A stretch of 64,000 bases of DNA from Candidatus Phycocordibacter aenigmaticus (GTDB lineage Bacteria > Patescibacteriota > Minisyncoccia > Phycocordibacterales > Phycocordibacteraceae), in contig CP174359.1 in the NCBI GenBank assembly GCA_045401115.1, forward strand, positions 483,247 through 547,246. Reading direction: 5' to 3'. This document shows, piece by piece, positions 1 to 64,000 of the stretch. How positions within the stretch are numbered: the stretch's first letter is position 1; each line of letters begins with the position of its first letter. The notes beneath the pieces were generated by a model. The model was not told the origin of the DNA. It made no database searches and saw nothing but the letters and a program-made list of their open reading frames with translations. Both the position numbers and the translations under genes were made by a program.

Positions 1-150
1 ACACTGCGATGTACCGATCTAGAAGATGAAATAGTGGAGCAGCAAGTAGATGTAAAACTCACTCCAATCTTTAGAGAAATATAGAAACCATATTAGACTC
101 TGTAACAGTAAAGAAAATATTTAGTGCAGGGGCAATGATATAGTATATAA

Positions 151-1131
151 ATGAAGCAAAAAGTGGTTGCAGTATTACGCGGCGGGAAAGGGGATGAGCA
201 TTCTATATCACTTCAATCAGGCGCAGCGATATTACGAGCTCTTTCAGCTCAACAAGAAGAAAGGCAATATTCAGTTGTCGATATTTTTATTGACCAAAAC
301 GGCACGTGGTATGTGCGCGGAGCACCACGTGATCCGTTGCGCGCACTCACTGGTGTTGATGTAGTATGGAACGCACTACACGGTTCTTATGGAGAAGATG
401 GTACAGTGCAACGCATTCTTGATTGCTCCGGAATCCCTTATACAGGCTCAGGATCATATGCTGCTATGGTGAGTTTTAATAAAGCATTAACCAAGCGCAT
501 GCTTGCATCTCAGGACATTCTTATGCCACGCTCAGTTACGTTAGAAGTAACACCTAATCTTGAAAATGAGATACTGACTCAGTTTCGTACATTTTGCCAA
601 CCTTCTATTATTAAACCGGTTGGATGTGGCTCTTCGTTAGGAGTAACGTTAGCGACATCTTTCGATACATTTAGAGAGGGTATTAAAAATGCTTTTAACT
701 ATGCCCCTCAGGTTCTCATTGAGGAATATATATATGGCAAAGAGGCGACATGTGGAGTTATTGATTTTTTTCGGGGACAACATCCATATATACTTCCTCC
801 TGTCGAGATAATGCTTGAAAACAAAGATTCATTTTTTAATTTTGATACAAAATATAACAACAATACATTTGAGAGATGTCCCGGTAATTTTTCTTCAAAG
901 GAATCAGAGCGGATAAAAGATGTTGCCCGCACGGTGCATACTACGCTCGGTCTCCGGGACTATTCGCGGAGTGATTTTATCGTTTCTCCTCGAGGAGTGT
1001 ATTTTCTTGAAGTGAATGCATTACCAGGTACCACTGGAGAATCACTATTTCCAAAATCCCTGAAGGCAGTAGGGAGTTCTTTAGAAGAATTTATCATACA
1101 TGTGCTGGACCTTGCGCTCAAAAGAGGGTAG
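151..1131 (+). CDS. ddl: D-alanine--D-alanine ligase (ATP-grasp)
   Basis: 326-aa ORF. N-terminal Ddl motif 'VAVLRGGKGDEHSISLQSG' and a C-terminal ATP-grasp region 'FLEVNALPGTTGESLFPKS'. Stop TAG at 1129-1131 confirmed by hand. Confidence 0.85.
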   Translation: MKQKVVAVLRGGKGDEHSISLQSGAAILRALSAQQEERQYSVVDIFIDQNGTWYVRGAPRDPLRALTGVDVVWNALHGSYGEDGTVQRILDCSGIPYTGSGSYAAMVSFNKALTKRMLASQDILMPRSVTLEVTPNLENEILTQFRTFCQPSIIKPVGCGSSLGVTLATSFDTFREGIKNAFNYAPQVLIEEYIYGKEATCGVIDFFRGQHPYILPPVEIMLENKDSFFNFDTKYNNNTFERCPGNFSSKESERIKDVARTVHTTLGLRDYSRSDFIVSPRGVYFLEVNALPGTTGESLFPKSLKAVGSSLEEFIIHVLDLALKRG

Positions 1132-1133
1132 GG

Positions 1134-1139
1134 TATAAT
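1134..1139 (+). promoter_or_regulatory. Candidate -10 box (TATAAT) reading into the tRNA locus
   Basis: Perfect TATAAT immediately after the ddl stop, about 20 nt upstream of the tRNA-like sequence. The matching -35 would lie inside ddl and was not convincingly identified. Confidence 0.2.
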
Positions 1140-1159
1140 CGTATCACCCGTTCATTAAT

Positions 1160-1262
1160 GGGCCCTTGGCGCACAGTTGGCTGGGGGTGAAGAAAGCCTG
1201 GGAGGCTTTCGAACCATTTGCACATAGTGCAAATGAGGCACATTTTCGAATATATTGAATTT
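1160..1262 (+). other. Degenerate or rearranged tRNA-Ala-like sequence (possible tRNA pseudogene or structured RNA)
   Basis: 'GGGCCCTTGGCGCACAGTTGGCT' mimics the acceptor and D-arm of the downstream tRNA-Ala ('GGGCCCTTAGCTCAGTTGGCT'). It is followed by a 'GGGGGT...TTCGAACC' T-arm-like segment carrying a roughly 21-nt hairpin insertion (AAAGCC-TGGGA-GGCTTT), then the anticodon-region string 'CATTTGCAC' within a perfect palindrome (CATTTGCAC-ATA-GTGCAAATG). There is no 3' acceptor strand, so it does not fold as a canonical tRNA. Confidence 0.3.
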
Positions 1263-1284
1263 GTGTATGTTACTTTATCGGTAT

Positions 1285-1358
1285 GGGCCCTTAGCTCAGT
1301 TGGCTAGAGCGCCTCATTTGCACTGAGGAGGTCGGGGGTTCGAGTCCTCTAGGGTCCA
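1285..1358 (+). tRNA. tRNA-Ala (anticodon UGC)
   Basis: Cloverleaf read by eye. Acceptor GGGCCCT/AGGGTCC, D-arm 'AGCTCAGTTGGCTAGAGC', anticodon stem CCTCA/TGAGG with loop TTTGCAC (anticodon TGC), T-arm 'GGGGGTTCGAGTCCTC', discriminator A. CCA is not fully encoded (sequence continues 'CAG'). Confidence 0.9.
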
Positions 1359-1366
1359 CAGAAATA

Positions 1367-1396
1367 AAAACCCAACACGAATGTGTTGGGTTTTTT
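1367..1396 (+). terminator. Rho-independent terminator after tRNA-Ala
   Basis: 'AAAACCCAACACGAATGTGTTGGGTTTTTTCT': a 9-bp GC-containing stem followed by a T-run. Confidence 0.7.
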
Positions 1397-1598
1397 CTAT
1401 TTCGTAAGACCCTAGAGGACTCGAAAGACGGAGCCGTGGGCCCCCATTGTGCGGAGTTCCTGGCACAATGGGGCGGCGAGTCCGGGCAGGAGGTCGTTAT
1501 GAGCGGAGCGAATTACGAACCTGAGGCCGAGTCCTCTACCGATACGAACCAGCAAAAAGTCCACTATTCTTGGACAATCCTCTAGGGTCCACCATTGC

Positions 1599-1632
1599 CA
1601 AAATATCCCGAGTTTTTGCTCGGGATATTTTT
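1599..1632. terminator. Terminator-like perfect hairpin (possibly bidirectional)
   Basis: 12-13 bp perfect stem 'AAATATCCCGAG/CTCGGGATATTT' with loop TTTTTG, flanked by A/T runs on both sides. Confidence 0.45.
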
Positions 1633-1767
1633 GTAATGTAGGGATGCTTGGTAGAGGACTCGAAAGACACACCACAAGGGCACTTCTTGTTTTGGAACTT
1701 GACGTCGAGTCCTCTGGAATTCATCAGTATGAATTGACTTTTTTATAATTTATTATATACATATAGT

Positions 1768-1926
1768 ATGTCTGAAACTAGAAAAGAAATGCCGCTCACC
1801 GGTTTCGGGGGATATTATGAAGAATATCCTGATAGTTCAGATACACCTCTTGTAGAAGGAGGTGTCCTTCAAGCAATTATTGAGTATCTAAAATCAATAG
1901 TTGCAAATGACAACAGGCCCACTTGA
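1768..1926 (+). CDS. Small hypothetical protein (52 aa), below the ORF-track threshold
   Basis: Hand-translated: MSETRKEMPLTGFGGYYEEYPDSSDTPLVEGGVLQAIIEYLKSIVANDNRPT*. No obvious ribosome-binding site and no recognisable family. Confidence 0.2.
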   Translation: MSETRKEMPLTGFGGYYEEYPDSSDTPLVEGGVLQAIIEYLKSIVANDNRPT

Positions 1927-2088
1927 TCCTGATAAACATTGTTTTTAATGAGAAACAAAAAACGCCGTAATTTTTATAAAAAGGTTATTGGCAAAGAATC
2001 TTAGGTTATATACCGGTGCTTTAGTAGATGTTGATTACCGTATTTTTCAAGCAAAAATAAGGTACTATAAGAAGTATATACAGCATTA

Positions 2089-4464
2089 GTGCAAAAGATA
2101 CTTATTTCTATGGAAAAAATTGTTTATTTTACGTTTTTATTTTTAATACTTTCTTCACCTCAATCAGTGTTTGCAGTAAATTGTGTGACACTAGATAATA
2201 ACTTGTATCTTGGTGCGCGAGATAATAGCGTTGTGCTTTTGCAGTCATTCCTAGAATCAACAGGAGATTACACAGAGACACCAATTCATGGTTATTTTGG
2301 TCTCGCGACACAGCGCGCCGTAGAACACTTTCAAAAAAGAAACGGGATTGTCTCAGGTGGTAATCCAATAACAACCGGATATGGTGCTGTAGGGCCTGTA
2401 ACAAGAAAAGCAATAAACGAATATTGTTTAAATACAACATCTTCAGTTGATGTGTCTTCAACACCTGACATCACTGTGTCAACGTCATCAGTAACCCCTG
2501 CTCAATCACTGTCTCCAAGTACGAGCGAACTACCTATTACAAGAACACTCACTATGCGTTCTAGAGGGGTAGATGTACAAGCGTTGCAGGAGTTTTTAAA
2601 GAAAGAGGGGGATTATACATATCCTGAAGTGACCGGTTATTTTGGTCCGGTCACACAAGAAGCAGTACAAAAATTTCAAGCACGCACCGGTATTGTAAGC
2701 AGCGGTTCGCCCCAAACAACAGGCTATGGACTCGTTGGTCCTTCCACTCGTCGCGCATTAGCGCAAGCAATGTCGGAATCAACATCAACAGGACCTTCCT
2801 CAGTGAGCGTAGCAGATTCTACACCGCAGCCAATCAATATTACACCCACCACGCCGCCTATAGACCCGATCTTGCCTCCCGAACTTGATGTGCAAGTACA
2901 ACTCACTACTTCCTCATCTATTGCTGCTGCAGGAGAATCAATAAAATTTACTTGGATTTCAGATAGTGCGCTAGTGTGTAGCCAGCCAATACGAGCGAAT
3001 GAAAAAGGGAATATTGATTGGCATAAGCACCTTAAATACTCAAAGGGTCAGACGCAAGGGTCAGCAATGGTCGTACCATATCCACTTCCGGAATGGCAAG
3101 ACTTTAATGGAGCTGCGCGATATGAATGGATGATTGGTTGTCGTGGATTTTTAAATCCTGATCAAGTTGTAACCTCAGCGGTTCCTATTGAATTTAAAAA
3201 AGAAGAGCCGAAAGCAGGCTTAGACGCGCACCTTACTTCTGGTGAGGCTCCACTGACGGTTAATTTCTCTGCTAATCTTGAAGAAATTTTAGGAACACAG
3301 CGTGGCGGAGCTATTGAGTTAGATTTCGGTGACGGACAGATAGGTACGCTATGTAAAACATATTCGTCTGGTGTAGCCGCGTGTACACCTTCATGGATAG
3401 GGTCACATGTTTATAAAGATGCGGGGACCTATGTTGCAAAATTGATATGGCAATATGAATCTGGTGGTTCTTTTATCCTCGACACAGTAAAGATTGTGGT
3501 GAATTCGCAAAAAACTCCTCAGCAAAACCTGATTATTAATGGTTTTAATGTTTATTCTCCCGACATGGTATTGAGGGAAAAGGAATCACTGAAAATGTAT
3601 TTTGGTGGTTGGATGAGTCAAGGACAGCGACACGATGACATCTACCTTGCAGATTGTGTTTGGGATGGTTCGTCATGTTCTAATATTCGCACAGTTATTA
3701 GTGCCACTACGCAAGGTTTTAACCATCTCAACAACCCGTCAATAGTGCGTCTTGTTGATTCTGCAAACACTGGCCGTGCGTATTACATTATGTACCTAAC
3801 TGGTGTTGAGCAAGGTGAAAATGGTTTTGTGCCAGGAAACAATCACCTTTATTATTCAACATCTTGGGCAGATAATGGTGTAAATTGGTCAAAACCTCAG
3901 TTGCTACTAAAAAGTCATTGGCTCCCTTCCGCGATAGTAAAAGAAAATGGCGAAGTTGAATTGTATGCAAACGACAATACTATTCATGGTGGGGTAGTTA
4001 AAATTAATCTCGGTACGTCAGGAGTTAACGTTGGCACTATTGAACGCGTGTCATATGGTACTGAAGGACACTTTGCAAATGTAGATGTTGAATACGATTT
4101 TAATGATAAGCAATATCATATCGTAGCGGAACGTATGGATGCAAAAAGTTCCATCGATAGGTTCACCAGTCGCGATGGTGTTAACTGGAATCTAACGCAT
4201 AAAAAGATTATCAGTGCAGATACTGATCAATATCGTGTAGGAACACCGACCTTCCATCCAAGTAAACGAGAGATACTCTTCTTTGGTTCAACAGCAAAGG
4301 AAAATTCTACAGGCTTTAAAATTCGTTCAATGGATACCACGGGTCTGAATACTTCATTGACCTCTTTCATTAAAGATATAAATGAATTATTTGTGAATGC
4401 ATTTCAACGAGGGGTGAGTTCTTTAGCAAATTCTTTCTCAGCAATTTTATTGATGGGTTGTTAA
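2089..4464 (+). CDS. Secreted multidomain cell-wall-associated protein: signal peptide, two peptidoglycan-binding (PG_binding_1-like) repeats, Ser/Thr/Pro-rich linkers, a PKD-like domain and a C-terminal beta-rich (BNR/sialidase-like?) region
   Basis: N-terminus 'FTFLFLILSSPQSVFA' looks like a signal peptide. Two repeats 'L..G.RD..V..LQ.FL...GDYT....GYFG..T..AV..FQ...GI' at about aa 40-110 and 155-225. PKD-like motif 'LDFGDGQ...HVYKDAGTYVAKL'. BNR-like 'STSWADNGVNWS'. Translation may start at the internal Met at 2110. Confidence 0.55.
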   Translation: MQKILISMEKIVYFTFLFLILSSPQSVFAVNCVTLDNNLYLGARDNSVVLLQSFLESTGDYTETPIHGYFGLATQRAVEHFQKRNGIVSGGNPITTGYGAVGPVTRKAINEYCLNTTSSVDVSSTPDITVSTSSVTPAQSLSPSTSELPITRTLTMRSRGVDVQALQEFLKKEGDYTYPEVTGYFGPVTQEAVQKFQARTGIVSSGSPQTTGYGLVGPSTRRALAQAMSESTSTGPSSVSVADSTPQPINITPTTPPIDPILPPELDVQVQLTTSSSIAAAGESIKFTWISDSALVCSQPIRANEKGNIDWHKHLKYSKGQTQGSAMVVPYPLPEWQDFNGAARYEWMIGCRGFLNPDQVVTSAVPIEFKKEEPKAGLDAHLTSGEAPLTVNFSANLEEILGTQRGGAIELDFGDGQIGTLCKTYSSGVAACTPSWIGSHVYKDAGTYVAKLIWQYESGGSFILDTVKIVVNSQKTPQQNLIINGFNVYSPDMVLREKESLKMYFGGWMSQGQRHDDIYLADCVWDGSSCSNIRTVISATTQGFNHLNNPSIVRLVDSANTGRAYYIMYLTGVEQGENGFVPGNNHLYYSTSWADNGVNWSKPQLLLKSHWLPSAIVKENGEVELYANDNTIHGGVVKINLGTSGVNVGTIERVSYGTEGHFANVDVEYDFNDKQYHIVAERMDAKSSIDRFTSRDGVNWNLTHKKIISADTDQYRVGTPTFHPSKREILFFGSTAKENSTGFKIRSMDTTGLNTSLTSFIKDINELFVNAFQRGVSSLANSFSAILLMGC

Positions 4465-4468
4465 AAAA

Positions 4469-5053
4469 ATGATTGCTATTGATACAGAATATATTCCAGA
4501 AACTGCTTCAGAAGATGTTATTCCTTCCCAAAGGCCAGATGTAACTAAAGTGTATTGTGAGATTATCCAAATTGGTGCGGTCAGATTAAATGAAGAGGGC
4601 AAGGAAACCGAAGCCTTAAATATAACTGTTTCTCCCTCTTTTATTTTTTCACTACCTAAGTGGCTTAAGGATATGACCGGGATGACAGACGAGAAAAGAC
4701 AACAAGGGATCTCATTTAAGGACGCAATACAAAAGCTGAACGATTTTATAGGAGAAGATAAAAATATCTGGACATTTAATGGGGACTGGTTTGTCTTTAT
4801 TAAAAATGCCGAAAAACACAATGTAGAGCTTCCTTTTTCTAAGTTTAAGCGAGTACTACCTAAATTACAGGAATGGGGTGTGACCTTAGAGGGTTTTCAA
4901 AACATTGGTTCTAAAGAAGTGTGTAGTGGTGACTTATACAAAGTATTAGGCATAAAACTCCCTAACATAGAAGGAGTTGGGACTCATGATGCTACTCATG
5001 ATGCTCGGAGCCTAGCTCATTCAGTTTACTTTTTAGAGAAAAAGCACGGTTAG
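4469..5053 (+). CDS. DEDDh-family 3'-5' exonuclease (DnaQ/oligoribonuclease-like)
   Basis: Exo motif I 'IAIDTEY' (the DxE acidic pair) and motif III 'HDATHDARSLAHS' (H-x4-D). Paralogous to the ORF at 62561-63169. Confidence 0.6.
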   Translation: MIAIDTEYIPETASEDVIPSQRPDVTKVYCEIIQIGAVRLNEEGKETEALNITVSPSFIFSLPKWLKDMTGMTDEKRQQGISFKDAIQKLNDFIGEDKNIWTFNGDWFVFIKNAEKHNVELPFSKFKRVLPKLQEWGVTLEGFQNIGSKEVCSGDLYKVLGIKLPNIEGVGTHDATHDARSLAHSVYFLEKKHG

Positions 5054-5078
5054 TTGTCATTGCTAAAAGATTGCTAAC

Positions 5079-5534
5079 TTGACAAATTTGCATTATGTTA
5101 GTATAACATTTTTATATATGAGCTCTGAAAAGTTCACCTCTGCTGCTGAGAGCAGTATGCCAAGATTATGGACAAAGTACGAAGCTCCTGAAAAACGTAT
5201 CGAGCTTATCGTGAAAGGAGAGTGTGTTGGATATGCAATTCTTATATCTCACCAAGAACCGTTTAGGTTCTATTATGTTGATGAAGTTTTTGTCGATAAG
5301 AAAGAGCGGGGGAAATCGTATGGCTCTAAGTTAGTGCGTAAAATAAATTCCTTTTTGGGTAGAAAAAATGCTGCGGGTATCCTTATGAACGCCATACATC
5401 CAGATGATCCTACATATAATTTATATAGTAACTATGGTTGGCAAGAAGTTCCCGAATTTCATGGTTATTATATGTATGGCAGAAAAAACCATCATACAGG
5501 TAAAAAGGTGTGCGAAGCTATAAACAACATATGA
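5079..5534 (+). CDS. GNAT-family N-acetyltransferase (putative)
   Basis: Motif A-like 'VFVDKKERGKSYGSKLV' (R-x-x-G-x-G/S) and size typical of GNATs. Start may be the internal Met (MSSEKF, about 5121). Confidence 0.45.
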   Translation: MTNLHYVSITFLYMSSEKFTSAAESSMPRLWTKYEAPEKRIELIVKGECVGYAILISHQEPFRFYYVDEVFVDKKERGKSYGSKLVRKINSFLGRKNAAGILMNAIHPDDPTYNLYSNYGWQEVPEFHGYYMYGRKNHHTGKKVCEAINNI

Positions 5535-5648
5535 GTTTTGAAAACCCTGACAATACTGACAAGCATATGTGCTCAGATTTTGAAACGATTTGGGAAAGTA
5601 GTGTTGCTCATCAGCGATGTCGTGTGTGCGGTAAACGTTCATAATAGA

Positions 5649-5685
5649 AAATAACTCACCGTAGTGAGTTATTTTTAAAAACACC
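5649..5685 (+). terminator. Rho-independent terminator after the GNAT gene
   Basis: 'AAAATAACTCACCGTAGTGAGTTATTTTTAAAAAC': stem ATAACTCAC/GTGAGTTAT followed by a T-run. Confidence 0.55.
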
Positions 5686-5703
5686 ACGATCAATCGTAGT
5701 GTT

Positions 5704-8700
5704 TTATTTTTGTTTTACTCGTTTTAATTCTCGGCGGTATGAAAGAAGTGGAATAAAAACAAGTGTGAGTACGGTGCCATAAAGAAGTCCAAAGGCGATA
5801 GTGAATGCAAGTGGTGCCCACATGGCATCAACAAAAACGAGTGGAATCATACCAACTACGGTAGTGACGGTAGTTAGAAGAATAGGACGTACACGGCTTT
5901 CGGCGGTATCGAGGACAAGGTCATGAGGGGTAATGTCGGGATTTTCTCGATAACGAGTGTTCATTGCATCCAATAACAAGATTCCGTGATTAATAATCAC
6001 ACCAGCAAGGGCGATAATCCCGAGAAAGGCAGTAAATGAAAGCGGTTGTCCAGTAAGCCAAAGCCCCCAGAGTACGCCGGTAAGTGAAAGGGGAATTGCA
6101 GACAGGAGACGTAATGCTCGTGAGAATGTATTAAACTCAAGTACAAGAATAGCAAACATGAGCACTAACCCCGCTCCAAGTGCAACAAGCATCTCAGTAA
6201 ATGTTTTTTGTATTTCTTCGTCTTCGCCGCCATAGGTAAGATGTACTCCTTCTGGAAGTTCAAGTTGTTCCGCAGCATTACGCACGGCGTTGGTAACCTC
6301 AATAACATTCGCGTTTTCAGTAACATAGCTATGCACTGAACCAATACGCATACCATTTTCATGACTAATAGCGGCGCTGGTACGATCAGCAGTAATGGTA
6401 GTGAGAGAGCCAAGCGGAACAGTTCCTCGTGAGGTTGCAATAGGGATATTTCGTATTTCATCCGCACCGGCAATGGTCGTATCTTCGGGTCCGATAAAGT
6501 TTGGATTGAGGTCAAACATAACTCGCACTTCGAGGTCGTTTCCTTCGATGCGTACTTTAGTTGCTTCAACTCCAGCGACTGCAGCGCGAAGTGTTGAGGC
6601 GATATCAGTGGTTGAGAGACCATATTCATTTGCCGCATCTCGATCAATGCTTATCTGTAACTCCGTACCATCATTAGCAAGTGAAGAAGTAATATCGCGG
6701 GTTCCAGATGTATCCTCGAGCACATTCTCTATCATTTCTGTTGCAAGTGCGAGTTTATCAGTATCATTGCTCCAAATTTTAACTACAATCGGAGCTCCTG
6801 ATGGCGGGCCACCATCAACATCAAACACTGATACATTTGCGTTACCAAAATCAGTCAATGCAATATCCCGACGAAGTTTATCGGTTATTTCAAGGCTTGA
6901 AAGATCACCTCGGTTTTCTTTTAGATTAACCGTAATATTTGCATATTTTGTACCAGCACCAGGACTGTTTTGATTAAATACGCTTGCTGCGCCAACTGTG
7001 GTAGTGAGTGATTCGAGATATGGAATTTCAGATGCAATAGATTCAACATGACGAGCTACCGCATCAGTTTCAGTAAGTGCCGTAGCTTGAGGGAGCTCTA
7101 CTTCTATATAAAAGAGGTTGTAATCAGAAGGAGGGAACATGGCAACCTTAAGCGCACCAGTGACAGGAAGTGCAAGGGCGCCCACGAAAAATATTGCGAG
7201 AACACCATAAAAGAGCCATTGCATGCGGCGGTGGGCGAAAAGCAACTGCATATGTTTTCGGTACCAGGCACTAATAGAGCGCCAAAGACGTTCACGCTTT
7301 ACTGCAAAGGATGATTTTTCATGCTTGATTAAATGGAGCGCGATAGATGGCACGAACCCGAGCGATACAATAATCGAAGCAATAAGCACAACGACGATAG
7401 TAAAAGGAATTGATTTAATAAACTCACCAATGATACCTGAGAGGAAAAATAGGGGAATGAATACTGCTACTGTTGTCATAGTGCCGGCAATTAATGGCCA
7501 TCCGAAATCGCGTATCGCTTTACGAGCTGCAGCGTATCGGTCAAGACCGTTTTCACGATTAGTATGGATGCCTTCAACCACAACAATGCCTGAGTCAACT
7601 AAAATACCGATGGCAATAATAAGTGAAAACAGAGAAATAAAGTTAATAGTATTACCGGTTGCAAACATCCCTAAAAACGCAATCATAAAAGAGAAGGGAA
7701 TTGCCATAGCGGCAACAAGTGCGTCTTTAAAACCAATTGCAATAAAGAGCACTAACATAACCAAGAGCACTGTCTGTAGTCCTGATGTTGAAAGGTCAGT
7801 AATAGATGTTCTTACTTCGTCTGCGGTGTCATAGGTAATAACAGCTGTTGATCCTGTAAGAAGTGTCTCTTCAAGTTCTTTAAGACGGTCCTTAACACGA
7901 TTTGATACTTCGATGATACTGTCACTTGATGATTTATAGATATTAAGAGAGAGTGCAAATTGCGAATCTTTTCCTTCTACTTTAATACGTGATATTGATG
8001 AGGTGTCTTGAAAACCATCGATGATTGTTGCAATATCGGCAACAGTAATTTCACCGGTTGGAGTCGCAATTGGTGTGGTGCGTATGTCTTCAATATCAGT
8101 AATTTTCCCTTCAAATTGAATTGGATAATTCACATCATCTATAGTGATAGTGCCGGCGGGCGCTGATGCATTTGCATTACGAAGTGCGCTTATGACCTGT
8201 TCAACTCGAATATTGTGTTGTGCCAGTGAATTTTTATGGACGATAATAGAAATTTGTCGGGCGCGCGTTCCTGCCACTTCAACTTTTGAAACTCCTTGTA
8301 TAGCAATGAGTTCATCTTGTAAATCTTCTCCGAGCTGTGTGAGAGCCTCAGGAGCAAGATCAGTTCCCACGCCAACCATAAGGATTGGTTGATTTTGAAA
8401 ATCAAATTTAGTTACCGTTGGCACTTCTGCATCTGAAGGAAGTTCAGCACGTGCACCTTCAACTGCATTGCGTAGATCTTGAATTGATGAATCAATGTCG
8501 GCACTTGCCACAAACTGTGCAGTAATAACTGATACACCGGAGCGCGATGATGAAGTTACTTCATCAATATTTGCCACATTACGTATTGATGGTTCAAGTT
8601 TGTCAGTAACGAGTTGCTCAACATCAGATGCGGTTGCTCCAGGAAGTACAGTAGTCACTATACCGATGGGGACGACAACTTCAGGGCTTGATTCTTTTGG

Positions 8701-8799
8701 TATTACATTAAGTGCATATGCCCCGGCAATTAAAAGCGAAATCATCGCTAATACGGTGAACGCGCGTCGTGAAAGAAAGAAGTTCCAGAGTGAATACAT
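5704..8799 (-). CDS. RND-family efflux transporter permease (AcrB/HAE-like, 12 TM with two large periplasmic loops)
   Basis: 1031 aa. N-terminus 'MYSLWNFFLSRRAFTVLAMISLLIAGAYALNVIPKESSPEV' is typical of AcrB. Hydrophobic blocks at about 340-500 and 860-1020 with large loops between them. Confidence 0.85.
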   Translation of the reverse strand: MYSLWNFFLSRRAFTVLAMISLLIAGAYALNVIPKESSPEVVVPIGIVTTVLPGATASDVEQLVTDKLEPSIRNVANIDEVTSSSRSGVSVITAQFVASADIDSSIQDLRNAVEGARAELPSDAEVPTVTKFDFQNQPILMVGVGTDLAPEALTQLGEDLQDELIAIQGVSKVEVAGTRARQISIIVHKNSLAQHNIRVEQVISALRNANASAPAGTITIDDVNYPIQFEGKITDIEDIRTTPIATPTGEITVADIATIIDGFQDTSSISRIKVEGKDSQFALSLNIYKSSSDSIIEVSNRVKDRLKELEETLLTGSTAVITYDTADEVRTSITDLSTSGLQTVLLVMLVLFIAIGFKDALVAAMAIPFSFMIAFLGMFATGNTINFISLFSLIIAIGILVDSGIVVVEGIHTNRENGLDRYAAARKAIRDFGWPLIAGTMTTVAVFIPLFFLSGIIGEFIKSIPFTIVVVLIASIIVSLGFVPSIALHLIKHEKSSFAVKRERLWRSISAWYRKHMQLLFAHRRMQWLFYGVLAIFFVGALALPVTGALKVAMFPPSDYNLFYIEVELPQATALTETDAVARHVESIASEIPYLESLTTTVGAASVFNQNSPGAGTKYANITVNLKENRGDLSSLEITDKLRRDIALTDFGNANVSVFDVDGGPPSGAPIVVKIWSNDTDKLALATEMIENVLEDTSGTRDITSSLANDGTELQISIDRDAANEYGLSTTDIASTLRAAVAGVEATKVRIEGNDLEVRVMFDLNPNFIGPEDTTIAGADEIRNIPIATSRGTVPLGSLTTITADRTSAAISHENGMRIGSVHSYVTENANVIEVTNAVRNAAEQLELPEGVHLTYGGEDEEIQKTFTEMLVALGAGLVLMFAILVLEFNTFSRALRLLSAIPLSLTGVLWGLWLTGQPLSFTAFLGIIALAGVIINHGILLLDAMNTRYRENPDITPHDLVLDTAESRVRPILLTTVTTVVGMIPLVFVDAMWAPLAFTIAFGLLYGTVLTLVFIPLLSYRRELKRVKQK

Positions 8800-8805
8800 A
8801 GGCTA

Positions 8806-10161
8806 TTATTTAATGCGTACGGTTTCTCCTGCCTTACGTCCACGTATGTCTGTAACAATAAATTCATCACCAAGGAGCCCATGTACCGTAATACCATGAG
8901 CAACCACAAGTGATGTTTCAACAGGGATTGCTTCAAGAGTGTTGTCGGCGGTAACTACAAATACAAAAGCTCCGGTTGGGGCGTACTTTACACTTGAAAG
9001 TGGGAGTACATAAGTGTCGCTTGAGTTTGTTTGAGCACTTTTGATGCGACACACATCATTTCCTGCAGAGAGTACATCTCCAATTGATGCATTACATGAG
9101 AGAATAGTGCCAGGCACTCCGGCTTGTACGATTGTTTTTTGATACGCAGCAAGCGCAACTTCATATGCTCCCTGTGCTTGCTTCACTGATGCTTGCGCAG
9201 CGGCGAGTTCAGTATTTTCTGCACCCGCCACTCCTTCTTCAAGATTTTGCGTTGCAGTTTCTAATGCTGTACGTGCTGAAGTTATTGCGGAGAGTGTAGA
9301 TGTGAGCGCAGTACGTGCATTTGTCGCCGCTACTTTATAGGATGCAATATCTGCCTCAGTTACCGAACTACTAGTGATGGCTTCGTTAAGTGATGCAATA
9401 AGTGCATCAATAAAAGTACGTGTTTGACGAGTTTCTATTTCAGCACTGTTCAATTCTGCAATGAGATTTGCGCTGGTAGAAATATCAGATGAAACAGTTG
9501 CTTGTCGCGTAAGTACTTGAGTTAGAAAAACGCGCTGGTTTTCAATATTAATACGTCTTTGGTCATTGCTTGTGGTAAGAGATAAATTTGGCGATGTGCT
9601 TTCTGGATTAGAAAACATTTGATCAGCAGTATCGCGAATAGCACTGTCAATAGTTGCGTACGCCGATAAAAGTGTGTTTACTGCGCCACTTTGCGCTCCT
9701 CTGAACGACGCTTCAAGAATAGCAATTTTTTCGGACCGTGGTCCTGATTGAGTTTTTTCAAATGATGCTTCTGCGGCTTCTAACGCGCCTTCTGCTTGAA
9801 GTAGCGCTGCACGTTGTGATGCATTTTCAAATCGAGCTATTGTAGTGCCGCGCGATACACGTGTCCCTGGAGTAAGCACAGAGAGAATTTTCCCGCTCGT
9901 TTCTGCACGTACGATAGTTTCTGAACCGCTATGTACGGTACCTTGTGAGCCCTGAGTATATTCAGAGACAGGAATTAAAGTTACGAGTGGAGATTTTTCA
10001 GTAACAGTGACTTCATCAGTTGCTGTGTTGGGAGCAAAAAACACAAAACCAACACTTGCAATAATAAGTACACTCACTATTCCGGCAACCCATGCGCGTT
10101 TTGTTCCAAGGCCTTTTAAAAATAACCATAATTTTGGCAAAATACTTAAAACATTTTTCAT
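8806..10161 (-). CDS. Efflux RND periplasmic adaptor / membrane fusion protein (HlyD family)
   Basis: N-terminal TM anchor 'WVAGIVSVLIIASVGFVFFAP', a long Ala/Thr/Gln-rich coiled-coil hairpin, and a C-terminal beta-domain. It sits immediately upstream of the RND permease and overlaps it closely. Confidence 0.75.
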   Translation of the reverse strand: MKNVLSILPKLWLFLKGLGTKRAWVAGIVSVLIIASVGFVFFAPNTATDEVTVTEKSPLVTLIPVSEYTQGSQGTVHSGSETIVRAETSGKILSVLTPGTRVSRGTTIARFENASQRAALLQAEGALEAAEASFEKTQSGPRSEKIAILEASFRGAQSGAVNTLLSAYATIDSAIRDTADQMFSNPESTSPNLSLTTSNDQRRINIENQRVFLTQVLTRQATVSSDISTSANLIAELNSAEIETRQTRTFIDALIASLNEAITSSSVTEADIASYKVAATNARTALTSTLSAITSARTALETATQNLEEGVAGAENTELAAAQASVKQAQGAYEVALAAYQKTIVQAGVPGTILSCNASIGDVLSAGNDVCRIKSAQTNSSDTYVLPLSSVKYAPTGAFVFVVTADNTLEAIPVETSLVVAHGITVHGLLGDEFIVTDIRGRKAGETVRIK

Positions 10162-10169
10162 AATCTAAT

Positions 10170-10424
10170 TTATTTAATAGTATTTAAAAGTTCACGAATA
10201 ATAGCAGCTTTCCCTGTTGCGTGTTCAGCAATACGTTCCAAAGTCTCAAGTTTTGCAGTAATCAACACATCTCCAACTTTAAAGGAAAAAAGAGTATCTC
10301 CTTTTTCAATTGTAAGTTCTTTTCGGGTTTTTGCGGGAATGACTACTTGCCCGCGCTCTCCGACGGTCATAGTACCGCAAAATTCTGGTTTTGGATGTTC
10401 GCTATCGCCACATGAATTGTTCAT
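10170..10424 (-). CDS. AbrB/MazE/SpoVT-family DNA-binding protein (putative regulator of the efflux operon)
   Basis: 'TVGERGQVVIPAKTRKELTIEKGDTLFSFK' matches the swapped-hairpin SpoVT-AbrB motif (G.RGQ..IP...R..L....GD.L). First gene of the minus-strand operon. Confidence 0.6.
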   Translation of the reverse strand: MNNSCGDSEHPKPEFCGTMTVGERGQVVIPAKTRKELTIEKGDTLFSFKVGDVLITAKLETLERIAEHATGKAAIIRELLNTIK

Positions 10425-10489
10425 CGAGGTCTAGCCTATCATTATCTGATTTTTCATACAAGTATGATTTTTTTGTGGAGACAGTATAT

Positions 10490-10759
10490 ATGCGCATGGT
10501 ATACTCACCGCATATGTTTAAGAAAATGAAAAATATGGCACTGCGTGCCATGATGGCAAAACAATTAAAAGGGATGCCAAAAGAGATGCAGGATAAAATG
10601 ATTGCTATGGTTGAGAAAAACCCTGAATTTTTCGAAAAAATGGCAAAAGAGATAAAAGCACGTACTGATCGTGGCGAAGATCAAATGATGGCAATGCAGG
10701 CTGTGGCTAAAGAGCATCAAGCAGAGCTTCAACAAATGATGTTGAGTCAAGAAAAATAA
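10490..10759 (+). CDS. Small methionine/lysine-rich hypothetical protein (about 82-90 aa)
   Basis: Hand-adjusted start (MRMVYSPHMFKKMKNM...; alternative start at 10514). Composition 'MFKKMKNMALRAMMAKQLKGMPKEMQDKMIAMVEKNPEFFEKMAKEIK' resembles the Met-rich C-terminal tail of the SRP protein Ffh. Divergent from the AbrB gene. Confidence 0.4.
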   Translation: MRMVYSPHMFKKMKNMALRAMMAKQLKGMPKEMQDKMIAMVEKNPEFFEKMAKEIKARTDRGEDQMMAMQAVAKEHQAELQQMMLSQEK

Positions 10760-10786
10760 TTACTTGTAAACTGAGGTATAGCATAT

Positions 10787-10818
10787 AGAAAACACGTCTT
10801 AAGTACGTGTTTTCTATT
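10787..10818 (+). terminator. Rho-independent terminator
   Basis: 'AGAAAACACGTCTTAAGTACGTGTTTTCTATTT': stem AAAACACGT/ACGTGTTTT followed by a T-run. Confidence 0.6.
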
Positions 10819-11174
10819 TACCAGAAATAAATTCTTACCTATAATAATAACGTGTGCTGACGATGTAAGCGCAATTAAAAATATTAATGTATCTTCAATA
10901 ATCTTATGGCTTTTACTGAAATGACTCAAAAGGTTGAAAAATGGGCGCCACGGGTTGCAATAACTGGACTTGTGGTACTTGCAGCGGTAACGCTTGCGAT
11001 TCCTGTCGCAGAGGGAGTCTTTGGAATAGATTTAGAGCTTCCAGATAGTGAATAGAATGTAAATTCTTTACGATATACGTAACTATCTTCAGTAACTTTT
11101 TTATCTTAAACACGAGAGAGATTTTATTTATACCCGTAGCCTTTATATGAGTTTTAGCTTATACTCCATTTAAT

Positions 11175-12275
11175 ATGGATTTAAGTATTGGAATCGTAGG
11201 ATTACCAAACGTTGGGAAATCAACGTTATTTAATGCGCTTACCGAAAAAACAGTGCCTGCAGAAAATTATCCTTTTTGTACCATTGATCCCGCAGTAGGT
11301 ATTGTGGCGGTACCTGATCCACGTTTAAAGGCATTGGCAGATATTTCCCATTCACAAGAAGTTATTCCCGCGGCTATTGAGTTTGTTGATATTGCCGGAT
11401 TAGTAAAAGGTGCCTCAGAAGGAGCAGGACTTGGTAATCAGTTTCTCTCTCATATCAGAGAGGTAAACGCTATCGCGCACTTGGTACGTATCTTTGAAGA
11501 TGGTGATATTTCTCATGTTGAAGAGGGTGAACTTAACCCAGTGCGTGACATTGGTATTATCAATCTTGAACTTGTGCTGGCTGATATGCAGACAGTGTCA
11601 AAGCGTTTACAGAGTATTGAGCGCGATGTAAAACGGGGTGATAAAGTTGCAGTGCTTGAACATGAGGCCCTTGCAAAGATTGATGCAGTGCTGTCCGCTG
11701 GTGACTTGGCACAAACTGCTGATCTTTCGGAAAAAGAGATTGAAGCAGTAAAGCAGCTCCACCTTATTACTATGAAGCCAATGATGTATGTACTTAACCG
11801 AAAAGCCGGTGGACATAATTTAGATGAAATGAACAATGAGCGTTGGCAGGAACTAAAAGATTTTTTAGATGGGTTGGACGCAGAATACGTAATGGTGGAC
11901 GCTGCGATTGAAGGTGAGTTGAAAGACGTGGCACACGAAGAAAAAGAAACGCTTCGTCGTGAATTTGGTGTCCATGATAATGGTGTTGATGCACTTATTC
12001 AGCACGCATATTCATTGCTTGGACTTATGAGTTATTTCACGAGTGGTGAAAAAGAAACGCGTGCATGGACTATTGAACGTGGGTCCACTGCACCTGAAGC
12101 AGGAGCCGCAATTCACTCTGATTTTGAAGACAAGTTCATCCGTGCACAAGTAGTGGCATACGATAAATTGGTAGAAGCAGGAAACCTATCGAATGCACGT
12201 GACAAAGGGTGGATGCGCACTGAAGGAAAAGAATATATCGTACAAGAAGGGGATGTTATTGAGTTTAAGATATAA
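11175..12275 (+). CDS. ychF: Ribosome-binding ATPase YchF (Obg-family GTPase)
   Basis: G1 'GIVGLPNVGKST', 'DIAGLVKGAS' and a C-terminal TGS domain 'EYIVQEGDVIEFKI'. Confidence 0.9.
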   Translation: MDLSIGIVGLPNVGKSTLFNALTEKTVPAENYPFCTIDPAVGIVAVPDPRLKALADISHSQEVIPAAIEFVDIAGLVKGASEGAGLGNQFLSHIREVNAIAHLVRIFEDGDISHVEEGELNPVRDIGIINLELVLADMQTVSKRLQSIERDVKRGDKVAVLEHEALAKIDAVLSAGDLAQTADLSEKEIEAVKQLHLITMKPMMYVLNRKAGGHNLDEMNNERWQELKDFLDGLDAEYVMVDAAIEGELKDVAHEEKETLRREFGVHDNGVDALIQHAYSLLGLMSYFTSGEKETRAWTIERGSTAPEAGAAIHSDFEDKFIRAQVVAYDKLVEAGNLSNARDKGWMRTEGKEYIVQEGDVIEFKI

Positions 12276-12283
12276 TACTCACT

Positions 12284-12514
12284 ATGTCGCTTAAAGTAGG
12301 GATATACCGACATTATAAAGGTGGGGAGTATAAGGTGCTCTGCATTGCAAAGGGGCAGTTTAAAGATAGATATGATATGGAAGATATGGTGGTGTATGAA
12401 GCGCTAGAAAACAACACTCTTTCTCAATACTGGGTACGACCTCTGTCTGAGTTCACTGAAGAAGTCGTTATTGATGGCGTACGTGTACCGCGGTTCTCTT
12501 TCCAAGGAGTATAA
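12284..12514 (+). CDS. DUF1653-family small protein
   Basis: Characteristic 'YRHYKGGEYKVL...VVYEALEN...WVRPLSEF' motif. Confidence 0.6.
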   Translation: MSLKVGIYRHYKGGEYKVLCIAKGQFKDRYDMEDMVVYEALENNTLSQYWVRPLSEFTEEVVIDGVRVPRFSFQGV

Positions 12515-12560
12515 AAAGAAGCACATATTTTTACTATATAAAACATGATAAAGTGAAGTT

Positions 12561-13094
12561 ATGAATCAAGAGAACACTTTTAAAGGGAAAAATATTATTA
12601 AATGGGCACTTACTATTGGCATTGCTATAGTGCTTAATATCTTTTTTGCGGTAGCGATTCAAACTGTTACTCCCGCCCCTGAATTTAATGATTTCTGCGA
12701 GCCGCAACAGGTACGGGACTCTATTGATACACAGGAAGAATGTGTCGCTATAGGAGGGCAGTGGAATGAACATGCGCCAAAACTTGAGAATGAACCTGCT
12801 GGGTATTGTAATGAGAACTTCACGTGTTCACAGCAGTACCAAGACGCACAGGAAGAATATACGCGGAATATATTTGTTGCGCTTGTTGTACTCGGTGCAC
12901 TCTCGCTTCTTGCTGGATATTTCCTCCGTATTTCACCTGCAGTTTCCGCCGGTCTCTCCTACGGTGGTGTCTTAACATTCATTATCGCTACTATTCGGTA
13001 CTGGGGAGAAGCGGGTGATATTTTGCGGTTGGCGATAGTTGCCTTTGCGCTTATTGCGTTAATCACTATTGGAATCAAAAAGTTCAGTGAGTAG
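12561..13094 (+). CDS. Hypothetical membrane protein with a Cys-rich extracytoplasmic loop
   Basis: TM1 'WALTIGIAIVLNIFFAVAI', a loop carrying six Cys, and two C-terminal TM segments. No recognisable family. Confidence 0.4.
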   Translation: MNQENTFKGKNIIKWALTIGIAIVLNIFFAVAIQTVTPAPEFNDFCEPQQVRDSIDTQEECVAIGGQWNEHAPKLENEPAGYCNENFTCSQQYQDAQEEYTRNIFVALVVLGALSLLAGYFLRISPAVSAGLSYGGVLTFIIATIRYWGEAGDILRLAIVAFALIALITIGIKKFSE

Positions 13095-13115
13095 CAGTAG
13101 ATACATTCATTTAAA

Positions 13116-15563
13116 ATGGACCGATACGACCACACCGACATAGAGAAGAAGTGGCAAAAACGCTGGGCGGAAGCGGGGGTCTACAACACCGAGGAAAATT
13201 CTAATAAACCAAAAGCGTACGTGCTGGATATGTTTCCGTATCCATCCGGAGAGGGTCTTCATGTGGGACACCCGAGAGGGTATGTCGCCACTGATGTGTA
13301 CTCACGTATGAAGCGTATGCAAGGTTACAACGTGCTTCACCCTATGGGGTGGGATGCATTTGGTCTTCCTGCAGAAAATTTTGCGATAAAAAACAAAGTG
13401 CACCCACGCGAAGCGGTTGAAAAAAATATTGCACGTTTTAAAGAGCAACTTGCGCATATCGGTTTCGATTATGACTGGAATCGGGAAATTAATACAACCG
13501 ATCCCGAATACTATACGTGGACGCAGTGGATTTTTTTGAAGTTATACGAAAAAGGTCTTGCGCATGAATCCTATGAGCCAATAAATTGGTGCCCTTCATG
13601 TCAAACAGGTCTTGCAAATGAAGATATTGAAAATGATGGCACCTGTGAGCGGTGTGGTGCACTTGTTGAAAAAAAACCAATGCGGCAATGGGTTTTGAAA
13701 ATTACTGATTATGCAGACCGACTGCTCGCAGACCTAGAGACTTTGAATGAGTGGCCTGAACACATTAAAGAAGCGCAGCGTAACTGGATTGGAAGGAGTG
13801 AAGGTGCTGAAATAAAATTCTCTATAAAAGGGAGTGATAAAAGCATCGCTGTGTTTACTACACGTCCTGACACGCTGTTTGGTGCAACATACATGGTTCT
13901 TGCGCCTGAGCATCCACTCGTTTCTGAACTTGCTATTGAAAATCGTGATGAAGTAGATGCATATGTTCAGAAAGCTGCTCATAAGAGTGCTATTGAGCGC
14001 GCTGCAGAAGGAAAACAGAAGACAGGGGTGTTGCTTAAAGGAGTGAACGCAATAAACCCTGCCAATAATGAAGAGATACCTCTATATATAGCTGATTACG
14101 TTCTAGCCGAATATGGCACAGGGGCAATCATGGCCGTGCCAGCGCACGATGAGCGCGACAAAGAATTTGCAGAGATTATGAATCTCCCGATTCAACCTGT
14201 CGTGTTACCTTATGATTTACTACAAAAATATTCATCAGAGAGTGAACAAGCTGGGCAACAGTTACTTATAGAAAAATTTAAAAGTGGAGAATTTGTCCAC
14301 GCTGTTTCAGGAGAAGGTATTTTAATTAACTCAGGCGAATTTGATGGACTTGAGGGAGATGAAGCTAAACAAAAAATCACCGAACACGTAGGTGGTCGTA
14401 TGACCACAACGTATAAAATCCAAGATTGGGTGTTTTCTCGTCAGCGTTATTGGGGTGAGCCGATACCTATTATTCATTGTCAAAAATGTGGTGCGGTGCC
14501 TGTTCCTGAAAAAAATTTACCGGTTATATTGCCTGACGTGGAGCAATATGAACCAACAGGTACCGGCGAATCACCATTAGCTAACATTGAGGAGTGGGTA
14601 AACACATCATGTCCAAAGTGTGATTCGCCTGCAAAACGAGAGACCAATACAATGCCACAGTGGGCGGGTTCTTCATGGTATTGGCTTCGGTTTATGGATC
14701 CTTGTAATAATGAAGCGCTTGTAACAGAGAAAAAAGAAAAACAATGGGGACCAGTTGATGTGTATGTTGGCGGCGATCACGCTGTCCGCCACCTTATCTA
14801 TGCGCGTTTTTGGCATAAGTTTCTTTACGATATCAATGTAGTGCATACTATCGAGCCTTTTGCTCGTCTTGAGTTTCTTGGATTTATTCTCGCTGAAGAT
14901 GGTCGAAAAATGAGTAAACGGTGGGGGAACGTTATTAATCCTGACGATGTGATAAAGAATGTTGGGGCGGACTCGTTCCGTATGTATGAAATGTTTATAG
15001 GTCCGTTTGAAAATGCTATTGCGTGGTCTACTAACGGATTAGTTGGGGTGCGAAGATTTTTAGAGCGAGTATGGCGCCTTGCTGATGAGCTACAAGACTC
15101 CCCGGTAGAGTCTATTGAGGTAACCCTTAACCAAACCATTCAAAAAGTGAACACTGATATCGAGCATTTTAAATTTAATACCGCGGTATCGCAGATGATG
15201 ATTTTTGTAAATGAGGCTGAAAAAAAGGGAATTAGCAGAGCTCAGTATACTAGTTTTTTGAAACTACTCGCTCCTTTTGCGCCTCATATGGCTGAAGAGC
15301 TTTGGGAGCGATTGGGAAATGACTTCTCAGTGCATACGGCTCCATGGCCCGAGCATGATCCCAAAAAGGCTATTTCTGAAGAGGTGAAAATCGCGCTTCA
15401 AATAAACGGAAAGACGCGTGGGGCAATCTCGGTACCACGAGATTCCAGTGAAGAGGAGGTTATTGCGCAGCTTAAGATAAACGATAAAACGGCGCGGTAC
15501 ATTGATTTTGAGCCACGAAAGATTATTTTCGTCCCGAACAGAATTATTAATTTTATTCATTAA
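13116..15563 (+). CDS. leuS: Leucyl-tRNA synthetase
   Basis: HIGH motif 'HVGHPRGY', KMSKS motif 'KMSKRWGN', and LeuRS-specific 'MFPYPSGEGLHVGH' and 'WYWLRFMDP'. Confidence 0.9.
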   Translation: MDRYDHTDIEKKWQKRWAEAGVYNTEENSNKPKAYVLDMFPYPSGEGLHVGHPRGYVATDVYSRMKRMQGYNVLHPMGWDAFGLPAENFAIKNKVHPREAVEKNIARFKEQLAHIGFDYDWNREINTTDPEYYTWTQWIFLKLYEKGLAHESYEPINWCPSCQTGLANEDIENDGTCERCGALVEKKPMRQWVLKITDYADRLLADLETLNEWPEHIKEAQRNWIGRSEGAEIKFSIKGSDKSIAVFTTRPDTLFGATYMVLAPEHPLVSELAIENRDEVDAYVQKAAHKSAIERAAEGKQKTGVLLKGVNAINPANNEEIPLYIADYVLAEYGTGAIMAVPAHDERDKEFAEIMNLPIQPVVLPYDLLQKYSSESEQAGQQLLIEKFKSGEFVHAVSGEGILINSGEFDGLEGDEAKQKITEHVGGRMTTTYKIQDWVFSRQRYWGEPIPIIHCQKCGAVPVPEKNLPVILPDVEQYEPTGTGESPLANIEEWVNTSCPKCDSPAKRETNTMPQWAGSSWYWLRFMDPCNNEALVTEKKEKQWGPVDVYVGGDHAVRHLIYARFWHKFLYDINVVHTIEPFARLEFLGFILAEDGRKMSKRWGNVINPDDVIKNVGADSFRMYEMFIGPFENAIAWSTNGLVGVRRFLERVWRLADELQDSPVESIEVTLNQTIQKVNTDIEHFKFNTAVSQMMIFVNEAEKKGISRAQYTSFLKLLAPFAPHMAEELWERLGNDFSVHTAPWPEHDPKKAISEEVKIALQINGKTRGAISVPRDSSEEEVIAQLKINDKTARYIDFEPRKIIFVPNRIINFIH

Positions 15564-15637
15564 ATAGGTTCCCACCTTGTGTTATAAAGAATAAATAACC
15601 AATTACTATTTCGCCACGGTGTGGATAACTCCACAAG

Positions 15638-15666
15638 TTGACGCTATATGTATTTTATGATATAAG
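15638..15666 (+). promoter_or_regulatory. Candidate sigma-70-type promoter for 15709
   Basis: TTGACG (15638-15643), a 17-nt spacer, then TATAAG (15661-15666). Confidence 0.3.
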
Positions 15667-15708
15667 ATATATAGTATTTAGAGCAAAAAACAAAAAGATC
15701 GTAAAAAA

Positions 15709-16731
15709 ATGAGCACTATAAACTTTAAACCGAAAACAGTAGTAAAGCGCCTTATACAGGTGCTTCCTGAGCGTTCGCGTGATGTTATTACCGCGCGATA
15801 TGCACTCAATGGTCAAAAAAAACCAGAAACACTTGATGCAATCGGAAAACGTTACGGTGTTACTCGTGAACGTGTACGCCAAATTGAAAATCACGCGGTG
15901 AAATTGATTCAGGAATCTGAAGTACTTCTCGCTGAAGCGGAATCATTCGGTGCACTTGAAAACGCTATTCGCGATCTTGGCGGTGTCTTAACTGAAGACA
16001 TGATTATTGATACGCTTGCACAGGATGATGATTCAAAGAATCATCTCTACTTTCTTCTTGTTGTTGGCCACCCCTTTAAGGTAGCAAAGGAAGACAAAGA
16101 TTTAACAAAACGTTGGTATGTCGATGGTGAAATTGCTCAAGCCGTAGAAAGTGCTTTAAAAGAAGTGCATAAAAAAGTTCGTCCGTCTGACGTGCTTTCG
16201 GAAAAAGAATTAGTGACTCATGTGAAAGCCTGTCTTGATCGTGTGAGTGCCAAATATCGTGAAGGCGACACAATTTTACGTTGGTTAGAGTTATCGCGAT
16301 GTCTTGTTCGTAATCCGCTTGGTGAATGGGGTCATGCTTCAGCTCCTGGTATTAAAGTGAAGAATATTCGAGATTATGCATATCTTGCAATGAAACGCCA
16401 AGGTTCTCCAATGCATTTCAGAGAAATTGCAAAAGCAATTAGAGAGCTTTTTGGGAAAAAGGCACATGAAGCAACGACCCATAACGAACTCATTAAAGAT
16501 GATCGCTTCGTTCTGGTTGGGAGAGGAATGTATGCGCTCTCTGAATGGGGATATCGGACTGGACCAGTAGCAGAGATTATCGAACATATTCTGAAAGAAC
16601 ACGGACCTCTTTCAAAAGATGAAGTACTACAAAAAGTAAAAGAGGAACGTTGGGTAAAAGACAATACAGTGTATGTGAATCTACAAAGTCCTCGGTTTGT
16701 AAAAAAAGGAGGTAAGTATTCACTTGCATAA
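15709..16731 (+). CDS. Sigma-70 region-4 HTH fused to a C-terminal HARE-HTH (RNA polymerase delta-subunit-like) domain; putative RNAP-associated/transcription factor
   Basis: N-terminus 'LPERSRDVITARYALNGQKKPETLDAIGKRYGVTRERVRQIENHAVKLI' is a sigma-70 r4 signature. C-terminus 'AYLAMKRQGSPMHFREIAKAI...LIKDDRFVLVGRGMYALSEWGY' matches the HARE-HTH consensus seen in Bacillus RpoE (delta). Confidence 0.55.
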   Translation: MSTINFKPKTVVKRLIQVLPERSRDVITARYALNGQKKPETLDAIGKRYGVTRERVRQIENHAVKLIQESEVLLAEAESFGALENAIRDLGGVLTEDMIIDTLAQDDDSKNHLYFLLVVGHPFKVAKEDKDLTKRWYVDGEIAQAVESALKEVHKKVRPSDVLSEKELVTHVKACLDRVSAKYREGDTILRWLELSRCLVRNPLGEWGHASAPGIKVKNIRDYAYLAMKRQGSPMHFREIAKAIRELFGKKAHEATTHNELIKDDRFVLVGRGMYALSEWGYRTGPVAEIIEHILKEHGPLSKDEVLQKVKEERWVKDNTVYVNLQSPRFVKKGGKYSLA

Positions 16732-16742
16732 TATTGCATATA

Positions 16743-16771
16743 AAAAGCCTGTGTAAGAACAGGCTTTTTAT
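16743..16771 (+). terminator. Rho-independent terminator
   Basis: 'AAAAGCCTGTGTAAGAACAGGCTTTTTATT'. Confidence 0.65.
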
Positions 16772-16812
16772 TATGAAGCGCTCCAGTGTTTCATTCCATA
16801 CTATAAGGTGAT

Positions 16813-18060
16813 TTGATGCTACTATTTGAGGTAGAGAATATGTTTTGGCGTATTGGAATTATTTCGCTTGTCTTAGTGATACCGTTTAGTATTTGGCTTG
16901 CACCAGGTTTTGTTGCCGTGGCAACAGAGTGGGTAGTATTCTTTGCTCCACTTTGGTTACCACCGCTTTTACTTATCATTACCATACCGCTTTGGCTTAC
17001 TTATGTGCGTTCACAGTATGCATACCATATCCCATATACAGTTCTTGAACTAAAGCCTGGCGATAAAACACTGGAAACTGCACACGCAATGGAGCTTGTA
17101 TTATATTCACTCCATCGACGCACTGAACTGTCTCGGATTAAAGCTTTTTTACTTGGTGAATTTCGTGTGCCATGGAGTTTTGAAATTACCGCTACTGCGG
17201 GAACAGTACGTTTTTTTATGCGTATTCCTCGTGCGCATCGGCAGGCGCTTGAAATGCGAATTCGTTCCGAATATAAAGATATTGATATTGATGAAATTCG
17301 TGATTATGCACGTGTCACACACTTTGACGCAACAACTATGAAATTAAGTGCCCGTGAGTATGCGCTTACACAATCTGATCCGTATCCCTTGAAAACATAT
17401 GATATGTATACTCCCGACAACCATAAAAAAGATATCCCGCCTTTTTATGATCTTACTAAACAACTTCTTTCGGTAGGGGAACAAGAGTATCTATACATAT
17501 CGTATACAGTCCGTCCGCACCAATTAACAGAAAAAGCCTTTTGGCGACAAGAATCCGACACGCTGCACCGCGATGCGCAATTCGAGATTACTAAACTACT
17601 TGGTGCCGGGGGTGATATACGTTCGGCCAATGAACGAGTGCAAAAACAAGTTGCTGCAATCGAGACTGCACTTAAAAAGCCAGCATTTGATTGTGGCATC
17701 CGTGCACTCTATTTTGCCGATAAGACACGTTTTAATGATAGTCGAGTTCAAACGCTTGATACATTATTCGATGCTTTTAATGACACTGAGTTAAACAGTT
17801 TAGTTGCGCATAATCCGCGTGAATATATCACATGGCCACTTTCTGACATATTTAATGCAGTACCTTTTTTATACGAAAATTATATGCATTACCTTTACCG
17901 CAGACGTGCTTTTTTCGCACCACCACATTATGGAAAAACATTTGTTTTAAATACCGCTGAGTTGGCAACACTTTATCATGTACCGCAAATGCGACGTGCA
18001 AACACGCTTTCGCACGCGAGCGGTAAACGCCTTGAGCCGCCTGAAAATTTACCTGTATGA
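16813..18060 (+). CDS. Hypothetical membrane protein (two N-terminal TM helices plus about 330-aa soluble domain)
   Basis: TM segments 'IGIISLVLVIPFSIWLA' and 'VVFFAPLWLPPLLLIITIPLWL'. No Walker motifs and no recognisable family. Translationally coupled to mltG (ATGA overlap). Confidence 0.4.
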   Translation: MMLLFEVENMFWRIGIISLVLVIPFSIWLAPGFVAVATEWVVFFAPLWLPPLLLIITIPLWLTYVRSQYAYHIPYTVLELKPGDKTLETAHAMELVLYSLHRRTELSRIKAFLLGEFRVPWSFEITATAGTVRFFMRIPRAHRQALEMRIRSEYKDIDIDEIRDYARVTHFDATTMKLSAREYALTQSDPYPLKTYDMYTPDNHKKDIPPFYDLTKQLLSVGEQEYLYISYTVRPHQLTEKAFWRQESDTLHRDAQFEITKLLGAGGDIRSANERVQKQVAAIETALKKPAFDCGIRALYFADKTRFNDSRVQTLDTLFDAFNDTELNSLVAHNPREYITWPLSDIFNAVPFLYENYMHYLYRRRAFFAPPHYGKTFVLNTAELATLYHVPQMRRANTLSHASGKRLEPPENLPV

Positions 18061-19028
18061 GGAAAGAACTATTAACAAAAAAAACTAAATTTTATATAAA
18101 ACTATTTGGTTTTTTAGGTTTTTTTATGTCACTGGTTTTTTATGCGGGGTTTATAAAGCCACCACTTGAGTTTCCTGTTGAGCACTACAGTGTCGTTGAA
18201 GAAGGTGCGTCAGTACGTAGTGTCGCAAACGCACTTGAAAATGAAAACATTATTCGCTCATCATTCTTTTTTACCATTCTCGTACAATTATTTGGTGACA
18301 GCAACGGAGTGCGATCCGGAGTGTATCACTTTGATACACCGTCACATATTTTTCAAGTAGTTACTCGTTTAAACCAAGGTGTTTTTGGTGAGGATGTGTT
18401 TGTACGAGTCACCATTCCTGAAGGGGCGACGGTTATTGATATCGCGGTTATCTTATCGGAAACAATACCTGATTTTAACGTGGAGCAGTTTACAGAACTT
18501 GCAAAAGAGCATGAAGGATATCTTTTTCCTGATACATATCTTTTTGCTCCTGGCGCAAGTGCGGAAGCAGTGATTGCAGCAATGCGAGATAATTTTGATA
18601 CTAAAATAGAAACCATTTCAGAAAAAATTAGTGTGTTTGGAAAACCGCTGGGAGAGGTGGTGATTATGGCATCTCTGTTAGAAAAAGAAGCACGACAATT
18701 TAAAACCATGCAAATTGTTGCAGGTATTTTATGGAATCGTATTTCCATTGGTATGCCCCTTCAGGTTGATGCAGTATTTGGTTATATTTTTAATACCAAA
18801 ACATTTAGTCCTACATTTGATCAACTAGAAACAGATTCTCCGTATAATACGTATTTATATACAGGGCTACCTCCGGGACCAATTGCAAATCCCGGCTTAG
18901 CAGCATTAGAGGCAGCAGTTACGCCTCAAGACGTGCCGTATTTGTACTACCTGACTGGTAGTGACGGCACAATGCATTATGCAGAGACGTTTGAGAAACA
19001 TAAAGCAAACCGGCGTTTCTTACGATAA
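18057..19028 (+). CDS. mltG: Endolytic murein transglycosylase MltG (YceG family)
   Basis: N-terminal TM, then the YceG-like domain with the conserved C-terminal block 'YNTYLYTGLPPGPIANPGLAALEAA...YLYYL'. Confidence 0.75.
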   Translation: MRKELLTKKTKFYIKLFGFLGFFMSLVFYAGFIKPPLEFPVEHYSVVEEGASVRSVANALENENIIRSSFFFTILVQLFGDSNGVRSGVYHFDTPSHIFQVVTRLNQGVFGEDVFVRVTIPEGATVIDIAVILSETIPDFNVEQFTELAKEHEGYLFPDTYLFAPGASAEAVIAAMRDNFDTKIETISEKISVFGKPLGEVVIMASLLEKEARQFKTMQIVAGILWNRISIGMPLQVDAVFGYIFNTKTFSPTFDQLETDSPYNTYLYTGLPPGPIANPGLAALEAAVTPQDVPYLYYLTGSDGTMHYAETFEKHKANRRFLR

Positions 19029-19078
19029 TCGCTTATGAGTCGTTTTGCACAGTGTTCACTGCGCGGTACTATACTCTT

Positions 19079-20116
19079 ATGAAAACAGTATATGTAGGAC
19101 TCTCAGGAGGCGTGGATTCCGCGGTTTCGGCATATTTACTCAAGAGGCAAGGCTATAACGTTGTCGGTGCTTTTATAAAGGTGTGGGAGCCTGATTTTAT
19201 GCCCTGCACGGCGCAACAAGACCGTCTGGATGCAATGCGCGTTGCGGCACACCTCGAAATACCCTTTAAGACTTATGACCTCGAGGAGGAGTATAAACGC
19301 GGTGTTGTCGATTATTTTCTTGATGAGTATAAAGCGGGACGTACCCCAAATCCAGACGTGGCGTGTAATCGGGAAGTAAAGTTCGGTGCATTTTGGGATG
19401 TGGCAAAAAAAGATGGCGCTGATTGTATTGCGACAGGGCATTATGCGCAGAAAAAACTCATAGATGGAGCAAATGCACTTATTCGTGGCGTTGATGAGGG
19501 AAAAGACCAAAGTTATTTCCTTTGGACACTTACCCAGGATGATTTGGCGCATAGTCTGTTTCCTGTTGGTGAACTTCCAAAATCAGAAGTTCGTTCCATT
19601 GCTGCATCGATTAATCTGCCGAATGCCCGTAAAAAAGATTCGCAGGGGTTATGTTTCTTAGGGCATGTTGATATGCAGGAATTTCTACAGCATTACATCC
19701 CTGTTAAAAAAGGTCCTGTGCGTTTAATGGATGGCACAGTGCTCGGTGAGCATGACGGTGTGTGGTTTCATACTATTGGACAACGTTTATCGCTCGCGCA
19801 TGGGGCTCGGTTATATATTGTTGCAAAAAATGTAAAAAACAATGAGCTCATTGTTGCTGAAGAGTACACTCCAAAGGAGTACGCGCGCGCCACGTGGACA
19901 CTTCGTGATTGTAACTGGATACGAAACGTGCCTCGTGACGGGACTTCGGTTGAAGCAGAAATTCGCTATCATGGTACACCCCATAACGCTTCTATTACGG
20001 GAGATCAAATAACTTTTGAGGAACCACTCCTTGTGGCGCCAGGCCAATCAATTGTGTGCTATCACCCAGAGACAGGGGAATGCACAGGCGGTGGAATCGT
20101 TGCTGGCTATGTGTAA
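19079..20116 (+). CDS. mnmA: tRNA-specific 2-thiouridylase MnmA
   Basis: PP-loop 'VGLSGGVDSAVSAYLL', 'NPDVACNREVKFGAFW', 'ATGHYA'. Start adjusted to the internal Met (MKTVYVGLSGG); the ORF track begins at 19052. Confidence 0.85.
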   Translation: MKTVYVGLSGGVDSAVSAYLLKRQGYNVVGAFIKVWEPDFMPCTAQQDRLDAMRVAAHLEIPFKTYDLEEEYKRGVVDYFLDEYKAGRTPNPDVACNREVKFGAFWDVAKKDGADCIATGHYAQKKLIDGANALIRGVDEGKDQSYFLWTLTQDDLAHSLFPVGELPKSEVRSIAASINLPNARKKDSQGLCFLGHVDMQEFLQHYIPVKKGPVRLMDGTVLGEHDGVWFHTIGQRLSLAHGARLYIVAKNVKNNELIVAEEYTPKEYARATWTLRDCNWIRNVPRDGTSVEAEIRYHGTPHNASITGDQITFEEPLLVAPGQSIVCYHPETGECTGGGIVAGYV

Positions 20117-20148
20117 TTTATACATTAAAGGAGTGCTATGATAATTAT

Positions 20149-20973
20149 ATGTTGATTGTAAAAGGAGATGGCACAAAAGAGCCTTTTGATATTCTTAAAT
20201 TGAAACATTCTTTAAATCGAAGCGGCGCCGAACCAGAAATTGCCGCTCGAGTGGCTGAGAAGATTGCCTCTACTATTCGTGATGGGATGACCACAACCGA
20301 AATTTATAAACGTGCGTATAAACTGTTGGGGAAAACAGAAGGAGCTCTTGCTGCACGTTATTCAATGCGTCGCGCTATTTTTGATTTAGGACCAACAGGG
20401 TATCCGTTTGAAGATTTTTTCTCAGAACTTATGAAGAGACAGGGGTATACGACACATGTGCGACAAATTATGCAAGGGCTTTGTTCGGAGCATGAAGTTG
20501 ATGTGGTGTTAAAAAAAGGAGGTCTCACAAGTGGCGTAGAATTAAAATTTCATAATTCTATCGGGTTTAAAACTGACCTAAAGACAGCACTTTATGTCCG
20601 AGCGCGCTTCACAGATATTGAAGATGGGGCACGCAAACGCAATGAAGAATGCGGCATTAATGAAGGGTGGTTAGTAACGAATACAAAATTTACCAAAAGC
20701 GCAATTGCATATGCAGAATGTGCCGGAGTCACTCTCTTAGGTTGGAGTTATCCCAAAAAGGGTAATCTGGCCGATATGATTGAAGAAAGTGGTATTTATC
20801 CGATTACGGTCTTAACTACTCTTTCTGGTGCAGAGAAAAAACAGTTATTGAATGCTCAGGTGGCGCTTTGTAGTGATATTGCAAAAAACCCTGACATGCT
20901 CAGTAAAGTTGGCATCGCAAAACGTAAACACGAAGAAATTATTTCTGAGAGTAAACTTTTGTGTCACGCGTAG
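20149..20973 (+). CDS. ATP-cone domain fused to an Mrr-cat (restriction-endonuclease-like PD-(D/E)XK) nuclease domain
   Basis: N-terminus 'MLIVKGDGTKEPFDILKLKHSLNRSGAEPEIAARVAEKIASTI' is an ATP-cone, as in NrdR and RNR. C-terminus 'RFTDIEDGARKRNEECGINEGWLVTNTKFTKSAIAYAECAGVTLLGW' matches the Mrr_cat core. Start set at the ATG at 20149 with RBS AAAGGAG at 20128; the ORF track starts at 20056 inside mnmA. Confidence 0.6.
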   Translation: MLIVKGDGTKEPFDILKLKHSLNRSGAEPEIAARVAEKIASTIRDGMTTTEIYKRAYKLLGKTEGALAARYSMRRAIFDLGPTGYPFEDFFSELMKRQGYTTHVRQIMQGLCSEHEVDVVLKKGGLTSGVELKFHNSIGFKTDLKTALYVRARFTDIEDGARKRNEECGINEGWLVTNTKFTKSAIAYAECAGVTLLGWSYPKKGNLADMIEESGIYPITVLTTLSGAEKKQLLNAQVALCSDIAKNPDMLSKVGIAKRKHEEIISESKLLCHA

Positions 20974-21071
20974 TTAATATATGAAACTTATAAACTATTT
21001 TAAATAATAGAGGTCAATATATTCAGAAAGAGGGGTATGAGTGTTTCCGGCAATCATGTATACTTTCTTAA

Positions 21072-21935
21072 GTGTCTCAGTATTATAAAACAGATCGAAA
21101 GCCCGACTGGAACTATGGTGGACCACGATGGCGTCTTTCACGTTCAAAAATAGACCTTTTTAAACAGTGCCCCCGTTGTTTTTATATTGATAATAAACTT
21201 GGCACTGCCAGGCCGCCTGGTTTTCCTTTTAATCTTAACTCCGCTGTTGATGCGCTTTTAAAAAAAGAATTTGATATTCATCGCGTGGCTCAAACACAAC
21301 ACCCATTATGTAGAGAAAATAATTTGGATGTGGTGCCATATCAACACCCTAAAATGGATATTTGGCGGGAGAATTTTAAAGGGGTTGAAGCGAAGCATGC
21401 GCCGACAGGGTTCACTGTTTCTGGTGCGATCGATGATCTGTGGGTCGATGCAAACGGTACTGTTATTGTTGTTGACTATAAAGCAACCGCAAAGGATGGT
21501 GAGGTAAGTCTTGATGCTGATTGGCAAATTAGCTACAAACGACAAATGGAGATTTATCAATGGCTGCTACGTCAAAATGGTCTCTCTGTTTCTAATACTG
21601 GTTATTTTGTGTATGCCAATGGTCGTACGGATATTGACGCATTTGATGGAAAACTTGAATTTGATATTACATTGCTTTCATATACAGGAGACGACTCGTG
21701 GGTCGAAGGGGTATTACAAGAGATAAAAGAGACTCTAGAAAGCGAAGAACTTCCTCCGGTTGGTGAGGATTGTGATTATTGTCCTTACCGAACCGTGGTA
21801 GGTAAAAAACTACAGGCACGCTATGGATCGGCAGTACAAAAACAGGTTGCAGCAGACACAGCATCACCGAACACACCGATAAAAAAGGAGAGTAAAAAAG
21901 CACCACAGAGCGGACAGGATTCTCTCTTTACGTAA
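21072..21935 (+). CDS. Cas4-like PD-(D/E)XK nuclease with a four-Cys cluster (DUF83/RecB-nuclease superfamily), stand-alone
   Basis: N-terminal 'CPRC' and C-terminal 'CDYCPY' cysteines. Catalytic 'GAIDDLWVDANGTVIVVDYKAT' (D...D/E-x-K). No CRISPR array or other cas genes in the window. Confidence 0.6.
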   Translation: MSQYYKTDRKPDWNYGGPRWRLSRSKIDLFKQCPRCFYIDNKLGTARPPGFPFNLNSAVDALLKKEFDIHRVAQTQHPLCRENNLDVVPYQHPKMDIWRENFKGVEAKHAPTGFTVSGAIDDLWVDANGTVIVVDYKATAKDGEVSLDADWQISYKRQMEIYQWLLRQNGLSVSNTGYFVYANGRTDIDAFDGKLEFDITLLSYTGDDSWVEGVLQEIKETLESEELPPVGEDCDYCPYRTVVGKKLQARYGSAVQKQVAADTASPNTPIKKESKKAPQSGQDSLFT

Positions 21936-21984
21936 TTTATTTATGGCATTATCTTCTTTTCATCAAAAAGGTTTTTGAGAACGT

Positions 21985-22212
21985 GTGCTTCAAGTAGTAG
22001 CGTCAATACCAAAAGGGCAAACAAAAACATATGGAGACGTGGCTATGGCAGCTAAACATCCAGGCGCCGCACGCGCTGTCGGTGCAATCATGCGAAGCAA
22101 CACCGATAAAACAATTCCTTGCCATCGGGTTGTAGCAAAAAATGGAATCGGTGGGTATAACGGATTGCGTGGGAAAAAAGAAGCCTTGCTTAAAAAGGAG
22201 GGTGCACTATAG
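21985..22212 (+). CDS. Minimal MGMT-family protein (only the C-terminal DNA-binding/active-site domain of O6-alkylguanine-DNA alkyltransferase)
   Basis: 'TYGDVAMAAKHPGAARAVGAIMRSNTDKTIPCHRVVAKNGIGGY' contains the PCHRV active-site motif. Only 75 aa; GTG start. Confidence 0.6.
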   Translation: MLQVVASIPKGQTKTYGDVAMAAKHPGAARAVGAIMRSNTDKTIPCHRVVAKNGIGGYNGLRGKKEALLKKEGAL

Positions 22213-22248
22213 TAGAGGAGGTTTGTTGCCTGTGTATGAGAACATATT

Positions 22249-22971
22249 TTGTGGCAACTATTTGACTATATGCGTATTAATAAATATCTGGCATTACAAC
22301 AATACGCCTCTCGACGAGAGGCAGATACACTTGTGGAGCAAGGGAAGGTTTTTATTAATGGACGTAAGGCGGTACTTGGCGACCAAGTGGAGCCAGACGA
22401 CGTGGTGGATGTGCGTGGTGCTCAAAGTAAGAAGCGGGTGTACTATCTTTATCATAAACCTCGTGGCGTGGTTACTATAAACGCGCAAGAAGGCGAAAAG
22501 GAGATTAGTGATATCACGTCATTCCCTGAATCTGTATATCCTGTCGGAAGACTTGATAAAGAATCAGAAGGATTACTTTTGTTCACTAATGACGGGCGAG
22601 TTGCTGATGCGCTTCTCCGTCCGGAAAATCATCATGAAAAAGAGTATGCGGTCGAGGTACATAAACCAATTACACATGCTTTTTTAACACGTATGCAGCA
22701 CGGTGTTGATATTGGTGCGGTCGGTAAAACAAAACACTATATAACTAAACCGGCATTGGTACGTTGCATTAAACCTCATTCGTTTGAAATTGTATTAACT
22801 GAGGGTAAGAACCGTCAGATTAGGAGAGCCTGCGCAGCACTTGGTTATGAGGTTAAAAAATTAAAACGTTTTCGTATTCAAAATCTTGAGTTAGGAAAAT
22901 TACGAAAAGGAGAGTTTCGAGAACTTAATGGAGATGAACTCGTGCAATTTTTAACGCAGCTAGGACTTTAA
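22249..22971 (+). CDS. Pseudouridine synthase, RsuA/RluB family (S4 domain plus catalytic domain)
   Basis: S4 domain 'MRINKYLALQQYASRREADTLVEQGKVFINGRKA'; catalytic 'YPVGRLDKESEGLLLFTNDG' with the conserved Asp. Real start probably at 22264. Confidence 0.8.
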   Translation: MWQLFDYMRINKYLALQQYASRREADTLVEQGKVFINGRKAVLGDQVEPDDVVDVRGAQSKKRVYYLYHKPRGVVTINAQEGEKEISDITSFPESVYPVGRLDKESEGLLLFTNDGRVADALLRPENHHEKEYAVEVHKPITHAFLTRMQHGVDIGAVGKTKHYITKPALVRCIKPHSFEIVLTEGKNRQIRRACAALGYEVKKLKRFRIQNLELGKLRKGEFRELNGDELVQFLTQLGL

Positions 22972-23150
22972 TGAGAGTACGGTTTTTGAAAAGATTTTTC
23001 GTACTGGCATTCTGGACAATATAAACCGTCGCTATCTTCTTCCATTGGATAGTTGTGTATTTGACAGTGAAAGAGAGATTCTACGACAGCGTCATCTTGA
23101 TTAGAGGGGCGTGGAGTGTAGGTCTCAAACATATGTATATTATACCACAT
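22968..23150 (-). CDS. Small Cys/His-containing protein (possible zinc-ribbon)
   Basis: 'HCQIHNYPMEEDSDGLYCPECQ'. It fills the gap between the rluB-like gene and ung on the opposite strand. Could be non-coding. Confidence 0.25.
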   Translation of the reverse strand: MWYNIHMFETYTPRPSNQDDAVVESLFHCQIHNYPMEEDSDGLYCPECQYEKSFQKPYSH

Positions 23151-23225
23151 CTCCTTATATATTCTTTACTTTTTATTTAAATATTGTGTAAGTGCAATGT
23201 AATATTGTGCGTAACCCATATGCCG

Positions 23226-23888
23226 CTATGTCCACTGTATTTCTTTCTCCCCGTGCTGTGCAAGATAGGTGTTTGCTTGAATAAAATGATTATTACCCAA
23301 AAAACCTTTATGCGCTGAAAGTGGGGAAGGGTGTGCTGACTTTAAAACAAGATGCTTTTCTTTGTCGATAAGTATTTCTTTTTTCCCAGCAAATGCTCCC
23401 CAAAGGAGAAAGACTATATGTTCCTGTGTTTGAGAGAGCTGCGTGATTATTGCATCAGTAAACACATGCCAGCCGTATTCAGCGTGTGAATTTGCTTCAC
23501 CTGCTCGCACTGAAAGAGATGCATTGAGAAGTAATACTCCCTGTGTAGCCCATCGAGTGAGGTTTGGATCTTTATTCACTGTGCCGTACTCAGATTCTAT
23601 TTCTTTAAAAATATTTTGAAGTGACGGCGGAACGTTGTTTTCAGAATGAGTTGAAAACGCTAAACCGTCGGCAACGCCTGGGGTGTGATATGGATCCTGT
23701 CCAATAATAACTACTCGCACTGTTTCGGGTGTTACTAGTTCAAATGCACGAAAAATACATGAAGGGGGTGGTAAGACAGGTTGTTCTAAGTATTCACTCC
23801 GCACCTTTTCCGAAAGTTTTTTAAAATACGGTTTTATTAGTTCCTCTTTGAGAAGTGCTTTCCACTCTGTTCTCATGTTTACGTCCAT
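23226..23888 (-). CDS. ung: Uracil-DNA glycosylase (family 1)
   Basis: 'VVIIGQDPYHTPGVADGLAFS' (the GQDPYH water-activating motif) and C-terminal 'HPSPLSAHKGFLG' (HPSPL). Confidence 0.85.
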   Translation of the reverse strand: MDVNMRTEWKALLKEELIKPYFKKLSEKVRSEYLEQPVLPPPSCIFRAFELVTPETVRVVIIGQDPYHTPGVADGLAFSTHSENNVPPSLQNIFKEIESEYGTVNKDPNLTRWATQGVLLLNASLSVRAGEANSHAEYGWHVFTDAIITQLSQTQEHIVFLLWGAFAGKKEILIDKEKHLVLKSAHPSPLSAHKGFLGNNHFIQANTYLAQHGEKEIQWT

Positions 23889-23948
23889 AAGAACACTGTA
23901 CCAAATGAAATAAAATAAGAGACGTTTAACGTCTCTTATAATAATTAA

Positions 23949-25916
23949 TTACCAAATCTCAGCACGATCCTTGGGGTGGCGATAGAGCGCATCACTTTCT
24001 TTTACGTCAAATGCTTCATAGAAACTGGTTAAGTTTGAGGCGGGGCCGTTCATGCGGAATTTCGCAGGGGAGTGTGGGTCTACCATAAGAAGCATGCGTG
24101 CAAGTTCCGGGCGTGCCTGCCTCACTTCAAACGTAGCGAGGCCAATAAAGAGTCGCTGTTCAGGAGAAAAACCGTGTATTTTTTCTCGAGCCCCACCTTT
24201 TTCAAGGTGTCTTTGATATGCGTCATACGCGATAGCAAGTCCACCAAGGTCAGCAATGTTCTCGCCAAGTGTTAGTTTTCCATTCACTGGAAGATCGTTG
24301 ACTTTATAGGCGTTGAATTGCCGCACTAACACTTGAGCGCGTTTGTTGAATTGTTTTAAATCTTCTTTACGCCACCAATTTTTATAATTTCCTTTTCCGT
24401 CAAATTTAGCGCCTGAGTCATCAAAACCGTGGGTGAGTTCATGCCCAATAACTGACCCTATAGCGCCGTAGTTAATAGCATCATCACCTTCAGCATCAAA
24501 GAATGGTGGCTGCAAGATGCCAGCAGGGAATACAATCTCGTTGTTGTTTGGGTCATAGTAGGCGTTCACTGTTTGTGGTGGCATGAACCATTCTTTTTTA
24601 TCAACCCTTTTCCCTAATTTTTGGTAATTCTTTTTTTGTTCAAACGCAACCGCGCGCGATACGTTTTCATAAAATGTATCTGGTTTTATAGTGAGTGACG
24701 TATATGAACGCCACACATCAGGGTAGCCCAGTTTACAACGTATCTGTGAGAGCTTGGTGAGTGCTTTCTTTTTTGTGGTTTGTGACATCCACGTAACCGC
24801 TGAGATGCGTTCTTTATAGGCGGCGAGTATATCAGTAACCATAAGACCCACTTTCTTTTTCGCTTCCGGTGGAAAATGTTTCTTTATATACTTTTTACCA
24901 ACCACTTCGCCAATATAGGCATTAAGTGTACTGGTTACACGCTTCCATAGTGGGCGGATGGACTCACTTCCAGAGAGTGTTTTGCCGTGAAAATCAAATG
25001 CGCAGTCGATATACTTCTTTGAGAGCAATGGCGCTGCGTCATCGAGGGCGCTAAAGTACAGATAAGTCTTCCATGTGCTCAACGAAATCGTCTTTAAAAG
25101 AGCATTGAGTTTTTCAAAAAAGGCAGGTTGGTAGACAATAAGCGATGTGACTTTTTTATCTACGCCAAGTGTTTTGAAATACTGATCCCAATTTATATCT
25201 GAAGCAAGACGTTTAAGTGCAGCACGTGTTTTTTTGTTATATATCTTTTCAATGTCGCGAGTATCGGTACGAGACATGCTTGCGCGGGCAATTCTTGTTT
25301 CAAGTGCTAAGATTTTCCAGGCACTTTTGTTTGCTTCATCTTTAGGGGTTCCAGCGAGGGTGAGCATACGCTCTATATACGAAACGAACGCATCCTTAAT
25401 GCGCACTGACTGCGCATCTTTTTTAAGGTAGTAGTCTCGATCAGGAAGGGTTAACCCGCCTTGGGTAAGATGAAAAATATAGCTCTCAGCATCTTTATCG
25501 TCTTGTCCCACGAAGTTGCCCCAAAGATAGTGAGCGCCCTTTTTATGTTCTTCAGCGATGAATTGGAGTAAGTCTTCAGTACTTTTAATAGCGTCAATTT
25601 TCTTAAAAACAGGAAGGAGTGGGGTAATGCCACGTTGGTTACGTGTGTGCATGTCCATGCCTGAAAGATAAAAATCACGAATCAGCTGGGTGTCTGATCC
25701 TTTTTTGGCGCGTGTTTTGGTAACAGTCTCTTTTAAAATTGCATGAATTTCTTTAGTCACCTGATCGCGTAGCGCGTCAAAAGCCCCCCACTGACTCTCA
25801 CTTTTAGGTATGGGATTTTTCTTAAGCCAGCCGCCAACAGCGAAATGAAAAAAATCATCTTGCGGGCGTACTGAGGTATCAAGGTTTGATGGACTAAAGC
25901 TAGGTTTTGATTTCAT
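23949..25916 (-). CDS. M13-family zinc metallopeptidase (PepO / neprilysin-like endopeptidase)
   Basis: 'VIGHELTHGFDD' (HExxH) and 'GENIADLGGLAIAYDAY' (the E-x-I-A-D third zinc-ligand motif); size 655 aa. Confidence 0.8.
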   Translation of the reverse strand: MKSKPSFSPSNLDTSVRPQDDFFHFAVGGWLKKNPIPKSESQWGAFDALRDQVTKEIHAILKETVTKTRAKKGSDTQLIRDFYLSGMDMHTRNQRGITPLLPVFKKIDAIKSTEDLLQFIAEEHKKGAHYLWGNFVGQDDKDAESYIFHLTQGGLTLPDRDYYLKKDAQSVRIKDAFVSYIERMLTLAGTPKDEANKSAWKILALETRIARASMSRTDTRDIEKIYNKKTRAALKRLASDINWDQYFKTLGVDKKVTSLIVYQPAFFEKLNALLKTISLSTWKTYLYFSALDDAAPLLSKKYIDCAFDFHGKTLSGSESIRPLWKRVTSTLNAYIGEVVGKKYIKKHFPPEAKKKVGLMVTDILAAYKERISAVTWMSQTTKKKALTKLSQIRCKLGYPDVWRSYTSLTIKPDTFYENVSRAVAFEQKKNYQKLGKRVDKKEWFMPPQTVNAYYDPNNNEIVFPAGILQPPFFDAEGDDAINYGAIGSVIGHELTHGFDDSGAKFDGKGNYKNWWRKEDLKQFNKRAQVLVRQFNAYKVNDLPVNGKLTLGENIADLGGLAIAYDAYQRHLEKGGAREKIHGFSPEQRLFIGLATFEVRQARPELARMLLMVDPHSPAKFRMNGPASNLTSFYEAFDVKESDALYRHPKDRAEIW

Positions 25917-26028
25917 GCGCGTATATCTTAGGTATTCGTATAAGGGCAGTATACCGTTATCATGGTTTCTCTGTCACGTTGCTATTACCAAAAGAAAATA
26001 TTCTTGGTACGATAGGGCTATGACCGTC

Positions 26029-27885
26029 GCAGAAATACGACAAGCGTATCTGGATTATTTTAAAGATCGAGGACACGTAGTGGTGCCATCGGCAAAAATC
26101 GTACCGGAGAATGATCCTACGACACTTTTTACTGGAAGCGGTATGCAACCGATGCTCCCATATTTTCTCGGAGAACCTCATCCACAGGGAGTTCGTGTAG
26201 CCGATGTGCAAAAATGTTTTCGCGCCGGAGATATTGAAGAGGTAGGTGATAACCGCCACACCACTTTTTTTGAAATGCTTGGTAATTGGTCGTTTGGTGA
26301 CTATTTTAAGAAGGAACAGGTTCCCTGGGCTTTTACGTTCTTAACTGAGGTATTAAAACTTGATCCACGTCGTTTATATTTTACTTGTTATAAAGGCAAT
26401 GACGCACTTGGTATTCCTCGTGATACAGAAGCTGCAACCTTGTGGCAAAAATTGTACGAAGCATTAGACATTCCTGCAGGTATTGCTGAAAACCCCGAAG
26501 GTGACGGTATACGTGAAGGTGAACGTATTTTTTATTATGACGATACAAAAAACTGGTGGAGTCGTGTAGGAGAGCCTAAGAATATGCCGGAAGGTGAACC
26601 AGGCGGTCCGGACACTGAGATGTTCTTTGATTTTGGTGACCATGGACAGCATATGAATAGCCAGTGGCGAGACCTCCCATGTCACGTTAATTGTGACTGT
26701 GGGAGATTTGTAGAAATTGGTAACAACGTATTTATGGAATACGTTAAAACAAAAAATGGTTTTGAGAAATTACCAAAACCAAATGTTGATTTTGGTGCGG
26801 GTCTTGAGCGTATTACGATGGCAGTAAAAGATGTCGATGATATTTTTATGATCGACACGATGCAACTTCTGATTCGTGAACTTGCTGCAGTAAGCGGTAA
26901 GGATTACGGTGATCATGAGTACCAAAAATCATTTCGTGTAGTGGCCGACCATATCCGTGGAGCTACTTTTATGATTGCCGACGGAGTATTTCCCGGAAAC
27001 ACTGACCAAAGTTATGTACTTCGTCGTTTAATTCGTCGCAGTATTCGCCATCTCGATACACTTAGTGTGGACGCGGGTACGTTAACACTTCTTGCCGATA
27101 GAGTGGTTACTGCATATCGCGATCAGTATCCTGAACTTGATGCGAATCGTCTTAAGATTCAGGAAATTCTTCGTGAAGAAGAAATTAAATTTAGAAAAAC
27201 ACTCTCACAAGGTATTCGTGAGTTTGATAAATGGACTAAAGAAGGGGCATTGAGCGGTAAAGATGCGTTTATACTTTTTTCAACATACGGTTTTCCATTT
27301 GAGCTTACTCAAGAGTTGGCTGATGAACGCGGTATTGTAATTGATCAAGACGAATTTGAAAGAGAAATGGAACAACACCGTAAACAGTCACGTGCGGGCG
27401 CTGGACAAAAATTTAAAGGTGGACTTGCTGACTCAAGTGAAGCGACAACAAAATTACACACCGCAACACACTTGTTGCTTGCAGGACTAAGAAAAGAATT
27501 AGGAAATCATGTACATCAGGCAGGTTCAAATATTACCGCTGAGCGTACTCGCTTTGACTTTACTCATGATGAAAAGGTGACGCGAGAAACCCTTGATGCA
27601 GTTGAAGCATATGTGAATGAAGCAATACAAAAAGGGATTGAAGTGGTAGTTGAACAGATGGATAAAAATGAGGCTCAAAAGATGGGTGTTGAGGGGAGTT
27701 TTTGGGATCGATACCCTGATGTGGTGAATGTCTATAATATTATTACTCCTGATGGAGTGGTGTATTCTCGTGAGCTTTGTGGTGGTCCGCACGTACAAAA
27801 TACTCAAAATATGGGGACTTTTAAAATAATAAAAGAAGAAGCGAGTGCAGCTGGAGTGCGACGCATTAAAGCGGTACTTGAATAA
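26029..27885 (+). CDS. alaS: Alanyl-tRNA synthetase, compact form (catalytic, tRNA-recognition and editing domains; no C-Ala domain)
   Basis: N-terminus '[44 protein letters not shown]'. Editing-domain '[11 protein letters not shown]' (HxxxH) and 'CGGPHV'. Ends about 618 aa after the real start at 26029; the ORF-track start at 25915 is an upstream in-frame extension. Confidence 0.85.
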   Translation, partial: [618 protein letters not shown]

Positions 27886-27887
27886 GT

Positions 27888-29006
27888 ATGAAAAAAAATA
27901 ATCCACATAACACACTCATTATTGATATTGGAACCGCATCGCTTGCTGGAGCTGTGATAACGCCTCTAAAAGAAGGGGGAGTACATATGCGTTCGGTTCG
28001 TCGTATGACTATTGGTTCCGGTGATGCGCATACACGCGAAGCACTTCAAACACAGACACTAAGTTCTTTTAAGGATTTATTAAATCAATATCATACTGAA
28101 TCAGTAAAAAAAGTAGTCATTGTAGTGGCAGCACCATGGCATGAAGCGCATATACGCACATTACATTCATCAACAAAGAAGACCGCAACAATTACCGAAG
28201 AAACGCTGAAAAAGGCGGTGCGTCGCTATCAAAATGAAGTGCCACCAAAAGAGGGCTCGGTGGATGTTGAGGCAGTTGCCATGCAAGTTACCGTAAATGG
28301 GTATCCTACAAATTTAGAAAAATCAGTATTAGGAAACAATATTGCCATCAATCTTTATGAGAGTGAGATGCATAAAAAAACTCAACAAGATTTTATCGAT
28401 GCGGTGCATGCCACGATTCCTGATGTTCCGGTAGATTTTAATACATTTCCACTTGTTTCTTTGGTGGCGCTTCGTCTCCTCCTTGAGGATCAGACATTTA
28501 TCGTTGCTGATGTTGCAGGTGAAGCTACTGAGGTTTCCGTTATGCAAAATGATCAGTTGCAGTATTTCGCTTCGTTCCCAATTGGTGTTCGCACTATTGC
28601 ACGGGATATTGCGGGAAGTGACGGTGCAATAAACGATACTCTTTCTCGTTTGGCTCTTTTAGGTCGCGGGGAACTATCTTCTGAAGAAAATGAAAATATT
28701 ACTGAATCTTATGCTGATGCATTTACTCAATGGCGTGTTGCGTTTGACGAGGTGCTTCAGGCAGCGGCAGAACAAACACCAATACCCTATACACTCGTAT
28801 TACTTGCTGATAAAGAACCAATGAGTTGGTTTCAAAAAGGTTTTGCATTACAGAATACATTTAATCTACACATGCATCCGGTTGAGCCAAGTTTATTTCA
28901 ATCAAGTATTGAACTTGGTGATGAATCGCGATATGACATATTCCTCTCACTTATTGCATTATTTGTGCAGGCTGAAAAAACTGAATTAATTGGTGATACG
29001 TACTAG
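27888..29006 (+). CDS. Hypothetical actin-fold (ASKHA) ATPase-like protein, FtsA/PilM/ParM-like
   Basis: Phosphate-1-like 'LIIDIGTASLAGAV' near the N-terminus and phosphate-2-like 'FIVADVAGEATEVSV' about 200 aa later, the spacing seen in FtsA/PilM/MreB. No closer family match by eye. Confidence 0.35.
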   Translation: MKKNNPHNTLIIDIGTASLAGAVITPLKEGGVHMRSVRRMTIGSGDAHTREALQTQTLSSFKDLLNQYHTESVKKVVIVVAAPWHEAHIRTLHSSTKKTATITEETLKKAVRRYQNEVPPKEGSVDVEAVAMQVTVNGYPTNLEKSVLGNNIAINLYESEMHKKTQQDFIDAVHATIPDVPVDFNTFPLVSLVALRLLLEDQTFIVADVAGEATEVSVMQNDQLQYFASFPIGVRTIARDIAGSDGAINDTLSRLALLGRGELSSEENENITESYADAFTQWRVAFDEVLQAAAEQTPIPYTLVLLADKEPMSWFQKGFALQNTFNLHMHPVEPSLFQSSIELGDESRYDIFLSLIALFVQAEKTELIGDTY

Positions 29007-29092
29007 AAGTTCGTTGGTTTACATTTTATAAACATACACAGTTCACAGTATTCACTGTGAGGAATATAATTGAGAGGGTATACTAAAAGATA

Positions 29093-30373
29093 ATGACAAA
29101 CAAACGAAGTATCCAAGATATTATTCCACCCGCACGATCAAAACCGGTGCGTGCAAGCATAACAACTCATTCTAAAAAAGAATCCGAATCCGACAATACA
29201 GATATGAAAGATGTAAAACAACCACCAAAACTCAGAGCTAAAAATAAGCGACCTTCGTTCGGTATCTTCAGTGTGATTATTGTTATTTTATTGATAATTG
29301 GAATAGTTTTTGGTGTGGTAAGTACCGTTTTCCATCGGGCTAATGTCACAATCGCTCTTAAAACGTATTCAATTGCTGTTTCAGAGTCATTTACCGCAAC
29401 TCCTAATGACCTATTGTTCCCGTATACATCACGTACACTTTCTGAAGAGGGAGAAAAGATGGTGCCGCGTTCAGGGACTGAAGATGTTGAGAAACGAGCA
29501 ACAGGAACCATCACTATATTCAATAAATTTAGTTCCTCAAGCCAACGGTTAATTGCCAATACAAGGTTTGCTGCTCCAGATGGTCGCATCTACCGGATTC
29601 AAGATCCAGTAGTGGTTCCTGGATACACCACAAGTAATGGCGAGGTTACTCCCGGAACACTTGATGTTGTGGTGCGCGCTGAAGAGCCGGGAGAAGAATA
29701 CAATAAAAGTAATATAACGTTCACTATTCCTGGTCTTAAAGGTACTGACCAGTATGAAGATATGTATGCAGAAACCAAGACGGCACTCTCAGGAGGTTTT
29801 GTGGGTACCCAAGCAATTGTGTCACCTGAAGTACGAGATGCCGCAATCGCTGAACTCCGTTCTGAACTTGATCGGACACTCCGAGCTCGCTTTACTGAAG
29901 AGCTTGGTCCTGATGAATTGTTTTTCCCCGATACGATCGACGTTACTTTTATCGAACAACCAGATAGCACTGTGGACGACGGGGCGTTGGTGACATTACG
30001 CGCCGAAGCTACAGCGCCTATTTTCAATCAACACAACGTTGCGCAAGCTATTGCTGATACTGGAGGTGTGCGGTATGAAAACCCAATGCGGATAGAGAAT
30101 ATTAACGAATTAACTATCTTAGTAAAAGAAGAACCTGAAAGCGCAGCAATTGAACTCACTGTATCAGGAGACGTAGTTCTCGTTGGGGACTACAATAAAG
30201 AGCAATTATTGCAGGACCTTGCAGGGCAAGATCGTCGTAATATTGGCACAGTGCTCTCTGGCTATCCAGCTATTTCTGATATGACAATTTCAGTATATCC
30301 TTTCTGGCGTGGTATGCTGCCTCAGCAAGAGAAAAATCTAAAAATAGAGGTAGTCCCAGAAGAAGAACTGTAG
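29093..30373 (+). CDS. Hypothetical bitopic membrane protein (Lys-rich cytoplasmic N-terminus, one TM, about 330-aa extracytoplasmic domain)
   Basis: 'KRPSFGIFSVIIVILLIIGIVFGVV' is a single TM, followed by a large domain without recognisable motifs. Co-oriented with 27888-29006, 86-nt gap. Confidence 0.35.
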   Translation: MTNKRSIQDIIPPARSKPVRASITTHSKKESESDNTDMKDVKQPPKLRAKNKRPSFGIFSVIIVILLIIGIVFGVVSTVFHRANVTIALKTYSIAVSESFTATPNDLLFPYTSRTLSEEGEKMVPRSGTEDVEKRATGTITIFNKFSSSSQRLIANTRFAAPDGRIYRIQDPVVVPGYTTSNGEVTPGTLDVVVRAEEPGEEYNKSNITFTIPGLKGTDQYEDMYAETKTALSGGFVGTQAIVSPEVRDAAIAELRSELDRTLRARFTEELGPDELFFPDTIDVTFIEQPDSTVDDGALVTLRAEATAPIFNQHNVAQAIADTGGVRYENPMRIENINELTILVKEEPESAAIELTVSGDVVLVGDYNKEQLLQDLAGQDRRNIGTVLSGYPAISDMTISVYPFWRGMLPQQEKNLKIEVVPEEEL

Positions 30374-30422
30374 CAATAGAGTAGAAAGTCGCTTATCCAC
30401 GGGCTCTCTATAAAATACGGAC

Positions 30423-30451
30423 TTGACTCTTTAGTGCTTTTTTTGTTATTC
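30423..30451 (+). promoter_or_regulatory. Candidate promoter of the infA / ribosomal operon
   Basis: TTGACT at 30423-30428 with a weak -10-like TTATTC/TATTCT 17-18 nt downstream. Weak evidence. Confidence 0.2.
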
Positions 30452-30482
30452 TATCGAAGCCGTATAGCAATCCAAATAAACG

Positions 30483-30698
30483 ATGTCAGAAACGCAAGGA
30501 AAAGATGAAACTATGGGAACTGTCATTGAGGCGCTCCCCAACACACTTTTCCGCGTGCAGCTTGAGGATGGTAAAGAATTGCTTGCGTATCTGGCAGGGA
30601 AAATGCGTCTTCACCGGATTAAAGTTTTGGTCGGAGATCGTGTGACCCTTATTGAGGATCCATACGGAGGACGAGCGCGTATTACGCGTCGTCATTAA
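30483..30698 (+). CDS. infA: Translation initiation factor IF-1
   Basis: S1-like 'GTVIEALPNTLFRVQLEDGKELLAYLAGKMRLHRIKVLVGDRVTLIEDPYGGRARI'. Confidence 0.9.
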   Translation: MSETQGKDETMGTVIEALPNTLFRVQLEDGKELLAYLAGKMRLHRIKVLVGDRVTLIEDPYGGRARITRRH

Positions 30699-30704
30699 AA
30701 AAAT

Positions 30705-30821
30705 ATGAAAGTACAATCATCGGTAAAAAAACAGCAACCAGGCGATAAGTTAGTTCGTCGTAAGGGGCGTGTATACCGTATTAATAAATTAAATCCACGC
30801 CGAAAGGCGCGACAAGGCTAA
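30705..30821 (+). CDS. rpmJ: 50S ribosomal protein L36, cysteine-less (zinc-independent 'C-' type)
   Basis: Not in the ORF track (38 aa). Hand-translated as [38 protein letters not shown], aligning to the canonical [37 protein letters not shown] with all four Zn ligands (C11, C14, C27, H32) replaced. Its TAA overlaps the rpsM ATG (TAATG). Confidence 0.8.
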
Positions 30822-31201
30822 TGCGTATTGCAGGTATTACCATTCCCGATGACAAGCATCTTTCCGTAGCACTTACGGCAGTGTACGGTATTGGTCAGAC
30901 ACGAGCGCGTAATGTACTCGGTGAAATTGGTATTGCTTTTGATAAAAAAGCAAAAGATCTCACTTCTGATGAAGAAAAAGAAATTCGTGATCGTATTGAA
31001 GCATTTACTATTGAAGGTGACCTCCGTAGAGATGTTGCCGGTAATATTAAACGTTTGAAAGATATTCAAGCATATCGCGGTACACGACATGCTCGATCAC
31101 TTCCGACACGCGGACAGCGGACGCAAACTAATTCTCGTACGGTGCGCGGTAATGTACGTAAAACAATGGCTTCAGGTCGACGTAAACTTGAAAAAACTTA
31201 A
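30821..31201 (+). CDS. rpsM: 30S ribosomal protein S13
   Basis: '[33 protein letters not shown]...AYRGTRHARSLPTRGQRTQTNSRT'. Confidence 0.95.
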   Translation: MRIAGITIPDDKHLSVALTAVYGIGQTRARNVLGEIGIAFDKKAKDLTSDEEKEIRDRIEAFTIEGDLRRDVAGNIKRLKDIQAYRGTRHARSLPTRGQRTQTNSRTVRGNVRKTMASGRRKLEKT

Positions 31202-31204
31202 TCT

Positions 31205-31639
31205 ATGGGTAAACGACGTGTATCAAAGATGTCAGGTGGAGGCGGCGATCGTGGACGACGCGAACGAGCACTTTCAAAACTTCCTAAAAAGAAGCTGGAC
31301 AAAGCAGTGGTGTATATTGATTCAACATTTAATAACACTCGTGTGTCACTGGCTGATCAAAAAGGCGGTATTGTCAGCTGGTCATCATCAGGTTCGATGG
31401 GTTTCTCAGGAACTCGTAAAGGGACACCATTTGCAGCTGCAAAAGTTGGTGAGTTGATTGGCGATAAGGCACTCACTATCGGTGTCAAAGAGGCAGAAGT
31501 ATTTGTTAAAGGCGTTGGTCCTGGTCGTGAATCAGCATTACGTTCATTTGCAGGAAAAGGCATACAAATTAATGCGATTCATGACCTTACTCCAGTGCCA
31601 CACAATGGTCCTCGTCCTCGTAAGCCACGCCGTGTATAA
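31205..31639 (+). CDS. rpsK: 30S ribosomal protein S11
   Basis: 'VVYIDSTFNNTRVSLADQKGGIVSWSSSGSMGFSGTRKGTPFAA...IHDLTPVPHNGPRPRKPRRV'. Confidence 0.95.
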   Translation: MGKRRVSKMSGGGGDRGRRERALSKLPKKKLDKAVVYIDSTFNNTRVSLADQKGGIVSWSSSGSMGFSGTRKGTPFAAAKVGELIGDKALTIGVKEAEVFVKGVGPGRESALRSFAGKGIQINAIHDLTPVPHNGPRPRKPRRV

Positions 31640-31661
31640 CCTGTAATAACGATAAGTATAT

Positions 31662-32267
31662 ATGAAATTAGGACCACGATATAAAATCTGTAAACGACTC
31701 GGAGCAAGCATTTTTGAAAAGTGCCAGACTCAAGCGTATCAGGTCTCAGAAGCACGAAGCATGAAAACTCGCCGTCGTCGGCGACCAGCGAGTGAGTATA
31801 AGCGTCAGCTTATTGAGAAACAAAAATTGCGTCTTACGTACGGTCTTACTGAAAAGCAATTCCGTTCATATGTAGAAATTGCTCTTAAAAATCATATCAA
31901 CCCTCACGAGACACTTTTCCAAGCACTTGAACATCGACTTGATAGTGTCATATATCGTATGGGTCTTGCTGGTACACGCCGTATGGCACGTCAATTGGTA
32001 AGTCATGGCCACATTACTATCAATGGTAAAAAGACAACCATCCCTTCTTATCAAGTAACCCTCACTGACGCTATTGCTATCCGAGAGGGGAGTCGTACTA
32101 GTACATTATTCGCAAATCTTAATGAGACACTTGCTGAATATACTGCTCCGCAATGGGTGTTATTTGACCCGAGTACATTTGAAGGAAAAATGAAAGAAAA
32201 ACCAGTTTTTGCAAATCAAGATACTGGTGTTGACCTTCAAGCCGTGTTCGAATATTACACACGTTAA
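31662..32267 (+). CDS. rpsD: 30S ribosomal protein S4
   Basis: 'MKLGPRYKICKRLG...' with the S4 RNA-binding domain 'RLDSVIYRMGLAGTRRMARQLVSHGHITINGKK'. Confidence 0.95.
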   Translation: MKLGPRYKICKRLGASIFEKCQTQAYQVSEARSMKTRRRRRPASEYKRQLIEKQKLRLTYGLTEKQFRSYVEIALKNHINPHETLFQALEHRLDSVIYRMGLAGTRRMARQLVSHGHITINGKKTTIPSYQVTLTDAIAIREGSRTSTLFANLNETLAEYTAPQWVLFDPSTFEGKMKEKPVFANQDTGVDLQAVFEYYTR

Positions 32268-32297
32268 TAATTACTTAAGAATAAACAAGATTGAGTT

Positions 32298-32978
32298 ATG
32301 GACTATTCTATTCAACTACCATCAAAGCCACGTATTGTCTCTGAAAAAGATAATTCTGGTGTTTACGAAATTGACGGCCTTTATCCCGGATATGGGCATA
32401 CACTAGGGAATTCCCTTCGCCGGATTATCCTTTCATCTATTCCTGGAGGCGCTATAACAACAGTCAAGATTGACGGCGTTCCTCATGAATTTTCAACTAT
32501 CACTGGTGTTAAAGAAGATGTTATTGCGTTAATTCTTAACCTTAAAAAGGTGCGTGTTTCCATTTCAGATGGAGAAGAATATACAATTTCATTGTCATCA
32601 AAAGGAGTTACAACGGTCACAGCGGGCGATCTTGTGTGTCCCGGGCAGGTTGAAATTCTTAATCCTGAACAGCACATCGCGGAACTTACTGATAAAAGTG
32701 CACAACTGACTGCTGAACTCACTGTTCGCAGTGGACTTGGTTATGTACCTAAGGAAGTGATTCAGAAAGACCGAGTTGATGTTGGTGTCATTGCGCTTGA
32801 CTCAGTCTTTACGCCTATTCGTCGGGTTACCTACGAAGTAGAAAATATGCGTGTTGGTGATCGAACTGATTTTAATCGACTTCGTGTGTCAATTGAAACT
32901 GACGGTACTCTTTCTCCACGTGAAGCGCTTGAGCGTTCGATTACGATTATGATTCAACAACTCAAGACTGCTGAGTAA
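32298..32978 (+). CDS. rpoA: DNA-directed RNA polymerase alpha subunit, N-terminal (dimerisation/assembly) domain only; no alpha-CTD
   Basis: 'PGYGHTLGNSLRRIILSSIPGGAITTVKIDGVPHEFSTITGVKEDV' is an alpha-NTD signature. The ORF ends at 226 aa, where the NTD normally ends, and rplQ follows 14 nt later, leaving no room for a linker or CTD. Confidence 0.85.
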   Translation: MDYSIQLPSKPRIVSEKDNSGVYEIDGLYPGYGHTLGNSLRRIILSSIPGGAITTVKIDGVPHEFSTITGVKEDVIALILNLKKVRVSISDGEEYTISLSSKGVTTVTAGDLVCPGQVEILNPEQHIAELTDKSAQLTAELTVRSGLGYVPKEVIQKDRVDVGVIALDSVFTPIRRVTYEVENMRVGDRTDFNRLRVSIETDGTLSPREALERSITIMIQQLKTAE

Positions 32979-32992
32979 ATTAAAAGTAAGGT

Positions 32993-33346
32993 ATGAAACA
33001 TCATAAAAGTAATCGTAGTTTTGGACGAAAACGTGATCAACGTATCGCGTTGGTGCGTTCGCTTGCCGAGAGTCTTATTTTGACTGAAAAGATGCTTACT
33101 ACTGAAGCACGAGCAAAAGAGGTGCGTCCATTCGTTGAAAAACTTATTACTAACGGTAAGAAAGAGACACTTGCAGCGCGTCGAGATATTCTTTCAAAAC
33201 TTGGTGGTCGTGAACGTGCGGCAAAAAAGGTTGTTGATGAACTCAGCCCACGTTTTAAAGAACGCGCAGGTGGATACACTCGTATTACAAAAGTTCATAC
33301 TAAAAGCTCTGACGGACGTTCGAGTGCTGTAATTGAGTTCGTATAA
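32993..33346 (+). CDS. rplQ: 50S ribosomal protein L17
   Basis: 'MKHHKSNRSFGRKRDQRIALVRSLAESLILTEKMLTTEARAKEVRPFVEKLIT'. Confidence 0.95.
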   Translation: MKHHKSNRSFGRKRDQRIALVRSLAESLILTEKMLTTEARAKEVRPFVEKLITNGKKETLAARRDILSKLGGRERAAKKVVDELSPRFKERAGGYTRITKVHTKSSDGRSSAVIEFV

Positions 33347-33365
33347 ACTTTACACACAGAAATTT

Positions 33366-33737
33366 ATGACTATGGATACAGAAAAAACACCACAAACACA
33401 TACGATTGACGCGGCTGGTAAAAAACTGGGGCGAGTCGCAAGTGAAGCAGCAAGCGTTCTTATGGAGAAGAATGTACCAAGCTTTGAAAAACACCGTAAA
33501 CTTGGTAATCGTGTTACTGTCTTAAATGCAGCACAACTCGATATCTCAACCAAACGAGCAAGCGAGGTGCGTTACAAGCGTGTATCAGGATATCCTGGTA
33601 ACCGTGTTGATGAAACTATTGACGATGTGCGCACTAAGCATGGTATTGGTGAAGTAGTGCGTCGCGCAGTAAAAGGTATGATTCCTCGCAATAAGCTTCG
33701 TCCTGATATGCTTAAACGTTTAGAAGTAACTGAATAA
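33366..33737 (+). CDS. rplM: 50S ribosomal protein L13
   Basis: 'IDAAGKKLGRVASEAASVLMEKN...RVTVLNAAQ...AVKGMIPRNKLRPDMLKRLEV'. Start adjusted to the ATG at 33366; the ORF-track start at 33333 overlaps rplQ. Confidence 0.9.
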   Translation: MTMDTEKTPQTHTIDAAGKKLGRVASEAASVLMEKNVPSFEKHRKLGNRVTVLNAAQLDISTKRASEVRYKRVSGYPGNRVDETIDDVRTKHGIGEVVRRAVKGMIPRNKLRPDMLKRLEVTE

Positions 33738-33748
33738 TTTAATAATCT

Positions 33749-34144
33749 ATGGCTACCACAGCAGAATATACAGAAGGTACTGGACGTCGGAAAACTGCAG
33801 CAGCACGTGTGCGTATTACTCCTGCATCAAAACGTTCAGTTGTAATAAATAATATTCCTCTTGAAGAATATTTTGATACTGAAGAACTCCGCACAACTGC
33901 TACGTCACCACTTGAAGAGGGTGAAGAGCTCTATACTGTTACTGCGGTAGTAAAAGGGGGTGGCGTTTCGGCACAAGCCGAAGCAGTACGACACGGTATT
34001 GCTCGTGCTATGACTGAACGCGATGCTGAACTACGTGGTGCACTGAAGAAGAAAGGCTTTCTAAAACGTGATCCTCGCGTTAAGGAACGTAAGAAGCCAG
34101 GTCTGAAGAAAGCGCGTAAGGCTGCACAGTGGTCAAAACGATAG
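33749..34144 (+). CDS. rpsI: 30S ribosomal protein S9
   Basis: '[14 protein letters not shown]...[20 protein letters not shown]...[26 protein letters not shown]'. Confidence 0.95.
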
Positions 34145-34170
34145 AGCGTCTTTCTATTTGTATTACTGTA

Positions 34171-34199
34171 AAACAACCCACATGTGTGGGTTGTTTTTA
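34171..34199 (+). terminator. Rho-independent terminator ending the ribosomal operon
   Basis: 'AAACAACCCACATGTGTGGGTTGTTTTTAT': stem CAACCCACA/TGTGGGTTG followed by a T-run. Confidence 0.75.
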
Positions 34200-34223
34200 T
34201 ATAAAAGGATCCTTTTAATGTGT

Positions 34224-34448
34224 TTACGTCACACTGACTTGTTCTCTTTTTGCCTGATGAATTCTTTTTGCGCCATTTTCGACTGCCTTGCCGCCTTGCC
34301 ACAATGCAAGCAATACCAACGCTCCAAACCCTGCTAATCCAGCTATTTGTACGATATCTTCAGCACGTTCAGCATAGAAGTCTGCACTCAAAGCAAAACT
34401 ATCTCCAAATGTTTCTTGCATACGCATGTAATGATGTTTAAGTACCAA
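34224..34448 (-). CDS. Small hypothetical membrane protein (74 aa)
   Basis: One TM 'IAGLAGFGALVLLALW'. It occupies an otherwise roughly 390-nt gap between the rpsI terminator and grpE, on the opposite strand. Confidence 0.3.
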   Translation of the reverse strand: MVLKHHYMRMQETFGDSFALSADFYAERAEDIVQIAGLAGFGALVLLALWQGGKAVENGAKRIHQAKREQVSVT

Positions 34449-34587
34449 TAAGGTTACTGATAAAAGTCGACCTTTAGACTAGAAGAACCCTCCAAATCTG
34501 TATAAGGTTACTTTTTATTTATTCTTAATAATTTTTTAATAAAAATATGATGTATAGTACTGTGGATAACTTGACTTTGTCCTTGTT

Positions 34588-35148
34588 GTGCCTCAAAATG
34601 GTGAACACATGAATGATCGAGAAGATAGGCAAAGCGATAACTCTACACCCAGTGACGAGCGTGATGCACTAGATTCAACTGTCGAAGATCTACAGAAAGA
34701 AGTGACACGTATTCGTGCTGAGCGTGATGAATATCTTGCTGGTTGGCAACGCTCAAAAGCTGATTATGTAAATCTTTCTCGGCGTTCTCGGGAAAAAGAG
34801 GCAGCACAGGCTCATGGCGGTGTTGCAAAAATGGCGCGGAGCATTATTTCAGTTTTTGATTCACTTGAAGCAGCGCGATCAGCAGCTGAAGAAACAGGAG
34901 GGACCGTTTTAAGTGGTATCGAGCAGGTGATTAAACAGTTGGAAGCGGCGCTTAAAGAACATCATGTTGAGCGCTTCACTCCTCAGCCAGGAGATGAGTT
35001 TAATCCTGCCTTACATGAGCCGGTGCAAACAGTTGCAACAGACGACGAAAACTTAGATAATACAATCGCCGAAACACTGCAAAGTGGGTACACGGCCGGC
35101 GATACTGTCGTCCGTCCGGCACGTGTATTGATCAGTAAACGTGGTTAA
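34588..35148 (+). CDS. grpE: Nucleotide exchange factor GrpE
   Basis: Acidic N-terminus, coiled coil 'LQKEVTRIRAERDEYLAGWQRSKADYVNLSRRSREKE' and a C-terminal beta domain. GTG start at 34588; an alternative ATG lies at 34609. Confidence 0.85.
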   Translation: MPQNGEHMNDREDRQSDNSTPSDERDALDSTVEDLQKEVTRIRAERDEYLAGWQRSKADYVNLSRRSREKEAAQAHGGVAKMARSIISVFDSLEAARSAAEETGGTVLSGIEQVIKQLEAALKEHHVERFTPQPGDEFNPALHEPVQTVATDDENLDNTIAETLQSGYTAGDTVVRPARVLISKRG

Positions 35149-35178
35149 TAGATTACTCAATTAATTACATAAAATACT

Positions 35179-37098
35179 ATGGGAAAGATTCTTGGAATTG
35201 ATTTAGGAACAACAAACTCAGCAATGGCGATCATTGAGGGAGGTGAACCGACGGTTATTGAAAATGCCGAAGGAAACCGAACAACACCTTCGGTAGTTGC
35301 TATTTCAAAAGCAAATGAACGTCTCGTAGGTCTTGTTGCGCGTCGACAGGCGGTCACTAATCCGCAAAATACTATTTACGGCATTAAACGTTTTATGGGG
35401 CATAAATTTTCTGATAACGCTGTTCAGAAAGATAAAGATGTGATGCCGTATGAAATCAAAGCGTCTTCTGATGAAGGGGTACTTGTTACGTTGGGTGATA
35501 AAGACTATCGTCCTGAAGAAGTTTCAGCAATGATTTTACAAAAGATGAAGGCTGATGCTGAGGCAAAGATTGGCGAACCTATTACAGAGGCAATTATCAC
35601 TGTTCCAGCATATTTTGATGACTCGCAACGTAAAGCAACTAAGGATGCAGGTAAAATCGCTGGTCTTGAGGTAAAACGTATTATTAATGAACCCACTGCA
35701 GCAGCGCTTGCGTATGGCTTTAATAAGCGTAAGAACGAACAGATTGTGGTATACGACTTCGGTGGCGGTACTTTTGACATCTCGGTACTTGAGGTCGGTG
35801 ATGATGTGATTGAAGTGAAAGCAACCGGCGGTGACTCTCATATGGGTGGTCGTGATATTGACCAGAAAATTATTCAGTATATTACTCAGGAATTTAAAAA
35901 ACAAAGCGGAATTGATGTTTCAAAGGATCCGCTTGCAATCCAGCGCCTAGACGAGGCAGCAGAAAAGGCAAAACTTGAACTCTCAACAACACAGGAAACG
36001 GAAATTAATATTCCATTTATTGCTTCAAATGATGCCGGTCCTCAACACCTTCTTATGAAACTGACTCGATCTAAACTTGAGGAGTTGGCACAGGAGTATA
36101 TTGACCGTTCAATTGAGCTTACTAAGCAAGTACTTGAACAGGCAGCATTCAAACCTGAAGATATTGAAGAGATAGTATTAGTTGGCGGACAGACACGTAT
36201 GCCGTTAGTACAAAATGCGGTAAAAAGTCTTTTCAATAAAGAACCAAACCGCACTATTAACCCTGATGAAGTGGTGGCACTAGGTGCCGCAATTCAGGCA
36301 GGTATTATGCAGGGCGATGTAAAAGATGTGCTCCTTCTTGATGTGATTCCACTTTCGCTTGGTATTGAAACCATGGGAGGTGTAGCTACTAAACTTATTG
36401 AGCGCAATACTACCATCCCTGCTTCAAAAGAACAGGTATTCTCAACAGCGGCTGATAATCAGACACAAGTAGAAATTCATATTACACAGGGTGAACGAGC
36501 AATGGCAGCTGATAATAAATCTCTTGGGAAATTCGTACTTGATGGTATTGCACCAGCGCCACGTGGCGTACCGCAGGTTGAAGTGTCTTTTGATGTTGAT
36601 GCAAACGGCATTCTCAATGTAACCGCCAAAGATAAAGCAACTGGAAAGTCACAATCTATTAAAATAGAAGCATCAAGTGGTCTTACTGATGAAGATATTG
36701 AAAAAATGAAACAAGATGCGGAGGCGCATGCTGACTCTGATAAAAAAGCAAAAGAGTTAGTCGAAGCGCGTAATGTTGCCGAACAGATGATACACACGGC
36801 TGAAAAAGCATTACAAGAACATAAAGACGCGGTACCTGAAGAAGTACGCACCGCAGTGAATGCCGCTATTGAGAAAGTAAAACAGGCCCGTGACGGCTCT
36901 GATAAAGAAGCGCTTGATGGTGCTACACAGGAACTCTCGGCTGAAATGCAAAAGATTGGCGAACATGTAGCTAAAACTGGCGAAACAAAAGGAAATGCAG
37001 AAGCGAACGACGCTGCACAAGAAGGAGGAGAGAACGTAACCGATGTTGAATCAAAGGATGCGGAAGACTCATCAGAAGGTAACGAGGAAGCTAAGTAG
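35179..37098 (+). CDS. dnaK: Molecular chaperone DnaK (Hsp70)
   Basis: '[15 protein letters not shown]', '[13 protein letters not shown]', '[11 protein letters not shown]', '[16 protein letters not shown]'. Confidence 0.95.
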
Positions 37099-37119
37099 TG
37101 CGCGCAACTCACTGACACT

Positions 37120-38190
37120 ATGAGTAAAGACTACTACGGCATACTAGGGGTGGAGAAAAAAGCCTCAAAAGATGAGATCAAGAAAGCCTTTCGCAAACTT
37201 GCCCATAAGTACCATCCGGACAAAAAAGGCGGAGATGAGGTAAAGTTTAAAGAAGCAAGTGAGGCGTACGCAGTTCTCTCTGATGATAAAAAACGTGCTG
37301 AATACGATGCCTATGGTCGTGTATTCTCAGGTGCAGGCGCTGGTGGAGGTAATCAAGGCGGTTTTGAGGGGTTTGATTTCTCTCAGTTTACCGGTGCTGA
37401 AGGGTTCGATATTAATATGGAAGACATCTTCGGTGGTTTCGGTGACATGTTTGGTGGTGCGCGCCAAGCACGTGGTCGGGATATTTCCATTGATATCGAG
37501 CTGTCCTTTAAGGAGGCTGTATTTGGTATCACCCGAAAGGTATTGGTGAATAAAAACACCACATGTTCACGGTGTGACGGTAGTGGCGCTGAACCAAATA
37601 CTGATACAAAAACATGTGATACATGTACCGGAAAAGGACGTGTTATTGAACAACGTCGCTCTCCGTTTGGTGTATTCCAAACCGCGTCAGTGTGTAGTAC
37701 GTGTCGCGGTAAAGGAACGATTCCACAAAAACCATGTAAAACATGTACTGGCGAAGGAGTTGAATATAAACAGGTTGAACTTTCGGTTCAAATTCCTGCA
37801 GGTATTGAAAACGGTCAAATGATCCGCATGACAGGTGCCGGGGAAGCTATTGCCAGTGGTGCAGCAGGGGATTTATATATTAAAGTACACGTCACACCGC
37901 ATGAACGCTTTAAAAAAGAAGGTTATAACCTCATCACCGAACTACCTATAAAAATTACTGATGCACTTCTTGGGAGTGAATACACATTTGAAACACTTGA
38001 TGGCAAAGTAACAGTTAAAGTGCCTCCACTTAAATCAACTGATGAAATTTTACGTGTAAAAGGAAAGGGGGTGCCAATGGGCTCCGGTAAGCGTGGCGAT
38101 CTTTTGATTCGCATTAAACTTGAATTTCCACAAAAGCTTTCTTCTTCCACAAAAAAATTACTCGAACAACTTAAACAAGAAGGAATATAG
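37120..38190 (+). CDS. dnaJ: Molecular chaperone DnaJ (type I: J-domain, G/F region, four CxxCxGxG repeats, C-terminal domains)
   Basis: '[32 protein letters not shown]'; G/F-rich linker; 'CSRCDGSG...CDTCTGKG...CSTCRGKG...CKTCTGEG'. Confidence 0.95.
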
Positions 38191-38196
38191 TATGCT

Positions 38197-38225
38197 AAAA
38201 GAGGTGTAAAAACCTCTTTTATTTT
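38197..38225 (+). terminator. Rho-independent terminator after dnaJ
   Basis: 'AAAAGAGGTGTAAAAACCTCTTTTATTTT'. Confidence 0.7.
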
Positions 38226-38273
38226 AGGCATATAGAATTAACTATTCGTGTTACGATTTAATAAACCACTTAT

Positions 38274-38771
38274 ATGGACACTTCTGATTTAGGGGGAACA
38301 CTCCAATATCTACTCGATCTTATTGTTGATTTTTCATCCGACTTCTTTGCTTTTATTGTCGTAGCCGCTGCTATTGCCGCTTTCGCTTTTTATTTTGGAC
38401 GTAATCGCATTGTTCCCCTTACTGCAGCACTTTACGCAGCAATTCCACTTTATATGCAATTCCCTTATATGGAATATATAACTACTCCGTTACTGCATAT
38501 AGCTTTATATCTCGGCATCACGGCGCTTGCACTCGTTGCGTTTTCTAATCTGGCATCCTTTGTAGCAGAAGGAAGTATCGGCTTTATTAAACTTGTGACA
38601 CTCTCAGCATCAGTTGCAGGTCTTTTATTAGCAGTCTCGATCCATGTGCTACCTGTTGAAGATATCTATACGTTTAGTGCGGCGACACGAGCACTCTTTG
38701 CGCCTGGTGAAGCATTTTTCTTATGGCTCGTGTTACCGCTGGCTGGTATTTTTGTGCTTGGAAGGGGATAA
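38274..38771 (+). CDS. Hypothetical integral membrane protein (4-5 TM)
   Basis: Hydrophobic throughout ('FFAFIVVAAAIAAFAFYF', 'LYLGITALALVAF', 'LWLVLPLAGIFVLG'). Ends 8 nt before the plsC start. Confidence 0.4.
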   Translation: MDTSDLGGTLQYLLDLIVDFSSDFFAFIVVAAAIAAFAFYFGRNRIVPLTAALYAAIPLYMQFPYMEYITTPLLHIALYLGITALALVAFSNLASFVAEGSIGFIKLVTLSASVAGLLLAVSIHVLPVEDIYTFSAATRALFAPGEAFFLWLVLPLAGIFVLGRG

Positions 38772-38778
38772 AGATTGT

Positions 38779-39477
38779 ATGCAGAAAAAGCGTTATAGAA
38801 TTCTTCCATTTATTATTCAAAGTACACTCTGGTGGGTTATTATGCGTCCCTTAACTCGTATATTTGCTCATTTAGAAATTGAAGGAGAATCGCATATTTC
38901 AGATATTCAGGGTCCGGTAATTTTTGCACCAAATCACTCCAGTGCTTTTGACCCAGTCCTGTTACCATTAACGCTCCCTTTTTGGGGTCAATTTTCTCCT
39001 ATTTTTTTTGTAAGCAAGCAAGGAAAATATTATAGTTCATGGAAAAAATTTGTATTTAATTTTTTCAATCTAGCATATATTGGCGCCATTCCTCTAGACG
39101 CAGAAAAAAAAGATTACGCTACTGCACTCAAAAGACATGTTGAGGTTCTTAAAGATGGGAATTCTGTGTGTATCTTTCCTGAAGGGAGACTTACAAAAGA
39201 TGGTTTAATTAGACCAGGGCACGGCGGGGTAAGTTATTTAGCAAACACAACCGGCCGCCCCGTCGTCCCTGTCCTTATTGATGGGACATTTAAAATTTCT
39301 CCATTAAAATTCTTTCTTCGGAGGCAAAAAATTCGTGTGACCTTTTTCCCGCCAGTATATTTTGAGCCTATTGAATACGCAAAAGATATTGAAGTTGCCA
39401 CTGCCTATCGTAAGAATGCGGAAAAAATCTTAAATGTCCTAAGGGAAAAAAAGGGAGAAGATATTATTGAAGTATGA
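38779..39477 (+). CDS. plsC: 1-acyl-sn-glycerol-3-phosphate acyltransferase (PlsC/LPLAT family)
   Basis: Block I 'FAPNHSSAFDPV' (H-x4-D) and block III 'IFPEGRLT'. Start set at the ATG at 38779 (MQKKRYRILPF); the ORF-track start at 38644 is an upstream extension overlapping the previous gene. Confidence 0.75.
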   Translation: MQKKRYRILPFIIQSTLWWVIMRPLTRIFAHLEIEGESHISDIQGPVIFAPNHSSAFDPVLLPLTLPFWGQFSPIFFVSKQGKYYSSWKKFVFNFFNLAYIGAIPLDAEKKDYATALKRHVEVLKDGNSVCIFPEGRLTKDGLIRPGHGGVSYLANTTGRPVVPVLIDGTFKISPLKFFLRRQKIRVTFFPPVYFEPIEYAKDIEVATAYRKNAEKILNVLREKKGEDIIEV

Positions 39478-40649
39478 AATTAATAAAATATATCTATTTT
39501 CCTTTTAGAGATCTATTCTTACATATTTTCCCCGTATATCTACGAAAAGAAAAGTATTCGTATGGCTTTCTTATACATCCTCGTGACGAACAAGATATCG
39601 TAACAAAATATCCGCTTTTCAGTAAGGTTCCTAAATCTGTTATTAGATTTTTTGCTCGATGGTACTGGCCGATAGTAGTCACAAAAGTTACCGGTTTAAA
39701 GGAGACAGATACTAACGAGACGATAGATGGGTATATTATTTCAATTCCACTTATTACAACCCAGATATTGGAGAATCGCACCTTAGCGATAAAACGGATC
39801 CGACAGGCGATTGAATTAGCTAAAAAGATGGGGGTTAAAATAATCGGACTTGGCGCATTGACCGCATCAGTCACAAAAGGAGGGGAGGATCTTACAGATA
39901 TTCCTAACATTTTCATAACCACAGGACACGCATATACAGGTTTTAATGTCACCCGTAACCTTTTCAAATTAGAAGAGGAGTTGTGTATAGATTATAAAAA
40001 AGATGTCGTTGCGATAGTGGGCGCGGCGGGTTCGATTGGAGGCATATCAGCTGAATTAATTGCACGGCGTGGTTACCATAATATCTTACTGATTGATGTC
40101 GAACGTAAACGTGACCGAGTTGAGAAGGTATTAAAAGGGTTACAGGAGAAATATCCAAGAGCTACATTTGCTACGCACTATAATATCGCTGCTATACGTG
40201 ACGCTGATTTTATTATTGCCGCCACTAATGCGCCTGAGGCTCTTATAACCACAGAACTACTAAAACCAGGTGCTGTTGTTATTGATGACGCTCAGCCGTC
40301 GGACGTGGACTACGCAGTGCTTGAGTCAGATGATGTCATGGCTATTGAGGCCGGCGTAGTCCATACGCCGGGTATCTGCAGTAATTTTAACCTTGGACTA
40401 AAAAATAAATTTGATAATTTCTGTTGCATGGTTGAGGTTCTCATCCTTGCATCCCAGAAATGGGAATCACACTTTGTCATCAAGCGGACCACCCTTGAAT
40501 TCGTTGATAAGATAGCTGAGTGGGGTAAACCGCTTAACTTTGATGTTGCACAACTACAGAACCGAAAAGAGTTGATTTCTCATGAAAAGATGCAACGGAT
40601 CATTCAAATTAGAAAAAATAGGATAAAATCAGAAGAGAATGAATCATAA
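39474..40649 (+). CDS. NAD(P)-binding oxidoreductase homologous to cyanobacterial acyl-ACP reductase (AAR) / shikimate-DH-like fold
   Basis: Block-wise match to Synechococcus AAR recalled from memory: 'IIGLGALTASV' ~ 'ISALGGFTSII', 'TTGHAYTGF' ~ 'TTGNTHTAY', 'VAIVGAAGSIGGISAELIARRG' ~ 'VAVVGATGDIGSAVCRWL', 'DADFIIAATNAPE' ~ 'EADFIVWVASMPQ', 'AVVIDDAQP' ~ 'CVLIDGGYP'. ATGA-coupled to plsC. Confidence 0.45.
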   Translation: MKLIKYIYFPFRDLFLHIFPVYLRKEKYSYGFLIHPRDEQDIVTKYPLFSKVPKSVIRFFARWYWPIVVTKVTGLKETDTNETIDGYIISIPLITTQILENRTLAIKRIRQAIELAKKMGVKIIGLGALTASVTKGGEDLTDIPNIFITTGHAYTGFNVTRNLFKLEEELCIDYKKDVVAIVGAAGSIGGISAELIARRGYHNILLIDVERKRDRVEKVLKGLQEKYPRATFATHYNIAAIRDADFIIAATNAPEALITTELLKPGAVVIDDAQPSDVDYAVLESDDVMAIEAGVVHTPGICSNFNLGLKNKFDNFCCMVEVLILASQKWESHFVIKRTTLEFVDKIAEWGKPLNFDVAQLQNRKELISHEKMQRIIQIRKNRIKSEENES

Positions 40650-42271
40650 TGATTTTTGAATTAAATGTTATTAATGTACTGATCGCAGCTATTGCGGCTA
40701 TAAACACACTATATGGTTTGGTGGTATTTTCTCGTAATCGAAAAAACACCACTAATCAGTCATTTTTCTTTCTAACCCTAGCGGTGAGTTCTTGGGGTGT
40801 CGCGATGCTTTTTTTAAGAAGCATGCATAATCCTACTGAGGGTATTTGGGCAGCTCGTTGGTTATACGCAACAGCAGCGCTTATTCCTTTCGCTTCAGTA
40901 TATTTCGCTTCCATTTTTCCTGAAAAAAATACTCGACTCTCATCTTTTCAAAAATTTGTAATTCCCATTCCATTACTGTTTATTTTATTACTCACATTTT
41001 TACCGCAAAATGGATTGATATACGGCATTAGCCTCGCTGCTGAACATCCAGTTATATTGTTCAATATCATCCAGCACACAATATATGTTGCCTTTATTAT
41101 TAGCTATTTTGCATGGGTATACGTAATTTTATTCAGGAAATTTTTTGGTGCACATAGTACTGTAAAAGTGCAACTTGCTTATGTATTAGCTGGGACACTT
41201 ACTACCACTGGAATTGCTGTTTTTACAAACCTCCTCCTTCCATATTTCGGAATTTTTTCTCTTAATTGGTTTGGTCAGATCGGTATCTTGGCGATGATCA
41301 CCTTTATTCTTTACTCCATACTGAAACACCATCTATTCAGTATTAATGTCATTGCCACCGAGGTGTTTGTAGCCACGCTTCAACTGACCCTCTTTACTCA
41401 GATTTTTGTTGCCCAAGGACTACAAGAACGTCTTTTCGCTATTGGTGTATTTAGCGCCTCGACTATTGCCGGATTCCTTCTGATCCGTAATGTTATTCGT
41501 GAAGTGGAACAACGTCAGGAAATTGAACGTTTGGCAAAAGATCTTCAGAAAGCAAATACACGTCTGAAGGAACTTGATGCAATGAAATCACAATTCCTCT
41601 CTATTGCTTCACACGACCTGAGGGCACCACTGACTGCTATTCGTAACTTCATGTCACTTCTATTGGATGGCACCTATGGCGTTATTCCACCTGCGGCAAA
41701 AGAAGGGATGCAACAAGTATTTGACCGCGCCACTGAGATGGCTGACTCAGTATCAGATTATTTGAACGTCTCTCGTATTGAACAAGGTCGTATGAAATAT
41801 GATTTTGTTGAGAGTAATCTCTATGATGTGATTTCAGATAGTGTAGCAATCTTCCGGTCTAATTTTGAAAAGAAAGGTCTCACACTAAATATATCTCTTC
41901 CTGAAGATAAGACATTCCCTGTTAAGGCAGATGTTGGAAAATTACAAGAAGTATTCAATAACTTACTTGATAATGCGGCTAAATACACACCACAAGGAAC
42001 TGTCACTGTTTCCCTTGAGAAAATTGCGGACAACAAAGCACGGGTCACTCTTCAAGACACCGGAGTGGGAATGGATCAAAAAACCATACGGAGCCTTTTC
42101 AAACTCTTCAGTACTGGTGAAAATTCGCGTAAGATCAATACATCTTCAACCGGAATCGGATTGTATATCACCAAGAAGCACGTTGAGGCTCATGGTGGTC
42201 GCGTATGGGCTGAAAGTGACGGAGAAGGTAAGGGGAGTCGGTTTATTGTTGAGCTACCCCTCAAAGCCTAG
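40649..42271 (+). CDS. Sensor histidine kinase with an N-terminal polytopic (about 7 TM) membrane sensor domain
   Basis: About 270 aa of TM helices, a coiled coil, then HisKA 'LSIASHDLRAPLTAI' and HATPase_c 'NLLDNAAKYTP...DTGVGM...GTGIGLYI'. No response regulator in the window. Confidence 0.8.
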   Translation: MIFELNVINVLIAAIAAINTLYGLVVFSRNRKNTTNQSFFFLTLAVSSWGVAMLFLRSMHNPTEGIWAARWLYATAALIPFASVYFASIFPEKNTRLSSFQKFVIPIPLLFILLLTFLPQNGLIYGISLAAEHPVILFNIIQHTIYVAFIISYFAWVYVILFRKFFGAHSTVKVQLAYVLAGTLTTTGIAVFTNLLLPYFGIFSLNWFGQIGILAMITFILYSILKHHLFSINVIATEVFVATLQLTLFTQIFVAQGLQERLFAIGVFSASTIAGFLLIRNVIREVEQRQEIERLAKDLQKANTRLKELDAMKSQFLSIASHDLRAPLTAIRNFMSLLLDGTYGVIPPAAKEGMQQVFDRATEMADSVSDYLNVSRIEQGRMKYDFVESNLYDVISDSVAIFRSNFEKKGLTLNISLPEDKTFPVKADVGKLQEVFNNLLDNAAKYTPQGTVTVSLEKIADNKARVTLQDTGVGMDQKTIRSLFKLFSTGENSRKINTSSTGIGLYITKKHVEAHGGRVWAESDGEGKGSRFIVELPLKA

Positions 42272-42333
42272 GTTTGGTAGTATAAGGGAATGAATCTCGT
42301 AAAAGAAGCACCCTTCTTTCGAGGAACGGCAAA

Positions 42334-43335
42334 GTGTATATCACAATAAACGCAAAAAAAACTATGTCTATAAAAAATGCGCATACTTCGAACGGGATAA
42401 AAAAACGGCTACTTACTGGCCTACAACCATCGGGCAATCTCCATATTGGTAATTACTTTGGAGCACTGAAGCCTTTTGTCGATCTTTATGAAGAATATGA
42501 CAGTTTTCTCATGCTTGCCGATTACCATGCGTGCACCTCAAAGCATAATCCTACTGTTCTTCATGAAGATACATTAAATCTCGCGCGCACCTACCTCGCT
42601 GTTGGCGTAGACCCTAAAAAGGCAATTCTTTTTAGACAATCAGATGTACCACAGCACACTGAGCTTGCGTGGATATTTAATTGTCTTGTTTCTGTACCAT
42701 TTTTAATGCAAGCACATGCGTATAAAGACAAAGTAGCCAAAGGTCTTGAGGCAAATGCGGGGCTCTTTACATATCCTATGCTCATGGCGGCGGATATTCT
42801 TTTGTACGACACTGACGTGGTACCTGTGGGCAGTGACCAAAGACAGCATGTTGAATATGCACGTGAGGCGGCAACAAAGTTCCGTAATGCGTATTCAGAT
42901 ATTTTTAAAGAACCAGAAGAGCGTATCTTAGAAAATGTCGGAGTGGTGCCGGGAACCGATGGTGAGAAAATGAGTAAAAGCTATGGTAACACCATTCCTC
43001 TTTTTGGATCTAAAGATGAAATCACAAAAGCAGTGATGGGTATCGTGACCGACTCTACCGGGGACATCCCGGAGCATGTGTATGCAATTCATAAACTTTA
43101 TCGCTCGGAAGAGGATCTCATGGCGTTATATGAGGAGCATAAAGGAAAATATAAGGCGCTTAAGGAAGCACTTATTGAAGATATTGAGGCACATGTCGCG
43201 CCAATGAGAGAGAGGTATGAATCTATCTCTGATAACGAAATAAAACAGGTTCTTACTCAAGGCGCAGAAAAAGCAGGTGCTGTGGCCTTCGCTAAGATGA
43301 GTGAGGTGCGTAAAGAGATAGGTATCGCGTTGTGA
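42334..43335 (+). CDS. trpS: Tryptophanyl-tRNA synthetase
   Basis: 'LTGLQPSGNLHIGNYFGAL' (HIGH-type) and 'KMSKS'. GTG start at 42334 with a GAGGA RBS 8 nt upstream; an alternative ATG lies at 42364. Confidence 0.85.
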   Translation: MYITINAKKTMSIKNAHTSNGIKKRLLTGLQPSGNLHIGNYFGALKPFVDLYEEYDSFLMLADYHACTSKHNPTVLHEDTLNLARTYLAVGVDPKKAILFRQSDVPQHTELAWIFNCLVSVPFLMQAHAYKDKVAKGLEANAGLFTYPMLMAADILLYDTDVVPVGSDQRQHVEYAREAATKFRNAYSDIFKEPEERILENVGVVPGTDGEKMSKSYGNTIPLFGSKDEITKAVMGIVTDSTGDIPEHVYAIHKLYRSEEDLMALYEEHKGKYKALKEALIEDIEAHVAPMRERYESISDNEIKQVLTQGAEKAGAVAFAKMSEVRKEIGIAL

Positions 43336-43366
43336 TTTTATAAAGACTAGGTACAATAGACACATT

Positions 43367-44773
43367 ATGGAACGAACACTCATACGTGATTTGCACGACC
43401 ACATTGATACAGAAGTTCTTGTTAATGGATGGGTCAGTGTGAGGCGCGACCACGGTAAACTCATTTTCTTGGATATCCGAGATCGTTCAGGAATCGTTCA
43501 GGCTGTGGCATTACCCAACAACGAGGGGGTAGTAGAAACAGCTGATACATTGCGTCCAGAATATGTAGTAGCGGTAACTGCAAAAGTGAATGCACGGCCA
43601 GAAAAAATGGTGAACGAAGATGAGCAAAATGGTGATATTGAGCTTGAACTACTTTCAATTACGACATTAAACGAATCTAAAACTCCTCCGTTCGAATTGA
43701 CTGAAGATACCTCTGATATCGAAGAAACACTCCGTCTTAAATATCGATATTTAGACCTGCGAACCGAGCGTATGCAGCGCAACATCAAGGTACGTAGTGA
43801 GTTCATTCAGCGATGTCGCGATTTCCTTTTCGAGCGTGATTTTACTGAAATTGAAACGCCGCTCCTTACTGAGTCGACCGCAGAAGGTTCTCGTGACTTT
43901 GTGGTTCCTTCACGAATTAACCCTGGTAAATTTTATGCACTGCCACAGTCACCACAGCAGTACAAAGAACTGTTGATGACAGCAGGGTTTGAACGTTATT
44001 TCCAAATTGCACGCGCCATCCGTGATGAAGACTTGCGAGCGGACCGTGGCTTTGAACATACTCAGCTTGATTTAGAAATATCTTTTATGAATCAAGAAGA
44101 CATCATGCAATTAATTGAGAATATGATGACCACTGTTGTTGAGGCTATGGGTCATACCATAAAAGAAAAACCATTCCCAGTTATTTCTTACCAAGATGCA
44201 ATGGAGAAGTATGGCGCTGATAAATTTGATTTGCGAACCGAGGAGGATAAGCAGAACAATGTATTGGCGTTTGCATGGGTAGTTGATTTTCCACTTTTTG
44301 AAAAGACTGATGAAGGAGCGTGGACCTTTAGCCATAACCCATTCTCATTACCAAAACCTGAATATCAAGAAGCACATCTCGCTGGTAAGGATACCGAGAA
44401 TATTATTTCTACACAGTACGATCTTGTGTGCAACGGGTTTGAAGTGGGCGGTGGTAGTTTACGTGCGTATGATCCGCAAACATTAACGGCAACGTATAAA
44501 ACAATGGGATACTCCGAAGAGGAAATTGAACGCATGGTGGGGCATATGCGTGAGGCGTATAGTTTTGGCACACCACCTCACGGAGGTCTTGCGCTTGGGA
44601 TTGAACGCAATATTATGAATTTGGTAGGAGAAGATGCGCTACGAGAAGTCCAGGCATTCCCTATGACGCGCGGTGGGCAAACATCAGTTATGAATGGCCC
44701 AAGTGAGTTATCAAAAGAGCAACTTAAAGAGCTTCGGTTATCAATTAATGAGAAAGAAAAGGATGGAGATTAA
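43367..44773 (+). CDS. aspS: Aspartyl-tRNA synthetase, short form without the bacterial GAD insertion domain
   Basis: N-terminal OB-fold 'VNGWVSVRRDHGKLIFLDIRDRSG'. Motif 2 'FQIARAIRDEDLRADRGFEHTQLDLE' is Asp-specific. Motif 3 'GGGSLRAYD...GLALGIER'. Only about 150 aa separate motifs 2 and 3, and the whole protein is 468 aa. Confidence 0.75.
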   Translation: MERTLIRDLHDHIDTEVLVNGWVSVRRDHGKLIFLDIRDRSGIVQAVALPNNEGVVETADTLRPEYVVAVTAKVNARPEKMVNEDEQNGDIELELLSITTLNESKTPPFELTEDTSDIEETLRLKYRYLDLRTERMQRNIKVRSEFIQRCRDFLFERDFTEIETPLLTESTAEGSRDFVVPSRINPGKFYALPQSPQQYKELLMTAGFERYFQIARAIRDEDLRADRGFEHTQLDLEISFMNQEDIMQLIENMMTTVVEAMGHTIKEKPFPVISYQDAMEKYGADKFDLRTEEDKQNNVLAFAWVVDFPLFEKTDEGAWTFSHNPFSLPKPEYQEAHLAGKDTENIISTQYDLVCNGFEVGGGSLRAYDPQTLTATYKTMGYSEEEIERMVGHMREAYSFGTPPHGGLALGIERNIMNLVGEDALREVQAFPMTRGGQTSVMNGPSELSKEQLKELRLSINEKEKDGD

Positions 44774-46148
44774 ATTTACACAACCGACAAAAAAGGCTGT
44801 CCACATATTGTTTGAAAAGGGTAGTGTCTCTACATATAAAGAACAGGTTGATGGTTCATACATACTTCGTATTGGTTGTGGCGAACAGGAATCAACAGAG
44901 AGAACACATCGCACCCTTCTGAGAAAAGCGATCCGTGTTGCTCGTGCTCATGAACTCGATACTCTCGTGTTTGATGTTGCGGAGTCTGATAACACTCAGG
45001 ACAATAATGATGATCTTGAACGAGGGCGTACTTTTGCTGAAAACACCCTGTTGGCAAATTATGAATTTACAAAATACAAAACAAAGAAAAAAGGTGCATA
45101 TACTGGCATCCATACTCTTTATGTTAAAAATGCTTCAGCAACATTCAAAAAAGGTGCTCAGAATGGGCAGATTGTAGCGCATGAAGTGAATTTCTGTCGT
45201 GACCTTGCTAATACACCAGGTGGCGATATGACCCCCACCTTACTCGCAGCAGCTGCAAAAAAAGCGGTACAAGGTACAAAAGCAACAGTACAGATACTTG
45301 AGAAAAAAGACATTGCAAAACTTAAAATGGGACTTGTTCTTGGTGTTGATCAAGGTGCAACAGAGCCAATGAAATTCATCGTTATGGAGTATTGGGGTGC
45401 CGGTAAAACTTCAAAACAAAAACCCGTTGTATTAGTAGGGAAGGGAATTACTTTTGACACCGGCGGTATCAACCTTAAGCCGTCTGAAGGAATACTAGGT
45501 ATGAACCACGATATGGCCGGTGGTGCATCAGTGATTGCAGCCACCGCAGCGGCGGCAAAGCTTGGTATAAAGAAAAACATTATTGCACTCGTACCTGCAG
45601 TTGAAAATGCAATTTCAAATACTGCAACACGCCCAGGAGACATTCATACCGCTATGAATGGTACGACGGTTGAAATTACGAATACTGATGCTGAAGGGCG
45701 ACTTGTCTTAGCAGATGCGCTTACATACGCCGAGCGATATAAACCAAGTCTTGTTGTTGATGTAGCAACTCTTACGGGTGCATCATTGGTAGCTTTGGGT
45801 GTACGTGCTTCAGCTATTATGACTAAAGATGAGGACTTAGAAACTACCTTAAGAGGGCTCGGAGAGCTTTCAGGAGATTACGTATGGCCGTTGCCGTTAT
45901 GGGCTGAATATACACCTGAACTCAAAAGTAATACCGCTGATATTGCGAATCTCGCAACTGGTGCGTTTTCCAGAAAAGCAGGTTGCATTCATGGTGGTGT
46001 ATTCCTTTCGCATTTTACGAAGAACTTTTCTCATTGGGTCCACATTGATATGGCACCTCGTATGGAAGCAGTACAAGGTGATAACCTCGCAACAGGCGCT
46101 ACTGGTGAGCCAACACGTTTATTGGTGAGACTTCTTGAGCAGAGCTAA
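44763..46148 (+). CDS. pepA: Leucyl aminopeptidase (M17 family)
   Basis: 'NTDAEGRLVLADAL', 'VGKGITFDTGGINLK', 'MNHDMAGGASV'. Start set at the ATG at 44763 (MEIKF), overlapping the aspS stop; the ORF-track start at 44694 lies inside aspS. Confidence 0.85.
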   Translation: MEIKFTQPTKKAVHILFEKGSVSTYKEQVDGSYILRIGCGEQESTERTHRTLLRKAIRVARAHELDTLVFDVAESDNTQDNNDDLERGRTFAENTLLANYEFTKYKTKKKGAYTGIHTLYVKNASATFKKGAQNGQIVAHEVNFCRDLANTPGGDMTPTLLAAAAKKAVQGTKATVQILEKKDIAKLKMGLVLGVDQGATEPMKFIVMEYWGAGKTSKQKPVVLVGKGITFDTGGINLKPSEGILGMNHDMAGGASVIAATAAAAKLGIKKNIIALVPAVENAISNTATRPGDIHTAMNGTTVEITNTDAEGRLVLADALTYAERYKPSLVVDVATLTGASLVALGVRASAIMTKDEDLETTLRGLGELSGDYVWPLPLWAEYTPELKSNTADIANLATGAFSRKAGCIHGGVFLSHFTKNFSHWVHIDMAPRMEAVQGDNLATGATGEPTRLLVRLLEQS

Positions 46149-46497
46149 TTCGTTTGTACCAACCCCTTAATTAGGGTCAGGGTAGAAACACTCACAAGGA
46201 TTAAGCTGGCAGGTGCAAAGGAATTCTCTTGTGGTCTTGTAGTATGATTCTTTTCCAAATAATGACATATAGTTTTTTGTTATTGTTAAGCTCTCAAAAA
46301 AATAACCCCCTGTGAGGAGGGGGTGTGTGATCGTTTTCTTTTTTGAGAGAAATCCTTATGGACTCACGAGCACACATCCCCATTTAAAATGGTGGTCAGA
46401 ATAAATGTGACGAATGTGTGTGCTTGTGTGCCCATAAGGGTATTTCTGATACTACCTATGAAATCGAAATCTGTCAGTAGATGGTAAAATAACAGCT
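46149..46497 (+). other. Long (about 350 nt) structured non-coding region; possible small RNA or leader
   Basis: No ORF of 60 aa or more on either strand. Compound hairpin at 46291-46349 (outer CTCTCAAAAAA/TTTTTTGAGAG, inner CCCCCT-GTGAGG-AGGGGG). Second stem AGCACACA...TGTGTGCT at about 46368-46425 enclosing CCATTT-AAA-ATGG. No RNase P, SRP or tmRNA signature motifs recognised. Confidence 0.3.
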
Positions 46498-47223
46498 GTG
46501 GATAATACATTTAATGTAACAGTGGGGACATTTACTGGTCCGCTTGATGTGCTGCTTACGCTTATTGAGGAGCGTAAAATGCTTATTTCTGATGTTTCAT
46601 TAGCTGATGTTGCTGATGAGTTTGTGCATTTTGTGCAAGAACAAGAGTATTTTCCAGCAGGAGAGGCAGCTCATTTTATACTGGTTGCTGCAACGCTACT
46701 CCTGATAAAATCACGCTCGCTGTTGCCAATGATGAAACTTACGGAAGAAGAAGAGGAAGATGTTGAAGGTTTAGAAAAACGATTGAATCTTTACAAAATT
46801 TTCCGTGATGCGGGTAAAGAATTACATAAACAACATACTCGACTTTTCTTCGGTGGCCGACGTCGCGAAACAACCCCTCTCTTCGCTCCAGCGCCTGATA
46901 TGGACCCTGAAGCGCTCTACAATGCCCTTCATGAGACGCTCAAACGCGTTCCTCGTAAAGAGCAACGAGAACAGGTTGCAGTTAAAACAGTGGTTTCTTT
47001 AGGAGACATGATGAGCCGCCTCAACGACCGTATTGAGCGAGCACTCTCACTTTCTTTTACTGATTTTATGGGCTCCCCGGAGGATAAGCGAGAAATTGTG
47101 GTAGGGTTCTTAGCAATGCTTGAATTAGTTAAACGTGGCACTGTACTTGTCGAGCAAGAAAAACAATTTAGTGACATTACTATGAACTACCATGGTAATA
47201 CTGGTCCTCCACGATATAATTAA
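46498..47223 (+). CDS. scpA: Segregation and condensation protein A
   Basis: 'FTGPLDVLLTLIEERKMLISDVSLADVADEFVHFV' and the C-terminal winged helix. Confidence 0.85.
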   Translation: MDNTFNVTVGTFTGPLDVLLTLIEERKMLISDVSLADVADEFVHFVQEQEYFPAGEAAHFILVAATLLLIKSRSLLPMMKLTEEEEEDVEGLEKRLNLYKIFRDAGKELHKQHTRLFFGGRRRETTPLFAPAPDMDPEALYNALHETLKRVPRKEQREQVAVKTVVSLGDMMSRLNDRIERALSLSFTDFMGSPEDKREIVVGFLAMLELVKRGTVLVEQEKQFSDITMNYHGNTGPPRYN

Positions 47224-47230
47224 AATCATT

Positions 47231-47806
47231 ATGCAAGACACTCATCCATCACTCGCTCAGACACTCGAAGCAATACTGTTTTGGCGAGGAGAAACAGTTA
47301 CTCTTTCTGAACTAGCAAAGGGTACACAAACAACATCCAAGGAGATTGAAGAGGCACTCAATGAGCTTGAGCAAGCGCTCCAGGGTCGTGGAATAGCACT
47401 TGTGCGCCAAGGTGATGGAGTTGCGTTAGCAACTGCTCCGGACGTGTATGAAATTATTGCTGCATTACGGAAAGAAGAATTAGAAGGTCCATTAGGAAAA
47501 GCAGGTCTTGAGACTCTTGCGGTTGTAATTTATCATGGCCCGATCACGCGTGCTGATATTGAATATATCCGCGGTGTGAATTCAAGCTCAATACTTCGGA
47601 CACTCACTATGCGTGGGTTAATTGAAAAAGCAGAGAATCCGGAAAATAAACGTAGTGTTTTATATCAACCAACAACTGAACTTCCGGCAGCACTTGGTGT
47701 GCAAAAACTTTCCGAATTACCAAATTTTGACGCAGTACGCTTAGCTATTTCCGGAGTACTTGAAGAGAGTGTTGAGAAAGAATCAAATGAAAAATATGAT
47801 CAGTAG
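47231..47806 (+). CDS. scpB: Segregation and condensation protein B
   Basis: 'LEAILFWRGETVTLSELAKG' and the second winged helix 'GLETLAVVIYHGPITRADIEYIRGV'. Start set at the ATG at 47231 after the scpA stop; the ORF-track start at 47192 overlaps scpA. Confidence 0.85.
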   Translation: MQDTHPSLAQTLEAILFWRGETVTLSELAKGTQTTSKEIEEALNELEQALQGRGIALVRQGDGVALATAPDVYEIIAALRKEELEGPLGKAGLETLAVVIYHGPITRADIEYIRGVNSSSILRTLTMRGLIEKAENPENKRSVLYQPTTELPAALGVQKLSELPNFDAVRLAISGVLEESVEKESNEKYDQ

Positions 47807-48731
47807 AGACACGCTTACAGCTTTAACTGTTGTGCTACTTATTTTTATTGGGGCACTATTTACTGTACAAACTACTGCAGTAACTGCGTATACTGCTGAG
47901 TTCCCGGCAACTGCCGCTGCGCAATGCACTTCTTTCGCTAGTGCGCCTGAAATTGAAGCACGAGCAGCATATGTTCTTGATATTAATACCAATACTGTTT
48001 TATATAAAAAAGAAGCGTCACAGCAGCTACCTCTTGCGTCACTTACAAAACTCATGACTGTGTTGGTAGCGTTAGAAACCCTTGATCCCACAAGTATTAT
48101 TGCAATTGATCCAAATGCCCTTGATATAGAAGGTGACTCAGGACTCCTCGCACATGAGCTCTGGCGAATACAAGATCTTATTGATTTTACGCTTATGACA
48201 TCATCGAACGATGGCGCGCATGCACTTGCACTTGCGGTTGAGAAGTCAAAAAAAGATCCTGGATCGTTTATTAAAACAATGAACCAAAAAACATCCAATC
48301 TTGGCTTATCACAGACATATTTTTTAAACGATACAGGACTGGATGTATCAACAAGTACCGGCGGATCCTATGGATCACCTCGTGATATTGCTACACTTCT
48401 CACATATATTTATAAAAATAAAACGGAACTTTTTTCCGGTTCTGTCACTCCAGCGAGTACGTTTGTATCAATTTCTGGTATTACTCACACCGCTTCGCAT
48501 ACAAGTAGTAGTGTAGGAACGCTTGGCGGAGAAGTGATTGCAAAAACAGGGTTCACTGACCTTGCTGGCGGTAATTTAGCTCTTGTTGCTGAACCTATTC
48601 TTGGAAGGCCGGTCGCAATTGTTGTTTTTCAATCAACACGAACCGGTAGAGACAGAGATATTACCCAATTGTACGAATACGCAAAAACAGTATTGAAACG
48701 CGATATACTGTGTAGGAAGTTCTCATCATGA
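47787..48731 (+). CDS. D-alanyl-D-alanine carboxypeptidase (S11 peptidase, PBP5/DacB-like)
   Basis: SxxK 'LPLASLTKLMT', SxN 'MTSSNDGAHALA', KTG 'IAKTGFT'. N-terminal signal/TM sequence. Start uncertain (47760, 47787 or 47796). Confidence 0.8.
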   Translation: MKNMISRDTLTALTVVLLIFIGALFTVQTTAVTAYTAEFPATAAAQCTSFASAPEIEARAAYVLDINTNTVLYKKEASQQLPLASLTKLMTVLVALETLDPTSIIAIDPNALDIEGDSGLLAHELWRIQDLIDFTLMTSSNDGAHALALAVEKSKKDPGSFIKTMNQKTSNLGLSQTYFLNDTGLDVSTSTGGSYGSPRDIATLLTYIYKNKTELFSGSVTPASTFVSISGITHTASHTSSSVGTLGGEVIAKTGFTDLAGGNLALVAEPILGRPVAIVVFQSTRTGRDRDITQLYEYAKTVLKRDILCRKFSS

Positions 48732-49798
48732 TTATTGACGTGTTTAAAATTTTTTTCCCGGCAGTCATTGCCTTTGTGGGCGGGCTTATGTTGACGCCTT
48801 TTTTAACACATTACCTTTATAAATATCGTGCTTGGAAAAAAACACCAGGAAAAATTGACTTAGGAGGTCAGGAAGCAAAGGTATTTAATACACTTCATAA
48901 AGATAGGGAAACAAAGACTCCCCGTATGGGTGGGGTGGTGATATGGCTTTCAGCTTTTATCACTATAATGGTGATATGGGTACTTGCACAGTTCTTTCCG
49001 TTCTCAATTTTTGAAAAGCTTGATTTCCTTTCTCGCAGTCAAACATGGATACCGCTTTCATTATTTTTATTTGGATCTTTTGTTGGCTTGATTGATGATC
49101 TATTAGAAATTCGTGCAAGCAAAGGTTTTTCACAAGGCCTCTCAATTCAAGTAAGGCTTGCTGTAGTAGGGTCTCTTGCGCTCGCGGCCGGTATTTGGTT
49201 TTTCACTAAACTCGACGTGGTGTCTATAGGTATTCCTTTCTTTGATCCCTTAGTAATTGGGTGGCTTATTGTGCCTCTTTTTGTAATGGCAGCTCTCTTT
49301 ATTTATGCGTCTGGTGTTATTGATGGTATTGACGGTCTCGCTGGTGGGGTATTTGCTACTATTTTTGCTGCCTACGCTGGAGTTGCGTTTTTCCAAAATC
49401 AAATTGATTTAGCGGCATTTTCAGCAACTATATCCGGCGCCACACTTGCGTTTCTTTGGTTTAATATTCCGCCTGCTCGGTTTTATATGAGTGAAACAGG
49501 CACCATGGGTCTTACGCTGGCACTTGTGACTATTGCATTTATGACCGACACGCTCGGTGACGGCCATGGTTTTTTAGCGCTTGGGATTATTGCGTTCCCA
49601 CTTATTGCAACCGTCTGTTCTAATATTCTGCAAGTACTTTCAAAAAAAATTCGTAATGGTAAAAAGTTATTCAAGGTTGCCCCACTTCATCATCATTTCG
49701 AAGCAATTGGGTGGCCCAGCTACAAAGTAACGATGCGTTATTGGGTGCTTTCGGTTATGTTCGCTATCATTGGGATTGCTTTTGCGTTGCTTGGATAA
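48728..49798 (+). CDS. mraY: Phospho-N-acetylmuramoyl-pentapeptide transferase
   Basis: 'KTPRMGGVVIW', 'DDLLEI', 'NIPPARFYMSETGTMGL', 'APLHHHFEAIGW'. Confidence 0.9.
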   Translation: MIIDVFKIFFPAVIAFVGGLMLTPFLTHYLYKYRAWKKTPGKIDLGGQEAKVFNTLHKDRETKTPRMGGVVIWLSAFITIMVIWVLAQFFPFSIFEKLDFLSRSQTWIPLSLFLFGSFVGLIDDLLEIRASKGFSQGLSIQVRLAVVGSLALAAGIWFFTKLDVVSIGIPFFDPLVIGWLIVPLFVMAALFIYASGVIDGIDGLAGGVFATIFAAYAGVAFFQNQIDLAAFSATISGATLAFLWFNIPPARFYMSETGTMGLTLALVTIAFMTDTLGDGHGFLALGIIAFPLIATVCSNILQVLSKKIRNGKKLFKVAPLHHHFEAIGWPSYKVTMRYWVLSVMFAIIGIAFALLG

Positions 49799-49838
49799 AA
49801 AGTATATAGGTAAAGAAGGTCTGCTACTATAAAAGATA

Positions 49839-50945
49839 ATGTTTAATAAGAAAAAACGTCCTTTTGACCCGGTGATGTTTTTTGCAGTTGTCGCTCTTGT
49901 TTTGGGTGGTTTTTTAGTTTTTATGTCCGCTTCATTAGGTCTTTTAGCGCAAGATGGTGCTCAATTTTCTGATATTGCATCTTCGCAGTTCCTTCTTGGT
50001 GTTGTTGGCGGTTTTGCTGCACTATATATTACTAGCCATATTCCGTATAGATTCTGGCGTCATTATTCACTCTATATTTTTATAGGATCAGCACTGCTGA
50101 TGTTGCTGGTATTTGTTCCGGGTATTGGCCTTGAATTGAATGGGGCACGTCGGTGGATTGATCTCGGTATTACTACAGTACAGCCGGCAGAATTTTTAAA
50201 AATTGCATATATTCTCTATCTTGCAACATGGCTCTCACAAAGAAAATCGAAAAAACGTCCTTTTTTACACCGTGTAGCACCATTCTCTATTATTACCGGA
50301 GTTGCAGCATTGTTATTACTGATACAACCTGATACGGGAACGTTTTTAGTTTTAGCTACTGCAGGGGGTGCTATATATTTTGCATCAGGCGCAAAACTTA
50401 AAGATATCGCTCTATTAGGACTTATTGGAGTTATTGCTTTAAGTGGACTACTTTTTTCTCGTGATTATGCACTTAATCGACTTCAAACCTTTATTAACCC
50501 CGCAGCGGACCCCCTTGGAGCAGGGTACCAAATTAAACAATCGCTGATTGCAGTGGGCTCAGGTAAAACATTTGGGCGAGGATTTGGACAAAGTGTTCAG
50601 AAATTTAACTATTTACCAGAACCGACTTCGGATTCTATTTTTGCAGTCTTTGCGGAAGAATTTGGCTTCTTAGGGAGTGCATTATTAGTACTTGGTTTTA
50701 CTATTTTTAGCCTTCGAGGGCTCTGGCTGGCTGCTCGGGCGCCTGATATGTTCGGTGGACTGGTGACCCTTGGGATTGCTATACTGATATTCGTACAGTC
50801 ATTTTTAAACATTGCATCAATGCTCGCGATATTACCGCTTACTGGGTTGCCGTTGATTTTCATTAGTCATGGGGGAACCGCATTGTTTACCGCATTGGCT
50901 TCAGTTGGAATATTATTAAATATCTCTCGATTTAAACGCACATAA
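49839..50945 (+). CDS. ftsW: SEDS-family peptidoglycan glycosyltransferase FtsW/RodA
   Basis: 10-TM profile; 'RRWIDLGITTVQPAEFLKIAYILYLA', 'QPDTGTFLVL', 'DSIFAVFAEEFGFLGS'. Confidence 0.85.
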   Translation: MFNKKKRPFDPVMFFAVVALVLGGFLVFMSASLGLLAQDGAQFSDIASSQFLLGVVGGFAALYITSHIPYRFWRHYSLYIFIGSALLMLLVFVPGIGLELNGARRWIDLGITTVQPAEFLKIAYILYLATWLSQRKSKKRPFLHRVAPFSIITGVAALLLLIQPDTGTFLVLATAGGAIYFASGAKLKDIALLGLIGVIALSGLLFSRDYALNRLQTFINPAADPLGAGYQIKQSLIAVGSGKTFGRGFGQSVQKFNYLPEPTSDSIFAVFAEEFGFLGSALLVLGFTIFSLRGLWLAARAPDMFGGLVTLGIAILIFVQSFLNIASMLAILPLTGLPLIFISHGGTALFTALASVGILLNISRFKRT

Positions 50946-50948
50946 TTT

Positions 50949-52088
50949 ATGAAGATTGTTTTCACCGGTGGAGGAACAGGAGGGCATTTTTATCCTCTGA
51001 TTGCAGTGGCAGAAGCGCTTGATGAAATAGTAAAGGAGAGAAAAATCATTAAGCCTGATTTATATTTTTTTGGTCCGGCGCCATACGATGAGCGTATGCT
51101 TTTTGAACATGATATTACTTTTGTGCAAACCCCAGCAGGGAAGTTACGACGATATTTTTCTTTTCTCAATATTTTTGACACGATTAAAACACTGTTTGGA
51201 ATCCTCAATACATTAATAAGTCTCTATCGAATATATCCTGATGTTGTATTTTCAAAGGGAGGTTTTGGGAGCGTGCCCACATTAATTGCAGCAAAAATTT
51301 TACGCATTCCTGTTGTCGTGCATGATTCTGATGCAATCCCTGGGCGTGCCACACTTATGGCGGCTCCATTTGCGAAAAAAATCGCCATCTCTTATGAGGA
51401 GGCGTATGCTCATTTTTCTGAAAAACTCCAGGACAAAATTGCTCTTACAGGAAACCCAGTACGTCCCGGGGTTCAAAAACCAGCACGAGACGGAGTACAC
51501 GAATTCTTAAATATTTCAAAAAGCGTACCCACCATCCTTATTCTTGGCGGCTCAAGTGGTTCTGAAAAGATTAACGACACGGTACTTTCAGCGTTAGTAA
51601 ATTTAGTACAAAAGTATCAAGTAATTCACCAGACGGGGGAGAAGGCATTTACAGGAGTAGAGGAAACTGCAAAAATAATTTTAGAAAAGAATGAACGTCG
51701 ACATCATTATAAACCATATGCGTATCTCTCAGAGCTTGCTTTAAGGATGGCTGCCGGAGCGGCGGATATTATTATCTCTCGTTCAGGATCAGGGAGTATT
51801 GCTGAAATCGCTTCTTGGGGTAAAGCATCTATCTTGATCCCAATACCTGAAGCCATAAGCCGCGACCAGCGACGTAATGCTTTTGCCTATGCACATACTG
51901 GAGCGGCGATTGTTATCGATGAAACCAACCTTTCTCCGAATTTACTTGTTTCAGAGATTAACCGTTTATTTACTGATCCAAAAACTCGAAATGACATGGC
52001 AGAAGCAGCACATGAATTTGCTCGTCCAGAAGCGGGTACTCTACTTGCTGAAGCAATATTGGAAACAGCACTTGAACATGAGACGTAA
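50949..52088 (+). CDS. murG: UDP-GlcNAc:MurNAc-(pentapeptide)-PP-undecaprenol GlcNAc transferase
   Basis: 'MKIVFTGGGTGGHFYPLIAVAEAL', 'SRSGSGSIAEIASWGKASILIP'. Confidence 0.9.
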   Translation: MKIVFTGGGTGGHFYPLIAVAEALDEIVKERKIIKPDLYFFGPAPYDERMLFEHDITFVQTPAGKLRRYFSFLNIFDTIKTLFGILNTLISLYRIYPDVVFSKGGFGSVPTLIAAKILRIPVVVHDSDAIPGRATLMAAPFAKKIAISYEEAYAHFSEKLQDKIALTGNPVRPGVQKPARDGVHEFLNISKSVPTILILGGSSGSEKINDTVLSALVNLVQKYQVIHQTGEKAFTGVEETAKIILEKNERRHHYKPYAYLSELALRMAAGAADIIISRSGSGSIAEIASWGKASILIPIPEAISRDQRRNAFAYAHTGAAIVIDETNLSPNLLVSEINRLFTDPKTRNDMAEAAHEFARPEAGTLLAEAILETALEHET

Positions 52089-52096
52089 GACTCGAC

Positions 52097-53116
52097 ATGC
52101 GAACACTCATTATTCTTCAACTTTTTATAGTAGCGCTCCTTGTTGTATATATTAGTTACGTGAGTTTTTTCCCTAGAACACATGTTTCTATTGCACCAAT
52201 ACAAAAAGTAACGACAGTAGAGTACGCAACCGGAGATCTTGAATATTTTTTTGAATTTACACCTGGTGTTAGAGATGACCAAGTAAAACCAGGCTGGCTT
52301 GATGACTACGAACTAATTAATACGATTAATAGTGACACGCTTAATGAGCGCTACGAATATGCAACGACCACCCCTCCGGAAACATACCGGATCATTACCC
52401 TTGGAGATTCGTGGACATACGGGCAATTTGTAAGCACCAGTGATAATTTCTCTGAAAAATTAGAGAACCTCCTGAACGAACGTTTACTCTGTAGCGCAAT
52501 TCGTAATTTTGAAGTAATTAATCTCGGAATGCCGAACTATGATATTGCGTATGCAGCAGAACGTTTTAAGATACGCGGCAGAAAATATAATCCTGATATC
52601 GTACTTTGGTTTCTTATCCCAAATGATTTTACTGAAATTACTGATGTTTTTAGAAAACTTTATAATGACGTACATGCCGCCCTTAAGGATCTCCCTGATA
52701 ATCAGGAGTATGATGAAATACAGGGCTTTAAAGGACACCGAGTTTCTTCGGGAGATGTTCATGAAGCAATGGTGGCATTTACTGCACTTGAACAAATGCA
52801 TACTCTTTATACGCCCACTGAAATACTTACATATCAATTTTCTGCTTTTGATACATTCCAAAATTATTTTCCCGGGCCGACAATTTTTTATTATGTCCCC
52901 AAGTACCTTGGTTATTTTCCAGAGATAATTTCTCGTCTTTCTTCTTATGCAGATACTAATTCAAATATTGAGCTAGTAGCGAGCGAATTTCAGTGGGAAA
53001 AAGATTTTTCATTACCTGATCAACATCCAAGCCCTAAAGGGCACGCGCGTATTGCTAGCGAATATTTTGATTACCTTTTAAAACATCATCTTACTGACTG
53101 TGTTGTCCGTGATTAA
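52097..53116 (+). CDS. Membrane-anchored SGNH/GDSL-family hydrolase (putative carbohydrate or peptidoglycan esterase/acyltransferase)
   Basis: N-terminal TM; block I 'IITLGDSWTYG' (GDS-x-T), block III-like 'WFLIPNDF', block V 'DQHPSPKGH' (D-x-x-H). Confidence 0.5.
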   Translation: MRTLIILQLFIVALLVVYISYVSFFPRTHVSIAPIQKVTTVEYATGDLEYFFEFTPGVRDDQVKPGWLDDYELINTINSDTLNERYEYATTTPPETYRIITLGDSWTYGQFVSTSDNFSEKLENLLNERLLCSAIRNFEVINLGMPNYDIAYAAERFKIRGRKYNPDIVLWFLIPNDFTEITDVFRKLYNDVHAALKDLPDNQEYDEIQGFKGHRVSSGDVHEAMVAFTALEQMHTLYTPTEILTYQFSAFDTFQNYFPGPTIFYYVPKYLGYFPEIISRLSSYADTNSNIELVASEFQWEKDFSLPDQHPSPKGHARIASEYFDYLLKHHLTDCVVRD

Positions 53117-54815
53117 TTTTTTCTATTAGAAAATTTTCAAGCACTAAGAAATCAACAGGTTGTTCTTTAAATAGAGTTATTGCTTGTTCTGGATGCTCAG
53201 CAAGTGGTTCACCTTGAATGTTTAAACTCGTGTTAAGTACACCAGGGACGCCGCTTAGTTTAAAGAAATGTGAAATAATTTGATAGTACTCCGGGTCTGT
53301 ATCTTGGGAGACTGTTTGAATACGTACACTCCCATCATTGTGCACAACCGCAGCAATAGAATCTTTTTGTTCTGTTTGTACGTTAAAGCACATATTCATA
53401 TACGGAGCTTCGATTATGTCTTTAGGTAGAGTAAAGAAACGGGGAACTTCTTCAAAAAGCATAGAGATACCAAATGGTCGGAATGACTCTCTTTTTTTAA
53501 CCTGATTCATACGGTCTTTCATTTCTTGTGAAGTAGGTTTTGCTATAAGCGACCGAGCACCAAGTGCACGAGGACCAAACTCCATACGTCCAACAAACAG
53601 CGCTCCTACTAAATCGCTATTTAAAAGCTGCGCAATTCTTTGGTCGCGTTCATTATTTTTTTTATACTGAGTGACTGTATATTTTGGTGAGTCTTCAAAT
53701 TCTTTGAGCAACGGCTTTAACATAGTCTCGTCATAGCTACTCCCTAATTTTAATGACAGGGGAGGGGAGGGACGTTTTTTATGATCTGTAGCATATGTAG
53801 CAAAAGCCGCTCCAATAGCTGATCCGCTGTCTCCAGCGGGTCCAAAAATATGAATGTTAGTGAATGGTGTGTGTGTAAGAATTTTTCCATTAGCAAGCGC
53901 ATTAAGTGCCACGCCGCCACTAATACAAAGATTGGGGGACTGAGTCAGTTCATATGCTCTATTGATAAGTGAGAAGTATAATTCTTCCAGTACATGTTGA
54001 ATACTTGCAGCCATATCTTTATCTCTTTGTGTGAGCGGGCTTCCTGGAGTGCGTGGTGTGCCAAATTTTTTAACAAAAGCTGCAGAGAAAAGACGGTCTA
54101 CTGAACGATTAAAAAGAAAGAAAGATTGATCTAACGTAAAACTACCGTCGGGTTTTGTCTGAATAATTTCTTTAATTTTTGCTGCATATCGAGGGCTTCC
54201 ATATGCAGCAAGACCCATTACTTTGTACTCGTCATTGTTTACTTGGAAACCGAGGAAAGCAGTAAATGTTGAATACAGTAATCCGAGTGAATCAGGGAAA
54301 GAAATAGTATTAAGGCATTCAATGTTGCATCCCTCACCTTTCCATAACGCGGTGGTAGTATATTCTCCAACACCATCAACAGTAAGGACAGCTGCATCAT
54401 TAAAAGAACTTGAGAAGAAGCCTGCAGCAGCATGCGAATGGTGGTGTGTATTGAAATAAAATGGCCCAGTATATCTAAATAAATCACGGAATTTTTTCTC
54501 AACGTGCAGTTTGTTACCCAACCACTCATTAAGTGTTGTATAGAATAATTTTTCAGAACGTGGGTAACTGGAAATAATTGTATCCAAAATACGTTCAAAT
54601 TTTCTTAACGGTTTTTCGTAATACGTAACTGCAGTAAGATTTTTTGCTTCGATTCCTTCCAGCGCAAGGCACGCCTCTATTGCGTGTCGCGGGAAAGTAT
54701 TATCATGTTTGACTCTGGTGAACCGCTCTTCCTCAAAAGCGGCTACAACACGCCCATCTTTCAAAAGAGCAGCGGCACTATCATGATAAAACGCTGAGAT
54801 ACCGAGAGTGTACAT
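53091..54815 (-). CDS. NodU/CmcH-family carbamoyltransferase
   Basis: N-terminal Kae1/HypF-like 'MYTLGISAFYHDSAAALLKDGRVVAAFEEERFTRVKHD' plus a C-terminal carbamoyltransferase domain; 574 aa. Its 3' end overlaps the SGNH gene by 26 nt, convergent. Confidence 0.8.
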   Translation of the reverse strand: MYTLGISAFYHDSAAALLKDGRVVAAFEEERFTRVKHDNTFPRHAIEACLALEGIEAKNLTAVTYYEKPLRKFERILDTIISSYPRSEKLFYTTLNEWLGNKLHVEKKFRDLFRYTGPFYFNTHHHSHAAAGFFSSSFNDAAVLTVDGVGEYTTTALWKGEGCNIECLNTISFPDSLGLLYSTFTAFLGFQVNNDEYKVMGLAAYGSPRYAAKIKEIIQTKPDGSFTLDQSFFLFNRSVDRLFSAAFVKKFGTPRTPGSPLTQRDKDMAASIQHVLEELYFSLINRAYELTQSPNLCISGGVALNALANGKILTHTPFTNIHIFGPAGDSGSAIGAAFATYATDHKKRPSPPLSLKLGSSYDETMLKPLLKEFEDSPKYTVTQYKKNNERDQRIAQLLNSDLVGALFVGRMEFGPRALGARSLIAKPTSQEMKDRMNQVKKRESFRPFGISMLFEEVPRFFTLPKDIIEAPYMNMCFNVQTEQKDSIAAVVHNDGSVRIQTVSQDTDPEYYQIISHFFKLSGVPGVLNTSLNIQGEPLAEHPEQAITLFKEQPVDFLVLENFLIEKINHGQHSQ

Positions 54816-54818
54816 ACA

Positions 54819-55010
54819 TTAATACGCTTGGTCATGTGCAGCATTCTCTTCTTTTCCGTGCCAAAAAGTTGCTGCGTCTTCAGTCTGCCGCTTTTTCATA
54901 AAAAAACGAATTAGTGCAGCAGGTCCGATTCCTAAGTAGTATAGACAGAACACGAACCCACGCATGAAACCGTGATTGATTTTTTTAACGAAATTAAGAA
55001 TGTGGTGCAT
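54819..55010 (-). CDS. Small hydrophobic protein (63 aa) immediately upstream of, and co-oriented with, the carbamoyltransferase
   Basis: 'GFVFCLYYLGIGPAALIRFFM' is a single TM. Separated from the carbamoyltransferase start by 4 nt. Confidence 0.35.
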   Translation of the reverse strand: MHHILNFVKKINHGFMRGFVFCLYYLGIGPAALIRFFMKKRQTEDAATFWHGKEENAAHDQAY

Positions 55011-55260
55011 GTAACATTTTATATGAATGGGTATATAAATATAGGCACAGGAGAAATTTGTGAAGCGGTAAATAACAAAGCAATGATCAGTAACAGCAAG
55101 AGCGTGGGAACAATCCAGGGTTTGTTACTCAACTTGAGTAGTCGAAGAATTTGCTTCAAATCTTCACGCATATATCCTATAGCATAGCAGAAAAAAGAAT
55201 AAGATAGTTATATATAACACTTAGTCCTTTATAAAAAATGTGCTACTTTTATGGGTACAT

Positions 55261-56598
55261 ATGCCTCAATTTGTCAGCCGTTTTGCACCAAGTCCTACGG
55301 GGCTTCTCCATGCAGGTAATTATCGCACTGCTGTTTTTGCGTATCTTTTTGCGCGCCACAATGACGGTACGTTCGTACTTCGTATTGAAGACACTGATAA
55401 AAAACGCTCTGAAACACACTATGCTGAAAATATTATGGAGACACTCGACTGGCTTGGGCTTGAATATGATGCCCTACGTCACCAAAGTGAGTGTGTAGAA
55501 GAACATGAGCGTGTACTACGGGATTTTGTTGATCGTGGTATCGCATATGTTTCAAAAGAAACCAGTGAAGACGGATCTCAGAAAGAACTCATCCGTTTTA
55601 AAAATCCTAATAAAAAAATAACCTTTACCGATGTAGTAAGAGGAGATATTACAGTTGATACTACAGACTTGGGTGATTTTGTAATTGCAAAAGGTTTTGA
55701 TGCGCCACTTTTTCATCTAGCAGTGGTTGTTGATGACGCTGTAGGAGGGATCACTCATGTTATCCGTGGCGAAGATCATATTTCAAACACACCGAGGCAA
55801 ATACTTATTTATGAAGCAATTAACGCGCATATACCGCAGTATGTTCACCTTCCGTTAGTACTCGCACAAGATCGTTCAAAACTTTCAAAACGTAAAGGAG
55901 CACGTGCGTTGCTTGAATATCGTGATTTAGGATATTTACCGGACGCTATTTTAAATTACCTCACAATGCTTGGGTGGCACCCCGGAACTGACGAAGAAGT
56001 GTTCACAAAAGAACAACTTATTGAGCGATTTACTCTTCAGCAAATACAGAAGTCTGGAGCAATTTTTGATGAGGTAAAACTTCGTTGGTTTAATCGTGAA
56101 CATATCCTTAGACTAGACCCTAAAGAATTTTCTACAAAAATAAAAGAATGGCTTTCTAAGGAAACATATACAAAACTAAGTGAGCTTAATCGTTTTGAAG
56201 CAATACTTCCTGTTATACGCGAACGTATTGAAATATTTGCCGATGTTAAAACTATGGAAACGGCAGGGGAGTTTGCGTACTTCGTTGAAACACCTCACTA
56301 TACTCCCGAAGAATTACTTTGGAAGAAAGAACCTTCTCTGGCAGTTACTAAAACACACCTTCAAAAGGCGTATGAGCTTCTTAGTGCAGTTTCCCAGTCA
56401 GAATGGGATGTAATTACCACAAAAGAAGCTCTGTGGGATTATGCGAGTGAAGTGGGGAGGGGGAATGTATTATGGCCAGTACGCTTCGCACTCACTGGTA
56501 AAGAAAAATCACCCGATCCATTTACTGTGGCTGCTATACTAGGTAAAGATGAGACACTGGCACGTATTACACACGCGATTACGCATACCACCACGTAA
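55261..56598 (+). CDS. gltX: Glutamyl-tRNA synthetase
   Basis: 'RFAPSPTGLLHAGNYRTAVFAYLFA' (HIGH-type), 'KLSKRKG' (KMSKS-type). Start set at the ATG at 55261 (MPQFVSRFAPSPTG). Confidence 0.9.
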   Translation: MPQFVSRFAPSPTGLLHAGNYRTAVFAYLFARHNDGTFVLRIEDTDKKRSETHYAENIMETLDWLGLEYDALRHQSECVEEHERVLRDFVDRGIAYVSKETSEDGSQKELIRFKNPNKKITFTDVVRGDITVDTTDLGDFVIAKGFDAPLFHLAVVVDDAVGGITHVIRGEDHISNTPRQILIYEAINAHIPQYVHLPLVLAQDRSKLSKRKGARALLEYRDLGYLPDAILNYLTMLGWHPGTDEEVFTKEQLIERFTLQQIQKSGAIFDEVKLRWFNREHILRLDPKEFSTKIKEWLSKETYTKLSELNRFEAILPVIRERIEIFADVKTMETAGEFAYFVETPHYTPEELLWKKEPSLAVTKTHLQKAYELLSAVSQSEWDVITTKEALWDYASEVGRGNVLWPVRFALTGKEKSPDPFTVAAILGKDETLARITHAITHTTT

Positions 56599-58120
56599 AA
56601 TATTAGTACTGTGGGGGTTTTTTCTCCTCGTTTTTTTCGGGTTGTTATTTAGTGCACCATTAGCGCAAGCGGACACAGTTGCTGAATTGCGAGAAAAAAT
56701 AGAGCAACGTAATAGCCAACTTGAAGAATTAGAAGCTGAAATTGCCCGTTTTGAAGCAGAGTTAACCAAAGTTGGCGCTGATCGAAAAACATTAGAAGCT
56801 GAAATCGCTCGCCTTGATTTGTCACGAAAAAAAATCGCTACTGATATTGCGGTTACACAGAATCGGATCGATGCGACTGGTTTTGAACTTGAAGAGCTTG
56901 GAGCAACTATTGAAATTAAAGAAAAACGAATTGAAGAATCCCGTTTCGTTATTAAGAAAACCCTTCGTCTTATTAGTCAAATCGACGAGACACCTATTGC
57001 TGAACATTTTCTTTCAGGAGTTGATTTCTCTGACGCCTGGGAAGAAGCTGATCAGCTACGTCGCATACAGCATGTATTAGGTGATGAAGTGGTTGAACTT
57101 GAAGCAACACGAGCTGCGCTTGAAGCAGATTATATAAGTGCTGCGGAAAAACAAGGAGAACTTATTTCGTTTAGAAAACAACTTTCCGGTCAAAAAAGCG
57201 TCCTTGATCAGAACCGGCAAACACAGTCAGTAGTTCTCTCTGAAACCAGGGATAAAGAATCTGAATATCAAAGTTTACTTGCTGCTAAACGTGAAGCGTT
57301 TGAGCAAATTCAAGCTGAACTCCGAGAATTTGAAGCAGAACTTGAATACACACTCGATCCAACAGATATTCCAAGTCCTGGTTCGGGAATATTTACATTT
57401 CCTCTCGACCCTGCATTTATTGAGCGTTGTGCGGCACGTGAGAGCGCTTTTGGAAATATCTATTGTATTACTCAATACTTTGGTAATACTGCATTTGCTC
57501 AATCAGGGGCATATAACGGACAAGGTCATAACGGTATGGACTTTGGTGCACCTGAAGGAACGCGTGTTATCTCCGCTCTTTCAGGAATAGTAACTGCAAC
57601 TGGTGACACTGATGCTATTACTGCCGGCACAAAAGTATTTGTGACTTTTTCACAAGTTAATGTACGAAACGCTCCAAATGGTTCTATTGTTGGGAGTCAA
57701 CGATCACGGCGCACTGGAGAAGTAGTCGCTGGACCAGTAAGTGCCGGCCAATACTCGTGGTGGAAAATTAATTTTGCTAGTGGCAGTGATGGATGGGTAG
57801 CTGACATTGCTGTTGCAAACGCATGTTATTCATATGGTAAATGGATCTTAGTCACACATGCTAATGGACTTGCAACACTTTATGCGCATCTCTCACATAT
57901 CGGTGTATCACAAGGGGAGCCGATAGGGGTAGGAGGTTTCCTTGGATATTCAGGGAACACCGGTTATTCAACCGGACCGCATTTACACTTCACTGCGTAT
58001 GTAGCAGATGAGGTGCGTGTTGTAAAACTTGGTGAAGTGAAATCAAGTACAAATTGTCCAGCAGCGCGAATTCCAGTAGCTCCAACCGAGGCATACCTCA
58101 ATCCAATCGATTATTTGTAG
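56549..58120 (+). CDS. M23-family metallopeptidase with an N-terminal coiled coil (EnvC-like) and an SH3b-like insert
   Basis: Signal/TM 'ILVLWGFFLLVFFGLLFSAPLAQA'; about 250 aa of heptad-rich coiled coil; catalytic 'HNGMDFGAPEGT' (HxxxD) and 'GPHLHF' (HxH). An SH3b-like segment 'QVNVRNAPNGSIVGSQRSRRTGEVVAGPVSAGQYSWWKINFASGSDGWVA' lies between the motifs. Overlaps the gltX 3' end by about 50 nt if the annotated start is used. Confidence 0.75.
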   Translation: MRHWHVLHTRLRIPPRKILVLWGFFLLVFFGLLFSAPLAQADTVAELREKIEQRNSQLEELEAEIARFEAELTKVGADRKTLEAEIARLDLSRKKIATDIAVTQNRIDATGFELEELGATIEIKEKRIEESRFVIKKTLRLISQIDETPIAEHFLSGVDFSDAWEEADQLRRIQHVLGDEVVELEATRAALEADYISAAEKQGELISFRKQLSGQKSVLDQNRQTQSVVLSETRDKESEYQSLLAAKREAFEQIQAELREFEAELEYTLDPTDIPSPGSGIFTFPLDPAFIERCAARESAFGNIYCITQYFGNTAFAQSGAYNGQGHNGMDFGAPEGTRVISALSGIVTATGDTDAITAGTKVFVTFSQVNVRNAPNGSIVGSQRSRRTGEVVAGPVSAGQYSWWKINFASGSDGWVADIAVANACYSYGKWILVTHANGLATLYAHLSHIGVSQGEPIGVGGFLGYSGNTGYSTGPHLHFTAYVADEVRVVKLGEVKSSTNCPAARIPVAPTEAYLNPIDYL

Positions 58121-58237
58121 TAAGTATTGCATTTTTAATAAAACATTGTGTAATACATATACACAATAATAACGGGGGAGTTCACTATAATGACTTTTTT
58201 ACGTTTAAATGAAAGAGTAACCATAATATAAAAAACT

Positions 58238-58486
58238 ATGAAAATACTACACATGATCGCGTTTACGCTTGTTATCATCGGTGGAATTAATTGGGGTCTT
58301 TTAGCGCTGACTAATTGGGAAATTGGTTCATTATTTGGCGGTATGGACGCATTAATTTCACAAATTATTTATATCCTTGTTGGCGCTTCGGCAATTTATC
58401 TCGCAGTAATGCATAAAAAAGAGTGCAGGAATTGTTCGGCGACCACAGATAAAAATGCTGATATACCACATGACATAGGTACCTAG
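58238..58486 (+). CDS. DUF378-family small membrane protein
   Basis: 'LVIIGGINWGLLAL...ISQIIYILVGASAIY' (the GINWGL signature). Confidence 0.6.
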   Translation: MKILHMIAFTLVIIGGINWGLLALTNWEIGSLFGGMDALISQIIYILVGASAIYLAVMHKKECRNCSATTDKNADIPHDIGT

Positions 58487-58690
58487 GTACCGGGGTTACT
58501 GTATAAATCGCTTAAAATGCGGCATATGCGGCATTTTAAGTACTATATAACCAACAACTAAGAAAGAGGTAGTTTAACCTGTAATGATAAAAAGAGTTTA
58601 ATAAAAACTTATTTTATTTATCACAAAAAAGAAAGAAAGAGCCAGTGTATATATTGGACCTTAGTAACATACGTACATAAGGTAAAGACG

Positions 58691-58786
58691 GTTCAAACGG
58701 CTCAATGGAGTGAGCCGTTTGAACGTATGAGGATAGGAATGTTTTTATGTATATAACTGAGTATTAGAGATATTATACTCAGTTAT
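58691..58786. repeat. Two perfect inverted repeats upstream of the recombinase gene (possible recombination/regulatory sites)
   Basis: Hairpin 1: GTTCAAACGGCTCA-ATGGAG-TGAGCCGTTTGAAC (58691-58724, 14-bp stem). Palindrome 2: ATAACTGAGTAT-TAGAGATATT-ATACTCAGTTAT (58753-58786, 12-bp arms with a 10-nt spacer). Confidence 0.6.
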
Positions 58787-58834
58787 ACACAGAGACAATC
58801 TGCCACTCCTGAAAAATATAGTACTCTTACTAGA

Positions 58835-59845
58835 GTGGTGCGAAAGGTGTTCACTCGCGCTCTCCCCTTGTACATGTCTATGAAAAAAACTGATGATCAA
58901 AATAAAAATCAACTCCCGTTTATAGATGATTTTTTATTACATATTCAAGCTAATAATTACTCCGAAGAGACGCTCTATAACTACGAACGCGATCTTAACA
59001 CCTTTGCGCATTTCCTTACTCAAGAGCTTAATGCCCTCCCCTTCAGTAAAGTCACAAAACGGACTATTGAACAATTTAAAGCATATCTAAATTCAAATGA
59101 TAGAAAGACAGCGAGTGGCAATGCTCCAATAAAACGACTCAGTAGTGGCACTATTAATCGCAATCTTACCTCATTGCGTCGTTATCTTACTTTTTTGATT
59201 GATATGGATTACGAAACGCCTATCGAACCAAGTTCTATTAAATTACTCCGTAGAGAAAAACCACATCCGCAAGTATCAGAGTTAAAAGAACTCGTTACCC
59301 TTATAGAGTCACCAATGAAATTTGAAAAAAATAAATTGGTTGCACTCAGAAATCGCGCGGCACTTGAGACACTTCTTGCCAGTGGTATGCGTATCTCGGA
59401 ACTCATTTCACTCAAACGAAATCAACTCGACGCATCAGGCAGAATCTTTATTGAAGGTAAGGGTAAGAAGCAACGTTTTATTTATCTTACTGACCGCGCA
59501 AAAAAACATATCGTTCGTTATCTAGAAGAACGTACTGATGACTCCCCCTATCTCTTTGTACCGAATCGTGGACTTAATGCACATGATAAAAATAAACATA
59601 TCTCAGCAAATTATTTACAAATGAAAATAAAGCACTACCGTGAATTGCTTGGTATAAATGTCCCCACGAGTGCTCACTCGCTTCGACATGGCTTTGCTAC
59701 TTATCTTGCTGAAGAAGGTGCTAATCCGGCAGCAATACAAATCCTCTTAGGTCACGAATCCCTTGAAACCACAACACGCTACGTGCACGCGTCTGATAAA
59801 TATGCAGAAGATACTCATAAAAAATTCCATCCACTAAAAGATTAG
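58835..59845 (+). CDS. Tyrosine-type site-specific recombinase (XerC/XerD/phage-integrase family)
   Basis: N-terminal SAM-like core-binding domain; catalytic 'AHSLRHGFATYLAEEGANPAAIQILLGHESLETTTRYVH' (R...HxxR...Y). Coordinates taken from the ORF track (my hand count near the start is off by 1 nt). Confidence 0.8.
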   Translation: MVRKVFTRALPLYMSMKKTDDQNKNQLPFIDDFLLHIQANNYSEETLYNYERDLNTFAHFLTQELNALPFSKVTKRTIEQFKAYLNSNDRKTASGNAPIKRLSSGTINRNLTSLRRYLTFLIDMDYETPIEPSSIKLLRREKPHPQVSELKELVTLIESPMKFEKNKLVALRNRAALETLLASGMRISELISLKRNQLDASGRIFIEGKGKKQRFIYLTDRAKKHIVRYLEERTDDSPYLFVPNRGLNAHDKNKHISANYLQMKIKHYRELLGINVPTSAHSLRHGFATYLAEEGANPAAIQILLGHESLETTTRYVHASDKYAEDTHKKFHPLKD

Positions 59846-59896
59846 TGTTGTTCAGAATGGTATACTGATACGTAGTTATTCATTTAATTACTACAT

Positions 59897-60298
59897 ATGA
59901 CACATATTAAAAAATCACAGAACATGATGTTTTTGGGCCGTATTTTACTCGCAATCATTTTTCTTGTTGCCGGTATAAGTAAAATTACTAGTTTTTCTGC
60001 AACAAGTGGTTTTGTGGGAACTGTATTCCCCTTTGCTGAACTCGTTACTGTTCTTGCTATTATTATAGAAATTGGTGGTGCTATTCTTTTGATCGTCGGG
60101 TATCGTACACGATATGCGGCAATTGTCTTGGCAGTGTTTACCCTTGTTGCTGGTTTTGCATTCCATTTTGATCTCAGTGATCAAATGCAAATGACACAAC
60201 TTCTTAAAAACTTTGCGATCGTTGGTGGCCTCCTTTATGTAATTGCAGCAGGTGCGGGGTCGTATTGTATTGAAAAAGATATTCAAGAAGACGCTTAA
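59897..60298 (+). CDS. DoxX-family membrane protein
   Basis: 'FLGRILLAIIFLVAGISKI' and a 4-TM profile typical of DoxX. Confidence 0.6.
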   Translation: MTHIKKSQNMMFLGRILLAIIFLVAGISKITSFSATSGFVGTVFPFAELVTVLAIIIEIGGAILLIVGYRTRYAAIVLAVFTLVAGFAFHFDLSDQMQMTQLLKNFAIVGGLLYVIAAGAGSYCIEKDIQEDA

Positions 60299-60357
60299 AC
60301 GTAACTAACAAAAACTCTAAACACCCCTCTCACGGGGTGTTTTAGTATTACAACCTA

Positions 60358-61095
60358 CTATTTCTCGCAGGCGTTATATGCGTCAATCATCTCCTTCAAT
60401 CCGTATTGATACTCTTCAGATGCGGGTTCATATCCTAAACTTTTAATCAAATCACTACGTTCTTTTTTAAGCGCTTCTTGCTCTTCTTCAGGAGTATCGA
60501 GTGGCCATAATACTTCGAATTCAGCAAACTGAGGTAGATATTCAATATCATTTTCTTCTCCATCAACGGTATGCATAATAGGATTGTCAATATCAATACA
60601 CACTGAGCCGAGACGCAGTGATATCCGATCCTTCATACTCGTTTTACTTACAAAGAGCTCAGATTCATCAAAATCAAAACGTTTTTTCAGAAGCATACAC
60701 ATAGCCCGGTACGCCTCGTCATAAGTCGTATACCGCTTGTTGTACTCAACTACTTCCTCTTCATCTTTGTCATTCGCGCGAAATCCTTTAAGGGTTACCT
60801 CAAACGTCTGCTCTCCAGTGTGTTCGGTAAAAGTGCGTATACGAATAGGAGAACCAAATGCTTCAGCAATGTTCACCTGTTTTAAATCAAAACGCTCGTC
60901 AAGGATATGACCATTAAACACGTGTCCCCCTCCCCGCTCCAGTACTTGTTCAATAAGTAAGTCGGTATCAATATCAATGACTCTCACTTCATCCTCAATA
61001 CGAAGATCTTCACGAGGAACAAGTCCTTCAAACGAACCACACCATCCCCTGTCATTACGTTCTTTTTTGTCAGGAGAATTTTCAAAAGAACTCAT
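60358..61095 (-). CDS. Hypothetical acidic cytoplasmic protein (245 aa)
   Basis: No recognisable motifs; pI clearly acidic, with many D/E. Confidence 0.35.
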   Translation of the reverse strand: MSSFENSPDKKERNDRGWCGSFEGLVPREDLRIEDEVRVIDIDTDLLIEQVLERGGGHVFNGHILDERFDLKQVNIAEAFGSPIRIRTFTEHTGEQTFEVTLKGFRANDKDEEEVVEYNKRYTTYDEAYRAMCMLLKKRFDFDESELFVSKTSMKDRISLRLGSVCIDIDNPIMHTVDGEENDIEYLPQFAEFEVLWPLDTPEEEQEALKKERSDLIKSLGYEPASEEYQYGLKEMIDAYNACEK

Positions 61096-61104
61096 AGTGT
61101 GTGT

Positions 61105-61533
61105 TTATTTATTGGCGATGTGTCCCCAACATGGCATTGAAGCACTCCATGGTTGGACTCCTTGCGTATCATAAAGATAACGTGCGTATTCAAGGTTCCC
61201 TTGCAAGGAATAAATATTAATACCAAGCTCATCAGCTGTTTCTTGATGATACCGAGTATTAATTTGCATCACGCCAATATCATCAGAGTCGACAATACCG
61301 CGTAAAATTTCTCCATCTTTCCCAAGATGACGCATACTACTTTCACAGTGTGCAATCTGGGTAAGAATCGGCGCATCGGCAAAATAATCTTCAACGTACG
61401 CTTCAAGAGAATCGATTTGCTGCTCTGCTGATGTTGCCTGCACTGATGTGCTCACAAGATTAGTATGAGCAGACTCTGCCATAGGAGCTGCAAACGCGCC
61501 ACCGGCAATAAATATAAGTATTGGTATAAACAT
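61105..61533 (-). CDS. Secreted small lytic-transglycosylase-like (lysozyme-fold, VirB1/SLT-like) protein
   Basis: Signal peptide 'MFIPILIFIAGGAFAAP'; catalytic-Glu motif 'IAHCESSMRH'; 'DIGVMQIN' (the G-[LV]-MQ-[IV] SLT motif); 142 aa. Confidence 0.45.
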   Translation of the reverse strand: MFIPILIFIAGGAFAAPMAESAHTNLVSTSVQATSAEQQIDSLEAYVEDYFADAPILTQIAHCESSMRHLGKDGEILRGIVDSDDIGVMQINTRYHQETADELGINIYSLQGNLEYARYLYDTQGVQPWSASMPCWGHIANK

Positions 61534-61751
61534 GGTTTTTAGTCACCCTTCTCTAGAATTCTTTACTATCTAATATCTCATCTAGATTCGGTTGGCTATA
61601 AAAACAGCCCACTGCTGTGGACCGTTCTATGACGGTATTCTAGAATAATCTAAAGTGTTTGTCAAGTACTTCAGACTACAAAAAACAAGCTTACTTTTTA
61701 AGCTTAGAAACTATAAAATAACCTTATATTAAGCGCTCAAATAGACTTTTA

Positions 61752-62525
61752 CTAACAACGCACTTGATCAAGGATGGTTGAATATGCCTCTTCAAGAGAG
61801 TCAACAATCGTATACAGATTAGAGTCTTCACTATCAATAGCTTGGAACTTTTCACATAAATGACTCTTAATTAACTCATCAATGGGTTCCCAGTACGATT
61901 TGCCGTACAATATAATTGGAATTTTTTTAATTTTATGTGTTTGAATAAGAGTAAGAATTTCAAAAAATTCATCGAGTGTCCCAAAACCACCTGGAAAATA
62001 TACATATACCTCTGAAGCAAACGTGAGCATCACTTTACGAGTAAAAAAGTAATTAAATGTTTGCACTTCAGTAGTGTAATCATTTGCAGTCTGTTCATAG
62101 GGAAGAGTGATATTGAGTCCAATTGAATCCCCTCCTACTTCGTATGCCCCCTTGTTAGCCGCTTCCATGATGCCGCCTCCCCCGCCGCTGATAATAGCAA
62201 AACCAGACTTCGAGAGTTTCTTAGAAAGCTCAACTGCATCAGTGTATATTTCATCATGAGCATTAGTGCGAGCAGAACCAAAAAAAGTAGCCGCAAGAGA
62301 ATATTTTTTAAGCAACTCAAACCCTTCAGAAAGTTCTGTCGCCATAATATTTGCACGCTCACGATCCATCGGGCGTGTTCGATCAACTTTTGAAGGGTCA
62401 CACGTTCGTAAATCTGCTTCAAGACGATGTTCTTCAGGAGTGCGAAGTTGTTTTTCACTTACCGTCATTTCATCGTTTTGATTCTCCTCCTTATTCTCGT
62501 TTGGCTCTAATTTCATATACAGCAA
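61752..62525 (-). CDS. LOG-family protein (TIGR00730 Rossmann fold; cytokinin riboside 5'-monophosphate phosphoribohydrolase-like)
   Basis: 'FAIISGGGGGIMEAANKGA' and 'VYFPGGFGTLDEFFEILTLIQ' (PGGxGTxxE). About 60-aa N-terminal extension. Confidence 0.75.
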   Translation of the reverse strand: MLYMKLEPNENKEENQNDEMTVSEKQLRTPEEHRLEADLRTCDPSKVDRTRPMDRERANIMATELSEGFELLKKYSLAATFFGSARTNAHDEIYTDAVELSKKLSKSGFAIISGGGGGIMEAANKGAYEVGGDSIGLNITLPYEQTANDYTTEVQTFNYFFTRKVMLTFASEVYVYFPGGFGTLDEFFEILTLIQTHKIKKIPIILYGKSYWEPIDELIKSHLCEKFQAIDSEDSNLYTIVDSLEEAYSTILDQVRC

Positions 62526-62560
62526 ATAGTATCACTATACAAAGATGGCTATCCCCATGC

Positions 62561-63169
62561 TTATTTTTCCAAGGGTGTTTGCCATGGAATAGCGTATTGG
62601 GTAAATTCTGGTAAAAGCATCCGATCATACAAAAGACGAGAAGCAACTTCACCATGACAAAGCGCACCAGTAAGCGCGTTATGTGGATGCGGCTCCTCAG
62701 GAATACCTACATAATTCAATACCGCGTCAAGATTAAGTGCGGTGCGGTGGTGTTCAGTATCAAAAGGAGGCGTAATCCCTTGTTTAATCATATGCATGTA
62801 TGCCAGCGTATGCGTATCAATAGTGCGATATGCTAAAGGGAATTCGAGATGTGCTCGTTCAGCTGCTGTTCGCATAAAATCTCGGTCAAACGAAGGGTTT
62901 TGTCCTACAATAGTCCAGTCACGTTTATCTTGTATCCAGTTAAAAAAATCAGCAGTAATCTCTCCCTCACTCTTTTTTGTTTCATCGAGAATTTCTTCTT
63001 TAGTGAACCCGTTTACTTCAAGAGCACCGTCATCAATATGAGCACCATCCCAAACCCGACATTCCGCATAAAAACGATCTTCGGGGTTATCAAAATCAAA
63101 AGCGCCAATAGACACCACTGAATGAAGATTAAAATTTACACCAGAAGCTTCTACATCAAGAATAATCAT
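62561..63169 (-). CDS. DEDDh-family 3'-5' exonuclease (paralogue of 4469-5053)
   Basis: 'MIILDVEASG' (D-x-E), 'SIGAF', and C-terminal 'HNALTGALCHGEVASRLL' (H-x4-D region). Same length class and motif order as the ORF at 4469. Confidence 0.55.
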   Translation of the reverse strand: MIILDVEASGVNFNLHSVVSIGAFDFDNPEDRFYAECRVWDGAHIDDGALEVNGFTKEEILDETKKSEGEITADFFNWIQDKRDWTIVGQNPSFDRDFMRTAAERAHLEFPLAYRTIDTHTLAYMHMIKQGITPPFDTEHHRTALNLDAVLNYVGIPEEPHPHNALTGALCHGEVASRLLYDRMLLPEFTQYAIPWQTPLEK

Positions 63170-63227
63170 AACGGATTTTTATTATAAGTAAGGAACATCA
63201 ATACAAACATTTTAACATTGTTTAAGA

Positions 63228-63596
63228 TCATAAACCTTCACAATTTGCTGCCGGCGTATACCCTGCTTGCTCAGCCTCTTTGCGGGTGCCAAACCAAATT
63301 TTATTCTCCTCATTCATAACCTGTGCTCCTGAGCACCACGGGAAATGATATTTTGATCCATGACGTGACGCAACAAAGTTCTGTTCAGATTCATCCCCTC
63401 TACTGAGAGTATCTGTATATGTTGATGAATTTGTTAAAGGCAGCACCTCAAAACCACTCGAAGAGTTATATAGCACCGATAAACGCCCGAGCCCAAAAGC
63501 TGCCAAAGCAGTAAGAGCGATAACGAGTATAATAAAAACGTCGTTGAGCGAAATCCGAAAAAAGTCCTTCATTTTATATAAGAAATTCCATACCAT
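63228..63596 (-). CDS. Membrane-anchored protein with a C-terminal Cys-containing (YHxxxC...AGYxP...C) small domain
   Basis: TM 'VFIILVIALTALAAFGL'; C-terminus 'SRHGSKYHFPWCSGAQVMNEENKIWFGTRKEAEQAGYTPAANCEG'. This Y-H-x3-C ... A-G-Y-x-P ... C pattern recurs in small bacterial metal-binding/cell-envelope domains; exact family uncertain. Confidence 0.35.
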   Translation of the reverse strand: MVWNFLYKMKDFFRISLNDVFIILVIALTALAAFGLGRLSVLYNSSSGFEVLPLTNSSTYTDTLSRGDESEQNFVASRHGSKYHFPWCSGAQVMNEENKIWFGTRKEAEQAGYTPAANCEGL

Positions 63597-63727
63597 ATCT
63601 CAATGCCTTTGACCTTGTCGTATATCACTACTTGAAAAAAACCCTTCTATACAGTATATTACACGATAGATTCTGCAGCTTTCTTTTAGAGAGCTCAAGG
63701 CGGGGTTTATATTAAATAACAGAGTGT

Positions 63728-64000
63728 ATGGCAAAGAAAAAAGCGGGAGGTTCCGCAAAAAACCTAACAGATTCAAAGCCAAAGTATCTTGGTGTGAAAC
63801 TTGGTGACGGTCAACCAGCAAAACCTGGATCGATTATCGTGCGTCAACGCGGTACAAAATTTATTGCCGGAGAAGGTGTTGCTATGGGCAAAGACCATAC
63901 ACTTTTCTCAAAAATCGCTGGGATTGTATCATTTCGTAACGGACGAAAAAAACGTTTTGATGGCTCAACAGTAAGCCGCAAAGTGGTTGATGTTGCCTAA
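63728..64000 (+). CDS. rpmA: 50S ribosomal protein L27
   Basis: '[21 protein letters not shown]...[32 protein letters not shown]'. Confidence 0.9.

Follow-up and report, generated by a model that had tools for sequence, protein, structure and literature searches.

The tRNA fragments arrayed behind the tRNA-Ala gene in the 64,000-nt stretch of DNA analyzed here (the window) form the paired arms, two to a unit, of a conserved structured element repeated in tandem. Units of this family are widespread among Patescibacteria (Paceibacteria/Parcubacteria). We consider it probable, with moderate confidence, that the cluster is a tRNA-linked small RNA family that resembles RtT of E. coli and represents a variant of the RtT design. 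The explanations offered in the original prediction included a tRNA-mimicking structured RNA cluster, and this is the one favored by the covarying paired arms, the strand bias, and the occurrence of units behind tRNAs of 25 anticodons.

The segment that is repeated has its master copy in the tRNA-Ala(UGC) gene at 1285–1359 on the plus strand (ARAGORN; Rfam RF00005, 64.8 bits), which encodes C74 without a full CCA. In standard tRNA numbering, its copies comprise a perfect 18-nt inverted copy of T54–C71 (1408–1425), an 11-nt direct copy of C56–A66 (1528–1538), a 15-nt direct copy of U60–C74 (1578–1592) that is followed by CA to give an encoded CCA, a 13-nt inverted copy (1652–1664), and an 11-nt direct copy (1705–1715); a further short copy, CGAGTCC, can be read from the sequence at 1477–1483. 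The first three had been predicted as such, as had the identity of the 17-mer at 1652–1668 to 1413–1429, and all were recovered. The last direct copy had been placed at 1706–1715, and it exists but spans 11 nt, from 1705. The assertion that repeats of this density are not due to chance was borne out, with five matches to TCGAGTCCTCTA at no more than one mismatch in the window, all within 1339–1716, against a mean of 0.09 and a maximum of 1 in shuffled sequence. These near-exact 12-mer copies correspond to the T-loop/T-stem segment of tRNA-Ala.

The array, all of it on the plus strand, contains an intact unit, the 3′ remnant of another, and a unit that has decayed. Its start overlaps a long palindrome (1339–1425, plus strand; fold −56.9 kcal/mol, z −12.6) with 32-nt inverted-repeat arms that are 84% complementary, composed of the 3′ quarter of the tRNA (beginning at T54), a terminator-like hairpin that was found by a terminator scan and has both an A-tract and a T-tract (1366–1395, plus strand), and the antisense 5′ arm of the first unit. 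That unit, X1 (1405–1546), is a complete type-2 tRNA-linked element, scored at 92.7 bits (E 1e-25) by a covariance model, R1, of which it is itself a seed member. Its 5′ arm (1408–1425) overlaps the conserved GGACUCGAAAGACGGAG (1418–1434); helix P1 pairs approximately 1413–1424 with 1528–1538, P2/P3 occupies approximately 1427–1484 with a hairpin apex at 1442–1473, P4 lies at approximately 1485–1528, and the direct copy of C56–A66 at 1528–1538 forms the 3′ arm. The minimum-energy fold of the single sequence gives a three-way junction (−64.4 kcal/mol, z −4.3), and the apex contains the perfect 11-bp stem that had been predicted there (1442–1452/1463–1473).

The remnant (1547–1594) is the 3′ module of a further unit and consists of a hairpin, GTCCA-CTATTCT-TGGAC (1560–1576), 5′ to the 15-nt copy of U60–C74, which the encoded CCA at 1592–1594 completes. 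Its subfamily assignment is uncertain. At locus L107, a type-2 unit with the terminus ...CGAGTCCCTG-CCCGATACG is directly followed by a second-subfamily unit that terminates in a hairpin and a direct copy from U60, and the junction CCGATACG is common to the window and L107. A second terminator-like hairpin, followed by a T-run, spans 1593–1638 with its core at 1599–1632; it was found as an inverted repeat with 20-nt, 90% complementary arms (1593–1612/1619–1638), within which the perfect stem-loop originally described at 1599–1632 falls, and escaped the simple terminator scan. The decayed unit, X2 (1644–1724), is of type 2 and lacks P4, which is deleted in the alignment to R1 (20.1 bits, E 3.7e-4; fold −25.8 kcal/mol, z −2.5). 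Its 5′ arm (1650–1668) shares the 17 nt identical to X1, and its 3′ arm is TCGAGTCCTCT (1705–1715). A weak A+T-rich hairpin on the plus strand, AATTCAT/ATGAATT followed by TTTTTT (1718–1744), was read from the sequence; it is a possible terminator of the array, and the terminator scan did not report it. The ORFs that cross the repeats (1412–1675 and 1536–1724 on the minus strand, 1436–1585 on the plus strand) do not match any Pfam family, consistent with the earlier view that those on the minus strand are spurious.

Comparison among related loci gives the architecture of the element as a 5′ antisense arm, a three-way-junction body, and a 3′ direct-copy arm. The 5′ arm is antisense to the 3′ strand of the tRNA T-loop/T-stem and sometimes to that of the acceptor, and it covaries with the local T-stem. 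The two arms are joined in a P1 clamp helix, and the three-way junction that this closes (P2/P3 and P4) is conserved, with the junction motifs GGACUCGAAAGACGGAG ... CGAGUC-GGGG. In 35 of 46 units the 3′ arm has C56 as its first position, and in 26 it reaches the tRNA end; its length is exactly 19 or 21 nt in 20 of 61. The arms are constant over only 9 nt, the remainder following the local tRNA. Folding the units and examining their covariation had been proposed as a check, and 26 of 29 pairs in the family covary. Paired cells make up 92.2%, as compared with 68.5% in shuffles and 31 to 45% in slid controls, double-change cells number 605 versus 188, and the orthologous pair L148/L157 shows compensatory changes in P3. 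The structured strand is that of the tRNA: the tRNA-sense strand is more stable than its complement in 104 of 106 units, by a mean of 8.1 kcal/mol (p ~1e-28), a comparison that fits RNA and single-stranded DNA alike. G-U pairs number 91 and A-C pairs 40.

These features bear on two further readings of the units. The units might be cis-acting signals of the tRNA 3′ flank and nothing else, serving as bidirectional terminators, insulators, or devices for protection or processing of the tRNA transcript 3′ end. At nearly every locus, the 3′ quarter of the tRNA, the hairpin, and the antisense arm make up a palindrome of ~40 to 45 bp, and the arrangement seen at 1339–1425 recurs in ~50 related loci; moreover, Rfam classes RtT as cis-regulatory. 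We regard this reading as quite unlikely, because a covarying P2–P4 body with conserved junction sequences lies beyond the terminator, which needs neither, and because termination alone hardly explains tandem bodies. The second reading takes the units as cassettes between recombination sites of folded single-stranded DNA, as in integron attC, with a core, TTCGAGTCC, and its inverse, GGACTCGAA, as the conserved ends of variable palindromes. Successive bodies are indeed always separated by a palindrome with conserved ends of 8 to 9 nt and a variable center of 9 to 45 nt; the strand asymmetry in stability suits single-stranded DNA as well, and strain-level rearrangement breakpoints fall in the arms, so that the arms have a part at the level of DNA too, a point that counts against the RtT-like reading. 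Nevertheless, tblastn of 200 loci found no dedicated recombinase, and the supposed cargo is a conserved structured module rather than genes, making this reading highly improbable. We know of no circular or free forms of the element.

Both the existence of the family and its placement relative to tRNA genes are shown here. Model R1, built from 17 units, finds the two units in the window and 135 more in Patescibacteria contigs among the related loci. Of the 114 units analyzed, 63 lie no more than 130 nt downstream of a tRNA on the same strand, together covering 25 anticodons, and 12 come after another unit. The 17-mer at 1418–1434 is present in at least 120 metagenome contigs, mostly 54 to 60 nt after a tRNA of some identity. 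The units are ~105 to 190 nt long and diverged, with an identity of 0.556 within a contig and 0.539 between contigs, and despite this divergence their arms still match the adjacent tRNA. None of the families in Rfam 15, the RtT model included, detects the element; at gathering score, 12 unit-rich loci match the tRNA family only. Full-text literature searches, including one with the conserved 14-mer, did not find a description of the family. The search for an indexed contig carrying the window's Ddl (an ORF with a 100%-identical record, P0001) found none, and the contigs of relatives with an 83%-identical Ddl end 41 to 56 nt after ddl, and no close empty/filled pair was obtained.

Two forms of a DNA-level origin had been proposed. 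The first is considered here as a MITE-like, non-autonomous DNA element that inserts at the T-loop/3′ end of tRNAs and duplicates 19 bp of its target, its RNA-like structure serving the element's own propagation and not the host. Such an origin would account for the constant limits of the direct copy, which runs from C56 to the tRNA end, for arms in inverted orientation that resemble terminal inverted repeats, and for rearrangement breakpoints within those arms. It would also fit the arrays at a single tRNA that mix units of different subfamilies (L108, L152, and L107), the patchy distribution (8 of 58 tRNAs carry the element in loci chosen independently of it), and locus L169, where two 96%-identical copies flank a 0.9-kb insertion. 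The proposal that a MITE copied the tRNA end is a live rival, but it is weakened by the divergence of the copies: L169 excepted, those within a contig are no closer to each other than those in different contigs, which leaves no sign of recent bursts. Because the arms differ with each tRNA, they are not terminal repeats borne by the element, and neither the constant terminal inverted repeats nor the many near-identical copies per genome that characterize MITEs were found. Furthermore, the element has no transposase or integrase nearby and is absent from viral contigs, and a duplication of 19 to 21 bp that terminates at the mature tRNA end would be unusual for a transposase. On balance we hold a MITE-like origin to be unlikely.

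The second form, which the original prediction had placed first, is that of nested att sites, relics left by integrase-bearing islands that integrated at the tRNA T-loop and were excised again, one after another. This reading is largely refuted, and we give it very little probability. Its appeal lies in the direct copy from T-loop to 3′ end, which reportedly constitutes the classical identity block in tRNA att sites of the T-loop type (Williams 2002, Nucleic Acids Res); as in the element, such sites leave this direct repeat downstream of an intact tRNA, possibly in tandem. In relatives, such loci have taken up real islands: those at L169 stand between tRNA-Gln and the units and left fragments of the tRNA 3′ end at their junctions. 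Att sites, however, are separated by kilobases of island DNA with an integrase, whereas the DNA between the copies here is a small, conserved structured unit of 105 to 190 nt and not an island remnant; neither an integrase nor island DNA lies between the tRNA and the displaced copy. The same unit stands behind tRNAs of 25 anticodons, and integration leaves the inverted copies unexplained. The tyrosine recombinase noted elsewhere in the window exists and is the only one there, but it is Xer-like and located 57 kb away (58835–59845), and tblastn of this recombinase against 200 related loci gave no match. An origin from a phage or island was rejected on the same absence of integrase homologues in 200 loci and on scans of viral contigs, which gave no true match, the sole one lying inside an ORF without model support.

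The element shares its design with RtT of E. coli (rttR; Rfam RF00391), a set of 178-nt tandem repeats downstream of tyrT-tyrV. RtT is known chiefly from the tyrT operon. In both cases the units lie in tandem in the 3′ flank of a tRNA gene and on its strand, and each terminates in a direct copy of ~19 nt of the tRNA 3′ end that starts in the T-loop; an initial arm antisense to the T-stem/acceptor pairs with this copy to form a terminal helix, and the G+C-rich body contains two inner hairpins. In the Rfam consensus of RtT, the antisense arm pairs with the 19-nt copy of the tRNA 3′ end to form that helix, the tail is CCACCA, and two hairpins lie inside. The direct copy in E. coli RtT is AATCCTTCCCCCACCACCA; those in the window are 11 nt (1528–1538) and 15 nt (1578–1592) long. 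There is no detectable sequence or profile homology between the two, and the element falls outside the RtT family model: RF00391 has no match in window positions 1000–2200 at E up to 10, and R1 scores E. coli RtT at 4.5 to 5.9 bits (E ~1). The element also differs from RtT in taxon, in following tRNAs of at least 25 anticodons, in its conserved three-way-junction motifs, and in lacking a Tpr-like ORF. Finally, a terminator-like hairpin stands between the tRNA and the unit, whereas E. coli RtT sits inside the tRNA transcript. That a strong hairpin of this kind parts the tRNA from each unit counts against reading the element as an RtT-like RNA.

If the RtT-like reading is nonetheless correct, each unit would be a small RNA of ~105 to 190 nt, made from the same strand as the tRNA, with a 3′ arm that copies the tRNA exactly from C56 to C74 or to CCA. 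We infer the transcription, ends, and processing of the units. Transcription may occur by read-through of the post-tRNA terminator-like hairpin or by re-initiation beyond it; a search upstream of the units found no convincing promoter, and TAnnnT hexamers peak ~20 nt upstream of the conserved motif in a region that is T-rich anyway. The tRNA-derived clamp and the 3′ tail could mimic the acceptor/T-arm of the cognate tRNA, such that RNase P, 3′ trimming, and CCA addition might cut out and stabilize the unit RNA, a release by end processing modeled on that proposed for RtT in the tyrT transcript. In E. coli, a processed small RNA freed from the tRNA transcript is described in the work cited in PMC3318445 (Bosl and Kersten 1991). 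The arrays may expand by unequal recombination between the 19-nt direct copies, and the match of arm to tRNA could be kept by selection for P1 pairing, by conversion or palindrome correction, or by both. Some orthologues, L157 among them, can do without the acceptor part of their 3′ copy, and a long 5′ arm tends to accompany a degenerate 3′ copy, which looks partly like palindrome dynamics at the DNA level; both points weigh against the RtT-like reading. By analogy, the unit RNA may act in processing of tRNA-operon transcripts or in stress signaling. No clear function is known to have been assigned to the RtT design since RtT was described in the tyrT operon of E. coli.

A bolder version of the RNA reading, which we judge very unlikely, is that in these reduced bacteria many tRNAs would be accompanied by a cognate "shadow" RNA of their own, bearing their 3′ end and its antisense, matured and CCA-tailed in the manner of a tRNA, and acting in trans on tRNA 3′-end biology. 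They could offer a decoy or spare 3′ end to nucleases that attack the T-loop or acceptor or, alternatively, could sense the status of the tRNA 3′ end and its CCA. Against the RtT-like reading itself, charging by AlaRS is unlikely, since the tRNA-Ala clamp has A3-U70 and not G3-U70; neither the T-arm hairpin nor the tag frame expected of an aminoacylatable tRNA-Ala-like RNA was found.

The same features set the element apart from other mimics of the acceptor/T-arm. With the tRNA-like domain of tmRNA and with acceptor-T minihelices it shares a 3′ strand made of the 3′ strands of the T-stem and acceptor plus the discriminator, to which the window copy at 1578–1594 adds CCA, and a paired 5′ strand that gives a continuous helix of 12 to 19 bp. 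It differs from tmRNA in that the body replaces the T-loop, with no T hairpin and no tag reading frame. A tmRNA or two-piece tmRNA, suggested by the encoded CCA at 1592–1594 and by a motif, GGACUCGA, like the tmRNA 5′ region, was ruled out because ARAGORN finds none, Rfam tmRNA matches score at most 8 bits, A3-U70 replaces G3-U70, there is no T hairpin or plausible tag frame, and the element stands behind all kinds of tRNA. Introns of Patescibacteria tRNAs are known at position 35/36 (PMC13011429); a group I intron was rejected here on the insufficient size of the units, their position outside an intact tRNA, and the lack of an Rfam match. The primer-binding site of a retroelement does not fit either, as the 18-nt antisense arm misses the discriminator and CCA. 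A hammerhead-like or other self-cleaving ribozyme was likewise dismissed, with core motifs absent and no Rfam ribozyme match at E up to 10. The topology of the three-way junction resembles that of a type I hammerhead.

Should the RtT-like reading hold, the window would contain a member of a large RNA family of the Candidate Phyla Radiation, strongly covarying and uncatalogued, with both physical and sequence ties to tRNA genes. It would provide a second, independent, and far more abundant case of the RtT design, in which the tRNA 3′ end and its antisense surround a body, and with over 130 diverged examples following at least 25 tRNA species, that design would be open to comparison and experiment. 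If the units act as cognate RNAs in trans, they would constitute an RNA layer matched to tRNAs that is not known to have been described for any organism and would also provide a function for E. coli RtT. In practical terms, the units explain short spurious ORFs, may explain assembly breaks beside tRNA genes in Patescibacteria genomes, and can be mistaken for att sites of genomic islands.

Pieces derived from the tRNA also lie upstream of the tRNA-Ala gene on the plus strand: a fragment at 1160–1182 resembles the 5′ end of the tRNA (positions 1–21), and repeat and exact-match searches found a direct copy of the anticodon loop at 1215–1223 and a 14-nt perfect antisense of the anticodon arm at 1226–1239. 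The 1160–1239 segment, whose homology is weak, probably represents an "upstream" relative of the unit that has decayed; intact upstream versions with an X-like body are present at loci L058 and L068.

The only tRNA gene in the window, tRNA-Ala(UGC) at 1285-1359 on the plus strand (Rfam tRNA, 64.8 bits), is followed by an array of copies of its own 3′-end. All of the tail copies listed in the original prediction were found behind the gene: inverted copies at 1408-1425 (a perfect complement of T54-C71) and 1652-1664 (complement of T54-A66), and direct copies at 1528-1538 (C56-A66), 1578-1592 (U60-C74, running on into an encoded CCA) and 1705-1715 (T55-T65), with the 17-mer at 1652-1668 identical to 1413-1429. 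The hairpins described between them are likewise present. Beyond that list lie a further CGAGTCC copy at 1477-1483 and, upstream of the gene, tRNA-derived pieces at 1160-1182 and 1215-1239. The 12-mer TCGAGTCCTCTA, with at most one mismatch, has five matches in the 64 kb, all within 1340-1716, against a shuffle mean of 0.09, and 1339-1425 forms one long palindrome with a fold of -56.9 kcal/mol (z -12.6). After the discriminator the gene encodes C74 only (1356-1359; …TCCAC AG), and the downstream copy at 1588-1594 carries the full CCA. In the tRNA genes and direct copies listed for related contigs, C almost always follows the discriminator.

The locus is chromosomal, with housekeeping genes on both flanks: D-Ala-D-Ala ligase (Ddl; 151-1131) lies upstream of tRNA-Ala, the gene for a large secreted protein starts at 2089, and the remaining genes of the window serve ordinary cellular functions. 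Directly behind the array, a 52-aa ORF at 1768-1926 is a candidate gene without a match in a Pfam search. G+C reaches 0.55-0.57 over 1300-1600 against a background of ~0.39; high G+C is typical of structured RNA in A+T-rich genomes. The closest species-representative relatives of the Ddl are from Paceibacteria/Parcubacteria, at no more than 62% identity, and the order ddl to tRNA-Ala(UGC) (151-1359) is common to many Paceibacteria (related loci L001-L073). At several of these loci the UGC gene is paired with a second tRNA-Ala isoacceptor gene (CGC or GGC) in opposite orientation, divergent or convergent. The sole relatives with an 83%-identical Ddl, L204 and L205, are short contigs that stop 41 and 56 nt past ddl, just before the expected start of the tRNA and repeat region, which may reflect an assembly break due to tRNA-linked repeats.

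Comparison with the tRNA-Ala loci of relatives, which the original prediction had proposed, shows that the arrangement recurs. In distant relatives (Ddl 37-57% identical), tRNA-Ala is followed, as in the window, by a terminator-like hairpin, an inverted tRNA 3′ copy ending in GGACTCGAA, ~100-150 nt of G+C-rich sequence and a direct tRNA 3′ copy, and the copies fit each locus's own tRNA sequence. Nor is the layout confined to alanine: in metagenome contigs, at least 120 loci match the 17-mer GGACTCGAAAGACGGAG (window 1418-1434) exactly, and most of them lie 54-60 nt 3′ of a tRNA, whatever its identity (among others Leu, Gln, Trp, Ile, Ala, Val, Lys, Asp, Arg and Met). A covariance model, R1, built from an alignment of 17 units, has two matches in the whole 64 kb: X1 (1405-1546; type 2, 92.7 bits, itself a seed member) and X2 (1644-1724; decayed and lacking helix P4, 20.1 bits, E 3.7e-4). 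Searches of fetched related loci gave 16, 98 and 21 further units. Among 114 units analysed, 63 have a same-strand tRNA no more than 130 nt upstream, with 25 different anticodons represented; 12 lie behind another unit, 15 reach the end of a contig and 24 belong to none of these classes. In loci picked by ddl, independently of the element, a unit stands behind 8 of 58 tRNAs, and its distribution is therefore patchy.

Along the tRNA strand from 5′ to 3′, the consensus unit comprises a 5′ arm, an AAA junction, P2, P3, GG, P4 and a 3′ arm. The 5′ arm is the complement of the tRNA from T54 outward, with nine invariant nucleotides (GGACUCGAA) and positions that track the local T-stem; some units also include the acceptor complement, which in some is split off by a small CUGC-loop hairpin. 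P2 (GAC:GUC) leads through a GGA/GA internal loop into the variable hairpin P3, and the long hairpin P4 is directly followed by the 3′ arm, the direct tRNA copy CGAGUCC.... Helix P1 pairs the two arms, so that the whole unit is a three-way junction. Folding and covariation analysis, also suggested in the original prediction, bore this out. Across 90 distinct sequences, 92.2% of cells hold standard pairs, compared with 68.5% in column shuffles and 31-45% in slid controls, which preserve relatedness; both sides have changed in 26 of 29 pairs, with 605 double-change cells versus 188 in shuffles, all from an alignment fitted to R1 and thus biased toward the structure. X1 by itself adopts the consensus three-way junction as its minimum-energy fold (-64.4 kcal/mol, z -4.3), and orthologous units behind tRNA-Trp (L148 and L157) carry compensatory changes in P3.

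The structure also has a direction. G-U pairs outnumber A-C mismatches (91 vs 40), and in an alignment-independent comparison the tRNA-sense strand was more stable than its complement in 104 of 106 units, by a mean of 8.1 kcal/mol (p ~1e-28); the structure therefore belongs to one strand, the one running in the same sense as the tRNA. Most simply, such a strand-specific structure would be an RNA. That the units are attC-like single-strand recombination cassettes seems to us very improbable, and we think it unlikely that they are purely cis-acting flank signals. These data show a conserved, covarying, strand-specific structured element tied to tRNA 3′ flanks, with a clamp that joins the 3′ segment of the tRNA itself to the antisense of that segment. 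They support a tRNA-mimicking structured RNA cluster, the last of three explanations originally offered for the array.

How closely the arms follow the neighboring tRNA was measured at 61 distinct tRNA-unit junctions. The first base of the direct copy is C56 in 35 of 46 cases and U60 in 6, members of a second subfamily; the copy ends with the tRNA end in 26 cases, and its length is exactly 19 or 21 nt in 20 of the 61. In most units the 5′ arm is complementary without a break over 11-12 nt, in some over as many as 21 nt, and degenerate direct copies tend to accompany long 5′ arms. At nearly every locus, the tRNA 3′ quarter, intervening hairpin and 5′ arm form a near-perfect palindrome of ~40-45 bp. 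Arrays of three units stand behind tRNA-Asp (L108) and tRNA-Phe (L097), and two identical units form an array behind tRNA-Asn (L016). Mixed arrays combine the R1 type (type 2) with type 1 (GGACUCGAAG ... GUACUG-hairpin-GARAU-UCC...) and others. The window's array runs tRNA, hairpin, X1, a remnant of a further unit at 1547-1594 (a hairpin and a 15-nt copy with CCA), the hairpin at 1599-1632, X2 and a weak hairpin with a T-run. The canonical direct copy of X1 breaks off after 11 nt and is succeeded by CCGATACG; that junction recurs in L107, where a complete unit of the second subfamily comes next. A relative of the unit that lies upstream of the tRNA occurs in L058 (4922-5055) and L068 (5700-5840, minus strand), in the order direct copy of tRNA 1-24, X-like body (a partial R1 match without P1), anticodon-stem/loop copy and complement, A+T-rich spacer and intact tRNA; window 1160-1239 resembles this form in a decayed state. 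One unit in L101 (~5160-5450, minus strand), whose 19-nt direct copy is perfect, lies behind a tRNA 3′ half (…GGTTCGAGTCCCTGTCGGGCAGC) where ARAGORN called no tRNA. Perhaps this tRNA gene is interrupted, for instance by one of the introns reported for Patescibacteria. Those introns are group I introns at position 35/36 (PMC13011429), a feature different from these units.

The original prediction had also raised nested att sites left by an integrase, pointing to a tyrosine recombinase in the window. The only such enzyme is Xer-like and far away (58835-59845), a tblastn search with it found no match in any of the 200 loci (1.2 Mb), and two viral-contig scans together yielded one match, inside an ORF and without an R1 hit; we regard relic att sites as a most improbable origin. 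The viral-contig result also speaks against a recently active mobile element, as does unit identity, which is 0.556 within contigs and 0.539 between them (one pair in L169 excepted), indicating old, diverged residents rather than a recent burst. That arms of such age still match the adjacent tRNA exactly requires selection or continuing conversion. DNA-level events do nevertheless touch unit loci. In L169 (2977-6400), two 96%-identical units and flanking hairpins bracket a 0.9-kb insertion with two small ORFs, taken for a putative HicAB-like toxin-antitoxin pair; tRNA 3′ fragments mark the junctions, with an intact tRNA-Gln 2 kb upstream. Islands do insert beside units. Near-identical tRNA-Val units have differing neighbors in L117 (3954-4102), L140 (12906-13038) and L135 (1-349): sequence that follows the unit in L117 is found, in L140, inverted and on the unit's opposite side, and the two alignments overlap within the palindromic arms. 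This is a strain-level rearrangement that broke within the arms. The intact tRNA in L057 is separated from a duplicated 5′ tRNA fragment of 13-26 nt by a small gene for a GIY-YIG nuclease (7176-7439, minus strand; PF01541, E 1.5e-18). A GIY-YIG-like ORF similar by eye lies upstream of tRNA-Gln in L058, and L113 was noted alongside these two. The tRNA genes of these genomes appear to be insertion hot spots with partial gene duplication. A tRNA-targeting, non-autonomous mobile DNA element is a possible, if doubtful, account of the units.

We lean, by a modest degree, toward an RNA like that of the RtT repeat (RF00391) of the E. coli tyrT operon, the nearest known system. In K-12, which we examined directly, four RtT units of ~178 nt lie behind tyrT and tyrV, each terminating in AATCCTTCCCCCACCACCA, the final 19 nt of tRNA-Tyr, and each holding a stretch of 22 nt that is antisense to T-arm and acceptor. 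In the Rfam consensus, antisense arm and direct copy form a terminal helix around two hairpins, with a CCACCA tail, a design identical to that of the units described here. Homology is undetectable: RF00391 matched neither the window region nor 12 unit-rich loci, and R1 ranks the E. coli units top at 4.5-5.9 bits only, aligning P1 alone. Rfam 15 returned tRNA and noise in the window region at E up to 10, and tRNAs only at gathering score in the 12 loci; a full-text literature search that included a conserved 14-mer found no description of the element. It is uncatalogued, and a variant of the known but obscure RtT-type tRNA-linked repeats. A passage in PMC3318445, citing Bosl and Kersten 1991, has rttR encoded by one tyrT-operon repeat unit, and rtT has a role in processing of the tyrT transcript and likely modulates the stringent response (bioRxiv 10.1101/2024.07.17.603846).

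We infer that an RtT-like RNA would be made by read-through of the hairpin behind the tRNA, or from a start in its T-rich descending arm. Clamp and tail would mimic the acceptor/T-arm of the cognate tRNA, and through this mimicry tRNA end-processing enzymes would define and stabilize the RNA ends; both the sharp 3′ limit at C74 or CCA and the CCA encoded at 1592-1594 agree with this. The tRNA-Ala unit has A3-U70 in its clamp and is therefore unlikely to be charged with alanine. Arrays could arise through unequal recombination between direct copies, and the arms could track the tRNA through selection for P1, conversion in the long palindrome, or both. The Patescibacteria element is far more abundant and diverse than E. 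coli RtT.

Follow-up and report, generated by a model that had tools for sequence, protein, structure and literature searches.

Do three co-directional genes of Candidatus Phycocordibacter aenigmaticus, a member of the Patescibacteria, encoding an ATP-cone joined to a nuclease domain, a stand-alone Cas4-like nuclease and an unusually short MGMT protein, constitute a compact defence or DNA-damage-handling island? A preliminary description made from the sequence alone had raised this possibility. Here, we followed it up in the 64-kb window, i.e. the whole 64,000-nucleotide stretch of DNA that was analysed, and in the gene neighbourhoods of homologues. The three open reading frames at 20149-22212 are present with the domains ascribed to them, coordinates and domain calls being confirmed by the ORF list and a Pfam scan, and NCBI labels their products 'ATP cone domain-containing protein', 'PD-(D/E)XK nuclease family protein' and 'MGMT family protein'. 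We found that these genes are a lineage-typical, vertically inherited housekeeping arrangement and not a defence island. The features of the locus, in window positions, are the following.

18057-19028, + strand: MltG/YceG (Pfam)
19052-20116, + strand: MnmA (Pfam)
20149..20973, + strand: gene 1, ATP-cone / AF1548-type PD-(D/E)XK nuclease / AF1548-like C-terminal protein (the fusion), 274 aa, XKT74248.1
20149..20376, + strand: ATP-cone, residues 1-76 (PF03477, E=7.7e-10)
20389..20412, + strand: linker motif GPTG-x-PFE, residues 81-88 (conservation, AF2 model)
20398..20739, + strand: PD-(D/E)XK nuclease core (PF04471)
20500-20502, 20539-20541 and 20545-20547, + strand: predicted catalytic residues D118, E131 and K133 (AF1548 alignment)
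20797..20955, + strand: AF1548-like C-terminal helical domain (PF22357; aligns with the C-terminal part of 1y88)
21072..21935, + strand: gene 2, RecB/Cas4-superfamily PD-(D/E)XK nuclease, 287 aa, XKT74249.1 (PF12705)
21168-21179 and 21771-21782, + strand: gene 2 cysteines C33, C36 and C234, C237
21943..22212, + strand: gene 3, single-domain MGMT gene (PF01035, TIGR00589), XKT74250.1
21985-22212, + strand: annotated MGMT ORF, 75 aa, from GTG 21985
22249..22971, + strand: RluB/F-type pseudouridine synthase (S4 + PseudoU_synth_2; Pfam)
23226..23888, - strand: family-1 uracil-DNA glycosylase, Ung (PF03167)

Is the first gene a true fusion? Gene 1 is a single uninterrupted ORF, and its product clears the curated Pfam cut-offs for three domains: the ATP-cone (PF03477, 39.6 bits against a cut-off of 25.8 for the full protein, 43 bits for the cone scanned alone), Mrr_cat (PF04471, residues 84-197, E=4.7e-6, 27.2 bits against 21) and AF1548-like_C (PF22357, residues 217-269, E=1.2e-5, 25.8-30.3 bits against 23.9). 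The last of these, a third domain of gene 1, was absent from the preliminary description. Homologues share both the length and the start of the protein, and no Cys4 motif of an NrdR-type zinc ribbon precedes the cone, which begins at residue 1-2. The gene is thus the genuine ATP-cone/Mrr fusion that had been proposed. We give practically no credence to an artefact in which a frameshifted NrdR would have run into an unrelated ORF: the one point in its favour is the NrdR-like ATP-cone, and it is refuted by thousands of homologues of the same length and architecture, by the single reading frame with its cone from the first residues and no zinc ribbon, and by an AF2 model (pLDDT 88.4) that is confident over all three domains.

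The model confidence is lowest in the linker region, where residues 81-83 fall below a pLDDT of 50; the GPTG and PFE elements of the linker are kept in at least 90% of fusion copies in both phylum groups. Downstream of the linker, the fusion matches AF1548 of Archaeoglobus fulgidus (PDB 1Y88) with E=6.4e-33 over residues 91-270 and with a profile E-value of 1.1e-44. A Foldseek search with the gene 1 model likewise recovered 1y88 at a target-normalised TM-score of 0.80, together with the ATP-cones of ribonucleotide reductases (RNR) and NrdR, and the fold neighbours further include EndoMS, MspJI, Can2/Card1 and Cdn1. Both the nuclease core and the C-terminal helical domain, modelled as helices at residues 227-272, are homologous to AF1548, and the triad is the same: D118, E131 and K133 align with AF1548 D38, E51 and K53, which were predicted to be catalytic (PMC1821046). 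Unlike the fusion, AF1548 is a 199-aa chain without an N-terminal ATP-cone. Since it is a structural-genomics protein, it informs on the fold and catalytic residues of the fusion, not on its mechanism. The D-E-K triad is invariant in an alignment of 57 Patescibacteria sequences and at least 90% conserved across 80 species loci.

The N-terminal domain is related to known cones both in sequence and in structure. BLASTP aligned residues 3-61 of gene 1 with residues 51-109 of E. coli NrdR (E=9e-4), and Foldseek superimposed the cone on those of human RNR1 and E. coli NrdR with an rmsd of 2.4 Å over 83-86 columns. The AF2 model consists of a beta-hairpin and four helices (E2-4, E10-12, H15-24, H29-40, H49-63, H65-75). 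With NrdR, the cone has in common the N-terminal signature V-K-x-x-G/D-x-x-E-P-F-x-x-x-K-L, and K5, E11, F13, K17 and R24 of the fusion align with NrdR K53, E59, F61, K65 and R72. Patescibacteria and other phyla alike conserve residues K5, G8, F13, K17, L18, T49, I52, Y53 and Y71. The nucleotide contacts expected of a cone are an N-terminal Lys, a Glu, a second Lys and a Tyr in helix 4; of these, the Glu, E11, is conserved in Patescibacteria only, and the Arg of the 'KR' motif of RNR is replaced by Gly or Ser. By manual alignment, Y71 corresponds to Y131 of NrdR, for which a gatekeeper role has been described (bioRxiv 10.1101/2025.03.28.645925). The fusion cone keeps the fold of NrdR and RNR cones and, by manual alignment, the aromatic gatekeeper Tyr, but it lacks their further domains, the zinc ribbon and the RNR catalytic domain, and has a nuclease as its output domain. 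ATP-cones work via nucleotide-driven changes of oligomeric state. With the triad and the cone residues K5, K17, T49 and Y71 conserved, the fusion is likely to be active and nucleotide-responsive.

How close is the second gene to Cas4? Its product matches PDDEXK_1 (PF12705) with E=2.3e-15 and 57.6 bits against a cut-off of 22, while the Cas4 models remained sub-threshold (Cas_Cas4 PF01930, 19.9 against 22.7 bits; TIGR00372, 43.7 against 65). Homologues are abundant (at least 8000, with 62-78% identity). The motifs D122, D135-Y-K137 and Q158xxxY162 are invariant among homologues, as are the four cysteines of CPRC...CDYC across the 58 homologues compared. No PDB entry matched at the sequence level. 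Foldseek placed the AF2 model (pLDDT 81.5) next to Cas4, AdnAB, Exo5 and ACE1, the Cas4 structures scoring at E ~2e-6. Common to gene 2 and to Cas4, AddB, AdnAB and Exo5 are the fold, the RecB motifs (D, D-x-K, QxxxY) and cysteines on both sides of the nuclease core. Canonical Cas4 proteins carry their cysteines in a 1+3 arrangement (C...CxxCx5C), in contrast to the 2+2 arrangement, CxxC...CxxC, of gene 2. Gene 2 further differs from Cas4 by its scores below the family cut-offs and by the lack of a cas context: the neighbours inspected turned out to be housekeeping genes, and no further cas gene came up. What stands of the proposed Cas4-like Fe-S nuclease are the fold and the four cysteines; the likeness to an Fe-S Cas4 is at the level of the fold only, and the cysteine pattern is atypical.

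The third gene encodes a bona fide MGMT domain (PF01035, E=8.8e-24, 83.6 bits against 27; TIGR00589, 70.1 against 46.4) with the PCHRV motif retained and the active-site Cys codon at 22120-22122. Its reading frame is opened by an ATG at 21943, reading MALSSFHQKGF-TGA-ERVLQVV..., and an in-frame TGA at 21976-21978 splits this ancestral start from the domain. At the position of the TGA, the closest-matching relative (L007) has a Ser codon. The frames of relatives allow single-domain proteins of ~85-100 aa with a shared N-terminal F-x-E/D-R/K-V motif; the N-terminal RNase-H-like domain of two-domain Ogt/Ada-C is absent here, and the relatives' frames are too short for it. Hence, the 75-aa protein is a nonsense-truncated copy of a normal single-domain form of ~88 aa: the domain and its PCHRV motif were correctly recognised in what had been called a mini-MGMT, but its short length is secondary to the in-frame TGA. 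Like ATL and single-domain MGMT proteins, gene 3 is a stand-alone Ada/Ogt C-terminal domain; it differs from ATL proteins by keeping the acceptor Cys, and from its single-domain relatives by the loss of ~13 N-terminal residues through the TGA. The ung gene lies on the opposite strand ~1 kb downstream, as previously noted, and tblastn matched it at 65-71% identity in the related loci L001, L002 and L007. In related genomes, its position is held by either Ung or a family-4-type uracil-DNA glycosylase (UDG).

Is this gene order a peculiarity of the present genome? We compared 26 Patescibacteria species loci and 80 metagenome loci. The genes belong to a string of LeuRS, a Sigma70_r4/HARE-HTH protein, a 415-aa protein, MltG, MnmA, the fusion, the RecB/Cas4-superfamily nuclease, MGMT, UDG and, later, AlaRS, which is lineage-typical and vertically inherited in Paceibacteria-type Patescibacteria. 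In 19 of the 26 species loci (73%), the gene after the fusion is the Cas4-like one, and the fusion precedes the Cas4-like gene in 51 of 61 metagenome loci, being absent upstream in the remaining 10. After the Cas4-like gene, MGMT is found in 12/26 species loci and 38/55 metagenome loci, and a UDG of either family in 14/26 and 32/55. The genes are thus linked elsewhere, in contrast to a chance scatter of never-linked repair genes, and a DNA-handling theme is plausible. However, the link between the two nucleases is weaker than that of the fusion to MnmA, which lies directly upstream in 24 of 26 loci (92%), as frequently as MltG is present (24/26), and MgtC-like and membrane- or secreted-protein genes separate the nucleases in about half of the metagenome loci that have both. 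With adjacency to MnmA and MltG at least as strong and genes often inserted, the nuclease pairing in Patescibacteria may be inherited synteny only.

Contrary to what had been implied, the fusion is not rare. We found 2840 homologues, the best 120 of which are all ~275 aa long, and 434 clusters at 50% identity (E<=1e-30); nearly all of the 150 clusters listed, out of these 434, match end to end at ~275-290 aa. At least 591 GTDB species, from Patescibacteria, Bacteroidota and other phyla, carry this fixed architecture, with 55-67% identity across Patescibacteria. Within this large family of fixed three-domain proteins the fusion is nothing out of the ordinary, and it is not a restriction or defence module.

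Outside Patescibacteria, the fusion has a different neighbour. A beta-CASP gene (PF10996 + RMMBL) lies directly downstream in 32 of 52 loci, and the other 20 lack this neighbour; 31 of the 32 pairs are separated by -22 to +46 nt. Genes for universal stress proteins (Usp), which often flank the fusion, occur in 27 of 54 loci. A four-gene operon of the fusion, beta-CASP, a thymidine-phosphorylase family protein (AMP-phosphorylase-like) and a PRPP-synthetase-like protein is present in Ekhidna, Owenweeksia, a Flammeovirgaceae MAG, Aequorivita, a Pontibacter plasmid and a Criblamydia plasmid, the Criblamydia operon adjoining genes for phosphoketolase, glycogen phosphorylase and acetate kinase. The downstream module of this operon is absent from the 64-kb window. 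By annotation name only, its three genes after the fusion in Bacteroidota and Chlamydiota match bll3117-bll3116-bll3115 of Bradyrhizobium diazoefficiens (thymidine-phosphorylase family, PRPP synthetase, MBL hydrolase), a predicted three-gene operon that, unlike the fusion operons, has no ATP-cone nuclease listed. The Bradyrhizobium operon is FixK2-dependent and induced by microoxia (PMC6515984, PMC9104804).

What could a nucleotide-sensing endonuclease do in such surroundings? In our best explanation, which we advance tentatively, the fusion would act within the inherited housekeeping string as an adenine-nucleotide-gated endonuclease, together with an exonuclease, in nucleic-acid turnover or repair. 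We speculate that the fusion would be switched by the adenine nucleotide bound to its cone (ATP versus dATP, or ADP/AMP), by analogy with NrdR and ribonucleotide reductases most likely through nucleotide-dependent oligomerisation, and that it is probably paired with a processive exonuclease encoded next door, i.e. the Cas4/RecB-like protein in Patescibacteria and the beta-CASP protein in Bacteroidota and Chlamydiota. Cutting would fall to the endonuclease and degradation from the ends to its partner, which could achieve a controlled turnover of nucleic acids. In Patescibacteria, this may serve DNA processing or nucleotide salvage, beside base-repair genes; in other phyla, it may mobilise nucleic acid for NMP, ribose-phosphate and PRPP metabolism when oxygen or energy is limiting. 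That independent lineages place an exonuclease beside the fusion is consistent with this proposal, as is the salvage and stress theme of the four-gene operon and the Usp genes. Against it speak the change of exonuclease partner between phyla, the 20 of 52 loci outside Patescibacteria without a beta-CASP neighbour, the loss of E11 conservation outside Patescibacteria and the Gly or Ser in place of the RNR Arg. Moreover, the theme is not uniform, since the RMMBL of the beta-CASP proteins points to RNA and the MGMT and UDG of Patescibacteria point to DNA repair.

There is a competing reading, which we regard as less likely: a DNA-repair cluster in which the fusion would be a structure- or lesion-specific repair or recombination endonuclease, like EndoMS/NucS or Hjc, with the Cas4/RecB-like exonuclease as a partner in end processing, beside MGMT and UDG/Ung, and with a cone that would make repair incisions depend on the dNTPs available for resynthesis. 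The recurrence of MGMT and UDG after the Cas4-like gene argues for it, as do the non-homologous UDG families (family 1 Ung and family-4-type) that share one position across genomes, the DNA end-processing nucleases AdnAB, Exo5 and Cas4 among the fold neighbours of gene 2, and EndoMS among those of the fusion. Yet the repair theme may be incidental because the string also carries MnmA, MltG, MgtC-like, PCMT, peptidase and AlaRS genes; in the other phyla the fusion has no repair genes beside it, but RMMBL beta-CASP, stress and nucleotide-catabolic partners instead; and the premature stop shows that MGMT is not strongly constrained in the present genome. Should the genes have no joint function at all, they would be independent housekeeping genes adjacent only by inherited order, and the fusion would act alone, e.g. 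as an RNA-processing enzyme or as a DNA-binding regulator that responds to nucleotides. We consider this improbable. In its favour, MnmA and MltG adjoin the fusion at least as often as the Cas4-like gene does, unrelated membrane-protein genes often intervene, and the Cas4-like family is the larger one and can do without an upstream fusion. However, Bacteroidota and Chlamydiota independently pair the fusion with another nuclease, at operon-like gaps of at most 46 nt in all but one of 32 loci, which argues that a two-nuclease arrangement is selected, and the conservation of the triad argues against a purely regulatory, non-catalytic role.

Could the locus still be an anti-phage module, in which the (d)NTP pool would gate an Mrr-like type IV nuclease that has no methyltransferase and is assisted by the Cas4-like protein? 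We consider this very unlikely. The Mrr_cat match reflects a PD-(D/E)XK core common to Mrr and type IV restriction endonucleases, and, in line with the preliminary description, no methyltransferase was found among the 20 ORFs run through Pfam between 16.8 and 38 kb. Also suggestive is a design principle that the fusion shares with Can1, Can2/Card1 and Cdn1, the joining of a sensor for a nucleotide ligand to a PD-(D/E)XK nuclease; these proteins are weak fold neighbours via the nuclease domain, and MspJI is a fold neighbour as well. But the CARF/SAVED nucleases have an unrelated sensor (CARF versus ATP-cone) and respond to a cyclic oligoadenylate that a CRISPR or CBASS partner synthesises, and the fusion locus has no such partner. 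The N-terminal modified-DNA-binding (winged-helix) domain of Mrr is missing as well, and the ATP-cone takes its place. In PADLOC-DB 2.0, the fusion, MGMT and the flanking ORFs were without a match, and gene 2 matched Cas4 models only. Neither INPHARED nor IMG/VR holds a phage or viral homologue of the fusion, and its only two plasmid copies both sit in the metabolic operon. Tandem Repeats Finder detected no CRISPR-like array in the 64-kb window, as expected from the earlier remark that CRISPR context is lacking. A defence role is unsupported given this lack of phage or viral copies, of PADLOC matches, of a nearby methyltransferase and of a CRISPR array. Likewise, the fixed synteny and the sequence identity within Patescibacteria contrast with the patchy distribution and fast turnover of defence genes. 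The region has the GC content of the window (0.41), no flanking repeats bracket it between 14 and 28 kb and no mobile-element features were seen; the rest of the window holds aminoacyl-tRNA synthetases, chaperones and cell-wall genes. The suggested compact defence island is therefore a syntenic housekeeping string of normal composition, from LeuRS, MltG and MnmA to AlaRS.

The pseudouridine synthase gene that follows MGMT had no tblastn match in 80 loci, and its position is not conserved in relatives. Judged by its translation, its true start is likely the ATG at 22270.

The three adjacent genes that had been proposed to form a compact defence or DNA-damage island are present with the domains ascribed to them, with two corrections that concern the truncation of the MGMT and the cysteine pattern of the Cas4-like nuclease. 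Their surroundings are laid out below; the remaining annotated genes of the window are housekeeping genes, every one.

Genes at and around the locus (window coordinates, strand, product)
13116-15563, +, LeuRS
15709-16731, +, Sigma70_r4 + HARE-HTH protein, 340 aa
16813-18060, +, 415-aa protein, no Pfam family
18057-19028, +, MltG/YceG
19052-20116, +, MnmA
20149-20973, +, ATP-cone nuclease (the fusion), identical to NCBI XKT74248.1
21072-21935, +, PD-(D/E)XK nuclease (gene 2, Cas4-like), identical to NCBI XKT74249.1
21985-22212, +, MGMT (gene 3), identical to NCBI XKT74250.1
22249-22971, +, RluB/F-type pseudouridine synthase
22968-23150, -, 60-aa ORF
23226-23888, -, Ung
beyond Ung, -, M13 peptidase
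after the M13 peptidase, +, AlaRS

All genes between about 13.1 and 23.0 kb read along the plus strand, the GC content is flat at about 0.41 at the locus, and repeat scans revealed neither mobile-element borders nor flanking repeats around it. In agreement with the preliminary description, repeat and tandem-repeat scans of the window showed no CRISPR array and no methyltransferase was found nearby. Promoter and terminator scans returned no more sites than in shuffled sequence and therefore cannot set operon boundaries.

Here, we found that the first gene encodes a true fusion of an ATP-cone with a nuclease in one protein, as had been claimed. Three domains exceed the curated Pfam cut-offs (ATP-cone, residues 1-76; Mrr_cat, 84-197; AF1548-like_C, 217-269), and NCBIfam has no family for the protein. 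The nuclease and C-terminal part match AF1548, a protein from structural genomics (PDB 1Y88), with E=6.4e-33 as a single sequence and E=1.1e-44 as a profile, AF1548 being the sole PDB match of the profile; the ATP-cone is too divergent for PDB matches at the sequence level. Using the AlphaFold model (mean pLDDT 88.4), Foldseek recovered 1Y88 at a target-normalised TM-score of 0.80 and, for the N-terminus, the ATP-cones of class I ribonucleotide reductases and NrdR with an rmsd of 2.4 Å over 83-86 columns. The C-terminal domain may be of the helix-hairpin-helix or 'Rad51-N-like' type, going by the SCOP class of 1Y88, an assignment not used as evidence here; a low-stringency Pfam scan meant to confirm it matched PF22357 alone.

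BLASTP aligned residues 3-61 of the fusion with residues 51-109 of what we take to be the E. coli NrdR sequence, whose numbering agrees with the residues named in a preprint on NrdR, and paired K5, E11, F13, K17 and R24 with NrdR K53, E59, F61, K65 and R72. In a manual alignment, Y71 occupies the position of the NrdR 'gatekeeper' Tyr131. According to that preprint (bioRxiv 10.1101/2025.03.28.645925), Tyr131 tells ATP from dATP and is required for oligomerisation. D118, E131 and K133 of the fusion align with AF1548 D38, E51 and K53, which were predicted to be catalytic in the 2007 GOS paper (PMC1821046), the sole relevant item that literature searches on ATP-cone nucleases and AF1548 yielded. 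Kept both in Patescibacteria and in other phyla are K5, G8, F13, K17, L18, T49, I52, Y53 and Y71 of the cone, the linker motif GPTG-x-PFE, and H115, E116, D118, E131, K133, F134, H135 and T177-N-T of the nuclease. On sequence grounds, the nuclease triad is intact and the cone is NrdR-like, with the key residues K5, K17, T49 and Y71 conserved across phyla and E11 in Patescibacteria alone.

Is this architecture rare, as had been implied? A search of a 5.8-billion-protein set returned 2840 homologues, the best 120 of which are all ~275 aa long and 55-86% identical, those with names being Patescibacteria. An exhaustive representative search with the fusion gave 434 clusters (50% identity, E<=1e-30); of the 150 listed, all but a few align over their full length. 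GTDB species genomes contain at least 591 confirmed loci, and the implied rarity does not stand. Among these genomes, the carriers comprise Kaiser-, Wolfe-, Zambryski-, Taylor- and Paceibacteria within the Patescibacteria, many cultured Flavobacteriaceae (Bizionia, Gelidibacter, Tenacibaculum, Arenibacter and others), Cytophagia, Balneolales, Chlorobiota and some Gammaproteobacteria. A Chlamydiota plasmid and Pontibacter actiniarum (CA264_RS21705) carry the fusion as well; its plasmid matches number only two, both within metabolic operons. That the fusion is an artefact, i.e. a frameshifted NrdR joined to an unrelated ORF, is practically inconceivable: the reading frame is single and intact, homologues share its length and architecture, and it contains no frameshift and, as already described, no zinc ribbon. 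The searchable literature yielded no functional study of this family or of AF1548, and the ATP-cone literature located there is all on ribonucleotide reductases and NrdR. The fusion in the window is a further member of a known, already annotated and experimentally uncharacterised family.

Gene 2 matches PDDEXK_1 (E=2.3e-15) and falls short of the Pfam and TIGRFAM cut-offs for Cas4; sequence searches of the PDB, single and profile, gave chance matches only. The closest folds to its model (pLDDT 81.5) are Cas4, AdnAB nuclease domains, human Exo5 and ACE1, and the likeness to Cas4, as judged from the model, is at the fold level only. D122, D135-x-K137, Q158xxxY162, C33, C36, C234 and C237 are invariant in 58 homologues. 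Cas4, AddB and Dna2 carry their cysteines as C...CxxCx5C, whereas those of gene 2 are arranged as CxxC...CxxC; an Fe-S cluster is therefore plausible rather than established, and zinc appears equally possible from the sequence. Of the earlier designation as a Cas4-like Fe-S nuclease, the four cysteines and the fold stand; the cut-offs and the 2+2 cysteines set the protein apart from canonical Cas4. With more than 8000 matches as a lower bound for its family and 62-78% identity across Patescibacteria, the gene looks like a housekeeping gene.

The third gene encodes a genuine C-terminal domain of MGMT that has kept PCHRV, as described. The reduction to 75 aa proved secondary. From an in-frame ATG at 21943, 8 nt past the stop of gene 2, the frame reads 'MALSSFHQKGF' (11 codons), then TGA (21976-21978), then 'ERVLQVVASIPKG...'; the closest-matching relative, in the homologous locus L007, reads '...DFSERVLKIVKKIPKG...' with Ser where the window has TGA. 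The annotated protein, 75 aa at NCBI too, starts at an internal GTG and is therefore a nonsense-truncated ~88-aa protein. Relatives in the lineage have frames consistent with single-domain forms of ~85-100 aa. We rejected a recoding of TGA, which this genome uses rarely, yet truly, as a stop: it ends 2 of 34 genes, other genes read through intact under table 11, and L007 has neither Gly nor Trp at this position. The TGA arose either by recent nonsense mutation or as an error of the MAG consensus. Stop codons in the 34 genes of the window are, overall, strongly skewed (TAA 22, TAG 10, TGA 2).

The three genes are linked elsewhere, as suggested. In 26 species-level Patescibacteria loci anchored on the fusion, which is there 41-61% identical to the query, the conserved order is LeuRS, Sig70r4/HARE, 415-aa protein, MltG, MnmA, fusion, Cas4-like, (MGMT), (UDG), AlaRS, and we also inspected 80 metagenome loci anchored on the Cas4-like gene. 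MnmA lies 5' of the fusion in 24/26 species loci, and MltG is likewise found in 24/26. The Cas4-like gene follows 3' of the fusion in 19/26, and the fusion precedes it in 51 of the 61 metagenome loci with enough upstream sequence. MGMT occurs in 12/26 species and 38/55 metagenome loci, uracil-DNA glycosylase in 14/26 and 32/55. Genomes of the lineage normally show the arrangement seen in the window. The fusion and the Cas4-like gene are more than 500 bp apart in 38 of the 57 loci with both genes. The intervening sequence encodes an MgtC-like membrane protein (27 loci), a secreted protein (21 loci) or both. These gap proteins, the second a secreted or membrane protein of ~170-230 aa, were seen in loci L086-L162 (e.g. 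L086, 2946-3976), and their genes are absent from the window. The glycosylase position is held by family-1 Ung or by a family-4-type UDG, depending on the genome, which is a non-orthologous replacement at one syntenic position; compared with Ung at 23226-23888, the family-4-type enzyme (PF03167, ~200 aa) occurs in L009, L014, L019, L024, L030, L037, L046, L052 and L070.

Outside Patescibacteria, a 457-aa beta-CASP metallo-beta-lactamase protein with an RMMBL domain lies directly 3' of the fusion in 32/52 loci, with a gap of -22 to +46 nt in 31 of them. Universal stress protein genes occur in 27/54 loci, often in multiple copies, and Hsp20, a receiver/cNMP/Crp regulator, a mechanosensitive-channel-like protein and P-type ATPases are also common. 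A tight four-gene operon of the fusion, the beta-CASP gene, a 'thymidine phosphorylase family protein' (~505 aa, AMP-phosphorylase-like) and a ribose-phosphate pyrophosphokinase (PRPP-synthetase-like) is carried by Ekhidna, Owenweeksia, a Flammeovirgaceae MAG, Aequorivita and plasmids of Pontibacter actiniarum and Criblamydia sequanensis (L081, 1972-6597; L082, 8001-12608; also L011, L012, L015 and L079). In Criblamydia its genes overlap by 1-4 nt and adjoin phosphoketolase, glycogen phosphorylase and acetate kinase. The annotations of the three genes after the fusion are those of Bradyrhizobium diazoefficiens bll3117-bll3116-bll3115, a match by name and not by sequence; these genes have a FixK2 box and are induced by microoxia, as is a phosphoketolase/acetate-kinase operon of Bradyrhizobium, likewise with a FixK2 box (PMC6515984, PMC9104804). 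The biochemical role of the four-gene operon appears undescribed. Outside Patescibacteria, the fusion is accompanied by a second nuclease and by genes of nucleotide catabolism and energy stress, not by restriction-modification or defence genes.

In Flavobacteriaceae, the fusion closes tandem arrays that consist of 2-7 genes for universal stress proteins (L023, L025, L036, L042, L045, L053, L066, L071, L076 and L080, 5' of the match at ~6000). The same stretches encode a receiver/cNMP-binding/Crp regulator, Hsp20, a mechanosensitive-channel-like protein and several proteins that are small, conserved and outside any Pfam family (protein clusters c10, c12 and c13), and look like a stress or hypoxia island.

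How should the grouping be read? The main rival to a regulated turnover of nucleic acids is a dedicated role in DNA repair, for which the recurrence of MGMT and uracil-DNA glycosylase in the Patescibacteria string speaks. Gene content does bear out a repair theme; however, the string looks like an inherited gene order with a repair flavour and not like a dedicated island, and we consider this role somewhat unlikely. The fusion is linked no more tightly to the Cas4-like gene than to plainly unrelated housekeeping genes such as MnmA and MltG, and gap genes intervene in many loci with both, which would fit an absence of any joint function, a reading that we find decidedly unlikely. Of the proposed DNA-handling grouping, the linkage and the theme hold and the dedicated island does not.

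The design of a sensor domain with a PD-(D/E)XK nuclease resembles that of Can2, Card1 and Cdn1, weak Foldseek neighbours of the fusion, and in this an anti-phage defence module would find an analogy of principle, not membership. Such a module is highly improbable. PADLOC had no match for the fusion, the MGMT or flanking ORFs and matched gene 2 to Cas4 models only; tblastn found no match to the fusion in 50,697 phage records, and a pattern and tblastn scan found no relative in IMG/VR viral contigs. Neither a methyltransferase partner nor a mobility signature was found at the locus, and the fusion is highly conserved in sequence and fixed in a housekeeping string. The defence island is thus given up, and the earlier interpretation is, overall, partly supported.

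An exonuclease-type gene adjoins the fusion in two independent lineage sets. On the reading that we favour over its rivals, the fusion would be an adenine-nucleotide-switched endonuclease that acts with a partner exonuclease in regulated nucleic-acid turnover, a package which, taken whole, we regard as possible if a little short of probable. The cone would bind adenine nucleotides and change its oligomeric state, as in all characterised cones, which could turn on or off a nuclease that cuts only in a certain assembly, and the endonuclease would supply entry sites for the exonuclease. In the stress operons this turnover would mean salvage or energy mobilisation, in Patescibacteria DNA processing beside base-repair genes. 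A more far-reaching version, which we think unlikely, is that the family consists of adenylate- or dATP-gated endonucleases which, with the neighbouring exonuclease (Cas4/RecB-like in Patescibacteria, beta-CASP elsewhere), break cellular or imported nucleic acid down to mononucleotides on demand; among nucleases they would be the equivalent of ribonucleotide reductase's allosteric on/off switch. The AMP-phosphorylase-like and PRPP-synthetase-like enzymes of Bacteroidota and Chlamydiota would then take up these products, within a regulon for low oxygen or energy stress; in Patescibacteria, reported to be without de novo nucleotide synthesis, the system would control how scavenged DNA supplies nucleotides.

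For the window itself the significance is small, its genes being already annotated by NCBI and its arrangement lineage-typical. More interesting is the family, a conserved class of ATP-cone proteins in hundreds of species and several phyla. If the proposal is true, a nuclease switched by the ATP/dATP ratio would widen the known repertoire of the ATP-cone module and could explain how nucleic-acid breakdown is controlled in organisms of minimal metabolism or in hypoxic cells. The family would make a worthwhile biochemical target, since the ATP-cone would gain a new output in a housekeeping nuclease gated by nucleotides. With the fusion present in the cultured Bizionia, Gelidibacter, Tenacibaculum and Arenibacter and in Pontibacter actiniarum, the hypothesis is directly testable.

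Further proteins of the locus deserve mention. The 340-aa protein (15709-16731, +) joins Sigma-70 region 4 to HARE-HTH, which is unusual for a transcription factor or a protein associated with RNA polymerase, and adjoins LeuRS in ~20 Patescibacteria loci (cluster c6). The 415-aa protein (16813-18060, +; cluster c5 in L001-L070) has N-terminal transmembrane segments and no family in Pfam, NCBIfam or PADLOC; found directly 5' of MltG in 22/26 Patescibacteria loci with 24-57% identity, it is conserved and lineage-specific. The 60-aa ORF (22968-23150, -), which shares the strand of ung and lies 3' of it, has a motif like a zinc ribbon (C/H-x...CPEC), no family match and no homologue in 80 related loci, and may be spurious or strain-specific. 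A 23-nt inverted repeat (23904-23950) lies precisely between the end of the M13 peptidase frame and the start of ung, has a terminator-like score on the minus strand and is probably the terminator of the M13 peptidase gene.

Follow-up and report, generated by a model that had tools for sequence, protein, structure and literature searches.

A proposed FtsA-family and bitopic envelope module linked to alaS in Patescibacteria, with a probably ATPase-degenerate, tail-docking form upstream of infA

In the PilM-PilN system, the bitopic partner PilN carries an INLLP motif. It is through its extreme N-terminal peptide that this partner recruits PilM (PDB 2ych; 5eou), and, as the entry 'PilM:PilN1-12' (PDB 5eou) illustrates, twelve PilN residues suffice. 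The tails of FtsN and PilN bind the IA-IC cleft of FtsA and PilM, respectively (PMC7613929). Much of bacterial diversity falls within the Patescibacteria, or CPR; most members have not been cultured, and almost nothing is known of their cell biology. Few of their conserved 'hypothetical' modules can be given a concrete and testable architecture, but a pair of neighbouring genes in a 64-kb stretch of DNA (the window, by which the whole stretch analysed is meant), here termed P1 and P2, is among them, and no description of it was found in the literature searched. The host is an ultra-small bacterium of the CPR/Patescibacteria. On balance, we lean towards the view that P1 and P2 belong to a CPR-wide envelope module made of an FtsA-family protein and a bitopic protein, and that the window carries a derived, probably ATPase-degenerate form of it that operates by tail docking.

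The gene pair and its neighbours

P1 (27888-29006, plus strand; 372 aa, ATG start) and P2 (29093-30373, plus strand; 426 aa, ATG start) lie downstream of alaS (25915-27885, plus strand; Pfam tRNA-synt_2c at 417 bits together with tRNA_SAD) and upstream of infA (30483-30698, from the Pfam scan), exactly as a previous sequence-only reading of this DNA had placed them. At the junction with alaS, the ATG of P1 begins 2 nt after the stop codon, and a spacer of 86 nt separates P1 from P2. The alaS product is a short alanyl-tRNA synthetase without the C-Ala domain and probably begins at the Met close to 26020. Beyond infA come rpmJ (30705-30821, read from the sequence), rpsM, rpsK, rpsD, rpoA, and rplQ in that order, and a Pfam scan of 30 further large ORFs of the window returned none of secY, adk, and map. 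P1 and P2 both have many homologs in database searches and are therefore genuine genes rather than chance ORFs; neither has a paralog within the window, and the GC content of the pair (0.41-0.42) is the same as that of its flanks. A sigma-70-like match in the spacer (29042-29070, plus strand; TTCACA-17-TATAAT, 11/12) is a possible internal promoter for P2, and it is only a lead because the promoter and terminator scan, while yielding plausible sites, gave a number not above the shuffled background. A comparable match upstream of infA (30423-30452, plus strand; TTGACT-18-TATTCT with a TG extension) suggests that infA, rpmJ, rpsM, and the genes that follow are transcribed apart from alaS-P1-P2.

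Related loci were sought with a 15-sequence subset of a 38-sequence alignment as the query, and the adjacency of P1 and P2 was checked with HMMs in L001-L015, plus L007, L016, L018, and L019 (L017 duplicates L016). A P1-type gene is found directly upstream of a P2 homolog in 18 of the 19 loci. Every one of the 17 that reach far enough has alaS upstream of the pair, with one small opposite-strand gene intervening between the two in L018 and L019. Given that the downstream neighbour differs between loci, being either infA-rpmJ-rpsM or ruvX-mltG-hydrolase, the pair travels with alaS and not with the ribosomal operon. The order alaS-P1-P2-infA is the standard arrangement in the window's part of the Patescibacteria and is not unique to this genome. 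The sequence-only reading had the pair standing in place of secY-adk-map, a description that falls away since the pair is linked to alaS and ruvX-mltG replaces infA downstream of it in other CPR. In the single exception to adjacency, L008, the order is alaS-P2-infA without P1, and P2 there retains its DDIIPP tail; consequently, the tail may serve some other partner, or that genome may encode P1 elsewhere. In other CPR lineages the slot between alaS and the P2 homolog (alaS-X-P2) is occupied by an FtsA-like protein of about 418 aa, here called type A, and the window's form of P1 is called type B.

Fold, topology, and motifs of the two proteins

The AF2 model of P1 (pLDDT 90.9, pTM 0.90) confirms, at the level of predicted structure, an ASKHA actin fold of the FtsA/PilM class, as had been surmised previously from two phosphate-binding-like motifs that are themselves real and conserved in the family. 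Searched against the PDB with Foldseek, the model superposes over its full length on FtsA and PilM (about 390 columns), with E 9e-19 and TM 0.64-0.70 for FtsA, TM 0.60-0.72 for PilM (2ych at TMt 0.72; also 5eou and 3jc8), and TM 0.35-0.40 for Ppx/GppA; 814 PDB chains match at E<=1e-3, and the best 50 of these 814 are all actin-fold (ASKHA). In a profile search against the PDB, residues 7-242 align to FtsA. The class is further specified by a strand-helix-strand-strand insert (28143-28373, plus strand; residues 86-162; DSSP order E86-102, H104-117, E124-136, E147-162 in the AF2 model), which occupies the position of the 1C (SHS2) subdomain of FtsA and PilM, in lobe I and in place of 1B, and is immediately preceded by a tryptophan, W84, found in 181 of 181 family members. 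The family comprises 2,833 cluster representatives, and at least 2,100 clusters at 50% identity are of P1 type. P1 nonetheless falls below the models of the named families, scoring 14 bits on FtsA TIGR01174 (cut-off 175.85) and 13.1 bits on Pfam FtsA PF14450 (31.8), with no match to SHS2_FTSA (PF02491) or to PilM_2 (PF11104), the latter being matched by one of 38 P1 homologs at E 0.003, and it stays under the threshold of PilM TIGR01175 as well. Its best Pfam match is Ppx-GppA (PF02541; residues 197-263), at 26.3 bits against a cut-off of 27, and the same model is matched in 14 of the 38 homologs. There is no C-terminal amphipathic helix in P1: the last core helix is H351-366 of 372 residues, and the best 11-residue stretch of the tail has a muH of 0.37 and a net charge of 0.

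The nucleotide-site motifs of P1 were followed across 181 family members aligned with hmmalign. Phosphate-1 (27921-27944, plus strand; residues 12-19, IDIGTASL; family consensus D-[IV]-G-S-x-S-V) keeps D13 in 163/179 and G15 in 160/180. Phosphate-2 (28506-28535, plus strand; residues 207-216, ADVAGEATEV) aligns with FtsA VVDIGGGTMDVAV by profile and with type-A FIDIGGGTTDIAVV, and here the third Gly of the canonical DIGGGT is Glu212, retained in 177 of 181 members alongside D208 (169/181), G211 (162/181), and T214 (160/181); the family forms of the two motifs are D13-I-G15-S/T-x-S and D208-x-x-G211-E212-x-T214-D/E. The canonical adenosine motif LLCGGGS is absent, its degenerate position (28794-28823, plus strand; residues 303-312) reading LVLLADKEPM in columns that hhalign matches to type-A ILLCGGGSAL, and this segment is variable among type-B proteins. 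P1 thus has neither the DIGGGT nor the adenosine GGG of a canonical ATP site, and the term 'ATPase' applied in the sequence-only reading is not supported, given that the adenosine GGG is missing and the third phosphate-2 Gly is an almost invariant Glu while the counterparts in other CPR are canonical. From the motifs, P1 is more likely a nucleotide-degenerate adaptor than an ATPase, and ATPase activity would have been lost. Because D13, G15, D208, G211, and T214 are still about 90% conserved, some phosphate or nucleotide binding may persist.

P2 is a bitopic protein with its N terminus inside (AF2 pLDDT 90.2). Its N-terminal cytoplasmic peptide (29102-29152, plus strand; residues 4-20, KRSIQDIIPPARSKPVR) is the proposed docking motif for P1. 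This peptide (RSIQDIIPPARSKPIR) shows 85-97% column conservation across 105 homologs, against a mean column identity of 31%. The core phi-x-D-[IV]-[IV]-P is kept in most, not all, distant type-B lineages, and the tail has low pLDDT, i.e., is disordered in the model of P2 alone. Next come a variable Pro-rich linker and a basic juxtamembrane stretch, KLRAKNKR, both evident from column composition, then a single predicted TM helix (29258-29329, plus strand; residues 56-79; helical in the AF2 model) and an ectodomain of 345 residues, a topology that agrees with the one described from sequence at the outset. The ectodomain includes a beta-barrel domain of GlxA/Baseplate-J type (29495-29767, plus strand; residues 135-225), for which PF21110 (GlxA beta-barrel) gives 30.3 bits against a cut-off of 27 and is matched by 82 of the 105 homologs; a profile search likewise matches residues 130-215 to GlxA (4unm/5lqi). 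Foldseek pairs the ectodomain with baseplate wedge proteins of cyanophage A-1(L), Pa193, Mu, phi812, and XM1 (E 2e-6 to 1e-5, probability 1.0, ~350 columns) at a global TM of only ~0.2, so that the orientation of the domains differs from that in the wedges, and 'Baseplate J-like' models of BFVD match it as well. Such wedge proteins belong to the Baseplate J class, with T4 gp6 and Mu gp47. The Pfam Baseplate J model (PF04865) was matched, weakly, by 2 of the 105 homologs, and the PilN Pfam model did not match P2.

Two forms of the module and the role proposed for it

In all four type-A loci the actin-like protein has DIGGGT (FIDIGGGTTDI in the hhalign comparison), LLCGGGS, and a cationic amphipathic helix at its C terminus (muH 0.63-1.03, net charge +2 to +4), and P2 is long, bearing an N-terminal domain and its TM at 174-226; all 11 type-B loci are without these characters, and their P2 has only a short tail and its TM at 41-105. 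The rate of evolution shifts as well: the median pairwise identity of the actin-like proteins is 66% in type A and 25% in the fast-evolving type B, whereas that of P2 holds at 31-34%. The additional folded N-terminal domain of type-A P2 (~80 aa) matched nothing in Pfam or among PDB sequences, and the type-A partners as such match the P2 profile at E 1e-35 to 1e-87. Type A itself is linked to P1 by weak sequence similarity (hhalign probability 94.6%, E 7e-8), and the type-A locus L016 shares the window's synteny (HARE-HTH/sigma-r4 ... mnmA ... alaS-X-P2-infA). On FtsA models type A scores 117.5 bits with TIGR01174, below the equivalog cut-off of 175.85, and 62.7 with Pfam FtsA, above that cut-off of 31.8; on the pilM model it scores 40.9 bits, and its closest PDB match is FtsA (E 5e-17). 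Database names of P1-type and type-A proteins conflict (FtsA, FtsA domain-containing, MreB, PilM, hypothetical), JGI using 'cell division protein FtsA' for type A and NCBI, for one type-A member, 'pilus assembly protein PilM'; the type-A family search gave >8,000 scored candidates among the matches listed. Annotated ftsA transcripts have been described in groundwater MAGs of ultra-small prokaryotes, Paceibacteria included (PMC9938205), and the gene so annotated could be type A itself. By position, we infer that type A and type B are orthologous, and type A is apparently the ancestral form. Judged from their motifs, P1 of the window's clade has probably lost the ATP-site glycines and the amphipathic helix, and in its P2 the N-terminal domain appears to be replaced by the conserved N-terminal peptide. 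The two genes are co-conserved, being adjacent in nearly every locus and having changed their characters together, and neither outcome named as refuting the sequence-only reading (no ASKHA fold in P1, or a pair not kept together in related genomes) was observed. That reading holds in large part, save for 'ATPase' and for the replacement of secY-adk-map. Its description of the pair as lineage-specific is accurate for the derived form alone, which is confined to a clade, and fails for the module, which is CPR-wide.

In the reading that we favour, P1 and P2 would constitute a two-protein, membrane-spanning module, conserved across the Patescibacteria and physically linked to alaS, with P1 as the cytoplasmic FtsA-family part and P2 as the bitopic part whose ectodomain would resemble in build the wedges of phage baseplates (Baseplate J/gp6/gp47). 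Without an amphipathic helix, P1 of type B would no longer reach the membrane alone. It may instead be brought there by docking the tail peptide of P2, for which the 1A-1C cleft would be the most likely site, in the manner of PilN with PilM and of FtsN with FtsA. Both the physical binding of P1 to P2 and the docking of the tail are proposed by analogy with these systems, an analogy that had been drawn previously and that the extreme conservation of the tail peptide makes apt; the companion comparison with cytomotive filaments of ParM or MamK type found no support. P1 might then act, largely without need of nucleotide, as a scaffold or adaptor through which some cytoplasmic partner or state is coupled to the external domain of P2. 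The process served would most likely be cell division or peptidoglycan remodelling. No ftsZ or ftsQ was found in the 64-kb window or in the 19 loci, and no pil gene (pilB, pilC, pilO, pilQ, or pilin) in the 19 neighbourhoods; a role in division or wall growth would thus be indicated only by the mltG and hydrolase neighbours of a subset of loci, the genes directly downstream in type-A loci being ruvX-yceG(mltG)-LysM/CHAP or LysM/M23. More tentatively, and with greater doubt than hope, the pair could represent a phylum-wide envelope machine of the Patescibacteria in which an FtsA-family actin is hard-wired to a wedge-like membrane protein, forming an extracellular ring or platform for division or host attachment, with the actin of a large Paceibacteria clade turned into a fast-evolving pseudo-ATPase and its helix swapped for tail docking.

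Alternatives and comparison with known systems

Whether P1 is simply the host's own FtsA, diverged too far for recognition and tethering FtsZ to the membrane, with P2 as a CPR-specific late-divisome partner analogous to FtsN or FtsQ/DivIB, deserves consideration. The type-A protein of the same slot scores as FtsA-like, has FtsA as its nearest PDB match and an amphipathic helix at its C terminus, bears the JGI name 'cell division protein FtsA', and neighbours mltG and peptidoglycan hydrolases, and the top structural matches of P1 are FtsA chains. We nevertheless consider this unlikely: P1 reaches 14 bits on TIGR01174 and 13 bits on Pfam FtsA, has neither targeting helix nor ATP-site glycines, and never adjoins ftsZ or ftsQ in the 19 loci, and even type A falls short of the equivalog cut-off and goes by conflicting names. 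That the pair, as a divergent relative of PilM-PilN, provides the inner-membrane platform for a type IV pilus, a competence system, or a secretion machine is distinctly improbable, for the 19 neighbourhoods hold no pil genes, PilM_2 is found in one of 38 P1 homologs (E 0.003), P2 has no PilN Pfam match and a multi-domain, Baseplate-J-like beta structure as its ectodomain, and type A is nearer ftsA (117.5 bits) than pilM (40.9 bits). What commends it is that the top structural matches include PilM chains, that P1, like PilM, has no amphipathic helix, that the P2 tail phi-x-D-I-I-P-P-x-R resembles PilN INLLP in position and chemistry, and that one type-A member is 'pilus assembly protein PilM' at NCBI.

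An ASKHA enzyme, i.e., a Ppx/GppA-type phosphatase or kinase beside an unrelated P2, was raised by the best Pfam match of P1 (26.3 bits vs 27; 14/38 homologs) and fits the Ppx/GppA-like DIGSxS of phosphate-1 and the conserved E212 and E128, which could be catalytic. It was rejected on fold and seems to us very improbable, as the Pfam match spans only ~65 residues around phosphate-2, the TM to Ppx/GppA is 0.35-0.40, the SHS2-type insert is a hallmark of FtsA and PilM, and the two genes are adjacent and have changed in concert, which speaks against independence. That P2 (with P1) is left over from a prophage, a tailocin, or a contractile injection system, as suggested by Foldseek matches to many baseplate wedges and by the few homologs with a weak Pfam Baseplate_J match, is hardly credible and was set aside on grounds of context and GC content: no other phage or tail genes lie nearby, the pair sits among housekeeping genes in deeply diverged CPR lineages at a GC of 0.41-0.42 like its flanks, P2 has an N-terminal TM anchor, and the global TM is ~0.2.

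The implications of the module vary with the identity of type A. Should type A be the FtsA of CPR, P2 would count as a core divisome partner not previously known; should it be a paralog, these bacteria would possess an additional envelope system based on actin. In either case, the step from type A to type B would offer a natural experiment in which an actin-fold ATPase becomes a nucleotide-independent adaptor with a changed membrane attachment and, should the FtsA-family machine reading be true, a natural FtsA-to-PilM-like transition.

With FtsA-FtsN the pair shares, on the side of P1, an FtsA fold including the 1C-type insert (TM 0.64-0.70) and CPR positional counterparts that are FtsA-like in sequence with a C-terminal amphipathic helix, and, on the side of P2, a bitopic topology together with a brief conserved cytoplasmic stretch at the N terminus, as in FtsN (PMC7613929). 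P1 differs from FtsA, however, in being without the amphipathic helix, the adenosine GGG, the phosphate-2 GGGT, and linkage to ftsZ or ftsQ, and P2 differs from FtsN in having a Baseplate-J-like ectodomain instead of a SPOR domain and a tail unrelated to FtsN's in sequence. Like PilM, P1 has the actin fold of the FtsA class and no membrane-targeting helix, and the P2 tail phi-x-D-I-I-P-P-x-R mimics INLLP of PilN in position and chemistry; yet PilM retains its ATP site whereas the adenosine site of P1 is degenerate and the Pfam and TIGRFAM PilM models do not recognise it, and the P2 ectodomain is unrelated to the coiled-coil/ferredoxin-like domain of PilN, and no pil genes lie nearby. With phage wedges the P2 ectodomain aligns over ~350 columns, and its barrel passes PF21110, the model of the barrel domain of Streptomyces GlxA, although unlike the wedges P2 has an N-terminal TM anchor and a housekeeping context free of tail, sheath, or spike genes. 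Finally, type A is set apart from P1 by its canonical ATP motifs, its C-terminal amphipathic helix, and a very slow evolution (66%), and is joined to it by the alaS-X-P2 slot, the downstream operon of L016, a homologous P2, and a weak but detectable relationship to P1 itself.

A gene pair tied to alaS

The genes for P1, a 372-aa protein, and P2, its 426-aa membrane partner, are both present where the sequence-only reading had placed them, on the + strand at 27888-29006 and 29093-30373. Upstream lies alaS (25915-27885; Pfam tRNA-synt_2c, 417 bits), whose stop codon is separated from the P1 ATG by only 2 nt, a junction that suggests co-transcription of alaS and P1, and ORF calls with Pfam give infA, rpmJ (30705-30821, read from the sequence), rpsM, rpsK, rpsD, rpoA, and rplQ 3' of P2. 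A promoter scan found a near-consensus sigma-70 site (TTCACA-17-TATAAT) in the 86-nt P1-P2 spacer and another (TTGACT-18-TATTCT) in the 109-nt P2-infA spacer; given that the regional total of such sites is not above shuffled expectation, both are leads only. A Pfam scan of 30 further large ORFs of the window recovered mraY, ftsW, murG, yceG, and several aminoacyl-tRNA synthetases, and none of secY, adk, map, ftsA, ftsZ, or the pil genes.

Nineteen related loci, from 6 GTDB representative genomes and 13 metagenomic contigs, carry a P2 homolog, and in 18 of them a P1-type gene stands immediately 5' of it (checked with family HMMs in L001-L015, plus L007, L016, L018, and L019; L017 duplicates L016). 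The expected co-conservation of the two genes is thus borne out, and their functional coupling is highly probable. The exception, L008 (3671-7202), reads alaS-P2-infA; its P2 keeps 'FDDIIPPSRRK' and P1 was not found on its 11.5-kb contig, so that either P1 has been relocated in that genome or the P2 tail has another partner. Upstream of the pair, alaS is present in all 17 loci extending far enough, with one small opposite-strand gene intervening in L018 and L019. Downstream, 15 loci (including the incomplete L004) have infA-rpmJ-rpsM and so on, whereas L007, L018, and L019 have ruvX and/or yceG (mltG), then LysM-CHAP or LysM-M23 hydrolases and obg. From this varying downstream neighbour it follows that the constant link of the pair is with alaS and not with the ribosomal operon. 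The proposal that it stands in place of secY-adk-map consequently falls: nothing was replaced, and in the window's lineage the infA operon simply comes after an alaS-P1-P2 unit. Among Firmicutes, ruvX and mltG come after alaS, an arrangement on which no paper was found in the literature searched, and the loci with type-A proteins (described below) look like such an operon with the pair inserted.

Several features of the surrounding genes are observations in their own right. The window's alaS is a short form, with catalytic and SAD domains and without C-Ala; its Pfam match begins at residue 40 and a Met stands at residue 36, so the first 35 codons are probably untranslated, and a start near 26020 would leave a divergent promoter region of ~100 nt shared with a minus-strand M13 peptidase gene. 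Sigma70_r4 and HARE-HTH are combined in one protein (15709-16731), followed by a 415-aa ORF (16813-18060) that matches nothing in Pfam and shares its last 4 nt with the start of yceG/mltG (18057-19028); L016 carries the same HARE-HTH protein, then a DUF8128 protein. The window's RpoA (32298-32978) lacks the alpha-CTD, as judged from its 226 aa, covering N-terminal and insert domains only, and from the spacing of 15 nt between its stop and rplQ (32993-33346). Where relatives have a complete rpoA call (L008, L009, L011, L013, L015, L016), it encodes ~320 aa with PF03118 RNA_pol_A_CTD; L001-L003, L005, and L006 retain ~290-370 nt of extra sequence ahead of rplQ, and a tblastn search with the tail of L001 RpoA (C-terminal part) found no copy elsewhere in the 64-kb window. 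At ~58000-64000 the GC skew changes sign and GC dips to 0.365, near 58-60 kb the + strand gives way to the - strand as the coding strand, and the ORF at 58835-59845 encodes a tyrosine recombinase (Phage_integrase plus SAM-like N domain). The region may be a mobile element, or else the terminus/dif region of replication with XerC/D. Pfam returns nothing at E<=1e-5 for two minus-strand ORFs, 8806-10161 (451 aa) and 60358-61095 (245 aa); the former lies directly downstream of an AcrB-family RND transporter gene (5704-8799) encoded on that strand and may specify its membrane-fusion or outer partner.

P1 as an FtsA/PilM-class fold

Profile searches leave P1 below recognition: its best Pfam match is Ppx-GppA (26.3 bits, cut-off 27, residues 197-263), FtsA scores 13 bits in Pfam and 14 bits with TIGR01174, both sub-threshold, and in a 38-homolog profile residues 7-242 align to FtsA (E about 0.015). 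The AlphaFold2 model built from that alignment (pLDDT 90.9, pTM 0.90) superposes in Foldseek/PDB over essentially its full length on FtsA (3wt0, 4a2a, 1e4f, 7q6i; E down to 9e-19, TM 0.64-0.70) and PilM (5eoy, 2ych, 3jc8; TM 0.60-0.72), and residues 86-162 form a strand-helix-strand-strand insert, an order which we take to be the SHS2 topology of the FtsA/PilM 1C subdomain. On this superposition and insert P1 is almost certainly, as modelled, an FtsA/PilM-class fold, and the actin-like (ASKHA) fold proposed earlier stands. Against Ppx/GppA and sugar kinases the TM is only 0.30-0.40, and a Ppx/GppA identity for P1 was rejected on fold.

When 1.84 billion cluster representatives were searched exhaustively with the P1-family HMM, 2,833 matched at E<=1e-3, and 2,109 of these reached E<=1e-10, the majority full-length (370-410 aa); sampled members are unnamed 'hypothetical proteins' of Patescibacteria and score above threshold for no Pfam family. 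The core conserved over 181 diverse members comprises phosphate-1 (D13-[IV]-G15-S-x-S-V), an invariant W84 (181/181), E128, N137-G-Y139, phosphate-2 (D208-x-x-G211-E212-x-T214-[DE]), F-P231-x-G233...R239, W282, P300, and D350. Phosphate-2 is non-canonical, with Glu for the third Gly of DIGGGT in 177 of the 181, and the adenosine position reads [AS]-D-x-[DE] where GG(G/S) is usual, a segment that varies among more distant members. There is no C-terminal amphipathic segment; P1 stops directly after its last core helix.

Two forms of the pair

In L007, L016, L018, and L019 the P1 slot holds a 415-420-aa protein (type A, apparently the ancestral form) that passes the Pfam FtsA cut-off (62.7 vs 31.8), scores 117.5 bits with TIGR01174 ftsA, below the equivalog cut-off of 175.85, vs 40.9 for pilM, and has FtsA as its nearest solved structure (E 5e-17). 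Its motifs are canonical (FIDIGGGTTDI, LLCGGGS), and the C-terminal end is a conserved amphipathic helix of cationic character, ...ILRKVVRIMQT, with muH 0.63-1.03 and a net charge of +2 to +4. The family, found in CPR2, Torokbacteria, and Parcubacteria, numbers at least 8,000 candidates, all matching at E<=1e-5, with 64-88% identity among the best 120 of these, and bears conflicting database names (FtsA, FtsA domain-containing, rod shape-determining protein, PilM). The P2 proteins that accompany it are genuinely homologous to the P2 of the window (E 1e-35 to 1e-87) and longer, at 543-610 aa, because of an extra conserved cytoplasmic N-terminal domain of ~80 aa, IYLE.DEEITS...LLQSIVNLKLLK...VT.D..GR.LA, without match in Pfam or PDB sequences.

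The window's own P2 is modelled (AF2, pLDDT 90.2) with residues 1-52 disordered, a single helix (56-79), and an ectodomain rich in beta structure (82-426), in keeping with the earlier description of a one-TM protein with a large external domain; by the positive-inside rule, a basic stretch preceding the helix would place the N-terminus in the cytoplasm. Residues 135-225 match PF21110 'GlxA beta barrel' (30.3 bits, cut-off 27), a cut-off passed by 82 of 105 P2 homologs. In Foldseek the whole ectodomain aligns with wedge proteins from the baseplates of phages A-1(L), Pa193, Mu, phi812, and XM1 (~350 columns, probability 1.0, E 2e-6 to 1e-5, global TM only ~0.2) and with BFVD 'Baseplate J-like' models (global TM ~0.2), which we read as wedge-protein domain types differently arranged relative to each other. 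Such proteins oligomerise in phage baseplates, and by analogy the external domain may, speculatively, form an extracytoplasmic assembly. Tail residues 4-20, [RK]-R-S-I-Q-D-I-I-P-P-A-R-S-K-P-I-R, are 85-97% conserved against a 31% mean column identity of the alignment and precede a variable Pro-rich linker; the core phi-x-D-[IV]-[IV]-P is kept at the extreme N-terminus in most, not all, distant lineages of the window's form (type B).

The two proteins change together. The four type-A loci all join an actin-like protein that has the C-terminal helix and canonical ATP motifs to a long P2 whose TM lies at 174-226, whereas all 11 type-B loci, the window included, combine a Glu-containing phosphate-2 with a short-tailed P2 (TM at 41-105) and have neither a conserved adenosine motif nor a C-terminal helix. 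The rate of evolution shifts as well: median pairwise identity of the actin-like proteins is 66% within type A vs 25% within type B; for P2 it is 31% and 34%. By hhalign the P1 family matches a type-A protein (probability 94.6%, E 7e-8, 211 columns), and in L016, from a Parcubacteria-group MAG, type A sits within the window's exact wider synteny (HARE-HTH/sigma-r4 protein ... mnmA ... alaS - X - P2 - infA - rpsM ...). The simplest reading makes type B the positional ortholog of type A, now evolving fast; type B would have lost autonomous membrane binding and canonical nucleotide binding as a short linear motif took the place of the folded cytoplasmic domain in P2.

Mechanism and comparison with FtsA and PilM

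FtsN and PilN are likewise bitopic, and each binds its partner, FtsA or PilM, in the IA-IC cleft through an N-terminal cytoplasmic tail of ~30 residues (PMC7613929); 12 PilN residues suffice for PilM, to go by the title of PDB entry 5eou. By analogy P1 would dock on the P2 tail peptide, a step towards which we lean slightly, and which, as in the case of PilM, would now be the sole means by which P1 reaches the membrane; W84, just before the insert that starts at residue 86, may have a role in tail binding. The suggestion that P1 is an ATPase fares less well: the adenosine pocket is degenerate and the sequence drifts rapidly, which makes a scaffold or adaptor more likely than an ATP-driven filament. 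With D13, G15, D208, G211, and T214 conserved at roughly 90%, P1 could still bind a ligand that contains phosphate. The mltG, ruvX, and peptidoglycan-hydrolase neighbours of type-A loci, together with FtsA-like ancestry, point tentatively to division or wall remodelling, a role we rate at slightly below even. The model as a whole we hold to be marginally favoured.

The literature searched yielded neither a description of the pair nor a P2 counterpart, that is, a cellular, TM-anchored, Baseplate-J-like partner of an actin-fold protein. Annotated ftsA transcripts are on record from groundwater ultra-small prokaryote MAGs, including Paceibacteria (PMC9938205), and could be type A itself. The system, an FtsA-class actin with a bitopic partner, is CPR-wide, large, mis-annotated, and directly testable. 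P1 differs from FtsA in scoring below its HMM thresholds and in having no amphipathic helix, canonical ATP motifs, or ftsZ linkage, and from PilM in scoring below its HMM thresholds and in a context free of pil genes; it is nevertheless the FtsA/PilM class that P1 appears both to work like and to descend from.
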